Under the pieces are notes generated by a model. The model made no database searches and was not told where the DNA came from. It saw only the letters and a list, made by a program, of their open reading frames with translations. Shown here piece after piece: positions 1 through 64,000 of a stretch of 64,000 nt of DNA. The stretch is from Macrostomum lignano (lineage: Eukaryota), in assembly GCA_002269645.1 (NCBI GenBank), contig NIVC01001846.1, forward strand, positions 20,573 to 84,572, written 5' to 3'. The position numbers and the translations under genes were made by a program. Each line of letters starts with the position of its first letter. Within the stretch, counting starts at the first letter, position 1.

Positions 1-584
1 GTGAAGTTGCTGCTGCGACTGAATCTCTTGCCGCACACCTTGCACTTGTGCGGTTTCACCTTCATGTGCACTGCACTAATGTGAGCCTTTAGGTAGCTTT
101 TTCTGGTGAACTTCTTCTGGCAAGTGTCGCACTGGAACGCCCTCTTGACACCCTGAGCTTGACGTTGCCGTGTTGCAGCACTCTTTGAAGCCCGGGTGTT
201 CCCGAATGTCTCGAACTCGTGACGCTTCGTCACTGCAGAACTGCCGTCTGCACACGGCTGCATCGCTGACTCATTGCGAGACTCGACCTGCTCGACCGCC
301 GCCGCTCTGCCAGCTTCTGAGTTGGTCGCAGCCGCCTCCTCTGGCTCCGAGTCGCAGCCCATTCCGTGTGACCGCACATGACGCAAGTACTGCGCCGCTG
401 CCGATCGGGTGCGGCAGAACCGCCTGGGACAAAAGGGGCAGGCGACAGAGCCCCGGCGCATCTCTGAGAAACTGTGGGGCTGAGATCTGTGCGGAGATGC
501 CGATGCTCGAAGCCCGTCTCTGCCTGAGCTGCAATGCGGAGCGGTAGGGACTTCGTCACTTTGTGATCCGGAATGGAAAGACAT
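1..584 (-). CDS. C2H2 zinc-finger gene, copy A (5' part; runs off the window edge)
   Basis: Manual translation from the ATG at 584, directly after a TTCATTTCCTTTAG acceptor: [12 protein letters not shown]...CPFCPRRFCRTRSAAAQYLRHVRSH...[46 protein letters not shown]. Open to base 1 and highly similar to copies C and D. The true 5' exon structure is uncertain. Confidence 0.8.
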   Translation of the reverse strand, partial: MSFHSGSQSDEVPTAPHCSSGRDGLRASASPHRSQPHSFSEMRRGSVACPFCPRRFCRTRSAAAQYLRHVRSHGMGCDSEPEEAAATNSEAGRAAAVEQVESRNESAMQPCADGSSAVTKRHEFETFGNTRASKSAATRQRQAQGVKRAFQCDTCQKKFTRKSYLKAHISAVHMKVKPHKCKVCGKRFSRSSNF

Positions 585-1316
585 CTAAAGGAAATGAACA
601 TCCCCAATATCGAAAACATAAAGACAATTTCTGGGTTATATTGACTAATAAAAAGCATAATTTTCTATTTTATGAAAGTGATGAAAATCCCATGCATGCT
701 TTACTTGAATTTAAGACAACCAATTGATGATGGATTTAACCGAGTGAAAATGTTGCTGCTAAACGACATGACGTGCATGGTTAAATTTACACTGAGGAGC
801 AATCCTTGGCTCATGAGAGATAGTGAGCCAAAGCGGGTTTTACCGGGTTTCGATTGGTGTTTTAGCTAAATCAAAATAAACAGTTTTTTATTTAATTATC
901 GCTAGACTGCCTGGCAGGACCCATTGATTTCTGCCACTTGTACTGCAACTTTGCGCGACTGAACAATTTAAGGTGGATGCGCAAACCCGGAGCGAAATAC
1001 TAAAAAGCCGTAACAAAAAAGGTGGGTAGGCGGCCCCACCGGCTAAGACGAGCAAAGCTCAAAGGCCAGCCAATCGAAACGGTACAAGAAGCAGTGTGAG
1101 ACTCTGCTGCCCTGACAGACCCCCAAGGACACATGCACTACACGTGGATTGTTAAAATTAATATAGAAAATCAACACAACGAGACAAACGTAAAAAACAA
1201 TAAGTAAAAATTGCAATGCCACCAGTGTAATTGAAAAAATACACGAAGAATAGCAGTTTTGAAATCAAATATTTGCCTCGCATTTACAAAACTGCATTAT
1301 GCTTAAAACATTCTGA

Positions 1317-2256
<940 letters not shown>

Positions 2257-2689
2257 TAGCTGAGTCTTACGTAAAAAAAAAGAGATTAGACAGTAATTTT
2301 TAATGGACATTTTACTGGGTGAAAGGTTATTGCTAAACGGCAATGTGACCGGGTACATCTGCATTGATGAGCAATCCTTGGCCCCCGGTTAAGAAGGCCG
2401 GCAGTGCACTTTTACCTCTCCCCGCCACGTCTACCCCAAACTGACCCAGTTGCACCGCCTCATTTTTCTGTCTGTATCATCTTGCTGCGTTCCTAATTCT
2501 GCGTGCTTATTTGAGACGGTTTGGGAAATTAAACAAAACGGCGCGTTTTAAGCTGCCGAGTGTCAATGTACATCATCATTTAGAATTGCTAGCTGAGCAG
2601 CACGATCGTGAAACTTCTGTCTGTTTGGCTCTGGACGAACTGAAAAAAACAAGGGCGTCACTGTCTTGAGGGAACCTGCGGGAGTCGCC

Positions 2690-3420
2690 CTGGACTGAAG
2701 GAATTTCTGAGGCATTTAGCGGATTGAAGCCGTCTGCAGAAAATTGGACATGAAAGACGAGAAGGTTGACGTAGTCTTACTCAAGATTGACTTTTTAATC
2801 CTCATGGCGGTAGCCGCGTATGACAAATTAGGGAACTTCTTGGTCACTCCGGTGAAGTTAGAGGTCAACGCATTCGAGAATCTAGAGGATGAAATCAAGT
2901 AGTTTGTCACCTCACAAAAACTTGTGCCTGAGCGTCACAGGTTTGACGAAGCGAAGCAAGACGAGTACCCATAAGCATATTTTGAGAACCGACTGCGAGA
3001 CTGCGACAGATATGGCATTTGAATACATTCTGCAAGAAGCTCTAAGAGACCAGTTTGTAGCCGGACTGTGCAATGCCTCCGTGGTGAAAGAACTGGTTAT
3101 TAAAGACCCGTTAACATTGATACTTGCGGTGGAGACTGCTGCAGCGCAAAAGCAAGTCAGTAAGAGTGCCTTGACATCAAGGAAAGTTGGAAGCAGTCAA
3201 TTTAACAAAGGACAAAATGCGACATCAAAGTAGTGCTCAAGGCCAAATGCGCATTTCGGGCAAGGCGTGCAGTTTTTTAATGAAGAAGCATCTGCCAGAG
3301 TCATGCCTGGCATGTGGAGCCAAGTGTCGAAACTGTGAGAGAATTACTTGAAGGACTTGGGAGCTGAGCATGCATAAGTGCCTCTGAGAAATGTTTTACA
3401 CAACAGCAATCGCATTTACC
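2690..3420 (+). mobile_element. Degenerate Gypsy/Ty3 gag fragment
   Basis: Broken reading frames give KIDFLILMAVAAYDKLGNFL..., LVPERHRFDEAKQ, EALRDQFVAGLCNASVVKELV...LTLILAVETA and a CxxC knuckle remnant (ACGAKCRNC). These match the gag pattern of K02A2.6-like Gypsy elements. Multiple stops. Confidence 0.7.
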
Positions 3421-3654
3421 ACTCTATAGTTTACGAGTATTCGGCAGGTGAAATTTAAATAAGAGAATGGCTGTGTTTGGAACACTATCAAAACAATTTC
3501 ATTTTTTACTAAGTTATCTAATAATTAAAAATCATCTAAAAAGGTAAATTCTAAAAAAGTTCAATGGCAGAAGAAATGGGTTAAGAGAAGTTGCCGAACA
3601 GTTTGCAGGGTAGGTAGGGTGAAAATTGGAGTGGCAGGGTGACTGGTAGAGTGG

Positions 3655-3885
3655 CAGTGGAGTCCTAGGGTGGCTAAGGAGAGTCTCAGGGTGGGTTGGG
3701 TGAGTGATGGGGTGGCTAGGAAGAGTCTTAGGGTGGGTTTGGTGAGTAAAAGGGTGGCTAGGGAGTGTCTTAGGGTGGGTTGGTGAGTAAAAGGGTGGCT
3801 AGGGAGTGTCTTAGGGTGGGTTTGGTGAGTAAAAGGGTGGCTAGGGAGTGTCTTAGGGTGGGTTGGGTGAGTGATAGGGTGGCTA
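3655..3885 (+). repeat. About 42-bp G-rich minisatellite (GGGTGGCTAGGGAGTGTCTTAGGGTGGGTTTGGTGAGTAAAA), about 5-6 copies
   Basis: Directly visible tandem units. Confidence 0.9.
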
Positions 3886-5038
3886 GGGAGAGGAGACAGC
3901 TGCATTCCACAGTTTACCTGTGAAGAAACTGGGGTCGGTCCGGGTGCCCAACCCAAGTACTATAAAAAAAGTAGGAAAAGGCGTAGTGACGCTTTGTGAT
4001 ACAGTAGCTCGATCTGGCGTGAAGAAGTTCAGAAGTTGCGTTGCTACCATTATTGTTGTGACACTCGCTGGTTCTTATAAAGTGCCTACCGTAAGATATA
4101 GTATAGGATATTGGTGAGTCACGAGTATATGACTCACGTGTGTACTCTGTTCAAGCAACTGGCAAAATATACGGAACTCCTGACATATCAAGCTATCAAC
4201 CCTAAACTATTGCTGCTGGTATCTTTTATACCGCAGTGTCAACTAATTTTACCGGACTTTGATCGGTGGTTCGGTCAACTCAAGAAAGTCAAGTTTACCT
4301 CTAAGACGCGCACAATAAAAGCTGCAAAGCGAGCCAATCGAAACGGCGCAAGCAGTGTGAGACTCTCCTGCCCTGACAGACCCCCGAGGGCCCATGCACT
4401 ACACGTGGTTTGTTAAAATTAATATAAAAAATCAACAAATCCAGGCAAACATTAAAAAATAACAAGTGAAGATTGCAATGCCGCAATTGTAATTCAAAAA
4501 TACATGAAGAAAAGCAAGTTTTGAGATCAAATTTTAGCTTGGCGTTTACAAAACTCAATCGCGGAGACACTATAATAACAATCATTACAGAAATTCTTGT
4601 AGAAGTTAAAATAAGTCAAACGTAAAATATGGGTGCTGACTCGCTGAGTAATACAGAAAACAAAGAAATACTCTTAAGATGCAAACAAAAAATTGAAACC
4701 TATAGCAGCAACAAGAAAGTGAAACACTTTCCTGTCTAGAATGTCCTGTGAATGTCATGTGTCCCGTTAATGTCCTGTCTAGCAGTACAGTCAATAAAGG
4801 TGCTTAATTAAAAGAGAAGATGCTTCAAACCAATCAGTGGCTACTCAGACTGACCAACTGACCATTGGTTCAGCTACGGTATGCATTACTTTTGGACAAT
4901 TCAAGGATGATCATTAAAATTTACAGACAAAAAAGGCTGTTAATGGATTGCCAGTGACTTAAAAACGCGTGGCGAACACTCAGAACTCTGACTCGGTAGT
5001 TCACTTCTGCAGTCAAGGAGGGCAAAGTTTAATATTCG

Positions 5039-5956
5039 TTACACAATGTGCCGATTAGCGTGCGTTTTTAGATGGCTGCCTTGATTAAATCGCTTGCCGC
5101 ACACCGTGCACTCAAATGGTTTTTCTCCTGTGTGCAGCCTTGAGTGAGAAGAGAGGCTGCTGCTGAAACTGAATCTCATGCCGCACACCTTGCACTCGAA
5201 AGGCTTTTCTCCTGTGTGCACCCTGGAGTGCTTAGTGAGGTTGCTGCTGTCACCAAATCTCTTGCCGCACACCTTGCACTCAAATGGTTTTTCTCCTGTG
5301 TGAAGCCTAGAGTGCTTAGTAAGGCTGCTACTGTCACAAAATCTCTTGCCGCACACCTTGCACTCAAATGGCTTTTCTCCTGTGTGAAGCCTAGAGTGCT
5401 TAGTAAGGCTGCCACTGTCACAAAATCTCTTGCCGCACACCTTGCACTCAAATGGCTTTTCTCCTGTGTGCAGACTTGAGTGGGAAGAGAGATTGCTTGC
5501 TTGATTGAATCTTTTGCCGCAAACCTTGCACTCGAAAGGCTTTTCTCCTGTGTGAAGCCTAGAGTGCTTAGTGAGGCTGCTACTGTCACAAAATCTCTTG
5601 CCGCACACCTTGCACTCAAATGGTTTTTCTCCTGTGTGAAGCCTAGAGTGCTTAGTAAGGCTGCTACTGTCACAAAATCTCTTGCCGCACACCTTGCACT
5701 CAAATGGCTTTTCTCCTGTGTGCAGCCTTGAGTGGGAAGAGAGGTTGCTGCGGCGACTGAATCTCTTGCCGCATACCTTGCACTCAAATGGCTTTTCTCG
5801 TGTGTGCAGCCTTGAGTGGGAATAGAGGCTCCATGCTTGACTGAATCTCTTGCCGCACACCTTGCACTTGTGCGGTTTCGCCTTCTTGTGCACTGCACTA
5901 ATGTGAGCCTTTAAGTAGCTTTTTCTGGTGAACTTCTTCTGGCAAGTGTTGCACTG
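5039..5956 (-). CDS. C2H2 zinc-finger gene, copy C, 3' half (11 fingers), separated from its 5' half by a transposon
   Basis: Stop-free ORF with 11 CxxC...HxxxH fingers and TGEKPFE linkers, ending HANRHIV*. Confidence 0.9.
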   Translation of the reverse strand, partial: QCNTCQKKFTRKSYLKAHISAVHKKAKPHKCKVCGKRFSQAWSLYSHSRLHTREKPFECKVCGKRFSRRSNLSSHSRLHTGEKPFECKVCGKRFCDSSSLTKHSRLHTGEKPFECKVCGKRFCDSSSLTKHSRLHTGEKPFECKVCGKRFNQASNLSSHSSLHTGEKPFECKVCGKRFCDSGSLTKHSRLHTGEKPFECKVCGKRFCDSSSLTKHSRLHTGEKPFECKVCGKRFGDSSNLTKHSRVHTGEKPFECKVCGMRFSFSSSLSSHSRLHTGEKPFECTVCGKRFNQGSHLKTHANRHIV

Positions 5957-6090
5957 CCCGGGAAAAAAAAACATGCTAAACTTTCCAAGTCAACCATGTA
6001 CTTGGATGAAATTGTTGACTTACCAAGTTTGCAAAGTATCATTGTCATGTACTTAAAAAGTATGCAATGTTTTTACCCAACTTCAATCGA

Positions 6091-6680
6091 CTTTCCAAGT
6101 TTGCAAAGTACACTTCCGATGTCTACATCTAAGTACTTAGAAAGTATCCAAAGTAGAGCCTACTTGGTTCGACTTTCCAAGTTTGCAAAGTACACTTCCG
6201 ATGTCTACATCCAAGTACTTAGAAAGTATCCAAAGTAGAGCCTACTTGGTTCGACTTTCCAAGTTTGCAAAGTACACTTCCGATGTCTACATCCAAGTAC
6301 TTAGAAAGTATCCAAAGTAGAGCCTACTTGGTTCGACTTTCCAAGTTTGCAAAGTACACTTCCGATGTCTACATCCAAGTACTTAGAAAGTATCCAAAGT
6401 AGAGCCTACTTGGTTCGACTTTCCAAGTTTGCAAAGTACACTTCCAATGTCTACATCCAAGTACTTAGAAAGTATCCAAAGTAGAGCCTATACTTGGTTC
6501 GACTTTACAAGTTTGCAAAGTACACTTCCGATGTCTACATCCAAGTACTTAGAAAGTATCCAAAGTAGAGCCTACTTGGTTCGACTTTCCAAGTTTGCAA
6601 AGTACACTTCCGATGTCTACATCCAAGTACTTGGAAAGTATCCAAAGTAGAGCCTACTTGGTTGACTTTCCAAGTTTGCA
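6091..6680 (+). repeat. 82-bp subterminal tandem array (about 7 copies) of the CMC element
   Basis: CTTTCCAAGTTTGCAAAG recurs at 6091, 6173, 6255 and onward. Confidence 0.9.
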
Positions 6681-8218
6681 AAATCCGTACATACACCTTT
6701 TTTACCAGCAGAATAACAGCTTTTATTTAGCTGACATCGCTCCCACTCACAAAAAATGATTATATGGCTATTCCTCGGAATTTTTGGATTCCTGAATACA
6801 GCTGAATACAGCTACAGCAATACATCCCGAAGGTGTCTGTATTTTTCTTTGGGAAGATTTATGAGCTTGGCTAGCTGCATCATCAAAGCTAGTTTTCTGT
6901 AAAAGGCAAACATTCTTTTGGATTGCATAATTTACATGAAAAGACTCTATAAATACATTTACACAATTGCACATTGCAAGACTTTAATACTTTTACTAAT
7001 CTATTTTGATAAAAATTTTAGGAAGTTTTGCTAAAATATCAGTATTTACTGATTCTTGAGTGTTTGTTTCACTAACAAATGAAATGAATATTACATCTTA
7101 TATTGTTTGGGCAAATGATTATTATCTAATTTGTTTAAACTGTCAAAATTCGAAATGAAAATTCTAATTTTCGCTTTCGCATAGGTTTGTGTAAAATTGT
7201 CCTTTTATCTTTCTTTTCAAAGTTAGGCTTTAGTTAGATAGGCCTTTTAGCAATTATTTGTTGCCGATTTTATTTCATATAGTAGTTGATATACCTTGTC
7301 GCTCAACAATTGGCTGACTATAGTTATTGTAATTGACATTTTATATGGCCCAGTAGGCCAGCCTACCCACTATGCCCTATACTGGCTATAGGCATAGGCC
7401 TGCCTTCTTGGCTTTAACTAGATCTAGAAGTTTTTTAGGGGGCTAATATTATAGTCATATGGGCTTAGTATAATACTGATACTGACTCAGAATATAAATA
7501 TAGATAAAATTTTAAAACTGACTTTTGTGAGTTGTGACTTAAGAATTATTGTCTTGATCTGCATAATGGTTAGTAGGCCTATATTTATAGGAAAAATCAT
7601 CTGGCCTCCCTTATCTAACCTTGACCTTGTTTACAGTTTTGCCTTTTAGCTTCTGTTTTTAATCTTCAGTTTCAGATTTAATGTCATTGTAAAAAGTGCA
7701 AGAAATGCTTCAGAGTAAAAATACTTTGTTTTTTTACTTTTAGTTTTAGACAGCTAGACTAGAATTATCCAGGCTATGTTATTAATTTTGATTGCACATT
7801 TTTTACTTTTATTATTGATAATAGATTAGTAATAATAATATTGTTTTATTAAGTCTTAGGATATATGTTGATTAGGCCCTATTGTAATTATAATCATTCT
7901 AATAAATTGTCTTTTGCTTATTAGAAATATAATATAAGCCTAGTTAGTTTTTAATTATAAGCCTAGAAGTATTTAAACATAAAATTTTATTTTTAGTTTA
8001 TAGAATATTTTTATTTTTAGTAATTTGATGATTTAGATTTTAAGATCAGAAAATTAAGCAATTTATAATAAAAAAATATTTAAGTATATTTATGAACTAT
8101 GTAATGTTGTATTATTGGTCTATTAAGGACAAGGCCTAAATTAAATTTTTATTTAAAAGCAAAGTAATATTTTTGTTTGGAATATATTTAGATTTCAATA
8201 CTTTCTACATTTTATAAT

Positions 8219-8955
8219 GGCAGTGCTTATCCCCACGGTACCGTAGGAATAATTTCTGTCTTATTCCAACGGTACCGTGCGAATAATTTTCTGCTTATCC
8301 ACACGGCACACTGAGGAGATAGCTGCCCTATCTTCTACATATGCCGTGCGAATAATTTTCTGCTTATCCGCACGGCACACTGATGAGATAGCTGCCCTAT
8401 CTTCTACATATGCCGTGCGAATAATTTTCTGCTTATCCGCACGGCACACTGACGAGATAGCTGCCCTATCTTCTACATATGCCGTGTGGGAAGTTTAGTA
8501 CATACGATTTGAGTGCAGTATAACAACTTTGTTGAATTATTGTTGAATAAGTATACAGAAGGGTATCAGTAAAGCAGAATAACACGCATTTACGCATGCA
8601 TATACTAGTCTAGAACTGATTCGAGTTTATACATCAAGATCAACAGCTTCTTAGTATCCTCAGTTCAAATTCCCTTTCAATAAGCTATAAACTATTCACG
8701 CACAGCATATATATGTAGCAGATAAAAACCGATAGGGCAGCTAGTAAAGCAGAGGGAATAAAACAGAGGACGTGTAGGGCAGCTATCTCGTCAGTGTGCC
8801 GTGCGGATAAGCAGAAAATTATTCCCACGGCATATGTAGAAGATAGGGCAGCTATCTCGTCAGTGTGCCGTGCGGATAAGCAGAAAATTATTCGCACGGT
8901 ACCGTTGGAATAAGACAGAAATTATTCCTACGGTACCGTGGGGATAAGCACTGCC
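8219..8955. mobile_element. Mutator-like (MULE) foldback element nested in the CMC element
   Basis: Long inverted arms starting GGCAGTGCTTATCCCCACGGTACCGTAGG, built from 69-bp units. Perfect 9-bp TSD TTTTATAAT at 8210-8218 and 8956-8964. Confidence 0.85.
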
Positions 8956-9694
8956 TTTTATAATATCTATATCTATACATCTATAGATACATCTATACAT
9001 ACATCTATAAAAATATTTTAAAGACTTATTTATTACATTCAAAAAAAAGATTGCTATTAGTCTCAAAATAGTAATTATATTATAAAGTGCATTTACTTGG
9101 CATTTCTTTAGATTAAGAACTATTACCTGGGTAAAACTTACATGGTTTAATTTTTTTGTGAAATATCCAATTATTCATATTCACTTAAATTTCCATTTCA
9201 GCTACCATCTACAAATGTCATCATCTATATTAAAAAAACCTGCTGAAAACAATGAAGATTTGTTAGCTGTATAATTGTACATTTTTTACTAATTTTGTTC
9301 AAAAAAATTGGCACCTGACTAAGCAATTTATTTTTTATGCTGCTTTTTCTTTGTCTTGCATTTTTCTGCCTGTGATCATCTGAATAATTTGTTAAGTTGC
9401 AACTTTTATGTGCATCAATACTTTGAATACAATATAACAGTACACTTAACAATTATTTTGAAGCTCCTATTGCTTGTTGAATTTTTTCTTTAACAAGTGA
9501 AATTCTGTATGATGGAATTATTTTTTGTTCTTTGTAACTTTTGCAAGTCCATGGTATGAGTTATCAACATTTTGCCAAGTGCTCTATAGATAAATTAGAT
9601 ATTTAATACATTCACACTTGGAACCATATACTTTCTAGTAAATAAGTCACCTAAATCAATTTGAAATGTGATAAGTATTTATAGCTCTTGTGAA

Positions 9695-10200
9695 CATTGC
9701 ATACTTGGAAGGTACTTGAAAAGTGATTTAAGAAAACATTGCATACTTGGAAAGTACTTGAGAAGTGACTTGAGAAAACATAGCATACTTGGAAAGTACT
9801 TGAGAAGTGACTGGAGAAAACATAACATATTTGGAAAGTACTTGAGAAGTGACTGGAGAAAACATTGCATACTTGGAAAGTACTTAAGAAGTGACTGGAG
9901 AAAACATTACATACTTGGAAAGTACTTGAGAAGTGACTGGAGAAAACATTGCATACTTGGAAAGTACTTGAGAAGTGACTGGAGAAAACATTGCATACTA
10001 GGAAAGTACTTAAGAAGTGACTGGAGAAAACATTACATACTTGGAAAGTACTTGAGAAGTGACTGGAGAAAACATTGCATACTTGGAAAGTACTTGAGAA
10101 GTGACTGGAGAAAACATTGCATACTTGGAAAGTACTTGAGAAGTGACTGGAGAAAACATTGCATACTTGGAAAGTTTATTGAGTGTACTTGGAAAACTTA
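9695..10200 (+). repeat. 42-bp subterminal tandem array (about 12 copies) of the CMC element
   Basis: Unit GAAAACATTGCATACTTGGAAAGTACTTGAGAAGTGACTGGA. It shares the CTTGGAAA / TTTCCAAG motif, inverted, with the left array. Confidence 0.9.
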
Positions 10201-10277
10201 GAAAGTACTTAGGCCACGAGGTTGCATTGTTGACTTACCAAGTACTTAGCAAGTTTGGTTTGTTTTATTTTCTCGGG

Positions 10278-10726
10278 TGGAACGCCCTCTCGACAGCCTG
10301 AGCTTGACGTTGCCGTGTTGCAGCACTGTTCAAAGCTCGGGTCTTCTCGGCTGACTCGCACTCCGGACTCTTCGTCACTGCAGAACTGCCGGCTGCACAC
10401 GGCTGCATCGCTGACTCATTGTGAGACGCGACTTGCTCGACCGCCGCTTTGACAGCTTCTGAGTTGGTCGCAGCCGCCTCCTCTGGCTCCGAGTCGCAGC
10501 CCATTCCGTGTGACCGCACATGACGCAAGTACTGCGCCGCTGCCGATCGGGTGCGGCAGAACCGCCTGGGACAAAAGGGGCAGGCGACAGAGCCCCGGCG
10601 CATCTCTGAGAAACTGTGGGGCTGCGATCTGTGCGGAGATGCCGATGCTCGAAGCCAGTCTCTGCCTGATCTGCAATGCGGAGCGGTAGGGACTTCGTCA
10701 CTTTGTGATCCGAAATGGAAAGACAT
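10278..10726 (-). CDS. C2H2 zinc-finger gene, copy C, 5' half
   Basis: MSFHFGSQSDEV...CPFCPRRFCRTRSAAAQYLRHVRSH...VERAF. 449 nt here plus 916 nt (5954-5039) gives 1365 nt, an in-frame 454-aa protein if the insertion is removed. Confidence 0.85.
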
Positions 10727-11281
10727 CTAAAGGAAATGAACATCCCAGATATCGAAAACATAAAGACAATTGCTGGGTTATATTGACAAATTTAAAGCAG
10801 AATTTTGTATTTTATGAAAGTGATAAAAATCCCATGCATGCTTTACTTGAATTTAAGACAACCAATTGATGATGGATTTAACCGAGTGAAAATGTTGCTG
10901 CTAAACGGCATGATGTGCATGGCAAAATTCACACTGATGAGCAATTTATCATGATTAAAACATTCTGATTAGAGAATGTTTGTAAAAAGTTAGATGAATT
11001 TAAATGAGTACTGAAAATGCGTGAGTACTAATACAATAAGTAATGAAGTGAAAAACTGAAAATGCTGGAAACCAATCAGTTACTGAGATACTGAGACTAA
11101 CAGGTCATTGGATGCTGTAACTAACTGGCTATTGAATCCGCTTTCATTGACATTTTTGGGACAGTTCTTAATACGTACAGCCAAAAAAGCTGCTGATCTA
11201 CTGCTAGTGAATTGAAAATGCCTGGCGCACAGTAAGGACCCAGACGTAGTGGCAATCACGGAGCGCAAAGTTTAATATTCA

Positions 11282-12018
11282 TTAAACAATGTGCTGCTTG
11301 GAGTGCCTTTTCAGATCGCTGCCTTAACTGAATCTTTTGCATAACACCTTGCACTCGAATGGCTTTTTCCTGTGTGCACCCTGGAGTGCTTAGTGAGGTT
11401 GCTGCTGTCACTAAATATCTTGCCGCACAGCTTGCACTCAAACGGCTTTTCTCCTGTGTGCAGTCTTGAGTGAGAAGAGAGGTTGCTGCGGCGACTGAAT
11501 CTCTTTCTGCACACCTTGCACTCAAATGGCTTTTCTCCTGTGTGCACCCTGGAGTGCCTAATGTGGCTGCTGCTGACACTAAATCTCTTGCCGCACACCT
11601 TGCACTTGTGCGGTTTCGCCTTTATGTGCACTGCACTAATGTGAGCCTTTAGGTAGCTTTTTCTGGTGAACTTCTTCTGGCAAGTTTTGCACTGGAACGG
11701 TCTCTCGATGCCCTGAGCTCGACGGTGTCGTGTTGCAGCACTCTTTGAAGCTGGGGTCCTCTCGACTGACTCACACTCGTGACGCTTCATCACTGCAGAA
11801 CTGCCGGCTGCACACGGCTGCATCGCTGACTCATTGTGAGACGCGACTTGCTCGACCGCCGCTCTGACAGCTTCTGAGTTGGTCGCAGCCGCCTCCTCTG
11901 GCTCCGAGTCGCAGCCCATTCCGTGTGACCGCACATGACGTAAGTACTGCGCCGCTGCCGCTAGGGTGCGGCAGAATCGCCTGGGACAAAGGGGGCGGGC
12001 GACAGATACCCGGGGCAT
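11282..12018 (-). pseudogene. C2H2 zinc-finger gene, copy D (4 intact array fingers, last finger frameshifted with a stop)
   Basis: ORF 11311-12018 has the atypical N-terminal finger plus 4 array fingers. A 1-nt loss in the last linker (GGAAAAAGCC versus GGAGAAAAGCC) is followed by ECKVLCKRFS*GSDLKRHSKQHIV*. A CTGCAG acceptor with a pyrimidine tract lies just upstream. Confidence 0.8.
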
Positions 12019-13603
12019 TATCTGCAGTTTGCATGGACAGAAGCAAGATAGTACAACAGTTGTAGTGTAGAGATTTAGAAAAGAAAAGAAGGGAAGGAAA
12101 GAGCTAGGGGGTGGCTTTTATTTACAATAACAATTGTAGCAATAAATCTTTGGCATTGAAATCTACTCCAAGTTATGAGCATATTTTTAGTCCAACTGCA
12201 GGGCAATCTTATAGATATTAAATTGTTAAAAAGCATAAATTATACCTTTTTTCTCTCTATATTTTCACCATATTTTTCTCATAGTCTATCTGTATCTACA
12301 TCCATAGCTAGTAAACTTTCTATAACTGTAGGATATACATATATTACACTGAGACCTAAACTATGATAGATGCCTTGAAGAGGCAACTGAATGCTATGCT
12401 TGCGACCATGCTGCATGTAGTATTCAGAGTATGTAGCAATCTAGGTAGCAAGACCAATGCCACACTATACAAGGGTACACTAGATATGGCCTTTTGATCT
12501 ATTTTTTGGGTGACCTACCTTGCTCTATAGACAAATAGACTACTTATGCATATATGTTAGGCTAATATACTATGCATATACACACTATTGTGGCATCAAA
12601 AGTCTCTGTTTCCTACGTCTTCAAATCTTTATAGGGATCTAAGAGCTCTTTAAAAGTGATAAAACATTCCATCTTAACTTTAGCCCTTATCACCTAACTA
12701 CCAGTATGACCATCAAAAATATAAATAATTAATCTAAATATACTAAATCTCTAATATAGTACTAAAAATAGCTTAGACAAAATCAAACAACAAATACCAT
12801 TTAGATAGAATAAAATTAAGTAAAAAGTTAGAATTTATATAACAATAAATATGTTGAGTTATTCATATTGTTTTTAGAGTTAAAAACTTCAAATAGGGGC
12901 CTATTTTAACCTAATGAGACAAAAGTAGACATTGCTTTTAGCAAAGGAAAAAATATATATAAAACACTCATGGCAATAAAGTAAATAATTGTCACTGCAA
13001 TAGGATAGGATAAAAACTTGTATAGTCAATGGTAAATTAAATGAAATAAATAAGATTTTAACAAGATGGCTAGAATCAATCAATGGATAATTTAAAAAGA
13101 TCATAAAAATATTATAGAAAGTCATTGACTACTTTTTCATAATGGTATTAATTAAACTATTCAATTTAATGAAAATAAACTAAATATTTAAGACTTTTCA
13201 AATAATTTATTAATTTATTCTTACTTCTTTATATAGGAGATAGTTGGCTACATGGTATATCAATTTGTCAGTTCAATTTATTGATTGATTTTTCAACTTT
13301 GTTGTCTATTCTTATAAACAATTTTAGCAACTAGTAAACTATAAAATGGCTTTATGGCTATCAAGCGCATAGCTAGGATTCTTGTTAGAGGAGGATAAAA
13401 ACATAAATCTATCTCCAATAGAAACAATAGAAGCCAAACACAAAGGTAGAAAAAAGTTTTCCCTTTAGCAGGTAGTGTTGGGCACTATTAATAAAAATCT
13501 TAACTCATGTTAATGGCAAAAATGTTAGCATTAAAACAAAAAAAATTTTTTTATTTTTATTTGTTTTGTTTGCTAAAAATTAACTGATAATTGTTATTAA
13601 GCA

Positions 13604-13796
13604 TAGTAGCACAACCAGAAATTTTTTGAGGGGGGGGGCAGATTCTGAAGGTAAAGTCCTAGGAAGGGGGGGGGGGCAGTGGAGGGGTGGCTCTGTTTTT
13701 GGCAAAAATTTGCTTGGTCCCCCATTTGATTTTTTTTGGTCTTCCACCTAAGGGGGGGCAATCGTCCCCCAGCCCCCCCCCCTGGTTGCGCCACTG
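13604..13796. mobile_element. Degenerate hAT-type MITE
   Basis: Right end CTGGTTGCGCCACTG; left end TAGTAGCACAACCAG is a decayed CAGTGGCGCAACCAG. G/C-run interior. TSD not conserved. Confidence 0.55.
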
Positions 13797-14273
13797 ATTT
13801 TCATTAATCTATTAAAGCTAACATATATTATATAAAATATAGAAATCTTACACTTTTTTCCAAAATAGATTTTAAAATGCACTGTTATATACATTGTATT
13901 GCTTTTTTAACTTTTTAACAAAACAATAAACACAGAGGTCATCTAAAAGTAATTTATAAGCTAAAAAGTAATTAATAATAATTAAAATCTTGTGTGCATA
14001 ATACTACTAAAAATAAGCATAAAGTAAAGAATTAACTTATTTATTTGAAACTTTAAGCTAATTAGTTATTAATAAAAATGTTCCTATGTTGTATGAATAT
14101 TAAGATTGTTTCAATAGCATTAGCAGGCATAGCAGAAAGTTACAAAACATAGGGAAAGATGGAATAAAAGCAATTAATGCTCACATGCAAGCAATAAAGT
14201 TCACAATTTTAATTCATTATTAAAGTTAATTAGTAAGAAGCTGCTACATTTGTATAATTATCCTCATAAACAA

Positions 14274-14542
14274 CAGTGGCATAGCCAGGGGGCCAGGGGG
14301 GCCGACCCCCCCCCCCCCAACCAATCGCCAGGGGGATGGGGTTGGGCGCGGGGAATACCAAAAACCATGACGGCATGAGGCAATTGAGTGCCTGACAGTG
14401 ACTGCCTGCAGCGCCGAAATGAGAGCCTGCGGCGCCAAAATGAGTGCGCCAAAAGTGGCAATGGCATAAGGCATGGTATACCGTATGGCCAGCTAGGCCA
14501 ACCCGCCCCCTCCCCAAATTGAAATTCCTGGCTACGCCACTG
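14274..14542. mobile_element. hAT-type MITE, 269 bp
   Basis: TIR CAGTGGCATAGCCAGG / CCTGGCTACGCCACTG with perfect 8-bp TSD ATAAACAA (14266-14273 and 14543-14550). Confidence 0.9.
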
Positions 14543-15561
14543 ATAAACAAAGAGATTAATTAGGCATTTAGGTAAATTCGGACTTCTTGAACTTTAGTTA
14601 GGTACGTAAAATACTTCCGATTTTCCGATTTTTCTAAAACTTTTGCCAGAGTTTTAGAGCCTTCCAAAGTGATAATAAAGCAAAGAAAACTGCAAAACAT
14701 TACCGTCAGAGTTAACAGGAGCACAATTTGTTAATCCCCAATGTAATTATCATTTGATGCAAGTAGTTTCGGAGAATTGTATGTTTGAAAATTAAACTTT
14801 TTTAGAATCATGGCTCTCAAAGGTAAATATTGTCTGAAATTATGATAAATTCATTGTAAAAAACATTTAGGGCGTTAAATTTTTAACTCTAATAAAAGGA
14901 GTGTCTATTCTAATTTATCTTCACTCAGTTTGTTATAGTGCATCAGGATGCTACGGACCAAATTAGTGTTTTTAAAAAATGCTGACTCACGGTTCCCGCA
15001 TAGAAAATGGAAGCCATATTCGCTAGTTTAAAATCACTTATTCTTCCATGTTAGCCAGCCAATCAGGTAAGTCGGAAGACGTTCCTAGTTAAAGTAGGAA
15101 GACAGAAGAATTGTTTAATTTAATAAGCGTCGCGAAAATTTAGGAGTTAATCGGGAATTTCATATTTAGAAGCCCTGACGCCGAATCTCAGCCGTATTTT
15201 GCTCGCCGTAGCAACGCTAGCTCTCACACTATTAAATTTAACAAAAGTACATAACTCTTATCACGGATACAAGTCTGTTTAATGACAAAAACGTTGAATT
15301 TTTTCTTAATTTTTACACGGTCTCCAATCTTGATTATTTCTTTATTTAATTTTAACCATAATGTAAGAAAAATGAACAGTGAGCAGTGGAGATGCGCGTG
15401 GGAAAGAGCAATGCGTGAATGTATTTACGATATGTCTATAAGTAGAAACTGAAGAAAATAAGCAATATAAAAAAGCTGTTTTTTGGGAATCGCATTTATA
15501 TCCAAATTTTATGTTATAAGATTTTTTGTAAATGAATGCAGTTAGCTGACACACTTAGCTT

Positions 15562-16723
15562 CTAGGGGGCGAGCAGCTCGTTGAGTATGTCGCCGCGGAC
15601 AGCTAGCGTCTTCGCCATTTCAAGCTGGGCCTCAGTACTGGCGGAGGATTGACGATCAATAGCGTACACAGTAGAAACATTGAAAAATCGGCCTCCAATG
15701 AAATTTTCACCAATTCTGAGTCTTGCGTCCTTCTACTTAAGTAGTACTTGTATATAGGAGCCGGAGTCGCATGTAAGAGCATCACGATCTGAAATATGAT
15801 AATAAACAGCAAATATAAATGTGCCGTTGAAGTTTAACTTTTATAAATGGCGAACCTTTAGTGCGCTTTTATTATTATAAAATTGCAAAACCTAAAACTT
15901 CAAATTATGATAATCATTTCTTTATATTTGCAAGCAAGTGACAGACATTGTTAATTAAGTTTGAAAAGCCTTCATACCTAATAGTTCGATTAGCAGCTCC
16001 TTAGTAACAAAGCTTGGTGGCTGCCGTAGCATCGATCGCAGCATTAGCCTGAATGGCGATGTCGAGTCGCTGTTTGTTTATTGTTACGGCCGGGAGCTCA
16101 TCATCCAGATTACATGTACATGCCGCCTCATCGCCGTCCTGTCCAGTCGCGATGCCATTTTGCTCCTCCATCAACCTGTCCTGTGGTTCAGCCTCAGGCG
16201 TGTTTTCTTGTGTAGCCTGTCCAACCGTCCTACCACCGTGACTCTGGGCGCTGCACAATTCGATCAAATTATCGAGCTTTTTGTTCATCTGCTCCAGTCG
16301 CACGGTTGCCGATTGTCGGCGCCACTAAAAGGTTAGGGAAATTCATTAAAAAAACATAACACAAATACTGTACCGCTAATACCACATTTTCTCATCTATA
16401 GTTTTGCAAGCTAGCCGCCTACTGTAACAAATAAGTGCCAGGCGCTGTCCAGCATATCATTCTCACCGTCTCTATTCCATGATTGGGAGGCAGTTCCTGA
16501 TCACCGCAAAGGTAGGCAAAGCAGGGACCATCAGAGTCCCGGGTTTTAAACTGCTCGAGGAGCGTCCAGCTACGGCTACATGTACTTTCCTCCCGTAGCA
16601 TAGACGTAGAGGAGCCTCTTCTTTGCTCCCTGCAATAATGACGCACAAGTCCTGTTCATTGACGGCTTGCATCGCATTCTGAGCAAAGCGAACTACGAAC
16701 CATTTGTTTAATTGATGCTCCAT
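15562..16723 (-). pseudogene. Spliced pseudogene, putative BEN-domain-like protein
   Basis: Three GC-rich exon blocks with phase-compatible GT-AG junctions: MEHQLNKWFVVRF...IET | WRRQSATVRLEQMNKKLDNLIELC...(fs)VTKELLIELL | DRDALTCDSG...VYAIDRQ...ELLAP*. It carries frameshifts and stops. The BEN call rests on pattern resemblance only. Confidence 0.45.
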
Positions 16724-17504
16724 GTGCAACCTGAAATAACTGCAAGGACAGTGAAAATAAAATTAGTCATATTTTTCGATGGTACTGCACTATTTTTGTG
16801 AAGCACATTTTTTATTAGCCTTTGTGTTTCTTCTACCAACTTTGGCAGTTTTACAACTTTACAGTTAGTACTTTTTAAACTTTCTACTTGTTCCAGACAT
16901 ATATACCTATGTTATTCAAGAAAACTATGATTGCTTTTGATGGCTTCTACATGCCCAACAGCTTATACATTGCTTTTTATCTGACATGATAAAGCTAGAA
17001 GTCAATAATCACAATAAAAATATTTTATGAAAATAACAAGGACAAAATACTACTGATGATAAAAATCAAACGATGGGAGCTCAAAGTGCAAATGCAAGTG
17101 CATGCAAACAGGTTATTTTTGTGATTTAATGATTTAAAGTTATTTATTGATTTATAATGATTCAATACTGAATTCTAAATGCCTCGAAAGGAACTTTCAT
17201 TGATAAGCAGGATTTTGAGTGACTATAAAACGGTGAACCATTTTAGTTGTTTATTTCAAATATGTATGAAAAATATCTATTTAAAATGAAGCTACCTAAA
17301 AGCTGAAATAGTTCTTACATTTTAAAACTTTTGGCTGCTAAAATTGAGGATAGAGGAACAAAAAGTAATGCTTTTTTTAGATTTCTAACTATTATTTTTT
17401 ATTAGAACAATGCAATTAAAATTTGGCTAATATATATAGATTAGTATAATTATCAAACATAATTCGCTTTTGAGAAGCTAAAAGATGTTCTGTCGGACGC
17501 TCCT

Positions 17505-18439
17505 GTGCTAAGGTTGTTTGACGCCGATATGGAAGTTGAGCTTCAAGTTGACAGTTCATCGGTCGGAGTTGGTTGCGTTTTGCTCCAGAATGGACAGCCT
17601 GTGGCGTATGGATCGGCTGCGCTGACCAACACGCAAAAGAACTATGCTCAGATTGAGAAGGAGACTCTGGCCGTCGTTATTGCTTGCAAGAAATTTCATG
17701 ACTACATCTATGGCCTACCAGTAGTACGAGTGACTACAGACCACAAGCCCCTGGAGGTTATTTTTAAGCGTGACTTGCTGCATGTTCCGCCACGCATTGC
17801 TCGAATGCTTTACCAACTCAAAAGATATAATCTGCGTGTATCCTGGGCACCGGGATCCAAGATGCTGATTGCCGATACGCTTTCAAGAGCTTACCTTCCG
17901 GAGGCCGAGGCTGCTCTAGACGACGAAATTGAGGTGGAGGTGCATCAAATGAGCCTCCCGATTTCTGCCATTCGTTTGCAAGAAATCCGAGACGAGACCC
18001 GCAAAGATTCGGACTTAAGTTCTGTAGCCCGGTTTGTTCAGACGGGTTGGCCAAGCAACTTTCGGAACATTTGCCACTCTGTCCGTCCGTATTGGAGCTT
18101 CAAGGAGGACTTGACCTACAATGATGGCGTGCTGATGAAGTTGGACCGCGTTATTGTTCCAGCATCGTTGCGGCAAAAGATTCTGCAAATTTTACACGAA
18201 GGTCATGGTGGCGCGGGCAAGACGGAGGCCCGAGCTCGTCAAATTCTGTACTGGCCAGGCATGTCAGCGGACATTAAGAACTTCGTGAAGAACTGCAGCA
18301 CTTGTCAAACTTTTCAGCCGGCCAACCCAAAGGAACCGCTGTTGAACCATCAGATTCCGAATGCACCATGGACCAAGGTTGGTTGTGATCTGCTGGACTT
18401 CAATGGTGACAAGTGGCTAATCGTTACCTGTTATTACAG
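17505..18439 (+). pseudogene. Gypsy pol: RNase H and integrase N-terminal part
   Basis: Stop-free up to the nested insertion (...WLIVTCYY). Confidence 0.9.
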
Positions 18440-20301
18440 TGTAGAGAAAATAAGACTAAAAACACTAGAACTAAATTAGATGTTAAATTGAATCTAAGAT
18501 AAGCCAGTAAGTGGGCGCAGGGCCCAAACAAGTATATTTATATGACTAATTTAGAGGGGGGTTGACTCCAGATAATAAGGAGAGGGGTGAAGTGCGCGAC
18601 TGAAGAGAGAGGCGAGAATGGAGAACCAATCAGAAGGCAGCAAGGGAGAGAGAGAGATAAGAATAACAAGATTGAGCTAGACAGAGAGAGAGAAAACGGA
18701 GTAAACAGAGACAATTGAAGGTGAACTAAGAAATGACTAGGAAAGTCGCGACACTCCCCCCAAAAAATGGAACATTTTTTTGAATTTTCGAGTACCATTA
18801 CCAATTGAAATTAATGAGTTAGAATTAGGTCGAATTAAATTGAAAAACACATTCACAATAAATGGTGTATAAAACGATTTGAAAAATACATAATGACTAA
18901 GAATTTGAATACAAAAACAGTAGAGCGAATGCAAAATATTAAGACCGAATTTTAAACTTAGATTTTTATTGAGTAGATTTTGAACCAATGAGAAGACTGA
19001 AAAGACTGAATATATCCGCCCTCCCCCCTAAAAATTAGCAATTTTTAATTGTAAATGGCTAGTACAGTTTAGAGAAAACACTAACATTGTCAGTTGAGTA
19101 AGAGAGCTGAGATGAGAGAGATGAGATGAGATGAGAATCAAGTTGATGAAAAGAACAACTGGAGACGACTAGAGACAACTGGAGACACTGACAAGAGAGG
19201 AGGGGACCGAGTGAAGAAAGTTTGACAAAGACCGGTGAGATTGACTGCCGACACCGACTCCGAAGACGTGACGACGGCCCGAGTTGAATTGTGAATATGC
19301 CGCCGGCACCGACTCCGAAGACGAGACCGACAGCCCGAGTTGAAATGCGAATATGCTGCCGGCACCGACTCCGAAGACGAGACCGACAGCCCGAGTTGAA
19401 ATGTGAATATGCTGCCGGCACCGACTCCGAAGACGAGACCGGCAACCAGAGATGAGACGATTGAGAGGCCGGCAGACGAGACGATTGAGAGGCCGGCAAC
19501 CAGAGACGAGACGATTGAGAGGCCGGCAACCAGAGACGAGACGATTGAGGCCGGCAACCAGAGACGAGACGATTGAGAGGCCGGCAACGAGACGATTGAG
19601 AGGCCGGCAACGAGACGATTGAGAGGCCGGCAACGAGACGATTGAGAGGCCGGCAAGCAGAAACGAGACGATTGAGAGGCCGGCAACCAGAGACGAGACG
19701 ATTGAGAGGCCGACAAGCAGAGACGAGATGATTGAGAGGCCGGCAACCAGAGACGAGACGATTGAGAGGCCGGCAACCAGAGACGAGACGATTGAGGCCG
19801 GCTGCCAGAGAGGAGACGATTGAGAGGCCGGTAGACGAGACGATTGAGAAGCCGGCAAGCAGAGACGAGACGATTAGGAGTCGATGACGGGATGACGAGA
19901 TGACTGGTGTAGGGCTACGACTACGACGATGGCATGGCCTTTGCCAGCCTTACTGTATTGACTGAATTATTTTTCATTGGGCGCCATGTAGAGAAAATAC
20001 TAAAAACACTAAAAACTATTTAATTGGATGTTAAATTGAATCTAAGATAAGCCAGTAAGTGGGCGCAGGGCCCAAACAAGTATATTTATATGACTAATTT
20101 AGAGGGGGGTTGACTCCAGATAATAAGGAGAGGGGTGAAGTGCGCGACTGAAGAGAGAGGCGAGAATGGAGAACCAATCAGAAGGCAGCAAGGGAGAGAG
20201 AGAGATAAGAATAACAAGATTGAGCTAGACAGAGAGAGAGAAAACGGAGTAAACAGAGACAATTGAAGGTGAACTAAGAAATGACTAGGAAAGTCGCGAC
20301 A
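18440..20301 (-). mobile_element. Non-autonomous LTR retroelement (TRIM/LARD-like), 1862 bp
   Basis: LTRs at 18440-18753 and 19987-20301 with TGT...ACA ends. 5-bp TSD TACAG (18435-18439 and 20302-20306). On minus, a PBS TGGCGCCCAA follows the 5' LTR and a PPT GGGGGGAG precedes the 3' LTR. The LTR contains ATTGG and TATAAATA. The interior is short tandem repeats with no gag/pol. Confidence 0.93.
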
Positions 20302-20306
20302 TACAG

Positions 20307-21102
20307 CAACTGGATCGAACTGGCAAAGTTAGGTCAACAGTCTGGAGCTGACTTGGTGATTGCTCGAATTAAGTCGATGTTCGCCAGGTTCGGTATCGTC
20401 GAAGAGCTGGTCAGTGACAATGGGCCCCCATTCAGCTCGTTTAAGTTTCAAGAGTTTGCTGCACAGTTTGGTTTCGTGCACACGCGCTCGTCACCCGGAT
20501 ATCCTCAGTCCAACGGGATGGCTGAAAAGGCAGTCAAAGTGGCAAAGAGCATCCTGAGGAAAGCTGATCAGCCTGAAATTGCGCTAATGGAATATCGAGC
20601 TTCACCAATTAGCGGTACGAGCACCAGCCCCAGCGAGCTCATGTTCGGTCGGTTGATTCGTACGAAGCTGCCAGCAGGTGAGGAGGCGCTGCTCAAAGAC
20701 AGAACAACCGGATTCTCTAAAGCCCCGCTGCAGGCTGCTCAAAAACGGCACTACGACCAGCAAGCCCGACCGCTCTCAACACTGAATCAGGGAGATGCAG
20801 TTCGTTTTCGGCACGGTTTCAGATGGGAGCCAGCCGTTGTGACGCAAGCTAACCCGGAGCACCGCAACTACCGACTGCTGACTCAAAGCGGCAGGGAGCT
20901 GATTCGCAATCGCCGGGACCTGCGACCAGTGCCGCCGCAGCAGTCCACTGCTGAAGCCGAAGACGTCCAGCTGGCGGCCCAGGCGGCTCCGGCCGGCGAT
21001 GAGTTGGCGGCATCAGATCTTGCGGAGCCTGAAGAGCCACTCCGCCGCTCTGCCAGGGCCACAAAGGGCATTCCGCCTCTCCGCTACAGACATGACGTGT
21101 GA
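20307..21102 (+). pseudogene. Gypsy pol: integrase core and C-terminus
   Basis: Resumes in frame after the TSD (S-NWIELAKL...VSDNGPPF...SNGMAEKAV...PLRYRHDV*). Confidence 0.9.
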
Positions 21103-21378
21103 GTGATAGGGACAGTGACTTTTGTTTGTTTTCAAGGACTGTTGCATGGATTTTTTATGCAAAGATTAGGGTTAATCCGCTGACTTTGTTGCTGAGAAAA
21201 TATTCCAAATATTTTTATTCCTTATCTAAATCGAATTTCGTTGTTGTTTTTTTTGTCTAAAAATATTTAAAAAAGTATTTTTTTTTCATTTGTTTTAAAA
21301 GAAATATTTTTTGAGTTTTCGCACATGTCTAATGCGCAAATAATGAAATGTTTTGGAAGCGATAATTCCTTCGAGCCA

Positions 21379-21804
21379 TTGATTTTAATTCCTCTCGATT
21401 TTTTGCTATTAGAAAGGAGTGATTAGTGATAATTCTATGAATAATTGATTTTAATTCCTCTCGATTTTTGCTATTAGAAAGGAGTGATTAGTGATAATTC
21501 TATGAATAATTGATTTTAATTCCTCTCGATTTTTGCTATTAGAAAGGAGTGATTAGTGATAATTCTATGAATAATTGATTTTAATTCCTCTCGATTTTTG
21601 CTATTAGAAAGGAGTGATTAGTGATAATTCTATGAATAATTGATTTTAATTCCTCTCGATTTTTGCTATTAGAAAGGAGTGATTAGTGATAATTCTATGA
21701 ATAATTGATTTTAATTCCTCTCGATTTTTGCTATTAGAAAGGAGTGATTAGTGATAATTCTATGAATAATTGATTTTAATTCCTCTCGATTTTTGCTATT
21801 AGAA
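21379..21804 (+). repeat. 65-bp tandem repeat (about 6.5 copies) at the Gypsy 3' UTR/PPT
   Basis: AGAAAGGAGT recurs at 21411, 21476, 21541, 21606, 21671 and 21736. Confidence 0.95.
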
Positions 21805-21810
21805 GAGAGA

Positions 21811-21987
21811 TGTCAGTGATGCACTTGTAACTATAATTTATTGTACGCACATCTGCGCCCCAGCCGCCCCGTCCCCCAATCATGTACGTTGCTATCGATT
21901 GCTCAGCCCCCCTCGCCCCTCTATATAATATGCTTTTTGGCACTCTTGAATAATACACGTTTTTCTCTCGGTTGCACGTTCATTACA
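21811..21987 (+). repeat. Putative 3' LTR of the Gypsy element
   Basis: TG...CA ends with an imperfect terminal inversion, preceded by a purine tract, with an internal TATATAA. No 5' LTR is available to confirm it. Confidence 0.6.
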
Positions 21988-23039
21988 AATGTGTCTTTTA
22001 CTATGAAAGTTTCAAGACAGAATTCAAAAGATATATTATATAAAAATATCTTTTCTTTATAAATAGCAAGAAACACAAACCAAGGACTAAACAGTAACTA
22101 GTAGTATAGTTGCACACCTATCGCTTAGATCTTTAATTATTTTGGTTATTAATACCCTTTAAATAGTAGAAATGAACAAACGAAAGCTAATTTCGAGATT
22201 GAGGCAAAAACAGAGAATGCGCACTTCCATGTTGCTGCCGCGTCTCAGCCGCGTCAAAATTTTAAACTCATGCCCCAGATGCAGCTGTAGTAAAATCTTA
22301 TAGATTATGGTCTGAAAGTTATGTCCCAAAAGATTGCGCGCAATAATTCGACAGTTCATAATACAAGTGAATGCGCGCGCTTGTAAAATAAAAACTATCT
22401 GAGCAGCGCGCGATAACATTCAAATCTATTACTTTTCATGCTGTGTTTTATTTATGTGTGTAACAGAAGTTCAGCCTATATTTTAACTTTAAACTTAAAA
22501 ATTTATTTACAGTTAGCTAAGTTTAACAGCCATTTTTCACTTTTTTGACCGTGCTTTGTTAAAGTAATAATAAAATAATAATTGATTACACCTGCCCAAT
22601 CGGCCGATGTGCAACCGACAGCTCAGCCGCAACTATTGCGCGGCGCATCTGAAGGCATTGTTAAAGTGCAATTAATTTAAACGTCAGTTTAACTTGGAAG
22701 CGATCTTAACTGTCATTCCTAGATAAACCTTGAATATTCACAGTTTAACTTGGAATTTAACCAGGAATCGGCTTCAATTTTTTAAGCGGGTTCGCCACCG
22801 CCCTCGCCTCCTGCTTTTGATTCGCTTTGTTCTCTCATGGTTGTGACTAGCTGTACATTCTTTAAATGTTTACGTATACTTAATGTCTACTAATCTGCGT
22901 TGTCTTCTCTATTCTGAAAGGTAATTATAGCTGCTGATATCAATTACTTTGATAAGATTATAATTTTTCTCGATGGAGGTGTTTGATAACTTGCTGAATG
23001 TTTTATTTAAGCTTCATTACATTTCCACTCTGGAACCCT

Positions 23040-23700
23040 CAGTCTCCGAATTTATCTACCTAATCTACAATAGACCCCAGCCTCTATTGAAGTTAAGGTA
23101 GGTAAAATCAATCCCGATGAAGATTCTCCCTACCCTAAACCCCCATTCCCTATGTCCTATTGGTTGGTGGTTATTGGCCCACCCCCCTCATCAGACCCCC
23201 CTTAGGTTTAGAATTTACCTACCTAATCTACAATAGACCCCCATGCCTCTATTGAAGTTTAGGTAGGTAAAATCAATCCCGATGAAGATTCTCCCTATCC
23301 TAAACCCAAACCCCCATTCCCTATGTCCTATTGGTTGGTGGTTATTGGCCCACCCCCCCCTCATCAGACCCCCCTTAGGTTTAGAATTTACCTACCTAAT
23401 CTACAATAGACCCCCATGCCTCTATTGAAGTTTAGGTAGGTAAAATCAATCCCCATGAAGATTTTCCCCACCCTAAAACCCCCATTCCCCATGTCCCAGT
23501 GGTTGGTAGTTATCAGCCCACCCCCCCCCCTTGTCAGACCCCCCCTCATCAGACCCCCCCCTTGGGTTCAGAATTTACCTATCTAATCTTCAATAGATCC
23601 CCATGCCTCTATTGAAGTTTAAGTAGATAAAATCAATTCCCACGAAGATTCTCCCCACCCTAAAACCCCCCATTTCCCATGTCCCGGTGGTTGGCTTTAA
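23040..23700. repeat. Tandem array of about 4 units (163-187 bp), each containing a 64-nt stem-loop
   Basis: Hairpins begin at 23048, 23211, 23384 and 23571 (GAATTTACCTACCTAATCTACAATAGA-loop-TCTATTGAAGTTTAGGTAGGTAAAATC). Confidence 0.85.
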
Positions 23701-25332
23701 GCTACGAAAAAATTAAGCTCAAATTTGAAATCAGCACCATAAAAACCCATTTAGTGACAAAATTATGATCCTATCAAAACTGCAACTATTGTATCTACCT
23801 AAAGTTCAAGAAGTCCGTAAATTCAAATACATTTGTAATGTTGTAATTTCCATTCAGACTTATATTTTTTATCTTTCTTTGCATCTTTGGTTATTGATAT
23901 TGCCATATTGCCAATACCGATATTCAGTATTGAAAGAAAGAACATTGATGTTCTTACGGTTGATTAGGTTGCTTGTTTTTGTCTCTTTCGATTTGCTTGT
24001 GTATACATACATCTCAGGGCTCAGGCCCACCTGTAAAAGAAAGTCAATACATTTTAATGTAAAAGGTTTGGAGAAGATACTTTGCCTATATTTAGTGCCT
24101 AATTTACTCGTCTTTATCGATTGAAAAATATCGATTGAAATAGAATTTGTGGAATGGAAATTTCAACCAGAAAAAAACGATAATGCGCCAACAGGAAAAT
24201 TTCTACCCCTATTTGACGGATTTGGTTGTCAATTGTTAGAACTGATTGAATGTTTGTTGGAAAAGTAATGCCAACTGTCGAATCTGCATCGCAGTTTGTC
24301 GAAACTGTTTGAAAATCGAAGCTGTCACAACCAAAAAGTGTCGGAATTATTGGATTCCAGAAAATTAAAACTGGTTGCTCTTTCGAATGTAGAGCTCGAT
24401 TGTCAACGCAATCGTTGATCAGTTGAATTGAAATTCTGATTAGCTAAAGATTGGCCTGGTTGATGAGATCTTTACTATCTACTTAGTCTACTAGTCTATT
24501 AGTCTTATTCCACTCTACCTCTGAATTATAATTTGCCTTTTGGAAATAGCTTGACATCTACATATAAATTATAATAGAGCACTCAGCCGACCTCAATACT
24601 TACATGTAGCTATAATCTCTGATAAAGATGATAACTTTTCGCAATACCATCGCAATACTCCAAAATACAGCAGCCAAAACTCAACTCCGAGAGTGCTTTA
24701 ATGGTAACAGCGCACCGTGAGTACACACTTAAAGTATTGGAAAATATTGAAAGTTGATTTCCGAATTGTAATGTAACGCCAGGTACTTCGATTGAGTGCT
24801 TGATATTTCTCTAGCTAGCCGTCTGTAATAGAAACTACTGAATTTCCCTAAGAGTAAAGTACGCAATCAGAGTTATTCAAATTAATTGGAGAAGTGAAAC
24901 GTCTGAATACTAATTTTTTCGCATTTTCCGATTGAAAAATACTCGGGATACATAAAAGTCTGAAAAGGTACGTAATGCACCTGTTGCTCTATCAATTAAA
25001 TACTGTATAGATACAACCAGGCATTCGTACAGCTGGTCGCCTTGCACGACTTGCACGATTCGTGATTCGTGAGCACGTAATTTGAGACTGTAATACCTTT
25101 GTTTTTGCTTGCTTTGATCTACTTTCGTTTCTTTATTAACTATGTTACTGTATTGAGCAAAATATTGAGCACACATAACTTATACGTAAAAATTAGATAT
25201 GTGGGGATCTACAAACTACAAAAGTACATGTACAGTAATCTTCTACAACTGTCAACAGGTACATGTAATGATTTAATGAAGATTTGTGAATAGCAAAATA
25301 AGAATTACTTTTAAGAGAATTAGTTAAGTTTA

Positions 25333-25667
25333 CTATTTTGCTGCCGCTTGTGAATGCTTCAACAAATCGAGCACCTGCGACAGCTGCTTTTGCTGCTTTT
25401 TCTGATTACGTCGCAGTCTGTGAAGCTGCTCTCTGATGTCCAGAGTTTCTCGCTTCACCATCCTGGCAAGCTCGTCGCGAGTTCCGTCAACAGTTTTCTC
25501 CGTGTGCGCTCGCAGCGCCTCGAATGCGTCTTTGTGCCGCTCAACGCCCTGCCGCAGTCGGGGCGGCACTGGCGGAGCTGCTCAGCTTGGTACACCAGAA
25601 ACTGCCGATAGTCGTTGGGATAGTCGTGAAAACTACTGCGTTCCTGCCACCAGGGTGGACTCTGCTT
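25333..25667 (-). CDS. Probable C-terminal coiled-coil exon of the TRP channel gene (or remnant of a paralog)
   Basis: After a TTTAG acceptor: KQSPPWWQERSSFHDYPNDYRQFLVYQAEQLRQCRP-(1-nt shift in a G4 run near 25562)-RLRQGVERHKDAFEAL...LHRLRRNQKKQQKQLSQVLDLLKHSQAAAK*. Heptad-like pattern. Its link to the upstream exon is unresolved. Confidence 0.5.
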
Positions 25668-26554
25668 CTAAATTCATTGCGAGAAGATGAAAGCTGTTAC
25701 CATTTAAGTGTAAGATTCGTCGAAAACTGTTAAGGTACTTATTTCTATCGATAATCGACAGTAAAATTAACAACACGATACTTCGTCGTCGACATCGACG
25801 TTGACGTCGACGTCGAGTTGACGTCGAGAAAAGTCTAAGGAAAAATATTATTCGGAGAATGGCAGCGCTCAAGAGTACAGGTTGTGTTTTCTAAACAAAT
25901 ATTTGACAAATTTTTACTTCTTTTGCCTGGCGCTGAATAGGTCTATGGAACGTAGTACCCGCTAATAATCCTAAAGAAGTGCATTAACAGTAGGAAATTT
26001 ACAACCATTTCCGCCCGTTAATTGAACGACCAAAAAAGGGGAACAGTTTTTTTGCTGCGCGCCGGAACGGAGTCACAGCTCTAGCACACGAAATTCAAGA
26101 ACACCGGGGCTTGACCAGAGACAACAAAGAAATTCACAATTGGGTGTCCACAGTCGCCTGATAGCTACAGACCGGTAAAGCAGGCGACGGCGTCTGGAAG
26201 ACGACTGAATGCTTGAGAGAGTGCTTAGAAATTTGAAGCACTTGAAATTCCAGTGCCTGGTTTGCGTCATTCCAGCGCAACGAAAAATTTGCAAGGGTCC
26301 CCTCCTTGGTAGTTCTACCGTTAAAGAGACAGGAACAACAGACACTTCGCCAAAAGGAACTTTACATGTTTGCCGGTCTCCCGGTAGTATTTCATGAAAA
26401 ACGGCTTGATAAATTTATGAGTGCACCTCAAACGAAACATGTTCATAGTCAGCTTTGCGCCTCATTTGGAATTCGTAAGCCCAGAAGGTGATACATTGGG
26501 AATTTAGTGCTAAAAAACTGGAAGCTTCCTTACCTTTGCATTTGCAGCGGAAAA

Positions 26555-28500
26555 TCAGCCCACAGCAAAATTTGCATGGTCTTTTAAATCATAATTCAAA
26601 GTGTTGATTGTACTTGCCTCTTCCGGTTGAACCGAACGACGGTTCTCCAGACGCCGACACGCGTACCGCCCCAGCTTGCAAATGTAATGAGGAAACGAAA
26701 ACGGCGGTGGAAACGGGCTGACCTCGGAAAACTCGACCAGCATCTCGTACAGATTTTTACGCCAAATCACCTCTGCTTTGGTGTCCATCCTGGTGACTGT
26801 CAGGTTAAACAGTGCAATTAGCAGGTTCCACATCACTATGTTCACGATTAGCAAGTAGAGGAACATTAACAGGCCGCTGTACGCCCGGTAGCCGGCATGG
26901 TCTGAGCACGCCTCCAGAGTCTGTCTGGACCCGTTGCACACTACGCTCTCGGCGCCTTCAAAGAAGCCGAACGCCAGCGAGACCGGCAGGGAGAACACTT
27001 GCTTGGCTATTGACTCCGAGTCGCGTAAAATGCTCGCAGTAGAGAGGGTCACGGGAAATAGCAAGTTCACGTAGAATATGCCAAACGAATAGACCAGCAC
27101 AAGCATTATGATCAGGAATGGGGCCAAGTCGCTTAATAGAAGGCTTTTCAGCATCGATATTTTTGGTCCAGTGACCTTGAAGTAGCTAAGCAGGGATACC
27201 GACCGAAATCCCCAGAGCAGAAAGGATGCGCTCAGTACTACTTGGGCATTGTGCAGGCTGGTTGTATCGCCTCCCGTGCTCACTATTTTGAGTATGAGCC
27301 CAGCCAACAGCAGTAAGATTGCGGCCAGATCAAAATAATTAAATAAATCTGTGAAGTACCTGGGTACTTTCAGATGCCTTCCCCAAGCGTAGGTATCTTT
27401 GAGTTCTCCCCTATTAACCATGTCATTTATCTCCTGCGTGGCGAATGATAAAGCGAACATCCACATGACTGCATCAACAATGTGCACAGCCGCGGCCTGC
27501 GACTTCAACGACTGGCCAAAATCCGTTACGTACCAGGAGAAGAAGCACAGAAAGAAGAGGAAGAAGACCATGTGAATCCAGACTCGAAATCGAACTGACA
27601 ATAAAAAGCTAGGGACTCCGTCAGGTCGACTGCCAGGACTGCAACTGCTATTGAAGCTCGGGCAGCACGGTTGACTGCTACTGCTTGTACGCCACGACAG
27701 AGGAGGCGGTTTCTTCCACTGTTCGTCGATCATGCTGCTGAGGCAGTTGGTTGCAAACAGCTCGTCGCAATCGACTGTGTCGACCAGCTGCATGACCGAG
27801 AAGCATTCCGCCGGGCCCGAAAACGGAGCCACAACTTTGCCCTTTTTATCGACGAATTTTTTTAACGGAGCCTGAAACTTCGGACCGCTCACTTCATCCT
27901 TCTTGAAGTCCGCAGTCAAGTAGCGGAACAAAAGTTCACGCTCGTTCTGATCGGCTCTGACGTACAACTGCTCGAGAACATTAGTGAGAACGTTCAGGGC
28001 TTGCTTCATCATTTCGCTCAATTGTTCATGTCTTCCTCTTCGCATCTCAACTTGAGGTGTCATGTTGATTAGCAGCCGCAGTGTCTGAGGTATGATGTCA
28101 AACTGTGGCAGAACCATCAAGTCGGATAGCAGGTTTGCCTTATCAAAGAATATGACGCAATCCAGTAGCGATAATTCTGTCCGAGTAGTAGCTATTAAAT
28201 CCAGTGTTTCCATATTTGGAAAGTACTTTTGCTGGCTAGGATTCTTTGACTGATATCGTTTGCGCAACGCCTTGATAAGACGATCATCCGTGTCTCCAGT
28301 GACGTAATCCAGCACTACAAGGCTTCGAAGCATCTCTGTAGAGTCAAGTTCCAGAGCTCGGATGAGCAGCTTAACGTCGGCAGACTCCGCAGCAGATGCC
28401 TGTCCTTCAGCTTCATCCCCAGCTGTGGGCAATCCTCTGTCTCTCTCAATATCGGATCTCAGTACAGGGTCAGTGAATAGGGACAGCAGATTCCTGGTTT
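26555..28500 (-). CDS. TRP cation channel, pre-S1/MHR4-like plus S1-S6, pore and TRP domain (TRPM-type)
   Basis: MQLVDTVDCDELFATNCLSSMIDEQW, six hydrophobic segments, GFRSVSLL...TGPKISML...D, VNLLFP, a Cys pair after the pore, NLLIALFN, IWRKNLYEMLVEF..SPFPPPF. The frame is open from about 28575. Confidence 0.88.
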
Positions 28501-30974
28501 TTGACTGGCTCCTGACTGGTTTTGTCTGGCAGCTGCAGTGCCTTCTTGACCGGATCGACCAGCAGCAGAATCTCCCTCAGATCGACGCCAGCATCGGCAG
28601 CGGCGCTTCTAAGTACGTCCAGCTTTCCTTTGTTGCACGCAAAGTCAACGCACGTCTGACCGGAAGCTGTCTCGCAACCAAGCCTTGCATCGCAGAGACC
28701 TTTGCCAATTAGAAACCTCAGGTTTTCCTCGTGACCGGCTTCACAGGCAAAGTGCAGACAAGTTGCTCCGCTAAGCGAGCCCGACGACACTCGAATATTT
28801 AACAGTTTGTCAGAGCTCAGCGTGAAAAGCTGCTTCAATGGAGCTTCTAAGAATCTGATGTCGTAACGGCCGGAAAACACGTGAACAACATGCAAGCCGT
28901 CGGAGTTTCTCTGCAGCCTACTGAATGCCTCTTTCAATTCCGGCAGGTGGGAAAGCCTCACCAACACGTCGTATAGCGTCCGCTGACTGAACTCAGCGCT
29001 CATCAAACAATTCTTCTTGACATTGTTCTCCACCTTGGGATCAACGCCTCCATCGATGAGCTTCTTGACCGCTGACACAAACTCGTCCGCGTCAAAGTCC
29101 CGGTTAGGGAATGACTCAGAGGTGAGGAACAGCGCATGTAGCAGTGTGTTTCCCACCGAATCGATGCACATATGCCGTTTCACGTCGATAAATTCCGCTT
29201 TGAAAAAGTTGAAGTTCTTCAACAGACAGGCCAAAAACAGCGGATTTCTATCGTTCTTGTCAACTGACGCCGCGACCGCATCGGAGGGGTCGTCGAACTG
29301 GTGCTGTGGCGCCGATTGAACAAACATCTGGGCCCCGAAGGCTCTGTTGCGGGCGCACAAATGCAGACAAGTCCTACCGTCGCTATCCTTGCTGGCCAGT
29401 TCTTGCTCCTGACTTCCCTTCAGTTGGTTCATCATCCAGAAGAACACAGATTCATCTTTCTCGTGACGCTCGTTGCCTGTGGCCATGAACAGTGGAGTCC
29501 AACCGTGTTTGTCTCTGAGCGTAATGGAGTCCTTGCCTGCGCAACTAACCAGCGACTGGAATAAAGCGAGGCTTTGATAGGAGGCAGCTAAGTGAATAGC
29601 AGTTAGCAGTTCTTCATCTACTTCAGTAAGAGCTGATGAACCAAGCTTATCAACCAGGACCTTCAAGAACTCTCGTTGAATTGCATTGGCCGCTAGACAG
29701 TGAACTGGTTTTCGGCCTTTCGCTCCGGCGGTGTTCCACACCGGATTTTCTAGTGTCAGATGCTGAGAAAGCAGTTCCATGCATTCGTCGCTCTGCACCT
29801 GTGCAGCCAAGTGAATCGCCGTGTCGCCCTGTGCGTCCCTCAGCTGAAAAATCGCCGGCCGCTTGGCAAGATAGTCCAGAATCCAGTGAAGAGTCAAGAC
29901 CGACTTCTCATTGAGTGCCGCCCGATGCACCGGGGTACGTTTCAAGCCTCCCTCCATCTGCCAGACGTTGTGCTCGGGTGGTAGCCGGGTTGAAAACAAT
30001 TGCATGCACTCGTCGTCCTGATATTCGGCAGCGACATGCACAGCCGTGTCTCCGTTGGCGTCCTTAATTAAGAGATGATCGATGCTTCCAATGTTTGTCA
30101 CGAACCACTCAAGAGCGGCGTAGCCGTTCTCATTCCTGGCCGCCATGTGCACCGCCGTCTGCAGTTGATAGCCGGGAGTTAAGAAGCAGCTGGCGCCAAG
30201 GCGATCTTGCAGCATCTGCATGCACTCGAATCCCTGGTGTCGAGCGGCCAGGTGAACAGCCGTATTGTTCTCAGCGTCAGGCTTCTTAAATACCTCCAGC
30301 TCGAGATTCTCTAGCATCCATTTGAGCGTGTCACCGCTCTGTTCACCGGTGCAATTAAGCGCAGCCCGGTGCACCGGGGTCCGGCGCAGCGCCCCGCGCG
30401 CCTGCCAGACTCTCTGCGGCAGTTTGGCCTTGAGCAGCCGCATGCACTCGTCAGTCTGGAACTCGGCGGCCAGGTGCACAGCTGTGTCGCCCAACGAGTC
30501 CTTCACTGTAAGCGCCTGCTGGCCAAGATTGTCGAGGATCCATATCAGCACCTCGTGACCGTTGCTGTTCTTGGCGGCAAAGTGAGCCGCGGTGCTGTTC
30601 AGCCCGCTTACAACCGAGAAACAGCCGTCGCCCAGAGCGTTGCGCAGCGTCTGCATCGTCTCCGCGGCCAGCTCGCGGTCTTGGATGAGCGCGGCGAGGT
30701 GTACAACGTTTAGATTCAGCTCGTTACGCACCTGGCCGATGGCTTCGCCGCCCAACCTGCGCAGAAGGAACTTCAACACGGACAGATCCGAGATGTCTTC
30801 CACCGCTTCGAAAAGAACGTCCACGCCGAAGTCGTTGAGGTTGCGACCATCGTTGCTAACCAAGGCCCGCAGGATTTCCTCTTGGCCAGCTTGGACGCTC
30901 GATTCAATGGCTCGTTTTAGCCGCTCGTAGTCTGAGACTGGGCAGTACTCGAGTACTAGTCTGAGCTCGGCCAT
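28470..30974 (-). CDS. Ankyrin-repeat module (about 19 repeats), N-terminus of the TRP channel gene
   Basis: 834-aa ORF with repeated G.TAVHLAA / TPVHRAAL motifs. The ATG lies 2 nt after a TTTTTTATTCTCCAG acceptor. It is one frame off the channel ORF. Confidence 0.9.
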   Translation of the reverse strand: MAELRLVLEYCPVSDYERLKRAIESSVQAGQEEILRALVSNDGRNLNDFGVDVLFEAVEDISDLSVLKFLLRRLGGEAIGQVRNELNLNVVHLAALIQDRELAAETMQTLRNALGDGCFSVVSGLNSTAAHFAAKNSNGHEVLIWILDNLGQQALTVKDSLGDTAVHLAAEFQTDECMRLLKAKLPQRVWQARGALRRTPVHRAALNCTGEQSGDTLKWMLENLELEVFKKPDAENNTAVHLAARHQGFECMQMLQDRLGASCFLTPGYQLQTAVHMAARNENGYAALEWFVTNIGSIDHLLIKDANGDTAVHVAAEYQDDECMQLFSTRLPPEHNVWQMEGGLKRTPVHRAALNEKSVLTLHWILDYLAKRPAIFQLRDAQGDTAIHLAAQVQSDECMELLSQHLTLENPVWNTAGAKGRKPVHCLAANAIQREFLKVLVDKLGSSALTEVDEELLTAIHLAASYQSLALFQSLVSCAGKDSITLRDKHGWTPLFMATGNERHEKDESVFFWMMNQLKGSQEQELASKDSDGRTCLHLCARNRAFGAQMFVQSAPQHQFDDPSDAVAASVDKNDRNPLFLACLLKNFNFFKAEFIDVKRHMCIDSVGNTLLHALFLTSESFPNRDFDADEFVSAVKKLIDGGVDPKVENNVKKNCLMSAEFSQRTLYDVLVRLSHLPELKEAFSRLQRNSDGLHVVHVFSGRYDIRFLEAPLKQLFTLSSDKLLNIRVSSGSLSGATCLHFACEAGHEENLRFLIGKGLCDARLGCETASGQTCVDFACNKGKLDVLRSAAADAGVDLREILLLVDPVKKALQLPDKTSQEPVKNQESAVPIH

Positions 30975-31021
30975 GGCTGGAGAATAAAAAAAGTGCTGGA
31001 GTCACTGGGTGCTTAGGGATA

Positions 31022-32175
31022 CACCCCTGAGTTTAATACCGACACTCCGAGTTTGATACCGACACGCCTGAGTTTGATACCGATAACCCCTGAGTTTGAT
31101 ACCGACACCCCTGAGTTTGATACCGACATCCCTGAGTTTGATACCGACACTCCGAGTTTGATACCGACACGCCTGAGTTTGATACCGACATCCCTGAGTT
31201 TGATACCGACACACCTGAGTTTGATACCGACACACCTGAGTTTGATACCGACACTCCTGAGTTTGATACCGACACCCAAGAGTTTGATACCGACACACCT
31301 GAGTTTGATACCGACATCCCTGAGTTTGATACCGACACACCTGAGTTTGATACCGATAACCCCTGAGTTTGATACCGACACCCCTGAGTTTGATACCGAC
31401 ATCCCTGAGTTTGATACCGACACTCCGAGTTTGATACCGACACCCCTGAGTTTGATACCGACACACCTGAGTTTGATACCGACACACCTGAGTTTGATAC
31501 CGACACACCTGAGTTTGATACCGACACTCCTGAGTTTGATACCGACACCCAAGAGTTTGATACCGACACACCTGAGTTTGATACCGACATCCCTGAGTTT
31601 GATACCGACATCCCTGAGTTTGATACCGACACACCTGAGTTTGATACCGACACACCTGAGTTTGATACCGACATCCCTGAGTTTGATACCGACACACCTG
31701 AGTTTGATACCGACACTCCGAGTTTGATACCGACACGCCTGAGTTTGATACCGACATCCCTGAGTTTGATACCGACACACCTGAGTTTGATACCGACACA
31801 CCTGAGTTTGATACCGACACTCCGAGTTTGATACCGACACGCCTGAGTTTGATACCGACATCCCTGAGTTTGATACCGACACACCTGAGTTTGATACCGA
31901 CACACCTGAGTTTGATACCGACACTCCGAGTTTGATACCGACACGCCTGAGTTTGATACCGACATCCCTGAGTTTGATACCGACACACCTGAGTTTGATA
32001 CCGACACCCCTGAGTTTGATACCGACACACCTGAGTTTGATACCGACACCCCTGAGTTTGATACCGACACACCTGAGTTTGATACCGACACCCCTGAGTT
32101 TGATGCCGACACCCCTGAGTTTGATACCGACACCTCTGAGTTTGATACCGACACCCCTGAGTTTGATACTGATAA
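31022..32175. repeat. 21-bp minisatellite (CTGAGTTTGATACCGACACAC), about 55 copies
   Basis: Directly visible tandem units. Confidence 0.97.
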
Positions 32176-32705
32176 ACAATATAGCAATAACTTACGAATT
32201 GAACCTTGCAGGTTAATTGTCCTTTAAAATAATGCTGAAGCAACAAGGCTTATTAGATTTATCTCTTGCAAATAGCTTTCTTCGTAACAATAAAAACAAG
32301 CAAGTTTACTTTTTAAAAACTGAGATGAGGTCTGTAGCTAAAAATGACATTGCCTCTCATCCATCGCCGAAAACGATACAGTACACTTTTTACACTATAC
32401 TTTTTATGGTGTACAATTTTTGGAATAGAGCTGAGACTCAAGCTATAGCACTGTACTCAGTGGGTGAAGCTATTATATCTTCATTCCATTGTACAATATT
32501 TGCTAATACACACACAGGTACAGAGCTATAGAAATTATTCAATTTCATTCAAACTCGGCAAGCTTAAACTATGCATTTTTTCGAGATAAAAAACTTGTGT
32601 CGAATTTTACTACTTAGAGTAACAATATCGAAAATTATTGTTGGTATAATTTCAATCAATAAGCTAGAGAACGTTTAAAAGCTAAAAGATCAGAGTTTTA
32701 TGCAC

Positions 32706-33005
32706 AGAGGTTAGAGAGGAGGGTTAGAGAGGAGGGTTAGAGAGGAGGGTTAGAGAAGAGGGTTAGAGAGGAGGGTTAGAGAGGAGAGTTTAGAGAGGAG
32801 GGTTAGAGAGGAGGGTTAGAGAGGAGGGTTAGAGAGGAGGGTTAGAGAGGAGAGTTTAGAGAGGAGGGTTAGAGAGGAGGGTTAGAGAGGAGGAGTTAGA
32901 GAGGAAAATTAGCGAGGAGGTTAGAGAGGAGGGGTTCGAGAGGAGGGGTTCGAGAGGAGGGGTTAGAGAGGAGGGGTTAGGAAGGAGGGGTTAGAGAGGA
33001 TAGTT
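32706..33005. repeat. 13-bp minisatellite (AGAGGAGGGTTAG)
   Basis: Directly visible tandem units. Confidence 0.95.
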
Positions 33006-33671
33006 TAGCTTGTACGGAAGCGAAGCTAATGAAAGATGTACTTTGTGAAGAGAAATGGAGAGAGTGGAAATCGAGTATCCGATATCAAGTGTGACATTTC
33101 GTAGAAGACTGGGTCAGACTGTTAGTCAGTCAGTTAGACAATTAGTCAAGCCAATCTGTCTTTGCAGACTCAAAGACTCTCCGGACAAGAAAACAGCAGA
33201 CACATGCGAGCACATCTGTGGTCAAGCCTGACAGTTTCTTCTCAAAGATCAAAATAGATTTCAACGATTGACCATGCTCGAACTCAATAGACTCTATACA
33301 GATTTAGGCTATGTATGATGGTGCAAACACTTCATTTCCCCCATGTTCTGCGTGCAGTCTCCCTCCATCTCCCTCCATCTGTTGAGTTCAAAGTTGAACA
33401 GTCTGCCCGCTTTATCTGACAGGTAAATCAGGGATGGGATCTCTGAAAATTGCACTTCGCGCAACCCCTGAAGATCTGAGATAGGGAAACTGCGACTGAG
33501 ATGGAGCTACATAGCGGTGAGTTTGAGCCCGATGGATTGCATCATTTTCCGCTCTTTTATCGATTGCGTTACGCCAAATGTTTGCGGACACAGCAGTTGC
33601 TTAATGGAGTCTAGAAAGTTTAAAACTACGAGCTAAATTCTCTTGCACCGCAGTCCGAATTCTTCAATTTT

Positions 33672-34480
33672 TCAATGGCGCAAAAACTCAATGGCGCCAA
33701 AACCAAAACTGTTTAAATGGCGCCAAAACCAAAAATGTTTTAATGGCGCCAAAAATGTTTCAATGGCGCCAAAACTGTTTCAATTGCGCCAAAACCAAAA
33801 ATGTTTTAATGGCGCCAAAAATGTTTCAATGGCGCCAAAACTGTTTCAATGGCGCCAAAACTGTTTAAATGGCGCCAAAACCAAAACTGTTTCAATGGCG
33901 CCAAAACTGTTTCAATGGCGCCAAAACTGTTTTAATGGCGCCAAAAATGTTTCAATGGCGCCAAAATTGTTTCAATTGCGCCAAAACCAAAAATGTTTTA
34001 ATGGCGCCAAAAATGTTTCAATGGCGCCAAAACTGTTTCAATGGCGCCAAAACTGTTTAAATGGCGCCAAAACCAAAACTGTTTCAATGGCGCCAAAACT
34101 GTTTCAATGGCGCCAAAACTGTTTTAATGGCGCCAAAAAAAACTGTTTCAATGGCGCCAAAACTGTTTAAATGGCGCCAAAACAAAAACTGTTTCAATGG
34201 CGCCAAAACTGTTTCAATGGCGCCAAAACTGTTTAAATAGCGCCAAAACTGTTTCAATGGCGCCAAAACAAAAACTGTTTCAATGGGGCCAAAACTGTTT
34301 CAATGGCGCCAAAGCCGAAACTGTTTCAATGGCGCCAAAACTGTTTCAATGGCGCCAAAACTGTTTAAATGGCGCCAAAACAAAAACTGTTTCAATCGCG
34401 CCAAAACCAAAAATGTTTCAATGGCGCCAAAACCGTTTAAATGGCGCCAAATCAAAAATGTTTTAATGGCGCCAATCCAA
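33672..34480. repeat. About 20-bp minisatellite (ATGGCGCCAAAACTGTTTCA)
   Basis: Directly visible tandem units. Confidence 0.95.
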
Positions 34481-35339
34481 AAAACGGTTAACCTGTTTTA
34501 GAGTGACAGATAACTCCTCTGGGAAGACAGCAGTTGCCAGGAGCACTGTAAATCACCCCGTCTCGTTGTAGGAAATCCACTCCCACTTTCTTTGCCTTCA
34601 TTTCTTAGAATAGCCAGTAGCCCAGGTACATCATGTACGTGATTTCTCGCAGACAGACAAAGTTGACAAACTTCCCTTTATTGAAGCACCAGCCAGGCAA
34701 CAAAACTTTAACAAAAGATTCCATGTTTTCTTTTCGTTTCTTTAATATCTTCTTTATTGAGGTTGACGTGATGAAAAAATTTTTAAAGCGAAATTGCGTC
34801 TGGCGATGGCGACCCTCAACTTCACCTTTAGGTATATGCGGGCCCGGGAGGCTGAGACCTATTGGCTATTGATTTGAATATGTTCAAACAGACACAGCGT
34901 GAATCAGAGGCAGTGGCAATTGTCTGTGGGAGATTTCAGATGGCGATTGGGGGAAAGTGATTTTTCCCCATCCCTGTCAGTCTCCGTTCGCCCTGAGTTG
35001 CAACCCTGCAGGTTCTCAAAATTATATTTTCATTTTATATAACAATGGCCCACAGCAACACAAAGTGTGGGATGCCGGACCGAATTCCATTTTTTACATC
35101 ATTTTTTTCTTCTTTGATACTATTTTGTTCCTAGACTTGCTATTACTGTTGTTGTTGCAGACATTGCTTGTGGACAACATAATTTTGATTTTTCAATAAC
35201 TCTGAGACACCTTACAGTTATAGGTGTTGAATTTTTCGCACGTTTTTTTTCTATAAATAAACGAGTTGGTTTGTTCAATATACGACCTTAGGAACCTTTG
35301 ATTTATTTGGTATCTGTTTTGATAGACAGAATCCTAGAT

Positions 35340-36145
35340 TCGGTGGATAGATTAATAGATTCTGTAGACAAATTGATAAATTCGGTAGACAGTTTGATAG
35401 ATTCGGTAGACAGTTGATAGATTCGGTAGACAGATTGATAGATTCGGTAGACAGTTGGATAGATTCGGTAGACAGTTTGATAGATTCGGTAGGCAGTTGG
35501 ATAGATTCGGTAGACAGTTGATAGATTCGGTAGACAGTTGTATAGATTCGGTAGACAGTTGGATAGATTCGGTAGACAGTTGGATAGATTCGGTAGACAG
35601 TTGTATAGATTCAGTAGACAAATTGATAGATTCGGTAGACAGATTAATAGATTCGGTAGACAGTTTGATAGATTCGGTAGACAGATTAATAGATTCGGTA
35701 GACAGTTTGATAGATTCGGTAGACAAATTGATAGATTCGGTAGACAGTTTGATAGATTCGGTAGACAGATTGATAGATTCGGTAGACAGTTGTATAGATT
35801 CGGTAGACAGTTAGGTAGATTCGGTAGACAGTTAGGTAGATTCGGTAGACAAATTGATAGATTCGGTAGACAGTTGGATAGATTCGGTACACAGTTAGGT
35901 AGATTCTGTAGACAGTTTGATAGATTCGGTAGACAGATTAATAGATTCGGTAGACAGATTGATAGATTCGGTAGACAGATTGATAGATTCGGTAGACAGT
36001 TGTATAGATTCGGTAGACAGTTGTATGGATTCGGTAGACAGTTGTATAGATTCGGTAGACAGTTGTATGGATTCGGTAGACAGTTGTATAGATTCGGTAG
36101 ACAGTTGTATAGATTCGGTAGACAGTTGTATAGATTCGGTAGATA
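35340..36145. repeat. 20-21-bp minisatellite (ATAGATTCGGTAGACAGTTG)
   Basis: Directly visible tandem units. Confidence 0.95.
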
Positions 36146-36884
36146 GACTAACAGATCATGTATATATACGCAAAAATACAAAAATATTATAAATAAGTGC
36201 ATGAGGGCAGGACTCAATGTTTATCTGACTGTATAGAAAGCATTTTATGATGCTGAGACAATTTATTCTCTGACTAATAAATTATACTTAATTTTCGATC
36301 GATCGTTTTGGAGCATGGTGTAGAAAATTAGCTTCACAAATGGTCCACCCTGGCAACGAAAGGCTGCATTTTAAAAAGTCATCACCAAACCTTAACAGGT
36401 GTGCTGCTGTATTGATGAGGCCTTTAATAACCGTTGCATCCCCTGACCGGCAATTATAAACAACAGGTCAAATTCTGATAGATTCAATTTGCTCGAATCG
36501 CTTCTCTATACCTAAGGCGGTTGCCACGCGGGTCAAAGATTGAAATAATTAGCAATTAAAGGGGTTTAATTAACCCTCTTCTTATATAACCTTACTAGCC
36601 AATCTTCAATATATTTGTGTATATTATAACACTACACAAACTGAAATACTGATAATTCCATGCATTTAACCAACCATGTCTCGTGTGACAGACCTACTGA
36701 GGAGGCTGGGACGACTTGATGACGGAAAGGAGCCCAGGATGGAGGAACCGACGGACCTGCGCGTGCTTAACAAGCGACACCTGCATAATGTGGGGTCCAA
36801 CCAATACCTGCGCAGCAGGGAGCCTGCTTTGAGAATCTTATTGATATCTCAGTTCGATTCTAAGTTGGATTCTTTGAAAAAAGA

Positions 36885-37330
36885 ATCTCACACCTGAGAT
36901 TTGGACTCTTTTGTTCATCTCAAACCTGAGATTTTAAATATTTTATTATCTCACACCTGAGATTTGGACTACTTTGATCATCTCACACCTCAGATTTGGA
37001 CTATTTTGATAATCTCACACACACCTGAGATTTGGAATCTTTTGATATCTCACACCTGAGATTGGACTATTTTGAGAATCTCACACCTGAGATAAGGAAT
37101 CTTATGATAATCTCACACCTGAGATTGGGACTTTTTGATAATCTCACACCTGTGATTTGGACTATTTTGATAATCTCACACCTGAGATTTGGACTATTTT
37201 GATAATCTGACACCTGAGATTTTCAATCTTTTGATAATCTCAAAACCGAGATTTGGACTCTTTTGATAATCTCGACCTGAGATTGGACTCTTTTTTGATA
37301 ATCTCACACCTGAGATTTGAAATCTTACGA
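36885..37330. repeat. About 32-bp degenerate minisatellite (TCTCACACCTGAGATTTGGACTATTTTGATAA)
   Basis: Directly visible tandem units. Confidence 0.9.
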
Positions 37331-37599
37331 ATCAGAATCTCATCCTTCGACAATCTGAATGTAAATCCCGCACTGGTTAACTCTGCTCGGCTCACACGTA
37401 CTGTACGAGAGTGCACTGCCCAACAGAATGCACATTCCTATTCAGTACAGCACTGTACTCAAAATCCTTCTACTGCTTGCCTGCTAGCGGGCGTGTTTCT
37501 CACGTATCCCCTGGCAACCAGCAGGCGGGCTGCAGGCAAAAGAGGAGAGAAGAGAGAAGAGAGAAGGCAACCGCGGGTCATGAGTACAGGTGAGAGCGG

Positions 37600-37915
37600 G
37601 CTCGATTGTCATTGGTTGAGCCGTTAGCCCAATTACAAGGCGAGGCGGGGTTGTTTGAGATCTGGGAGGGCTCACCGCACCACCCCACCTCCACCCCGAA
37701 ACCTTCAAAGCCAGGGCCAAACGACTCTTCTGGCTTAAGTCCCTCATCTATCTAATACCCAACACTCCCTCTTGAGCGACGAAAGAAGCAGAAGAGAAAC
37801 TGCAAAATCAAATGCATCAGTGCATCGTTTAGCAAGCAATTTACATTTAATAATTCTCATAATTCCCCTTCTTTTATTTTGACCCCGCCCGATCCAATTA
37901 TACGTCAGAGTTGAA
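37600..37915. promoter_or_regulatory. Putative PLK4 promoter region, possibly bidirectional
   Basis: GC-rich segment just upstream of the PLK4 ATG with ATTGG/CCAAT motifs near 37610, 37628 and 37893. Positional inference. Confidence 0.35.
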
Positions 37916-38071
37916 ATGTCCGACTGTGGAGAAAAGTCTGAGTTCAACTGCGACCAGCTCGGACTGGCTGCCGAGGACTACGAATTCGGTAGTCACCTTG
38001 GCGATGGCGGTTTCGGTAGAGTCTACCAGGCCACCTGCAAGCGGACTGGCAAGCCTGTGGCGATCAAAGTG
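37916..38071 (+). CDS. PLK4: Polo-like kinase 4, exon 1
   Basis: MSDCGEK...LGDGGFGRVYQATCKRTGKPVAIKV; donor GTGAGA, phase 0. Confidence 0.9.
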
Positions 38072-38104
38072 GTGAGAACTTTTTTAGTTTATACTTTTTC
38101 ATTT

Positions 38105-38410
38105 GGAGAGAGTCAGACTGGTCAGACGGAGAGTCAGACTGGTCAGACGGAGAGTCAGAATGGTCAGACGGAGAGTCATATTGGTCAGGCGGAGAGTCAT
38201 ATTGGTCAGACGGAGAGTCATATTGGTCAGACGGAGAGTCAGACTGGTCAGACGCAGAGAGTCAGACTGGACAGATAGAGAGTTAGACTAGTCAGACGGA
38301 GAGTCAAACTGGTCAGACGGAGAGAGAGTCCGACTGGTCAATCAGAGAGAGTCAGACTAGTAACGGGAAGAGAATCACATTAGTCAGACGGAGAGTTAGA
38401 TTGGTCAGAG
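38105..38410. repeat. 21-bp intronic minisatellite (GAGAGTCAGACTGGTCAGACG)
   Basis: Directly visible tandem units. Confidence 0.9.
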
Positions 38411-39081
38411 AGATTAGTGAGGCAGGATTACACACTGGAAATATCATGTAGGCGGAGCCCAATCAACTCCTATATGGTAGTGCAGGGAAACAACCGGACC
38501 CCGCCCCTGCATCCCCAACCTCCCTGTCCTACTCTTATCAAGATGGTAACCACCCAGAGATCCTGTCACAGCCTTGAGCATCGCGGAGACTCCGCAGTAT
38601 TGGTGCAGGCTGGGAGGCCGATTCTGCGGTATATCCCTAACCCACACTGTAATCTCCCGACCCATCTAATCACCTGGCACCCGCAAGGATGGGACTAGTG
38701 ACAGACTCACTGACTGACCACAGAAAGCTTCATAAATCTATATACGGGATTCTTCAAATTCCAAAAATCGAATCCTAAAATAGAAATTTGTTTTAAGTTG
38801 AGCAAACAATTGAAAATTTGACTGGAATTTTAAACTTTTAGAGACCGTCGATCAAGGTTTGACACTGAGACAACAAAGTGTGACATGCATAAACTAACAA
38901 ATTATATCTATTGAAAATTTTCATGCCTATAATTTGAAAGTTGAAAGAGTTAGGTATAGAATAAACATATATTAGTGTGCATGGTGCGACTCTATAGCAT
39001 TGACAATATATGAAAGTTACGAGTGACAAAACAGACGTGAGAACGCTGACCACTGGGCGATTATTAAAAAGTCAACATTTA

Positions 39082-40389
39082 CGAGGGATACTCTAAAAGT
39101 TTTGCAATTCAACTATTTAAAGTTAATTTTGCCAAACTTTTCTATTACAATCCTTCAAAGTAGGCTCCCCGGAACTGCAAACACTTGTGCGCTCGTCCGA
39201 GCCACTTGTTCATCAAGCCCTGGAAGTCTTCAATTGGGATGCCGTCAATCGCCTCCTTCGCCGCCTGCTCCAGCTCCTCGTCGGACTGAAACCTGTGCCC
39301 CCTAAGCGACTTTTTGATTTCTGGAAAGAGCCAGAAGTCGCAGGGGGCGAGGTCTGGTGAGTAGGGCGGGTGTGGTAGTGTTGAAATGCCCTCTTGGTCC
39401 AGGAACGCTCGAGTTGCAGCAGCCGTGTGGGCGGGGGCGTTGTCATGGTGAAGTTTCTGCCCTCGCATTCCCGTCCTTGGCGCCCTCTGGGTCACGCTGT
39501 CGATCACGACTGGCAAGCACTCTTCAGTGTACCATCGAGCAGTGACTGTAGCTTGACCCTCCAGCTTCACCATCGCCACCACGCCTTGTGAGTCGAAGAA
39601 GATGGCAAACATCCGCTTGCCCTGGGACCGGGACCGCCTTGCTTTCAGGGGTCGTTGACCACCTTTCGGCACCCACTCTGCACTGCTGCGCTTTGTCTCG
39701 ACGTCAAAATGATAGAGAAACGTCTCATCACCAGTGATGACCTCAGAGCGGCGCTGATGGCTCCCGTGCTCATATCGATCGATGAGAAACTGACAGAACT
39801 CCCTGCGGGCCTGTTTCTGAGCATCTGTCAGGATGTGGGGTATCCATCGGGCACAAAGCTTCCTGACTCTCAGGTGATCGTGTAGAATCGTATCGACCGC
39901 TGCCGATCCAATGCCGACATTCATAGCTAGCATGTCCGTGGTGATTCGCGGATCCTGATGAATCGGCTCCTGCACTGCAGCGATGTTTTCCTCCGTCGCT
40001 GCTGTCGGAGGTCTCCCGGGCCGGGGGTCGTCAGAAAAGCTGGTCCTGCCGGCCTGGAACTCGCGGTACCAGCGTGTAACCGTAGCATATGACGGCGCTT
40101 GAGCCTCCAATGTTGCTAGTAGCTCGGCATGAGTCTCAAGCGCCGTGAGCTTTCGCTTGTGGCAGTACCAAATTAGTAGCCGATTCTGCTCACGATTCAA
40201 TTCCATGGCTGCAGCTGTACAGTTAAGGAGTCTCTGACTTTGACTGGGGGCTGAGCAGGCGTATATGTATGAATTCACTTGAAAATTGAGGTGGGGACTA
40301 TGTACATGTTTATTGTACAGAGAGTTGGTTTTGAAGATTGTGCGACTTGCGCAAGTGGTTGAATTGCAAAACTTTTGGAGTATCCCTCG
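39082..40389 (-). mobile_element. Full-length mariner (DD34D) transposon in PLK4 intron 1
   Basis: 32-bp TIRs CGAGGGATACTC(T/C)AAAAGTTTTGCAATTCAAC with one mismatch, TA TSDs at 39080-39081 and 40390-40391, 1308 bp. Confidence 0.95.
39145..40206 (-). CDS. Mariner transposase, 353 aa, intact
   Basis: MELNREQNR..., HTH with PRPGRP, WIPHILT, TGDETF, HHDNAPAH, PYSPDLAPCDF; 34 residues between the 2nd and 3rd Asp. Confidence 0.95.
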   Translation of the reverse strand: MELNREQNRLLIWYCHKRKLTALETHAELLATLEAQAPSYATVTRWYREFQAGRTSFSDDPRPGRPPTAATEENIAAVQEPIHQDPRITTDMLAMNVGIGSAAVDTILHDHLRVRKLCARWIPHILTDAQKQARREFCQFLIDRYEHGSHQRRSEVITGDETFLYHFDVETKRSSAEWVPKGGQRPLKARRSRSQGKRMFAIFFDSQGVVAMVKLEGQATVTARWYTEECLPVVIDSVTQRAPRTGMRGQKLHHDNAPAHTAAATRAFLDQEGISTLPHPPYSPDLAPCDFWLFPEIKKSLRGHRFQSDEELEQAAKEAIDGIPIEDFQGLMNKWLGRAHKCLQFRGAYFEGL

Positions 40390-40483
40390 TAGATTCAACA
40401 AAAGTTGAATTGGATTTCCAATTCTGTCTCGCAATAACCTACAATGCCACGTCTCCTATTCACAACAATCCCGCATTGTACAG

Positions 40484-40579
40484 TTGGACAAACGGAAGGT
40501 CCACCAACGCAATATGACGAGCCGCGTGATCAGCGAGATCAGCATTCACCAACGGCTCAGGCATCAGTTTGTGCTGCAG
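40484..40579 (+). CDS. PLK4: PLK4 exon 2
   Basis: TACAG | LDKRKVHQRNMTSRVISEISIHQRLRHQFVLQ | GTGAG; alphaC Glu. Confidence 0.9.
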
Positions 40580-41378
40580 GTGAGCAAAATTTGAACTCAA
40601 ACTAATCTAACACTGCTGGAACTCGGTGCTTTGTGCCAGATTTCAATAGAACTACGAGTATAGCACAGGCAGGAAAGATACTGCGCATGAATAGCCCAGT
40701 GCGCTCTTGCTTAGTCAGTCAGACAGACAGACAGCAGTAGCAGGAGATGAGGTGGACGGGTGAGGCAGAGAGAGAGAGCCAGCCTGCTTGCAGGTGAGTA
40801 GACAGAGAGAGGCACACTGTACAGCAAGTGTACATCCAATGCGCAGCAGAGTGCAGTGAAACGTTGAAGAGAAGGAAAGAGAGAAAATGGCAGGAGAGTT
40901 GAAACGAAGGATTGTGTACACACTGAGTGACCTCGAGTAAGCAAAAGCTTCTAACAGAAAAATGCATGCAGCATTCCCGCCTCACAGTCCCTTGGTACCC
41001 ATGGCCTATGCAGGTGTGTCTTTACCCTACCGATTCGTTAAAAAGAGATTTTCAAGTGGTAGACTCAGGTAGACTGAATAGTATGGGGGGTAGGGGTGTT
41101 GAGCCAATTCTTTAAATAATTAAATTAATCAACAGTTCAGTGACACCTCGATTACTCTCGGCAGCTGGTCAGTGAAGACAGATAGCGCGTTGATGTTGGC
41201 TTTTGCTTGGAATGCTCTTCAAGTGGAGCGCAATGGCGCTTCTTTAATCAGCCAGTGGGTGGTCAAGCGGTTTTTAAAGAGTCTGTGATGACAGTTTTGC
41301 TATCCCGTATACTCCATCACATGTTCTATCGCCGGTAACTAAAAACTCCACCCCACACACATGCGCCACACACTGCAG

Positions 41379-41490
41379 CTCTACTCATACTTTGAGGACA
41401 CCGCCAATGTCTACATTGTGCTGGAACTGTGCCAGGGCGGAAATCTGCACGACTATGTACGACGCAATGGCTGCCTCAGCGAAGACAAAG
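41379..41490 (+). CDS. PLK4: PLK4 exon 3
   Basis: LYSYFEDTANVYIVLELCQGGNLHDYVRRNGCLSEDK; phase 1 donor. Confidence 0.9.
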
Positions 41491-41590
41491 GTTGGTCCGA
41501 GCGAAAGTCCCAACAGTTTAGAAGAGTAAATCAAGGAATCTATCAATCAATAATTAAAAAACACATCACCCCAAAACCATTCTTTTGTAG

Positions 41591-41703
41591 TTCGCTACTT
41601 TCTTAAGCAGATCGTTGCTGGCCTGTGCTATTTGCATCGGAGCGGAATCATTCACAGGGATCTCACCCTGGCAAACCTGCTGCTCACTGAAGACTGCAAA
41701 GTG
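41591..41703 (+). CDS. PLK4: PLK4 exon 4
   Basis: VRYFLKQIVAGLCYLHRSGIIHRDLTLANLLLTEDCKV; HRDLTLxNLLL is the PLK4-type catalytic loop. Confidence 0.93.
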
Positions 41704-41771
41704 GTGAGTTGCATTGGGTATGAATTGGTGTTTGGTGTGTAGGAAAGAGTGTTGTAATTAGCGACCTTAGA

Positions 41772-42305
41772 AAAACGGCGCTCCCAGAACGACGCCCTCA
41801 AAACGGCGCTCCCTAAACGGCGCCCCCAAAACGGCGCCCCCAAAACGGCGCCCCCAAAACGGCATTCCCTAAACGGCGCCCCCAAAACGGCGCTCCCTAA
41901 ACGGCGCCCCCAAAACGACACTCCCTAAACGGCGCCCCCAAAACGGCGCTCCCTAAACGGCGCCCCCAAAACGGCGCTCCCTAAACGGCGCTCCCTAAAC
42001 GGCGCTCCCTAAACGGCGCCCCCAAAACGGCGCTCCCTAAACGGCGCCCCCAAAACGGCGCTCCCTAAACGGCGCCCCCAAAACGGCACTCCTTAAACGG
42101 CGCCCCCAAAACGGCGCTCCCTAAACGGCGCTCCCTAAACGGCGCTCCCTAAACGGCGCCCCCAAAACGGCGCTCCCTAAACGGCGCCCCCAAAACGGCA
42201 CTCCTTAAACGGCGCCCCCAAAACGGCGCTCCCTAAACGGCGCTCCCTAAACGGCGCTCCCTAAACGGCGCCCCCAAAACGGCGCTTCCTAAACGGCGCT
42301 TCCAA
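41772..42305. repeat. 14-15-bp intronic minisatellite (AAACGGCGCTCCCT / AAACGGCGCCCCCA)
   Basis: Directly visible tandem units. Confidence 0.95.
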
Positions 42306-42355
42306 AACGTTCAAAAGAAATGACAATTTTTTTCTTTCTGTCTTTTTTCCTGCAG

Positions 42356-42441
42356 AAGATCTCGGACTTCGGGCTAGCCGCTGAACTGTCGGAGGACCGG
42401 ACCAACAAGACCATGTGCGGCACTCCAAACTACATCTCACC
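42356..42441 (+). CDS. PLK4: PLK4 exon 5
   Basis: [29 protein letters not shown]; phase 2 donor. Confidence 0.93.
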
Positions 42442-43172
42442 GTGAGTTCTCACACCGACATTACACTGTTAATTGAAACACCGACAACACATAGTTGTAA
42501 ATTGTAAAAATGATAATTTTATGCTAATTGATCTGTTAAACCTGACTGTTTTTGCCATCGCTATCTCTCTAAAACCATCCCGTTGAGCAACTGGGATTTC
42601 TAATTGATCAGTTTTCTACCTGATTGAGTCAATGCTTGATTGGCATTTTTTCGTTAGCAATGAATTCGGGCAGAAGAACCTCGGGAATTGCGACTAACAG
42701 TCTTGCCAGAGATTGTCAGGTTCCGCCAATGAGTTTAGGTGCAAAGTCTGTCAGCTCAAGTCAGTCGAGACGGCAAACCAACAAATTGATTCAAAATAAG
42801 ATTCCCAAGAACAAATTTGCCCCCGAGGCTTGAGCGCCGGCTTCAGGATGCGTTGCGAAATCTTCAGACCCCAGCACCTCCAGCTGGACAAGGAGGAAAT
42901 CTTGCTGTGGTTCCGCAGCTTAGGTGGCACGCTCTGGCGCTTCCAAAGTGTGGGGAAAAGTCAGAGTTCAGTTCTGTAGACACTTTGGCTTAAAATCCAG
43001 ATCAGCCAACATCAGCCAGACAGATCGCGCTGCATGAGTGAACATGAGCAGTTGTTGAAATTTGAGCAATAAAAACAGTCTATATATTGTTTCAATTTTA
43101 CTATGCGCAATTTGATTTTTATGATATCATATTTTCAAACAATCAAACATTGAACCTTGCATGCCACTGCAG

Positions 43173-43443
43173 GGAGGTCAGCAGTCAGGGAGTGCAAGGT
43201 CCAGAAGTGGACGTCTGGTCGTTGGGCGTGATGTTGTACACCATGCTGGTTGGCAAGGCGCCGTTCGACACCAAGGACCCGAAGTCGACCATAGACAACG
43301 CTAGGCGGCTGAAGTACGACATCCCGGGCAGCCTGCACCCCGAGGCCATCGACCTGATTGCTAAACTGCTGCGGGAGAGACCGAAAGAGCGACTGACTCT
43401 GGCTCAAGTTCTGCAGCACCCGTTCATGCGGGACAAGGCGCAT
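43173..43443 (+). CDS. PLK4: PLK4 exon 6
   Basis: EVSSQGVQGPEVDVWSLGVMLYTMLVGKAPFD...LAQVLQHPFMRDKAH; donor GTGAGT. Confidence 0.92.
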
Positions 43444-43469
43444 GTGAGTGCTCTTTGCCAGGTCAAAAA

Positions 43470-43812
43470 ACCAAAAATGGCACTCATCACGGATCCCAAA
43501 AATGGCACTTATCACAGATCCCAAAAATGGCACTCATCACGGATCCCAAAAATGGCACTTATCACAGATCCCAAAAATGGCACTCATCACGGATCCCAAA
43601 AATGGCACTTATCACAGATCCCAAAAATGGCACTTATCACAGATCCCAAAAATGGCACTCATCATCACAGATCCCAAAAATGGCACTCATCATCACAGAT
43701 CCCAAAAATGGCACTCATCATCACAGTTCCCAAAAATGACATTCATCATCACAGATCCCGAAAATGGCACTCATCACAGATCCCAAAAATGGCACTCATC
43801 ATCACAGATCCC
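43470..43812. repeat. 25-28-bp intronic minisatellite (CACAGATCCCAAAAATGGCACTCAT)
   Basis: Directly visible tandem units. Confidence 0.92.
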
Positions 43813-44871
43813 ATGGCAGAAGCCATCGTCTCACACTGTCAGGGAATTTGTCGATATCTGCCGACAGGTGGGTGGCTACTGTAGACAAAATCTCTTTATC
43901 ACACACAGAGGCCAGCCGCCCCCCAAACACATGAAGTATTTCGTCTTATCATCGATAACGACGCCCCTACACCCCCTGATCCCAGTATCCATGGCATGAG
44001 ATGGATAGGAATTCCTAAGCTGTTGCGATAGCCTTGTCTGTCCGCCCTCCCGTCTCGGGGATGACGCCGTATAACAAAAAGTGACCAACTTATTGCGTAA
44101 GACTTTGAGCTGTGGGAGAGATTGCTCGCCGTCTCCTCTCCCCGGCTTCCAGATCCCCCCTCCTCGATTGTAAATATTTATTATCCTTCAAAAGCCATTC
44201 TAAAAAGCCGAAATGCCTCAGCTCAGCTTCCCTTGACCGAGCGAGGCAGAGGAACTGGCCAACTGGTCATCCCTAGCAACCAGGGATTGCGATGAAAGCA
44301 AAATGGACACAACAAGCGCTGTTGCTTGCAGAGGACAGGATTCACGGGGAAGGAAATTAAATTCCTATCTTTTAATATTTTGAGAATCTATAGAATATGC
44401 TGTTACTCTGCCATCCACAGCTCTTGAGAGCCGCTGTTGCATCCCCTATAGAAACCAGATGGACTGCAGAGGGTGGGGAATAGCGGATCGATTGTATCCC
44501 ATGCATCACTCTCGCCTATTTTTGAGCGCTCGATACTCGAGCGTTGGAAAAGTTTTGAGTGCAGGCGAGAAATGAAAGTGTGTAGAGGTTCAATCCTATC
44601 AAGTGCCCATCAGTAGCCCCTATCTCTCTCTCTAAAAATCTGGTTGCCAAGGCACTTGTTGAGCTTCGGTTCGGACAAAACAAAAGCGGACTCATCACAG
44701 TCCCCCGGTCCATTTTTCGAACTTCGTCAACCAAAACGGGGCGGTTATTATTATTAGAATTTAATGGAGTAACGACAATTGTTCCGCAGAGAGAAAAAAA
44801 TCATATTTTTCCATTCTCCATTCGGTCTTCAACAATAACTATTAATTGTTCCAATTCTGCGAACCTTCTAG

Positions 44872-45891
44872 GAGAGAAGCACCAGCAACGATTCGGGCAA
44901 CGATTCGGTTCAGAGCGGCTCGCACTGTCTGGCCGCCTCCACCCCCATCCCTGCCGCCGCCTCATCGGTCGCCACGCCATCAACTCCAGCCTCCGTGTCG
45001 CTGTCCCGGCCTCAGCTTCATCAAGTTGAGCAGCGCCAGCATCGGCCGGCGCCAGCAGCAGCTTCAACGCCGCATCTGCAGACGGCCGCCAGCCTGCGGC
45101 GGTGCCACTCGGACGGTCGGCAGGCCGGAGGAGCCGCCAGCAACGCTGCCACCGCCGCCACAGGAGGAGTTTTGGCCGGGCACTCCAGGCACAGCGAAGG
45201 CTACTCAAGCGCCGTCCAGTCCGAGGGCAGCCCGCTGGGTCCGCAGGCGGCTCCAAGGCTTCAACAGCTTCAGCAGCATCAGCAGCCTCTCGACACCGTG
45301 TCAGACGGTCCGCAGTCCTGCGCCTCATCCAACCCGACCTCCTCGCTGGGCTCTCAGCGCGGACGTCGACTGCCGCAGAACCCGCTGAGCACCGCCCGCC
45401 TGGAGCCGTGTCGGGTTGTCAAGGGCCCGACCGTGTTTAGCCTGACTGCCGATGGCGACCTCACAGTCGAACAGTTCAAAGTCGGTGGAAGGAAGTCCAC
45501 GCCACCAAGAAGGGTGCTGAGAATCGAACCAGATGGCCGACACGTTGCTCTGATCAGCGACCAGCAGCAGCAAGACAGCCTGGACTGGTCATCAGCTGAG
45601 AAGTTCATCTTCCCGGATCTGCCAGACCGAGCTGCCCGACTCTACCAGCTCGCAGACTCCTTCATCAGCATCCTGCGCAGCAACACCGCCAAGGTTGTGC
45701 TGCACACGGACCGAGCCAGGTGCGTGCTGTTCGAGAACAGCGAGCCGGAGCCCGACTTTGCCGTGTACTTCTACAACGGCCGTCGGGCAGCTCGACGCAA
45801 TGGCGGACTTCGAATGACAGTCGACGGCAAGCCGATCGAGCTGCGCAGTTTGTCGCCAGATGAAGCGGAGATTCTGCATTATGTTAATGAG
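44872..45891 (+). CDS. PLK4: PLK4 exon 7 (degron, linker, cryptic polo boxes PB1-PB2)
   Basis: ERSTSNDSGNDS..., PLSTARLEP, RVLRIEPDG, LYQLADSFISILRSNTAKVVLHTDRARCVLFENSEPEPDFAVYFYNG; 1020 nt, phase 0 at both ends. Confidence 0.88.
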
Positions 45892-46764
45892 GTGAGCCAG
45901 CGGCCCATCAAGCACAATCGCTGCCCCCGCCCAGTGTTTTACCTTCATCCGCTTGCCCGATTTTGCCAAAATTGATTGCCGAAGTCGCCCTAGCCCCCGA
46001 GTTACTGTGTCTGTGTATTATAGCTTTGAATTTCGGTAATGCTAATTAAACCCCTGGACTGATGGGGCTAATAATGGATGAATAGATTGGAGGCTGGATG
46101 GGAGAGAGCTTTGTGAGGCCGTCACAGCTGGTGGGTGGATCGACTGGTAGCCATAGGTCACCCCTCACTCTGTGTGTGTTGTGAAACCGCTTACTCAATC
46201 GCTCTCCCACACTCACACAGAGAGGATGTTGAGAGACTGCTCACCGCCGTCCCTCAGGTGGGCGGGGGAGGGGGCAGCTCTGTTGCTAGCTGGCTGACCC
46301 GCGCCGAACACACCCAGAGCTCTGAGCGCCTTAATTAGTTGCCGTGCGGGTGGCCATTGTTGGTCCAATATAGATTCCGGAGCGGCGCCACAAAATTTTA
46401 TCCCTCTCTCCAGCTCCTAAATAATTCCCGCCCCATCTAATCAATATTCCCGGTATTCCCGGGCAGAAGAGGCGGCCGCGTGTCTCATTAAAGGCGAGAT
46501 CCCCTCCTCTGCGTGCCATATCTGACCGGGCAATGTAGTCAAGGCATATTTCGCATGGGATTTAGGCGAGACAAGAGCCGAATGGAGAATCCTCTTGAGA
46601 TTAAGAGAGTAAAATTTGCTCGCCGAAGCAAGCTCAAGTCATTCACCCTCCGGTGGCTAATGAGGGAATCGGTTTGGTCGCCAAGGGGTGGGAAGAATTT
46701 CCCCAAATCCGGAGCTAATTATTTCTAATATCCAACCGTCATTGATCCCGTTTGCTTATTCCAG

Positions 46765-47184
46765 ACCTTCGACCAGGTGAAACGAGTCGAGTCCGCGCTG
46801 ACCGCCCTGTCCTCGCCGGGCCGCTGCTGCTTCCCCGCCACTATCGGTCGAGCGCCAGCCGATTCGGGGCTCGAACCCGCGACCTCATCGTCGAAGTCTA
46901 CCCCGACTCCGACACCGGTTCCAATTCCGACTCAGCCGCTGCTGCAGGTGGCGGATGTGCAGCAGCTGAGCGACAACGACACCAGGGTCCTGTTCAGCGA
47001 CGGCAGCCTCCTGGAGATCCGACAGGACGGCTCCGAGCAGCTGCGCTCTCTCGACTACACCGACCCTTTCGGCCATAGACAGCGGCTCGAGTCCAGCCAG
47101 CGACGGCCCTTGGCCGACACGCCGTTGCCCGCCGACATCCAGCGCCGTCTGGGCCTCCTGCTGCTGGGCAAGTCCCGAGCATGA
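46765..47184 (+). CDS. PLK4: PLK4 exon 8 (end of PB2 and PB3)
   Basis: TFDQVKRVESAL...CFPATIGR...QQLSDNDTRVLFSDGSLLEI...YTDPFG...LPADIQRRLGLL...*; total protein about 757 aa. Confidence 0.88.
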   Translation, partial: TFDQVKRVESALTALSSPGRCCFPATIGRAPADSGLEPATSSSKSTPTPTPVPIPTQPLLQVADVQQLSDNDTRVLFSDGSLLEIRQDGSEQLRSLDYTDPFGHRQRLESSQRRPLADTPLPADIQRRLGLLLLGKSRA

Positions 47185-47326
47185 GCAATGAGTAGCATGC
47201 AGTTCAACATAGCGCTTAGTTACTCTCTTCTTCCACATTCCTTTGTATGTACAATACATACCCGCGCCACAGAGCATATTGCACTGATTGTACATAAATT
47301 GCATTCTCCGTTTTATTTATAGATTT

Positions 47327-47332
47327 AATAAA
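47327..47332 (+). terminator. Candidate PLK4 polyadenylation signal AATAAA
   Basis: About 140 nt after the stop, followed by T/G-rich sequence. Confidence 0.5.
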
Positions 47333-47599
47333 TCAACTCTGTGCTCTGTCAATTTTATTAGTCTAATTAACTAGCTTGTCCGCTCATAATTATGTACAAA
47401 AATGCAATATAAGCATTCAACTATTCAAATTTGTAACTTCAATTTTCCAATTTTTCCTAGCCTCTTAATAAAAATTCAGAGACAACAAAATGTGAATAAC
47501 TGCGCTGTTCAAGGCCAATTAAATCAATAACCTTGCACTGATTCCAGTTATTCAGTTTTTACGAAAATCAAAAATTAGCAACGAATTTTCAGTTTGCTT

Positions 47600-48330
47600 C
47601 TCCTATCACTCATATCTCCCTTCTGTACCCTCTGTACTTTCTGTACCCTCTCTCCCCTCTGTACCCTCTATACCCTCTGTACCCTCTCTACCCTCTGTAC
47701 CCTCTCTACCCTCTGTACCCTCTCTCCCCTCTGTACCCTCTCTACCCTCTGTACCCTCTCTACCCTCTGTACCCTCTCTCCCCTCTGTACCCTCTCTCCC
47801 CTCTGTACCCTCTCTACCCTCTGTACCCTCTGTACCCTCTCTAACCTCTGTACCCTCTCTATCTTCTGTACCCTCTCTACCCTCTGTACCCTCCGTACCC
47901 TCTGTACCCTCCGTACCCTCTGTACACTCTCTGCCCTTTCTATCCTCTATTCCCTCTGTACCCCGTAGCCTCTCTACCCTCTGTACCCTCTCTACCCTCT
48001 GTACCCTCCGTACCCTCTGTACACTCTCTGCCTTTTCTACCCTCTTTTCCCTCTGTACCCTCTCTACCCTCTGTACCCTCTCTACCCTCTGTACCCTCTG
48101 TACCCTCTCTAACCTCTGTACCCTCTCTATCTTCTGTACCCTCTCTACCCTCTGTACCCTCTCTACCCTCTGTACCCTCCGTACCCTCTGTACACTCTCT
48201 GCCCTTTCTATCCTCTATTCCCTCTGTACCCCGTAGCCTCTCTACCCTCTGTACCCTCTCTACCCTCTGTACCCTCTCTACCCTCTGTACCCTCTCTACC
48301 CTCTGTATACCCTCTGTACCATCTGTACCA
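47600..48330. repeat. Pyrimidine-rich minisatellite (TCTACCCTCTGTACCCTC)
   Basis: Directly visible tandem units. Confidence 0.95.
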
Positions 48331-50934
48331 TATGTATCCTTTCTCCCTCTCCACTCGCCATTCTTCCAGTCTCAATAAAAAGCTCATCTCCATCTAATCT
48401 CACAGGCAGTCTTATTCTGCCTTAATTAGCCAACAATCGCCCCACATCATGAACTTCATGAACCATTTAAATCTTATCAGTCAGCGCTAATCTTTCGCAC
48501 CAACTGCGAGAAACCCAATCTCAGTAAGGCAGAGAAATGGAGAGCGATTTTTGAGAAACTAATCTCTACCAAAGGTATTGCGCAGTCCCTCTTACAGAAA
48601 GTCGTCAAATACGCGGTTTAGAAGTGGCCCTCGATGCAGATAAGAAGGACAATTGAAAAAGTCGCTTTAAACCAGTGCAGAATGTGTTTGTGATTGACGT
48701 CAGAGCGTTTGGATGCGTAATATTTGTTAACTGCTCGGTCGAAATCCGAGACCGAATATGGATTGTGTCAGAGAAAGAAATAGACTTAACTAAAATGTGT
48801 AACACACATTGCATTCTCAACAATAGATATCTTGTATGTATAAAATTTTTCTATAGCAATAAAAAACTTTGAGCACAATTTGACTGCAGGTTACACTGCA
48901 GGCCCTGGAAACAGTGCGTAAGAAGACTTGTTTCCTTCCATCTTCTTTCCCACTATAATTAGGCAAATCAAGATTGAATAGATTGAATAGTCACATTACG
49001 GTCCCGCAGTCACTGTCACCCATTGTGACCCTGTGATTAGGACTATAGTGGACACGGTCTGGCAGCTACAGTTGAAAAAATCCAAGTAGTCCTAGCAACC
49101 GCAATGATGATTCGTTCAGCTTCTATAGTAATGTCATTGTTTCATGTTTTAATAAACACCTCAGTGCAATCTGTGTGCATTGTACAAAATCACGCAGCCA
49201 TATCCGGAGCTACTATATTCGAATTTTTAAAGCTGTGCTAATTTTTCGAATAAGAACAGATTTATTGCCAGTTAATATTGACCCCACCTGCCTTAGATAC
49301 AGGCGAAGTTTCAACTCCAGTCGAATGCCGATATTGTTTATTATATACTAAACTTTTTATAGGCTGTTACGCAATACTTTCTTAGAACTGATATCCTTAT
49401 GGAATTTACTGCCTGATACGAGAGAGATATTGTGCGGGGACTGGGGGCGAACATGTGGCTGACTGCAAGTGCCGAGTCCAAGGCTAGTATACCATTGTTT
49501 GAAATAAATAGGAAAGTGTGAAACTGGAAAAAAACTTTAAATTGTGCTTTTTTCATAATCCACGGGTTTTTCAAGTTGTTTGACGGCTATCCGAGGCGGG
49601 CAGGTGGAACTCTCAACATGTTTGAAACGGACGGATATCCAAAAACATTCAGTGTCAGTTCCCACCCGCATGTGTAGATGAGCATCTTTCTAAATCCAGC
49701 TCGAGAACCAGCAGATGTCAGATAGGGACTCAGCGCATGCAATGTACATAAAAATCCATTAGATTCCTCCTCATCCGCAATCCGGTCTCAGTTTCACGGT
49801 CCATCGATTTATCATCAGTACGTCAGATCAGCGAGTTTTTGACAGGCAGCTGACCAACCGAAGCGGGCGGGGAGGGCGATAAACTGGAAGGCCGAGACCC
49901 AGCGTGGGAAGGATGCTCGGCTGAGCACACACCCACACCCGATTCGGTCGCTAAGGGGTCAGTTTCAAGCTGAAGCTCCACCGCGACCCGCCTTGGCGAC
50001 AGACACACGCTATGTGTAGAAGTCAGATCGGAGTCGAGATCCCAGAGTCGCCCCCCTTCATCAATCAACTGAGATCGACTGACTCGCCCTTCCATACATT
50101 GCGGTCTTTGTTGTTTGTGGTCAGTTTCTCCCCGATCACGGCTATGCTCAATACTTGTCTTTGTGCCCCAGCCTCTGCCTGGCTTCATCAAATATTCCCT
50201 CATCAGCCTCACTTTTTTACGATTCAAATTCTCCCTTCCCCCCGCTCGCCACTTGAGCTTCGGCATAAAAATTCCCATGGGAAGAGCGAAAAAGGCCAAC
50301 CAGTCTCAAACTTAGATTCTCCCAAAGTCGTTTGCGAACAATTCCCTCCTGATTATTGATCAGAAAAAAATTTCAACTGAAATTATCCGCAAAGTTTGTC
50401 AAAGTTGCATAAAATTAGCCAGCAATATTCACCGTTCCAGCATCCTTTTATTCATTCATTCGTCATCGTCTCTGATGCCTGAGCAGATGCGTCCACAGGT
50501 GTCAATGGGGCGTTGAAAAAATAAGATAATTACCCATCCCCCCCGAAGTCTTCTAAAGAAGTCAACGCCAACAACCTGCTCGCGCATAAAAAGTCATAAA
50601 TTTTGTGAATATTGTTAAGAAAAGGCAAAATGTGACAATGGAACTCGGGGGGGGGGGCGGCGAAAGGACCCACTTATTTCCGATAAAAATGCTCCATCAT
50701 TCTTGTCTGAAGGGGAGGACCCGTTAAGCCAGAAAAAGTCAATCAGGAAAAGAAGGTGCGAATTCGAGTTTTTCTCCAAGAAGAGTTTCAATAATTTTTT
50801 TCTTCCATTTTCACGCACCGCGGGTGGGGTGCGAACTGCGGGGGGAGCAGGTGCGGCTGCTGGGCTGGTGGTTGAAACTGAGACTGAAGTCGGCTTCAAG
50901 TGGCATGCGGCATATGGGAGACAGGAGCGAGAAT

Positions 50935-51540
50935 GTAGGGGAGTGGAGTAGAGTAGAGTAGAGTAGAGTAGAGGGGAGAGAGTAGATAGGAGAGTAGATG
51001 GGAGAGAGAAGAGAGGGAGAAACTAGAGAGGGGAGAGAGTAGAGTGAAGAGAGTAGAGCGGAGAGAGTTAGATTGGAGAGAGTACAGTGAAGAGAGTAGA
51101 GCGGAGAGAGTAGATTGGAGAGAGTACAGTGAAGAGAGTAGAGCGGAGAGAGTAGATTGGAGAGAGTACAGTGAAGAGAGTAGAGCGGAGAGAGTAGATT
51201 GGAGAGAGTACAGTGAAGAGAGTAGAGCGGAGAGAGTAGATTGGAGAGAGTACAGTGAAGAGAGTAGAGCGGAGAGAGTAGATTGGAGAGAGTAGAATGA
51301 AGAGAGTAGAGCGGAGAGAGTAGATTGGAGAGAGTAGAGGGAAGAGAGTAGATGGGAGAGAGTAGATGGGAGAGAGTAGATGATAAAGATAGAGAGTAGA
51401 TGGGGAAGAGTGTAGGAGAGAGTAGAGTGGAGAGAGTAGAAGAAAGAGTATATATGGGAGAGAGTCGAGGGAGAGAGAAAAGGGGAGAGAGTAGATAGTA
51501 GGGAGTAGAGGAGAGAAAGTAGATGAGAGTAAGTAGAGGG
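50935..51540. repeat. Purine-rich GAGAGTAGA-type satellite with a 42-bp higher-order core
   Basis: Directly visible tandem units. Confidence 0.92.
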
Positions 51541-52009
51541 CAGAAGAAAATGCGCGAACAGCATGGCAATGAAGTCAGCTGACAGACCACAGCAAGCCAT
51601 TGGAGTCCTGCTCAAGCGCGATGAAGCACTGACCCTGACCCGCTGCACTTCACAGTTGGTCTTTGCACGCAAAAACTTGATTCAGAACTGAATGAAATCA
51701 AAGCCAGTCGCACGCAATTCTGTATCAAAACTTAAAATGTACATGTAGCTGTAAAACTTGAAGAATTTTAAACTCGAACTCATACAACACTGGCCTTGAG
51801 GGCGTTTTGGGTGCGCAGGCAAAGTGGCGGGCTGCCTTCTCTTTGGAGTTAATTTCATTTTTATTCGCCATTTTTAATCGACTTCGTGTGAAATCTGCGG
51901 GTAGGCCAAGGATATCGTGAAAGAGAATCTGGATTGCTTACTCAAATCAAAAGCTTTATTTTCAACTTTTAGTCAAAATAGGTACATTGGGGTTGAAACT
52001 AGAATATTC

Positions 52010-53490
52010 ACAAACTAGAATCTTGACAAACTAGCATCTTCACAAAATAGAATCTTCACAAACTAGCATCTTCACAAAATAGAATCTTCACAAACTAGAA
52101 TATTGACAAACTAGCATCTTCACAAAATAGAATCTTCACAAACTAGCATCTTCACAAAATAGAATCTTCACAAACTAGAATATTGACAAACTAGCATCTT
52201 CACAAAATAGAATCTTCACAAACTAGAATATTGACAAACTAGCATCTTCACAAAATAGAATCTTCACAAACTAGCATCTTCACAAAATAGAATCTTCACA
52301 AACTAGCATCTTCACAAACTAGCATCTTCACAAAATAGAATCTTCACAAACTAGCATCTTCACAAAATAGAATCTTCACAAACTAGCATCTTCACAAACT
52401 AGCATCTTCACAAAATAGAATCTTCACAAACTAGCATCTTCACAAACTAGCATCTTCACAAAATAGAATCTTCACAAACTAGCATCTTCACAAAATAGAA
52501 TCTTCACAAACTAGCATCTTCACAAAATAGAATCTTCACAAACTAGCATCTTCACAAAATAGAATCTTCACAAACTAGCATCTTCACAAACTAGCATCTT
52601 CACAAAATAGAATCTTCACAAACTAGCATCTTCACAAAATATAATCTTCACCAACCATAGAATCTTCACAAACCATAGAATCCTCACAAACCATAGAATC
52701 TTCACAAACCATAGAAGCTTCACAAACCATAGAAGCTTCACAAACCATAGAATCTTCAGAAACCATATAAGCTTCACAAACCATAGAATCTTCACAAACC
52801 ATAGAATCTTCACAAACCATATAAGCTTCACAAACCATAGAATCTTCACAAATATAGAATCTTCAGAAACCATAGAATCTTCAGAAACCATAGAATCTTC
52901 ACAAACCATAGAATCTTCAACAGCCATAGAATCTTCACAAACCATAGAATCTTCACAAACCATAGAATCTTCACAAACCATAGAATCTTCACAAACCATA
53001 TAAGCTTCACAAACCATAGAATCTTCACAAACAATAGAATCTTCAGAAACCATAGAATCTTCAGAAACCATAGAATCTTCACAAACCATAGAATCTTCAA
53101 CAGCCATAGAATCTTCACAAACCATAGAATCTTCACAAACCATAGAATCTTCACAAACCATAGAATCTTCACAAACCATAGAATCTTCACAAACCATAGA
53201 ATCTTCAGAAAACCATAGAATCTTCAGAAAACCATAGAAGCTTCACAAACCATAGAATCTTCACAAACAATAGAAGCTTCACAAACCATAGAATCTTCAC
53301 AAACAATAGAATCTTCACAAACCATAGAATCTTCACAAACAATAGAATCTTCACAAACCATAGAATCTTCACAAACCATAGAATCTTCACAAACCATAGA
53401 ATCTTCAACAGCCATAGAATCTTCACAAACCATAGAATCTTCAGAAAGCCATAGAATCTTCACAAAGTAGAATCTTCACAAACTAGAGTC
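52010..53490. repeat. Compound minisatellite: 16-bp domain (CACAAACTAGCATCTT / CACAAAATAGAATCTT) and 18-bp domain (CACAAACCATAGAATCTT)
   Basis: Directly visible tandem units. Confidence 0.95.
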
Positions 53491-54219
53491 TTCCTGAATA
53501 AGTGTAGATAAATTTAGTAAAAACGGCATAACAAAGTCATTTGTCCAGATTCTTGTATCGAGGACTCCATGGATGAGGTTTAGCGGGTAGCAGTGGCCGC
53601 CAGGTGGACTCCAGAGGTTGGGGTGGCCAGTCAAGTGACCCACCAGCAGAGTTGAGTGGCCCTGAGCACCCGCCCGCAGCCGCAGCCGTTAAAATATTTT
53701 TAAGTAGAGTTTTAAACGCGTGCGGGCGGGCGGAGGGCCACTCAACGTGTGGTGGGTTAGCCTAAAAAGCAAACAAAACACAGAAAGTCACTCAGAAGAA
53801 ATTCAATCGATTGCGGATGAGGCAACTGACCATTGTCTCCGCTTCTCTACCATTATTATTCAACCCTTAATGGTGTGTTTACAGTGCACTGGCGGCTTGA
53901 GCCTGATTGCGCACTCTGTTAGGATCACTGTTGCACTTGCGCAATAAACTTCAAAGCAATGACTGGCCGGCGGATTAAAAACCCCTCCCTCCTCGTGCTC
54001 TCAAGTCATTCACCAAGCTGTGTGTTGTTGTTAAAATATCTTTATTAACCCATCTGTTAGAGTGAAATGGAGAGCTTTGTGGCATAAGGTCAAGTGCCGC
54101 TGGCTTTCTCTCCCCGTCTCCTTTCTCGGCCTCTCAAACAGTTTGAAGTGACCTGTTCAAGACTTGGCAGGGTTTTTAAATGCTGACTTTGACCATCTCC
54201 GCCATTTGTTGAAAAATAC

Positions 54220-55270
54220 CTCAATCTGTGTACCTGAATCTGTGTACCTCGATCTGTGTATCTCGATCTGTGTATCTCGATCTGTGTACCTCAATCTGTG
54301 TACCTCAATCTGTGTACCTCAATCTGTGTACCTCAATCTGTGTATCTCGATCTGTGTATCTCGATCTGTGTACCTCAATCTGTGTACCTCAATCTGTGTA
54401 CCTCAATCTGTGTACCTCAATCTGTGTACCTCAATCTGTGTACCTCGATCTGTGTATCTCGATCTGTGTATCTCGATCTGTGTATCTCGATCTGTGTATC
54501 TCGATCTGTGTACCTCAATTTGTGTACCTCAATCTGTGTACCTCAATCTGTGTACCTCAATCTGTGTACCTCAATCTGTGTACCTCAATCTCTGTGTACC
54601 TCAATCTGTGTACCTCGATCTGTGTATCTCGATCTGTGTATCTCGATCTGTGTATCTCGATCTGTGTATCTCGATCTGTGTACCTCAATTTGTGTACCTC
54701 AATCTGTGTACCTCAATCTGTGTACCTCAATCTGTGTACCTCAATCTGTGTACCTCGATCTGTGTATCTCGATCTGTGTATCTCGATCTGTGTATCTCGA
54801 TCTGTGTATCTCGATCTGTGTATCTCGATCTGTGTACCTCAATCTGTGTACCTCAATCTGTGTATCTCGATCTGTGTATCTCGATCTGTGTACCTCAATC
54901 TGTGTACCTCAATCTGTGTACCTCAATCTGTGTACCTCAATCTGTGTACCTCAATCTGTGTATCTCGATCTGTGTATCTCGATCTGTGTACCTCAATCTG
55001 TGTACCTCAATCTGTGTACCTCAATCTGTGTACCTCGATCTGTGTATCTCGATCTGTGTATCTCGATCTGTGTATCTCGATCTGTGTACCTCAATCTGTG
55101 TACCTCAATCTGTGTACCTCAATCTGTGTATCTCGATCTGTGTATCTCGATCTGTGTACCTCAATCTGTGTACCTCAATCTGTGTACCTCAATCTGTGTA
55201 CCTCAATCTGTGTCTCGATCTGTGTATCTCGATCTGTGTATCTCGATCTATGTACCGCAATCTGTGTACC
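54220..55270. repeat. 15-bp minisatellite with two interspersed variants (CTCAATCTGTGTAC/C and CTCGATCTGTGTAT)
   Basis: Directly visible tandem units. Confidence 0.97.
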
Positions 55271-55759
55271 TCAACCTTTCAACCTCAATTTGTATGCACC
55301 TCAATCTCTTCACCTCCATCTGTGTACCCAGCTTATCAAAAATCAAAGCAACTGCGCCTGATGACATTTAACCTCTCTGCAATAGTAGTCGTTTTAAAAC
55401 GTTCTCATTCTCACATATACAGGCTGATAAACTCCATTATCTAAAGCTTGTAGGCTAAGCATACCATGCAATAATTTGTTTGCCAGACTGAACAAAAATC
55501 CCAAATTATCCATGATAGGGAAGATAATAACAGTTTAACGAATTATCCAGTGAAACCGTCGTGATATCCTGGGGTTAAGAGTCAAAGGGCAAACTGAAAT
55601 CGCTGGGGTTCGAGTCATAGAGTTTTGTACAAGCAGCATCTGGTGAGTTCAATGAGTTCAGTCTCTAATATTCTCGAAATAAATTGAAGCAAGAATTCAT
55701 ATTTTATTGCTGAATACCTTCTACCAAAGCAACCAAATGGTCAATCTCGAACAGGCAAT

Positions 55760-56475
55760 AGAGGAAGATGTAGATGGGAGATAGTAGATGGGAGAGAGTA
55801 GATGAGAGAGAGTAGATGCGAGAGAGTAGATAAGAGAGTAGATAAGAGAGAGTAGATGAGATAGAGTAGAGAGGGGAGAAAGTAGAGATGGGAGAGAGTA
55901 GAGAGGAGAGAGTAGATAGGAGAGTAGATGGAAGAGAATAGATAGAAAAGTAGATGAGAGAGAGTAGATACCAGAGAGTAGATAGGAGAGTAGATGGGAG
56001 AGAGTAGATGGGATAGAGTAGAGGTGAGAAAGTAGAGAGGGGAGAGAGTACAGGGGAGAGAGTAGAGGGTAGAGAGTAGATAGAAGAGTAGATGGAAGAG
56101 TAGAGGGAGAGAATAGATAGAAGAGTAGATGAGAGAGAGTAGATGCGAGAGAGTAGATAGGAGAGTAGATGGGAGAGAGTAGATGGGATAGAGTAGAGAG
56201 GGGAGAAAGTAGAGAGGGGAGAGAGTACAGGGGAGAGAGTAGAGGGTAGAGAGTAGATAGGAGAGTAGATTGGAGAGTAGAGAGGAGAGAGTAGAGAGAA
56301 GAGATTAGATGGGAGAGTAGATAGGAGAGTAGATGGGAAAGAGTAGAGGGGAGAGAGTAGAGGGGAGAGAGTAGAGGGAGAGAGTAGGGAGGGGAGAGTA
56401 TAGGGGAGAGAGTAGAGGGGAGAGAGTAGAGGGGAGAGAGTAGAGGGGAGAGAGTAGAGGGGAAATGGTAGAGTC
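55760..56475. repeat. Purine-rich GAGAGTAGA-type satellite flanked by a 35-bp direct repeat
   Basis: Tandem units plus CCAAAGCAACCAAATG(G/A)TCAATCTCGAACAGGCAA on both sides. Confidence 0.92.
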
Positions 56476-57164
56476 CCCAAAGCAACCAAATGATCAATCT
56501 CGAACAGGCAAATCCACAATCAAAAGCAGAGCCATCGTCAAGACAAAAACAACAGCCCAAATTGAAAATCCCTTATAATTACCCCATTGAAGAGGTTTTT
56601 TGCGTCTGGGCGCCCACATTTACTGGCGCTCGACCATAGCCGCTTGCATTTTTCTGGAAAATAAGAGGGCTCGGCGGTGGCAACCGGCGCGTCGAGAGAG
56701 AGAGAGAGAGGGAGAATAAACAGCCAGGGCTACTGGTCTACTGGAGCTTCGGAGACTTATGAAACTGAGGCGGGGGATGAAGAAGGATAGAAACCTCTGA
56801 GCAGCTTCCTTTGTCTCTGACTCCCCTCTCCGTGTCTTTATTCCCTAAGGGTTTGGGTCGGGGGTGATTTTCGGGCACAGCTCTTGAAGTTGTTTGGCCA
56901 GCGCCGCTCAATGACACTCACAGAGAGCTGCTTCATAACCCCGGAGGCTGGGCCAAGCTTCCTCTAAAAGCTGTTAAGAGCTGAAGGTATTTTACTACGA
57001 ATATAAGGGTATTTGTGCGAGAGAACAATGCAGGTGTAGAGAGTCTTTGTCTTGTCTCGTAGCGACCAGTTTGAGGGATTGAAGCGAACTCGCATTTTTT
57101 CGTACAGATATTGCAAATGGAATAAAATGCACCGAATAAATTAGAAAAAATATTGAAGGAGGGA

Positions 57165-57187
57165 TGAGAGGAGAGGGAGATGGAGGA

Positions 57188-57260
<73 letters not shown>

Positions 57261-57770
57261 GGAGATGGAGAGGAGGAGAGAGGGAGATGGAGAGGGAGAG
57301 AGAGAGGGAGATGGAGGAGAGGGAGAGGAGAGAGAGGAGATTAAGAGGAGAGAGATGGAGAGGAGGAGATGTAGAGAGGAGAGAGATGAGCTCGTAGAGG
57401 GAGAGAGATGTAGCTCGTAGAGGAGAGAGATGTAGCTCGTAGAGGGAGAGAGATGTAGCTCGTAGAGGGAGAGAGATGTAGCTCGTAGAGGAGAGAGATG
57501 TAGCTCGTAGAGGGAGAGAGATGTAGCTCTAGAGGAGAGATTAGAGTAGAGGGAGAGAGATGTAGCTCGTAGAGGGAGAGAGATGTAGCTCATAGAGGGA
57601 GAGATGTAGAGAGAGATTAAGAGGAGAGATTAGAGGGAGAGAGATGTAGCTCGTAGAGGAGAGAGATGTAGCTCGTAGAGGGAGAGAGATGTAGCTCGTA
57701 GAGGGAGAGAGATGTAGCTCGTAGAGGAGAGAGATGTAGCTCATAGAGGGAGAGATTAAGAAGGAGGTGG
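57165..57770. repeat. (GA)n microsatellite grading into a 23-24-bp GATGTAGCTCGTAGAGGGAGAGA repeat
   Basis: Directly visible tandem units. Confidence 0.93.
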
Positions 57771-58189
57771 AGAGGTAGATAAAAGATCAGGCAGACACGA
57801 ATGAAAGCAGGAACATGCGCACAACAACACGAGTCAACAACACTAGATGAAAGTATTTTCGGTCACACCGATATTTGGCGGCCAACGTGCTCGCTCTTCT
57901 CGATCCCTTCTGGTGTCGCACGATGGGAAAACGGGCCACCACTGACGGCATTGGTTGGGCGAATATTAAATTGTGCTGCGCAATAGTTCGCTTTCATATC
58001 GAGCAGAAAAATTCAAGCAATAAATTTTATGCGAGCACGACGGAAACGTTCGGTGAGCGAGCGTGACCGGCCACCATCAAAAACTGGTGGATGTGGCCTG
58101 GAGCAGCTGCTGAGACGCCTCGGAAATTGTGGACAGCACCTTGGGCTCACGAGAGGGCCTTGGAGCGACTGGCTCACCCACTCCGCCCC

Positions 58190-58775
58190 TTCTGCTTTCT
58201 TATCCGCCCCTCTACTTTCTTATCCGCCCCTCTACTTCTCTCTCCGCTCCTCTACTTTCCCTCCCCGCTCCTCTACTTCCTTATCCGTCTCTCTACTTCC
58301 TTATCCGCTCTCTACTTCCCTATCCGCCTCTCTCCATCTCTCTCCGCTCCTCTACTTTTCTTTCCGCCCCTCTGCTTCCTTATCCGCCCCTCTACTTCCT
58401 TATCCGCCCCTCTACTTCCTTATCCGCTCTCTACTTGCTTATCCGTCTCTCTACTTCCTTATCCGCTCTCTACTTCCTATCCGCCTCTCTCCATCTCTCT
58501 CGCTCCTCTACTTTTCTTTCCGCCCTCTACTTCCTTATCCGCCCCTCTACTTCCTTATCCGCCCCTCTGCTTCCTTATCCGCCCCTCTACTTCCTTATCC
58601 GCCCCTCTACTTCCTTATCCGCTCTCTACTTGCTTATCCGTCTCTCTACTTCCTTATCGCCCCCTCTAATTTCTTTCCCCTCCTCTACTTCTCTCTCCGC
58701 TCCTCTACTTCCCTATCCGCCCCTCTACTTTCTCTCTGCCCCTCTACTTTCTCTCCGCTCCTCTACTTTTCTCCG
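58190..58775. repeat. 20-21-bp pyrimidine-rich minisatellite (TCTACTTCCTTATCCGCCCC)
   Basis: Directly visible tandem units. Confidence 0.93.
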
Positions 58776-59384
58776 TTTCCCTAAGCTCTGTTGCCATGCG
58801 GGTTCGCCTGGACGTGCAACTTTAGTTGATGAAAACTGATAATTTCAGCAAAATTGTAGAAAACAGGCAGCAATTCGGGAACACGTGCGTCCGGCAATTA
58901 CTCGTCCTGCAATCGGGACTCCGCAGGACTCTGCCTGACAATGGGGGGGGATCCTGGAGACACCTGAAACCCGATAAGAGATGCTGGTACTCCGAACTAG
59001 CTCCATCCTCAGTTCCAACACTCTTTCGACTCGCCGGCACACCTTCAGTCAGTTTTATTGCAGACAAGCTTGCCCTAGCAACGCGGCGTGACCTGAGCTC
59101 AGAAATCAGAAGAAGAAGCAGGGTAATTTGCCGTTATGCTGACTCAAATTTAACCCATAGAGATCTGGCGGATGAAAAACTCTGATATGAAAAAAAGTGT
59201 TTTGAACTATAATTTGTTTCCTAGATAAAAAATCGAAGACATTAGAGACGTTTTGTATCGTCTGCGGTCTGCTTGAGGCCTTCTGTTGACGAACTTTTTC
59301 ATGTCAACGATTTCTTTGTTAACCAGTGGGTCCGGTTTCTCAATGATTTGCTTTGGCACATTCGATGGACAAAGTGGCACTCGA

Positions 59385-60000
59385 ATATGAGAAATGGCGC
59401 TGTAGATCTGAGAAATGGCGCCTCGGATCTGAGAAATGGCGCTGTAGATCTGAGAACTGGTGGTTTGGATCTGAGAAATGGTGGTTTGGATCTGAGAAAT
59501 GGCGCTTTGGATCTGAGAAATGGCGCTTTGGGTATGAGAAATGGCGCTCAGGATCTGAGAAATGGTGCTCGGATCTGAGAAATGGCGCTTTGGGTATGAG
59601 GAGTGGCGCTTTGGGTATGAAAAATGGCGCTTAGAATCTAAGAAATGGCGCCTCGGATCTGAGAAATGGCGCTGTAGATCTGATTAATGGCGCTTCGGAT
59701 CTGAAACTGGTGGTTTGGATCTGAGAACTGGCGCTGTAGATCTGAGAAATGGCGCTTCGGATCTGAGAAATGGCGCTTCGGATCTGAGAAATGGCGCTTC
59801 GGATCTGAGAAATGGCGCTTCGAATCGGAGAAATGGCGCTTCGGATCTGAGAAATGGCGCTTCGGATCTGAGAAATGGCGCTTCGGATCTGAGAAATGGC
59901 GCTTCGGATCTGAGAAATGGCGCTTCGGATCTGAGAAATGGCGCTTTGAATTTAAGAAATGGAAATTTTACTATTAGAAATGGCACACTTGACTTGAGAA
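59385..60000. repeat. 21-bp minisatellite (GATCTGAGAAATGGCGCTTCG)
   Basis: Directly visible tandem units. Confidence 0.95.
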
Positions 60001-60699
60001 ATGGCCCTTCAAATGCTAAAATTCGCATCTGAATAATTGCAAATTTTGAATCAGTTTATACTCAATATGTTATATTTTAATTACCAGCTGTCACGTGATC
60101 GAATGAAACTGCGGATGGCCCCTTCCTTCATATCGCCTTTATCTTCGCATAATTCTCTAGGTTGCCAAGCCAACTGCAACTACGGGTCTGCGGCGGCTAT
60201 TAATTTTCGAATAAATTCGATGACAATAAAACAAAAACGCAAATAAAAAACTCACTGAGCACAGATTTCTGAATTCGGAAGGCCCGGGTCACGTGCCTAC
60301 TTAGGCAAAAAAGCATATTGATAGTGAAATGCTGACCAAGACACAACACAATGGATGACAGGTTCTTTGCTAGTCTCATACCTTTGTTTCTCCAATGCCA
60401 CCCATTTTGGTTCTTCCTTTATTAAACTGTAATTTCCCTTAAAATTAATTCTCTTCATAGTCAGAGTATCCGCTCGCAGCATGGCCGTCTCCCACAGCTG
60501 CTCGGGTGTGAACGAACTGGTTTTTCCCACGGCCACAACAATTAAGGGAGACTGGGCGCGCCGTGCGGCCCTCTTGAAACTGGGAGGCCACAGAAAAGGT
60601 GGCAACCAATTTGCATTGATTGAAAGAAAATCTTCTTTGCCTTTCTGTTTGTCGCTCTCAACGAATGCAGTTGAATGGGGTGCCCATTCATACAACCAA

Positions 60700-61095
60700 T
60701 TGGCGCCAAAAGCAACTGATTGACGCTAAAAACAACCGATTGACGCTAAAAAACAACCGATTGACGCTAAAAACAACCTATTGGCGCCAAAAACAACCGA
60801 TTGGTGCCAAAGCAACCTATTGGCGCCAAAAGCAACCTATTGGTGCCAAAACAACAGATTGGTGCCAGAAACAACTGATTGGCGCAAAAACAACCGATTG
60901 TTTAAAACAACCGATTGGTGTAAAAAAACAACTGATTGGCGCCAAAAACAACGATTGGTGCCAAAAACAACCGATTGGCGCCAAAAACGACCGATTGTCT
61001 AAAACAACCGATTGGCGCCAAAAACAACCGATTGGCGCCAAAAACGACCGATTGACCGATTATCTAAAACAAACCGATTGGCGCCAAAAACAACT
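60700..61095. repeat. About 21-bp degenerate minisatellite (AAAACAACCGATTGGCGCCA)
   Basis: Directly visible tandem units. Confidence 0.9.
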
Positions 61096-61714
61096 GATGG
61101 ACGCAAGTGAAAGGACACCAGAGGCATCAAGGACGCCTCAGAAACAGCAAGTGGCCCCTAACACCTCCACAACATCCATTATTTTTTTGTACAGAATCCA
61201 GAAAGCTTTTGCCGAAAAGTTGTGTATCAACCGCAATCAAGTATGCCATATATATTTATGTATATGCATAGATTAGCCCACTTCAACCGAAATTCAAGCA
61301 ATAAAAGCATGCGACCACTCTCAACCCCAGCTACGCCGAGAGCAGCAACACCGATTCAATCAGTCCAATTTTGAATTTCATTTCAAGCCATATATTATAG
61401 AGCCAGTCACAGCGAGTCCCCAGGCACGCACCTGCCAAAACAGGAGTCACGCGCACCTAGGCCAGCGAGACCGCAACCAAAGGCGGCGGCGTGACCAAAC
61501 ACACTCAAGCTTATTAAATTCTAATGAAAGTTCGACCGGACTCAAGTCTCCACTCGCAGATAGGCGAGCGAGACACGCGCGCAGCCAAATACCTACATCC
61601 CCAACCCCCCCCCCCCCCGGCAGGTTGGGCGATGGAGAATTTCCGGCATGAATGTTTTCCCCGTGTTTGAGGTTGTATAGCTCGTAACAGAATCCTGCAT
61701 TGATCTGCCTCCAT

Positions 61715-63150
61715 CTCCTCTCATCTCTTCTCTCCTTCCAATCTCAACTCTCTTCCTCCCATCTCCTCTCTCCCGTCTCAACTCTCTCACTCCTATCTCC
61801 TCTCTCCCTCCCATCCCCACTCTCCCTCCCATCCCCACTCTCCCTCCCATCTCCACTCTCCCTCCCATCCCCACTCTCCCTCCCATCTCCACTCTCCCTC
61901 CCATCTCCTCTCTCCCTCCCATCTCCACTCTCCCTCCCATCTCCTCTCTCCCTCATCTCCCCATCTCCTCTCTCCCTCCCATCCCCACTCTCCCTCCCAT
62001 CTCCTCTCTCCCTCCCATCCCCACTCTCCCATCTCCACTCTCCCATCTCCACTCTCCCATCCCACTCTCCCATCCCCACTCTCCATCCCCACTCTCCCAT
62101 CTCCACTCTCCCATCCCACTCTCCCATCCCACTCTCCCTCCCATCTCCTCTCTCCCTCCCATCCCACTCTCCCGTCTCCACTCTCCCTCCCATCCCCACT
62201 CTCCCGTCTCCACTCTCCCTTCCATCCCCACTCATCCATCCCCACTCTCCCATCCCCACTCTCCCATCTCCACTCTCCCATCCCCACTCTCCCATCCCAC
62301 TCTCCATCCCACTCTCCCATCTCCACTCTCCCATCTCACTCTCCCATCCCACTCTCCCATCCCCACTCTCCCATCCCACTCTCCCATCCCCACTCTCCGA
62401 TCTCCACTCTCCCATCCCTACTCTCCCATCCCCACTCTCCATCCCCACTCTCCATCCCCACTCTCCCATCCCCACTCTCCCATCTCCACTCTCCCATCTC
62501 CACTCTCCCATCCCCACTCTCCATCTCCACTCTCCATCCCCACTCTCCATCCCACTCTCCCATCCCACTCTCCCATCCCCACTCTCCCATCCCCACTCTC
62601 CCATCTCCACTCTCCATCCCCACTCTCCCATCCCACTCTCCCATCTCCACCTCCCATCCCCACTCTCCCATCCCACTCTCCCATCTCCACTCTCCCATCC
62701 CACTCTCCCATCTCCACTCTCCCATCCCACTCTCCCATCCACTCTCCCATCCCCACTCTCCCGTCTCCACTCTCCCTCCCATCCCCACTCTCCCGTCTCC
62801 ACTCTCCCTTCCATCCCACTCACCCATCCCACCTCCCATCCCCACTCTCCCATCCCACTCTCCCATCTCCACTCTCCCTCCCATCCCCACTCTCCCTTCC
62901 ATCTCCACTCTCCCTCCCATTTCCTCTCCCTCTTATCCCCACTCTCCCATCTCACTCTCCCATCCCCACTCTCCCATCACTCTCCGTCCAATCTCCTCTC
63001 TCCATCTCCACTCTCTCCTCCGATCTCAACTCTCTTCCTCTCATATTCACTTTCCCTCTATCTCACTTTCTCTCCCTCACTCTCACCTCTCCCACTCTTC
63101 TGCAGTCACATCACAGTCTTCACTCACCTCTGCGATTCTTCCCCTGTCTC
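61715..63150. repeat. Long pyrimidine-rich satellite (CTCCCATCCCCACT family)
   Basis: Directly visible tandem units. Confidence 0.95.
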
Positions 63151-64000
63151 ATTCCTCCTCTCTCCCCTTCTCACCCTTACCAGCCTTGACCATCTGGCTC
63201 CTTTGTCCACAATGTCAAGTGTCAATTGCTTATTGAAGTTTCAGGCATCACGCCGCTTTTTAAATGTAGACATGCGCAGAGAAATCTGGAATTTCATTCC
63301 TAATAAACAAATATATCTTGGTAACCGCAGACCGGGCACCTGAAGAAAATATTTCCCTAAGCTCAAAGCGTCTCATTTCCGGACACTTTTGCATCGCCGA
63401 CCCCCGCCGCAAAGTTTGTCCAGCTGGATCACTGCAGGGTCACCTCTACTCCCCCCCCCATCTATCTGACCTCGAAAAACTTCGAATATTGAGAAATGAA
63501 AACAAGGCGAACGAATGATGACGGATGTATGTTGTTCTGTTTAGGCGCATGCCTTCAGAGGACGCTGGCGCATGCAGATGGCTGTTGGATATATTGAAAA
63601 TCAGTAGGAAAACAGCTCTGATGATGAAGTTTCTCACTGCGGTTGTGTTTTAAGTGCCGACGTTGCATAGAGATACCGAACGAGCGAGCGCTGACTCGCT
63701 TAGGAACTAGCTCAGTCTTATGAGGCATGAGTCCATCCAGGAGGTGTGGTTGAGCAAACACCGCGTTCTCAACTCCCTTCTCGCGCCTCCTATCTCTGCG
63801 TTACTGTTTGCTAACTTTGTAGCGGACACAGTGACAGCAAGTCACTATAATCCAAGAGGCGACCGGACGGAGACACGGCATGGAATCCTAACAAACAGCG
63901 GTAGCCGCTTCTGAAGTCTGGCAAGGGGCGGAAGGGTCAAATCTCAGGAAACGAGAGGCGCGTGCCGTCATGGAATGGCGGTTGCTTCAAATTCACGGAA

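Follow-up and report, generated by a model that had tools for sequence, protein, structure and literature searches.

A disrupted copy of a likely ankyrin-repeat, TRPM-like channel gene from an expanded family in Macrostomum lignano

The window, by which we mean the whole 64,000-nt stretch of contig NIVC01001846.1 (GCA_002269645.1) that was analysed, very likely carries a copy of Mlig014503, a Macrostomum lignano gene present in three near-identical copies. In its intact form this gene encodes an ankyrin array joined to a TRPM-like channel; the copy in the window is disrupted. In the deposited annotation a product of 834 aa, an exact match, is located on this contig, and this ankyrin product, ending at a premature TGA, is all that is annotated for the window copy. 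An intact paralog joining the two parts, on whose existence the original prediction hinged, was found in g1 (BOX15_Mlig014503g1; P0166/PAA63393.1), which encodes 1559 aa and is located on contig NIVC01001847.1. Apart from two indels, a MAFFT alignment of the window and L002 shows ~99.6% DNA identity between the window gene and g1 and few substitutions in the coding sequence. The g1 product is predicted to be a single polypeptide that has ~19-20 ankyrin repeats at the N-terminus, followed by a helical linker resembling MHR4 and a TRPM-like S1-S6 region with its TRP helix, and a coiled coil at the C-terminus.

All gene features given here are located on the minus strand. Exon 1 (26618-30974) comprises the ankyrin array, the helical linker, S1-S6 and the TRP helix; it is a single open frame in g1 and broken in the window copy. 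When P0166 was aligned to the window by tblastn, residues 1-821 matched positions 30974-28515, and residues 819-1451 matched positions 28507-26609 in a different frame. Exon 1 ends with ...CCGGAAGAG/GCAAGT, and the sole intron (25668-26617, 950 nt), which became apparent when P0166 was searched by tblastn against L002 and the window, has a GC...AG boundary. Exon 2 (25333-25667) encodes the C-terminus and was covered by two P0166 HSPs in different frames. The block originally described as essentially intronless is not a single reading frame in the window, and one intron precedes the last exon. The fusion of ankyrins to the channel holds for g1, where the frame is continuous across the junction, but not for the window, where the two parts lie in two frames and two frameshifts are present.

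The main lesion is a 16-nt insertion (28499-28514; CAGGAGCCAGTCAAAA on the coding strand), adjoined by a substitution, which shifts the frame between the ankyrin and the channel part in the MAFFT alignment of the window and L002. It is absent from both g1 and the copy g2, which do not differ at this position. Because of this shift a premature TGA (28470-28472) terminates the 834-aa ankyrin-only product, and the channel ORF lies in another frame than the ankyrin ORF. A second lesion was located in a run of C residues near 25561-25564, which is 1 nt shorter in the window than in g1 (C4 vs C5). The coiled coil is cut off by this loss, since three-frame translation revealed that its ORF (25569-25333) is read in another frame than the 34 codons with which the last exon starts. 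The distal coiled coil of the original prediction exists as an ORF with heptad spacing of hydrophobic residues, as read by eye, but is out of frame in the window copy. As assembled, the window copy cannot make a channel, and most likely represents a duplicate or allele that was recently inactivated.

It appears rather improbable that the two frame-breaking indels are errors of the PacBio-based Mlig_3_7 assembly and that the window holds an intact, functional copy after all. The copy is possibly less damaged than it looks, since the length change in the C homopolymer and the small 1-2-nt indels that are likewise present in g2 are typical long-read assembly errors, and the near-identity of the copies with their few coding substitutions points in the same direction. 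Nevertheless, a complex 16-nt insertion is no typical consensus error: with its adjoining substitution it does not resemble a homopolymer slip, the two other copies are concordant at the insertion site, and the deposited annotation stops at the same resulting TGA.

The 834-aa ankyrin ORF (30974-28470) was recognised by Pfam Ank_2 in 10 stretches (E=8e-46). Its array (28590-30725) is made up of ~19-20 repeats, partly organised in two-repeat super-units with up to 59% identity. Counting of motifs in this ORF yielded 18 core ankyrin motifs and, in addition, one or two degenerate repeats, and the initial estimate of about 19 repeats was right. The AlphaFold model (AF2) of the ankyrin part showed regular helix pairs with a pLDDT of 84.8.

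The channel ORF (28432-26555, 625 aa; Pfam Ion_trans, 3e-6) encodes a 6-TM TRP channel, in which every channel motif that had been listed beforehand was found in place. A helical linker (27794-28390; modelled by AF2 as helices within ORF2 residues 18-173), MHR4-like by predicted fold, leads from the ankyrins to the pre-S1 motif MQLVDTVDCDELFATNCLSSMIDEQW (27716-27793), which is conserved in the family consensus. The S1-S6 transmembrane domain (26798-27595) was delimited by AF2 helices and by alignment to human TRPM2, the helices of the ORF being located at residues 280-303, 314-340, 363-385, 390-415, 422-458, 472-487 and 512-570. In the alignment to human TRPM2 the S2 segment QEIND (27436-27422) and the S3 segment NYFD (27340-27329) fall on the Ca2+-site positions, and the window protein carries E, D (for Q), N and D at the positions used in TRPM2/4/5/8. 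These are followed by the motif GPKISMLKSLLLSD (27169-27128), NLLFP before the pore (27067-27053), the pore helix with the filter FSLPVSLAFGFFEGAE (26948-26995; aligned to 'fympywmiyge' of TRPM3), the Cys pair CNGSRQTLEAC (26938-26906), NLLIALF (26827-26807) and the TRP helix with the proline box IWRKNLYEMLVEFSEVSPFPPPFSF (26693-26767; aligned to TRPM3). The pore motif had been called non-canonical, and indeed the filter reads F-G-F, unlike that of every characterised TRPM, where F/Y-G-E/Q is present. In the window ORFs and in the intact P0166, Pfam found ankyrin families and Ion_trans only, with no SLOG/MHR1-2 (LSDAT_euk), TRPM_tetra, NUDIX or kinase domain.

The transmembrane region is TRPM-like and not TRPA- or TRPN-like, as the original prediction had it. 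When the channel part was compared with PDB sequences by phmmer, the best 60 matches were all TRPM chains and Chlamydomonas TRP1, with TRPM3 as the best TRPM (5e-19). An S1-S5 query gave 35 matches at E≤1, all of them TRPM or TRP1, and no TRPA, TRPN, TRPC or TRPV chain at this threshold. Foldseek with the channel model returned TRPM4, TRPM3 or TRPM8 in all of the best 50 matches (TMq 0.56-0.60), with alignments of ~650 columns for the 625-aa query. This span includes the 280-aa pre-S1 linker, which fits a retained MHR4-like module; by hhalign, the linker profile was not significantly similar to TRPM MHR4 and weakly similar to the linker of the TRPM_MCLZ clade described below (E=7e-5). Canonical TRPM channels (2, 3, 4, 5, 7, 8) are the best match by sequence or fold for the linker, the transmembrane domain and the TRP helix, and they have in common with the window protein the GPK after S4, the LFP ahead of the pore, a Cys pair in the pore loop, the S6 motif NLLIA(L/V)F, the TRP box W...Y...E...PPP and the residues at the Ca2+-site positions. 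Nevertheless, core identity is only 21-30%, the filter differs, and the window protein lacks SLOG/MHR1-3.

The architecture, originally considered unusual, has already been published for parasitic flatworms. TRPM_MCLZ (Smp_333650), the characterised schistosome channel that meclonazepam targets and activates, combines an ankyrin N-terminus with a 'TRPM-like' channel and is devoid of MHR1/2/SLOG, and orthologs with the same layout are present in trematodes, cestodes and monogeneans (PMC10788528, PMC11731825, PMC12861061). N-terminal ankyrins, no SLOG, a TRPM-like channel and flatworm origin, which define this group (PMC12861061, PMC11731825), were all found for the window gene family, which thus adds a new gene expansion and not a new kind of channel. 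Both also have TRPM-like S1-S6 segments, a TRP helix with a PPP box and C-terminal helices, and the S4 Arg, the TRP-helix Tyr and the S2 Glu are common to TRPM_MCLZ and the window protein. The TRPM_MCLZ clade was identified by an Opisthorchis model that has ankyrins and a doubled channel domain, as expected from the exon 3a/3b duplication in the literature, together with the published pocket pattern H827/H831, Y864/E868, R943 and the S4 H/Y/F variant, which proteins of Dicrocoelium and Schistocephalus reproduce exactly, spacing included. This pattern is absent from the window protein, where the S1 His pair and the S2 Tyr are missing; only the S2 E, the S4 R and the TRP-helix Y (published TRP Y1117) are kept in the window family.

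The window gene is no ortholog of TRPM_MCLZ but belongs to a clade of its own, in which M. lignano shows a heavy expansion. Core identity between the two clades is ~23%. Compared to TRPM_MCLZ the ankyrin array is much longer, with its ~19-20 repeats, the linker has departed much further from MHR4, the gene has two exons instead of three, and in M. lignano it has undergone massive duplication. P0060, which is also an M. lignano protein, is more closely related to the TRPM_MCLZ clade.

Ankyrins had further been proposed to replace MHR1-3. The absence of SLOG/MHR1-2 and the ankyrins in its place agree with this, and a domain swap is plausible, in which ankyrins may have replaced MHR1-3 once or twice. 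The alternative, that the channel stems from an ancient ankyrin-bearing lineage, is unlikely: both flatworm ankyrin clades would then form an old, separate TRP family, sister to TRPM and TRPS, that kept the ancestral ankyrin N-terminus, and no flatworm-specific replacement would have taken place. In its favour, all other group-1 TRP families bear ankyrins, and Himmel et al. place the loss of ankyrins ahead of the split between TRPM and TRPS, in a phylogeny sampled outside the Platyhelminthes (PMC7306681). TRPS (soromelastatin, ced-11-like), the sister family and divergent relative of TRPM, has kept SLOG and has no ankyrins (PMC7306681), unlike the window gene family. In an unrooted NJ tree without outgroup, the window clade and the TRPM_MCLZ clade were separated from all MHR-bearing sequences by a bipartition with 85% bootstrap support, which would fit an ancient lineage. 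However, this grouping may be due to long-branch attraction, and the core profile of each flatworm clade matches canonical TRPM with a better score than it does the other clade, more like fast-evolving derivatives. Furthermore, the linker of the TRPM_MCLZ clade shows clear homology to TRPM MHR4 (98%, E=1e-14 in hhalign), and every ankyrin-bearing match that was assigned to an organism belongs to a flatworm, so that an ancient lineage would require loss everywhere else. If such a lineage did exist, the flatworm channels would be living intermediates between ankyrin-type TRPs and SLOG-type melastatins and not the product of a recent domain replacement.

The family of the window gene is expanded in M. 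lignano, with at least 18 paralogs that bear ankyrins and lack SLOG/MHR1-2, which bears out the suggested lineage-specific expansion. An exhaustive phmmer search gave 28 representatives at E<1e-30. Among 178 proteins with a matching channel core (search matches and the cluster members fetched alongside), ankyrin N-termini were present in 40, MHR N-termini in 68 and both in none, and none of the 40 ankyrin-bearing relatives matched TRPM N-termini. Where the core score exceeded 100 bits and enough N-terminal sequence was available, nearly every match bore ankyrins; the exception is P0031 with its cluster members, which show neither ankyrin nor MHR domains. All matches above 100 bits whose source was traced came from M. 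lignano, except for one metagenome contig. The window clade, comprising 19 distinct sequences, received 99% bootstrap support in the unrooted NJ tree.

That the join between ankyrins and channel is a gene-model artefact, produced by annotation merging two adjacent genes, has a very small chance of being true. Chimeric gene models are frequent in M. lignano (P0011, for example, carries STIM-like EF-hand/SOAR domains), and the Opisthorchis model merges two alternative exons. Nevertheless, g1 encodes ankyrins and channel within one exon with no stop in between, and P0006 is a single uninterrupted ORF of 1537 aa on a 5.1-kb contig. The M. lignano proteins P0001 and P0002 cross the junction as well, and the junction sequence (LPDK...ARN..L..F.D) is conserved across the paralogs. 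In addition, Sm.TRPM_MCLZ, which has the same layout, was cloned as a cDNA and works as a channel when functionally expressed (PMC10788528).

TRPN/NOMPC and TRPA1 resemble the window gene family in their long N-terminal ankyrin solenoid before a 6-TM TRP channel, but the transmembrane domain of the window protein shows no detectable preference for them. The best PDB matches of the ankyrin region were NOMPC (1e-17), ankyrin-1/2 (1e-13) and TRPA1 (~1e-8), and since latrotoxins and DARPins occur in the same list as ankyrin-1/2, we take the likeness to NOMPC and TRPA1 to be generic among long ankyrin arrays. A channel of the TRPN/NOMPC or TRPA type, which the length of the array and these matches might suggest, has next to no likelihood and is contradicted by the TRPM and TRP1 chains that alone matched the transmembrane region, neither type appearing among the best 60 PDB matches, among the S1-S5 matches at E≤1 or among the best 50 Foldseek matches.

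By homology, the intact protein would probably assemble as a tetramer into a non-selective cation channel that lets Ca2+ pass. It would be gated via the S1-S4 pocket and the TRP helix, and the ankyrin solenoid may serve as a cytoplasmic sensing or tethering arm. The residues kept at the Ca2+-site positions of TRPM2/4/5/8 suggest that the intact channel depends on Ca2+.

TRPM_MCLZ is a validated anthelmintic target, and work on its unusual layout, with ankyrins in the place of SLOG, has until now been confined to parasites. M. lignano is free-living and genetically tractable, and with at least 18 divergent paralogs of this layout plus P0060 it could serve as a model organism for the role of the ankyrin arm and for gating. 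Since flatworms are missing from the key TRPM/TRPS phylogeny, the family also bears on the question of when TRPM lost or regained ankyrins. The window copy itself, broken and annotated as an ankyrin-only protein, carries a more modest practical message. Upstream of its start codon a minisatellite (31021-32169; 21-bp unit, ~55 copies according to TRF) stops at a distance of ~45 bp; it is also present upstream of g1, as the alignment of the window and g1 runs on through it.

The gene lies on the minus strand of the window, where three ORFs were called: an ankyrin ORF of 834 aa (30974..28470), a channel ORF of 625 aa (28432..26555) and a last ORF of 78 aa (25569..25333), which represents the coiled-coil frame. 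They belong to a two-exon gene, with exon 1 at 30974-26618 and exon 2 at 25667-25333, interrupted by a single intron of 950 nt with a GC...AG boundary. The GC donor reads GAG/GCAAGT (window 26612-26617), the AG acceptor is at 25668-25672, and the same boundary is found in the annotated intact paralog. The ankyrin ORF contains Pfam Ank_2 (8e-46) in 10 stretches, and a motif count gave 18 clear core motifs at a spacing of about 33-42 aa plus one or two degenerate repeats, in line with the about 19 repeats originally predicted. Its AlphaFold model (mean pLDDT 84.8) consists of regular helix pairs. Two-repeat super-units with mutual identities of up to 59% make up part of the array, so it grew by internal duplication. 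The channel ORF encodes a 6-TM channel (Pfam Ion_trans 3e-6), and all channel motifs quoted in the original prediction are present in it at the located positions. For the 78-aa ORF Pfam returned only a weak CorA match below the cut-off (E=0.017), which was treated as noise. A 21-bp minisatellite (window 31021-32169, some 55 copies with 91% matches) lies upstream of the gene, ending at a distance of about 45 bp from the start codon, and also occurs upstream of the intact paralog; thus, the promoter-proximal region is a tandem array.

In the window copy the ankyrin and channel parts, which had been described as one essentially intronless block, are not joined. The ankyrin ORF stops with a TGA at 28472-28470, and the channel ORF is in a different frame. 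A tblastn comparison with junction-spanning M. lignano relatives placed the frame switch between 28515 and 28507. Since homology reaches 28515/28507 in both frames, there is no space for a short intron joining the two ORFs. By reasoning, a frame-restoring intron near the switch was rejected as well, because no GT...AG segment there restores the frame. The deposited annotation on NIVC01001846.1 lists the 834-aa ankyrin product only. Its 90% cluster holds two further proteins, and the paralog search proposed with the original prediction thereby yielded an intact gene: P0166 (PAA63393.1, BOX15_Mlig014503g1, hereafter g1) has 1559 aa, is encoded on a different contig and runs uninterrupted from the ankyrins through the channel into the coiled coil. 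The fusion therefore exists in g1, while the window copy is frameshifted. The other protein, P0167 (g2), has 503 aa and comprises the channel only.

Alignment of the window with g1 DNA showed about 99.6% identity across the gene and two frame-breaking differences, namely a 16-nt insertion in the window, CAGGAGCCAGTCAAAA, at 28514-28499, and a C-run shorter by 1 base near 25564. The shorter C-run shifts the coiled-coil frame relative to the opening 34 codons of exon 2. The g2 gene (NIVC01002369.1, 2831-8695) has neither of these lesions, but its coding exon shows a 2-nt deletion and a 1-nt insertion not shared with the window, and its intron contains large indels. As the window copy and g2 each have frame-changing indels, the assembly contains a single intact copy among the three. 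Errors of long-read assembly could account for the small indels but are a much less likely source of the complex 16-nt insertion. Judged from the sequence as assembled, the predicted sole product of the window copy is the ankyrin protein of 834 aa, which ends in a short tail read in the shifted frame, and the channel cannot be made.

The TM region was found to be TRPM-like, as had been predicted, and not of the TRPA or TRPN type. When the channel ORF was compared with all PDB chains, TRPM3 was the best match (5e-19), followed by TRPM2, 4, 5, 7, 8 and 1, and the best 60 matches consisted of TRPM chains and Chlamydomonas TRP1. A query restricted to S1-S5 matched 35 chains at E<=1, solely TRPM and TRP1. 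No TRPA1, NOMPC, TRPC or TRPV chain was among them at this threshold, although structures of all four are contained in the PDB. The AlphaFold model of the 625-aa ORF, with a family alignment as input, reached a pLDDT of 75 and a pTM of 0.70. Its best 50 Foldseek matches were TRPM4, TRPM3 and TRPM8 throughout (TMq 0.56-0.60), aligned over about 650 columns that cover nearly the whole query including a 280-aa helical linker. Alignment with human TRPM2 places a Glu and an Asp (replacing Gln) in S2 and an Asn and an Asp in S3 of the window protein at positions which we take to be those of the TRPM2 Ca2+ site. The pore filter is indeed non-canonical, with F-G-F in place of the Y-G-E of TRPM3. Pfam detected no SLOG (LSDAT_euk), TRPM2-like, TRPM_tetra, NUDIX or kinase domain in the window ORFs or in intact P0166. 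The best PDB match of the ankyrin part was NOMPC (1e-17); as ankyrin-1/2, latrotoxins, DARPins and TRPA1 come next in the same list, this reflects generic ankyrin similarity. A TRPN or TRPA identity of the channel was thus rejected.

An exhaustive phmmer search of 1.84 billion representative proteins gave 721 matches at E<=1e-3, with a sharp top group of 28 (E<1e-30, 35-54% identity). Beyond these, significance falls off to E of about 1e-20 and ordinary TRPMs start, e.g. the 'TRPM2-like' proteins of Octopus and Styela. Word-indexed protein searches returned 2, 7 and 3 matches; the family results rest on the exhaustive search and on cluster look-ups. A local screen of the N-termini of 178 proteins with a matching channel core (search matches and cluster members fetched alongside) assigned ankyrins to 40 and TRPM-type MHR domains to 68, and none had both. 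Proteins with a core score above 100 bits and judgeable N-terminal sequence were almost all ankyrin-bearing; the exception is M. lignano P0031 with its cluster members, which has neither domain. Among the best 34 matches, Pfam found Ank in 22 and LSDAT in one. One of the 34 also has STIM1-like EF-hand and SOAR domains; presumably this is P0011 (M. lignano, 1988 aa), an ankyrin plus TRPM-like paralog recorded as 'EF-hand domain-containing protein', which is explicable as a chimeric gene model or as a genuine, if curious, fusion.

All looked-up proteins of the top group are from M. lignano except P0006, an uninterrupted ankyrin plus TRPM-like ORF of 1537 aa at 42-4655 of a 5.1-kb contig (JAZBNS010000602.1, GCA_036350755.1) binned in a 'Kangiellaceae' bacterium MAG. 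P0006 is nested within the M. lignano clade, and its contig almost certainly represents DNA of a flatworm-like animal that was wrongly binned with a bacterium. With g1 uninterrupted and P0006 a single ORF, a merged gene model as the source of the architecture was discarded. An unrooted NJ tree of 295 TM-core columns, built without TRPC, TRPN, TRPA and TRPV sequences, recovered the clade of the window gene (19 sequences, pairwise <90% identical) with 99% bootstrap, and with 100% when P0031 was included. The expectation of a lineage-specific expanded family was borne out.

The layout itself, predicted to be unusual, has already been published for flatworms. TRPM_MCLZ (Smp_333650), the meclonazepam-activated schistosome channel, has a long ankyrin-repeat N-terminus without MHR1/2 or SLOG, a TRPM-like VSLD, pore and TRP helix, and C-terminal helices; orthologs are reported from more than 60 trematodes, cestodes and monogeneans, and the authors proposed the group name 'TRPM-like' (Park et al. 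2024 JBC PMC10788528; Sprague et al. 2024 PMC11731825; Rohr et al. 2026 PMC12861061). A second clade in our tree (100% bootstrap) comprises proteins from Opisthorchis, Dicrocoelium, Schistocephalus and further contigs, and a word-indexed search that used the channel region of the Dicrocoelium protein brought in proteins of Paragonimus, Hymenolepis, Echinostoma and Protopolystoma. Two sequence features led us to identify it as the TRPM_MCLZ clade. The Opisthorchis viverrini models (P0171/P0025) have a single ankyrin region followed by two full channel domains in a row. This matches a published duplication in Opisthorchis, Clonorchis and Paragonimus of exon 3, in which the entire channel domain is encoded (alternative exons 3a/3b; Rohr et al. 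2026 PMC12861061); the model strings both alternatives together. Furthermore, the pocket residues recur with identical spacing, based on published residue numbers: Dicrocoelium and Schistocephalus have S1 H827/H831, Y864/E868 33 residues later and R943 75 residues later. The S4 variant is Tyr in Dicrocoelium (trematode) and Phe in Schistocephalus (cestode), as published for Fasciola (Tyr) and Echinococcus (Phe). Of this pocket only three residues are conserved in the window protein (Glu in S2, Arg in S4 and Tyr in the TRP helix), and it is assigned to a paralogous clade, not to the TRPM_MCLZ orthologs. A literature search found no paper on the large M. lignano ankyrin plus TRPM-like clade. The new elements are modest: this clade is large and specific to M. 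lignano, its ankyrin array is much longer, and its pore filter diverges.

In the unrooted tree, a split with 85% bootstrap sets the two flatworm clades that carry ankyrins apart from every MHR-bearing sequence. This grouping could reflect long-branch attraction, because the TM-core profile of each scores higher against canonical TRPM (320 for the window clade, 378 for the TRPM_MCLZ clade) than against the other (216). The linker of the TRPM_MCLZ clade is clearly homologous to TRPM MHR4 (hhalign 98%, E=1e-14). In profile comparisons the window-clade linker showed weak similarity to that linker (E=7e-5) and no detectable sequence similarity to MHR4. Since all ankyrin-bearing relatives with a nameable source are flatworms, parsimony favours a TRPM scaffold that kept MHR4 and had its N-terminus replaced, or re-expanded, specifically in flatworms. 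The predicted substitution of MHR1-3 by ankyrins, in one or more events, agrees with this. Himmel et al. (PMC7306681) inferred ankyrin loss before the TRPM-TRPS split with Platyhelminthes unsampled; that the window family is a surviving ankyrin-bearing stem lineage is the less likely reading next to the flatworm-specific origin.

For the intact copy, sequence and models show the domain order, a TRPM-like fold and conserved gating motifs. By analogy with TRPM_MCLZ and TRPM structures, the protein would form a tetramer through the TM domain and the C-terminal coiled coil and conduct cations with Ca2+ permeation. Gating would involve the S1-S4 cavity and the TRP helix and may depend on intracellular Ca2+, and the ankyrin solenoid would act as a cytoplasmic interaction or tether domain.

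The window as a whole is rich in repeats and shows strong local swings in GC skew. Three minus-strand ORFs (1317-2126, 5039-5974, 11311-12018) encode tandem arrays of C2H2 zinc fingers; Pfam confirmed two of them, with up to 11 fingers (zf-C2H2 5e-62). Two have a common N-terminal region, and the three seem to be zinc-finger genes clustered locally. On the plus strand, 17505-18479 and 20281-21102 hold fragments of the pol gene of an LTR retrotransposon (RT-RNaseH, integrase zinc-binding domain, integrase core), separated by about 1.8 kb of repeat-rich sequence. A mariner/Tc1-like transposase ORF of 429 aa, which combines a Mos1-type HTH with a DDE_3/Transposase_1 domain, occupies 39145-40434 on the minus strand. 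Exons of a PLK4-like kinase gene were found on the plus strand at 43087-45975 (kinase C-lobe 43087-43884; Plk4 polo boxes PB1 and PB2 44995-45975). Long minisatellite arrays at 9668-10201, 33643-34170, 35303-36217, 50811-51672, 52616-53197, 54164-55444, 55704-56560, 57141-58839 and 61700-63343 give rise to spurious multi-frame ORFs.
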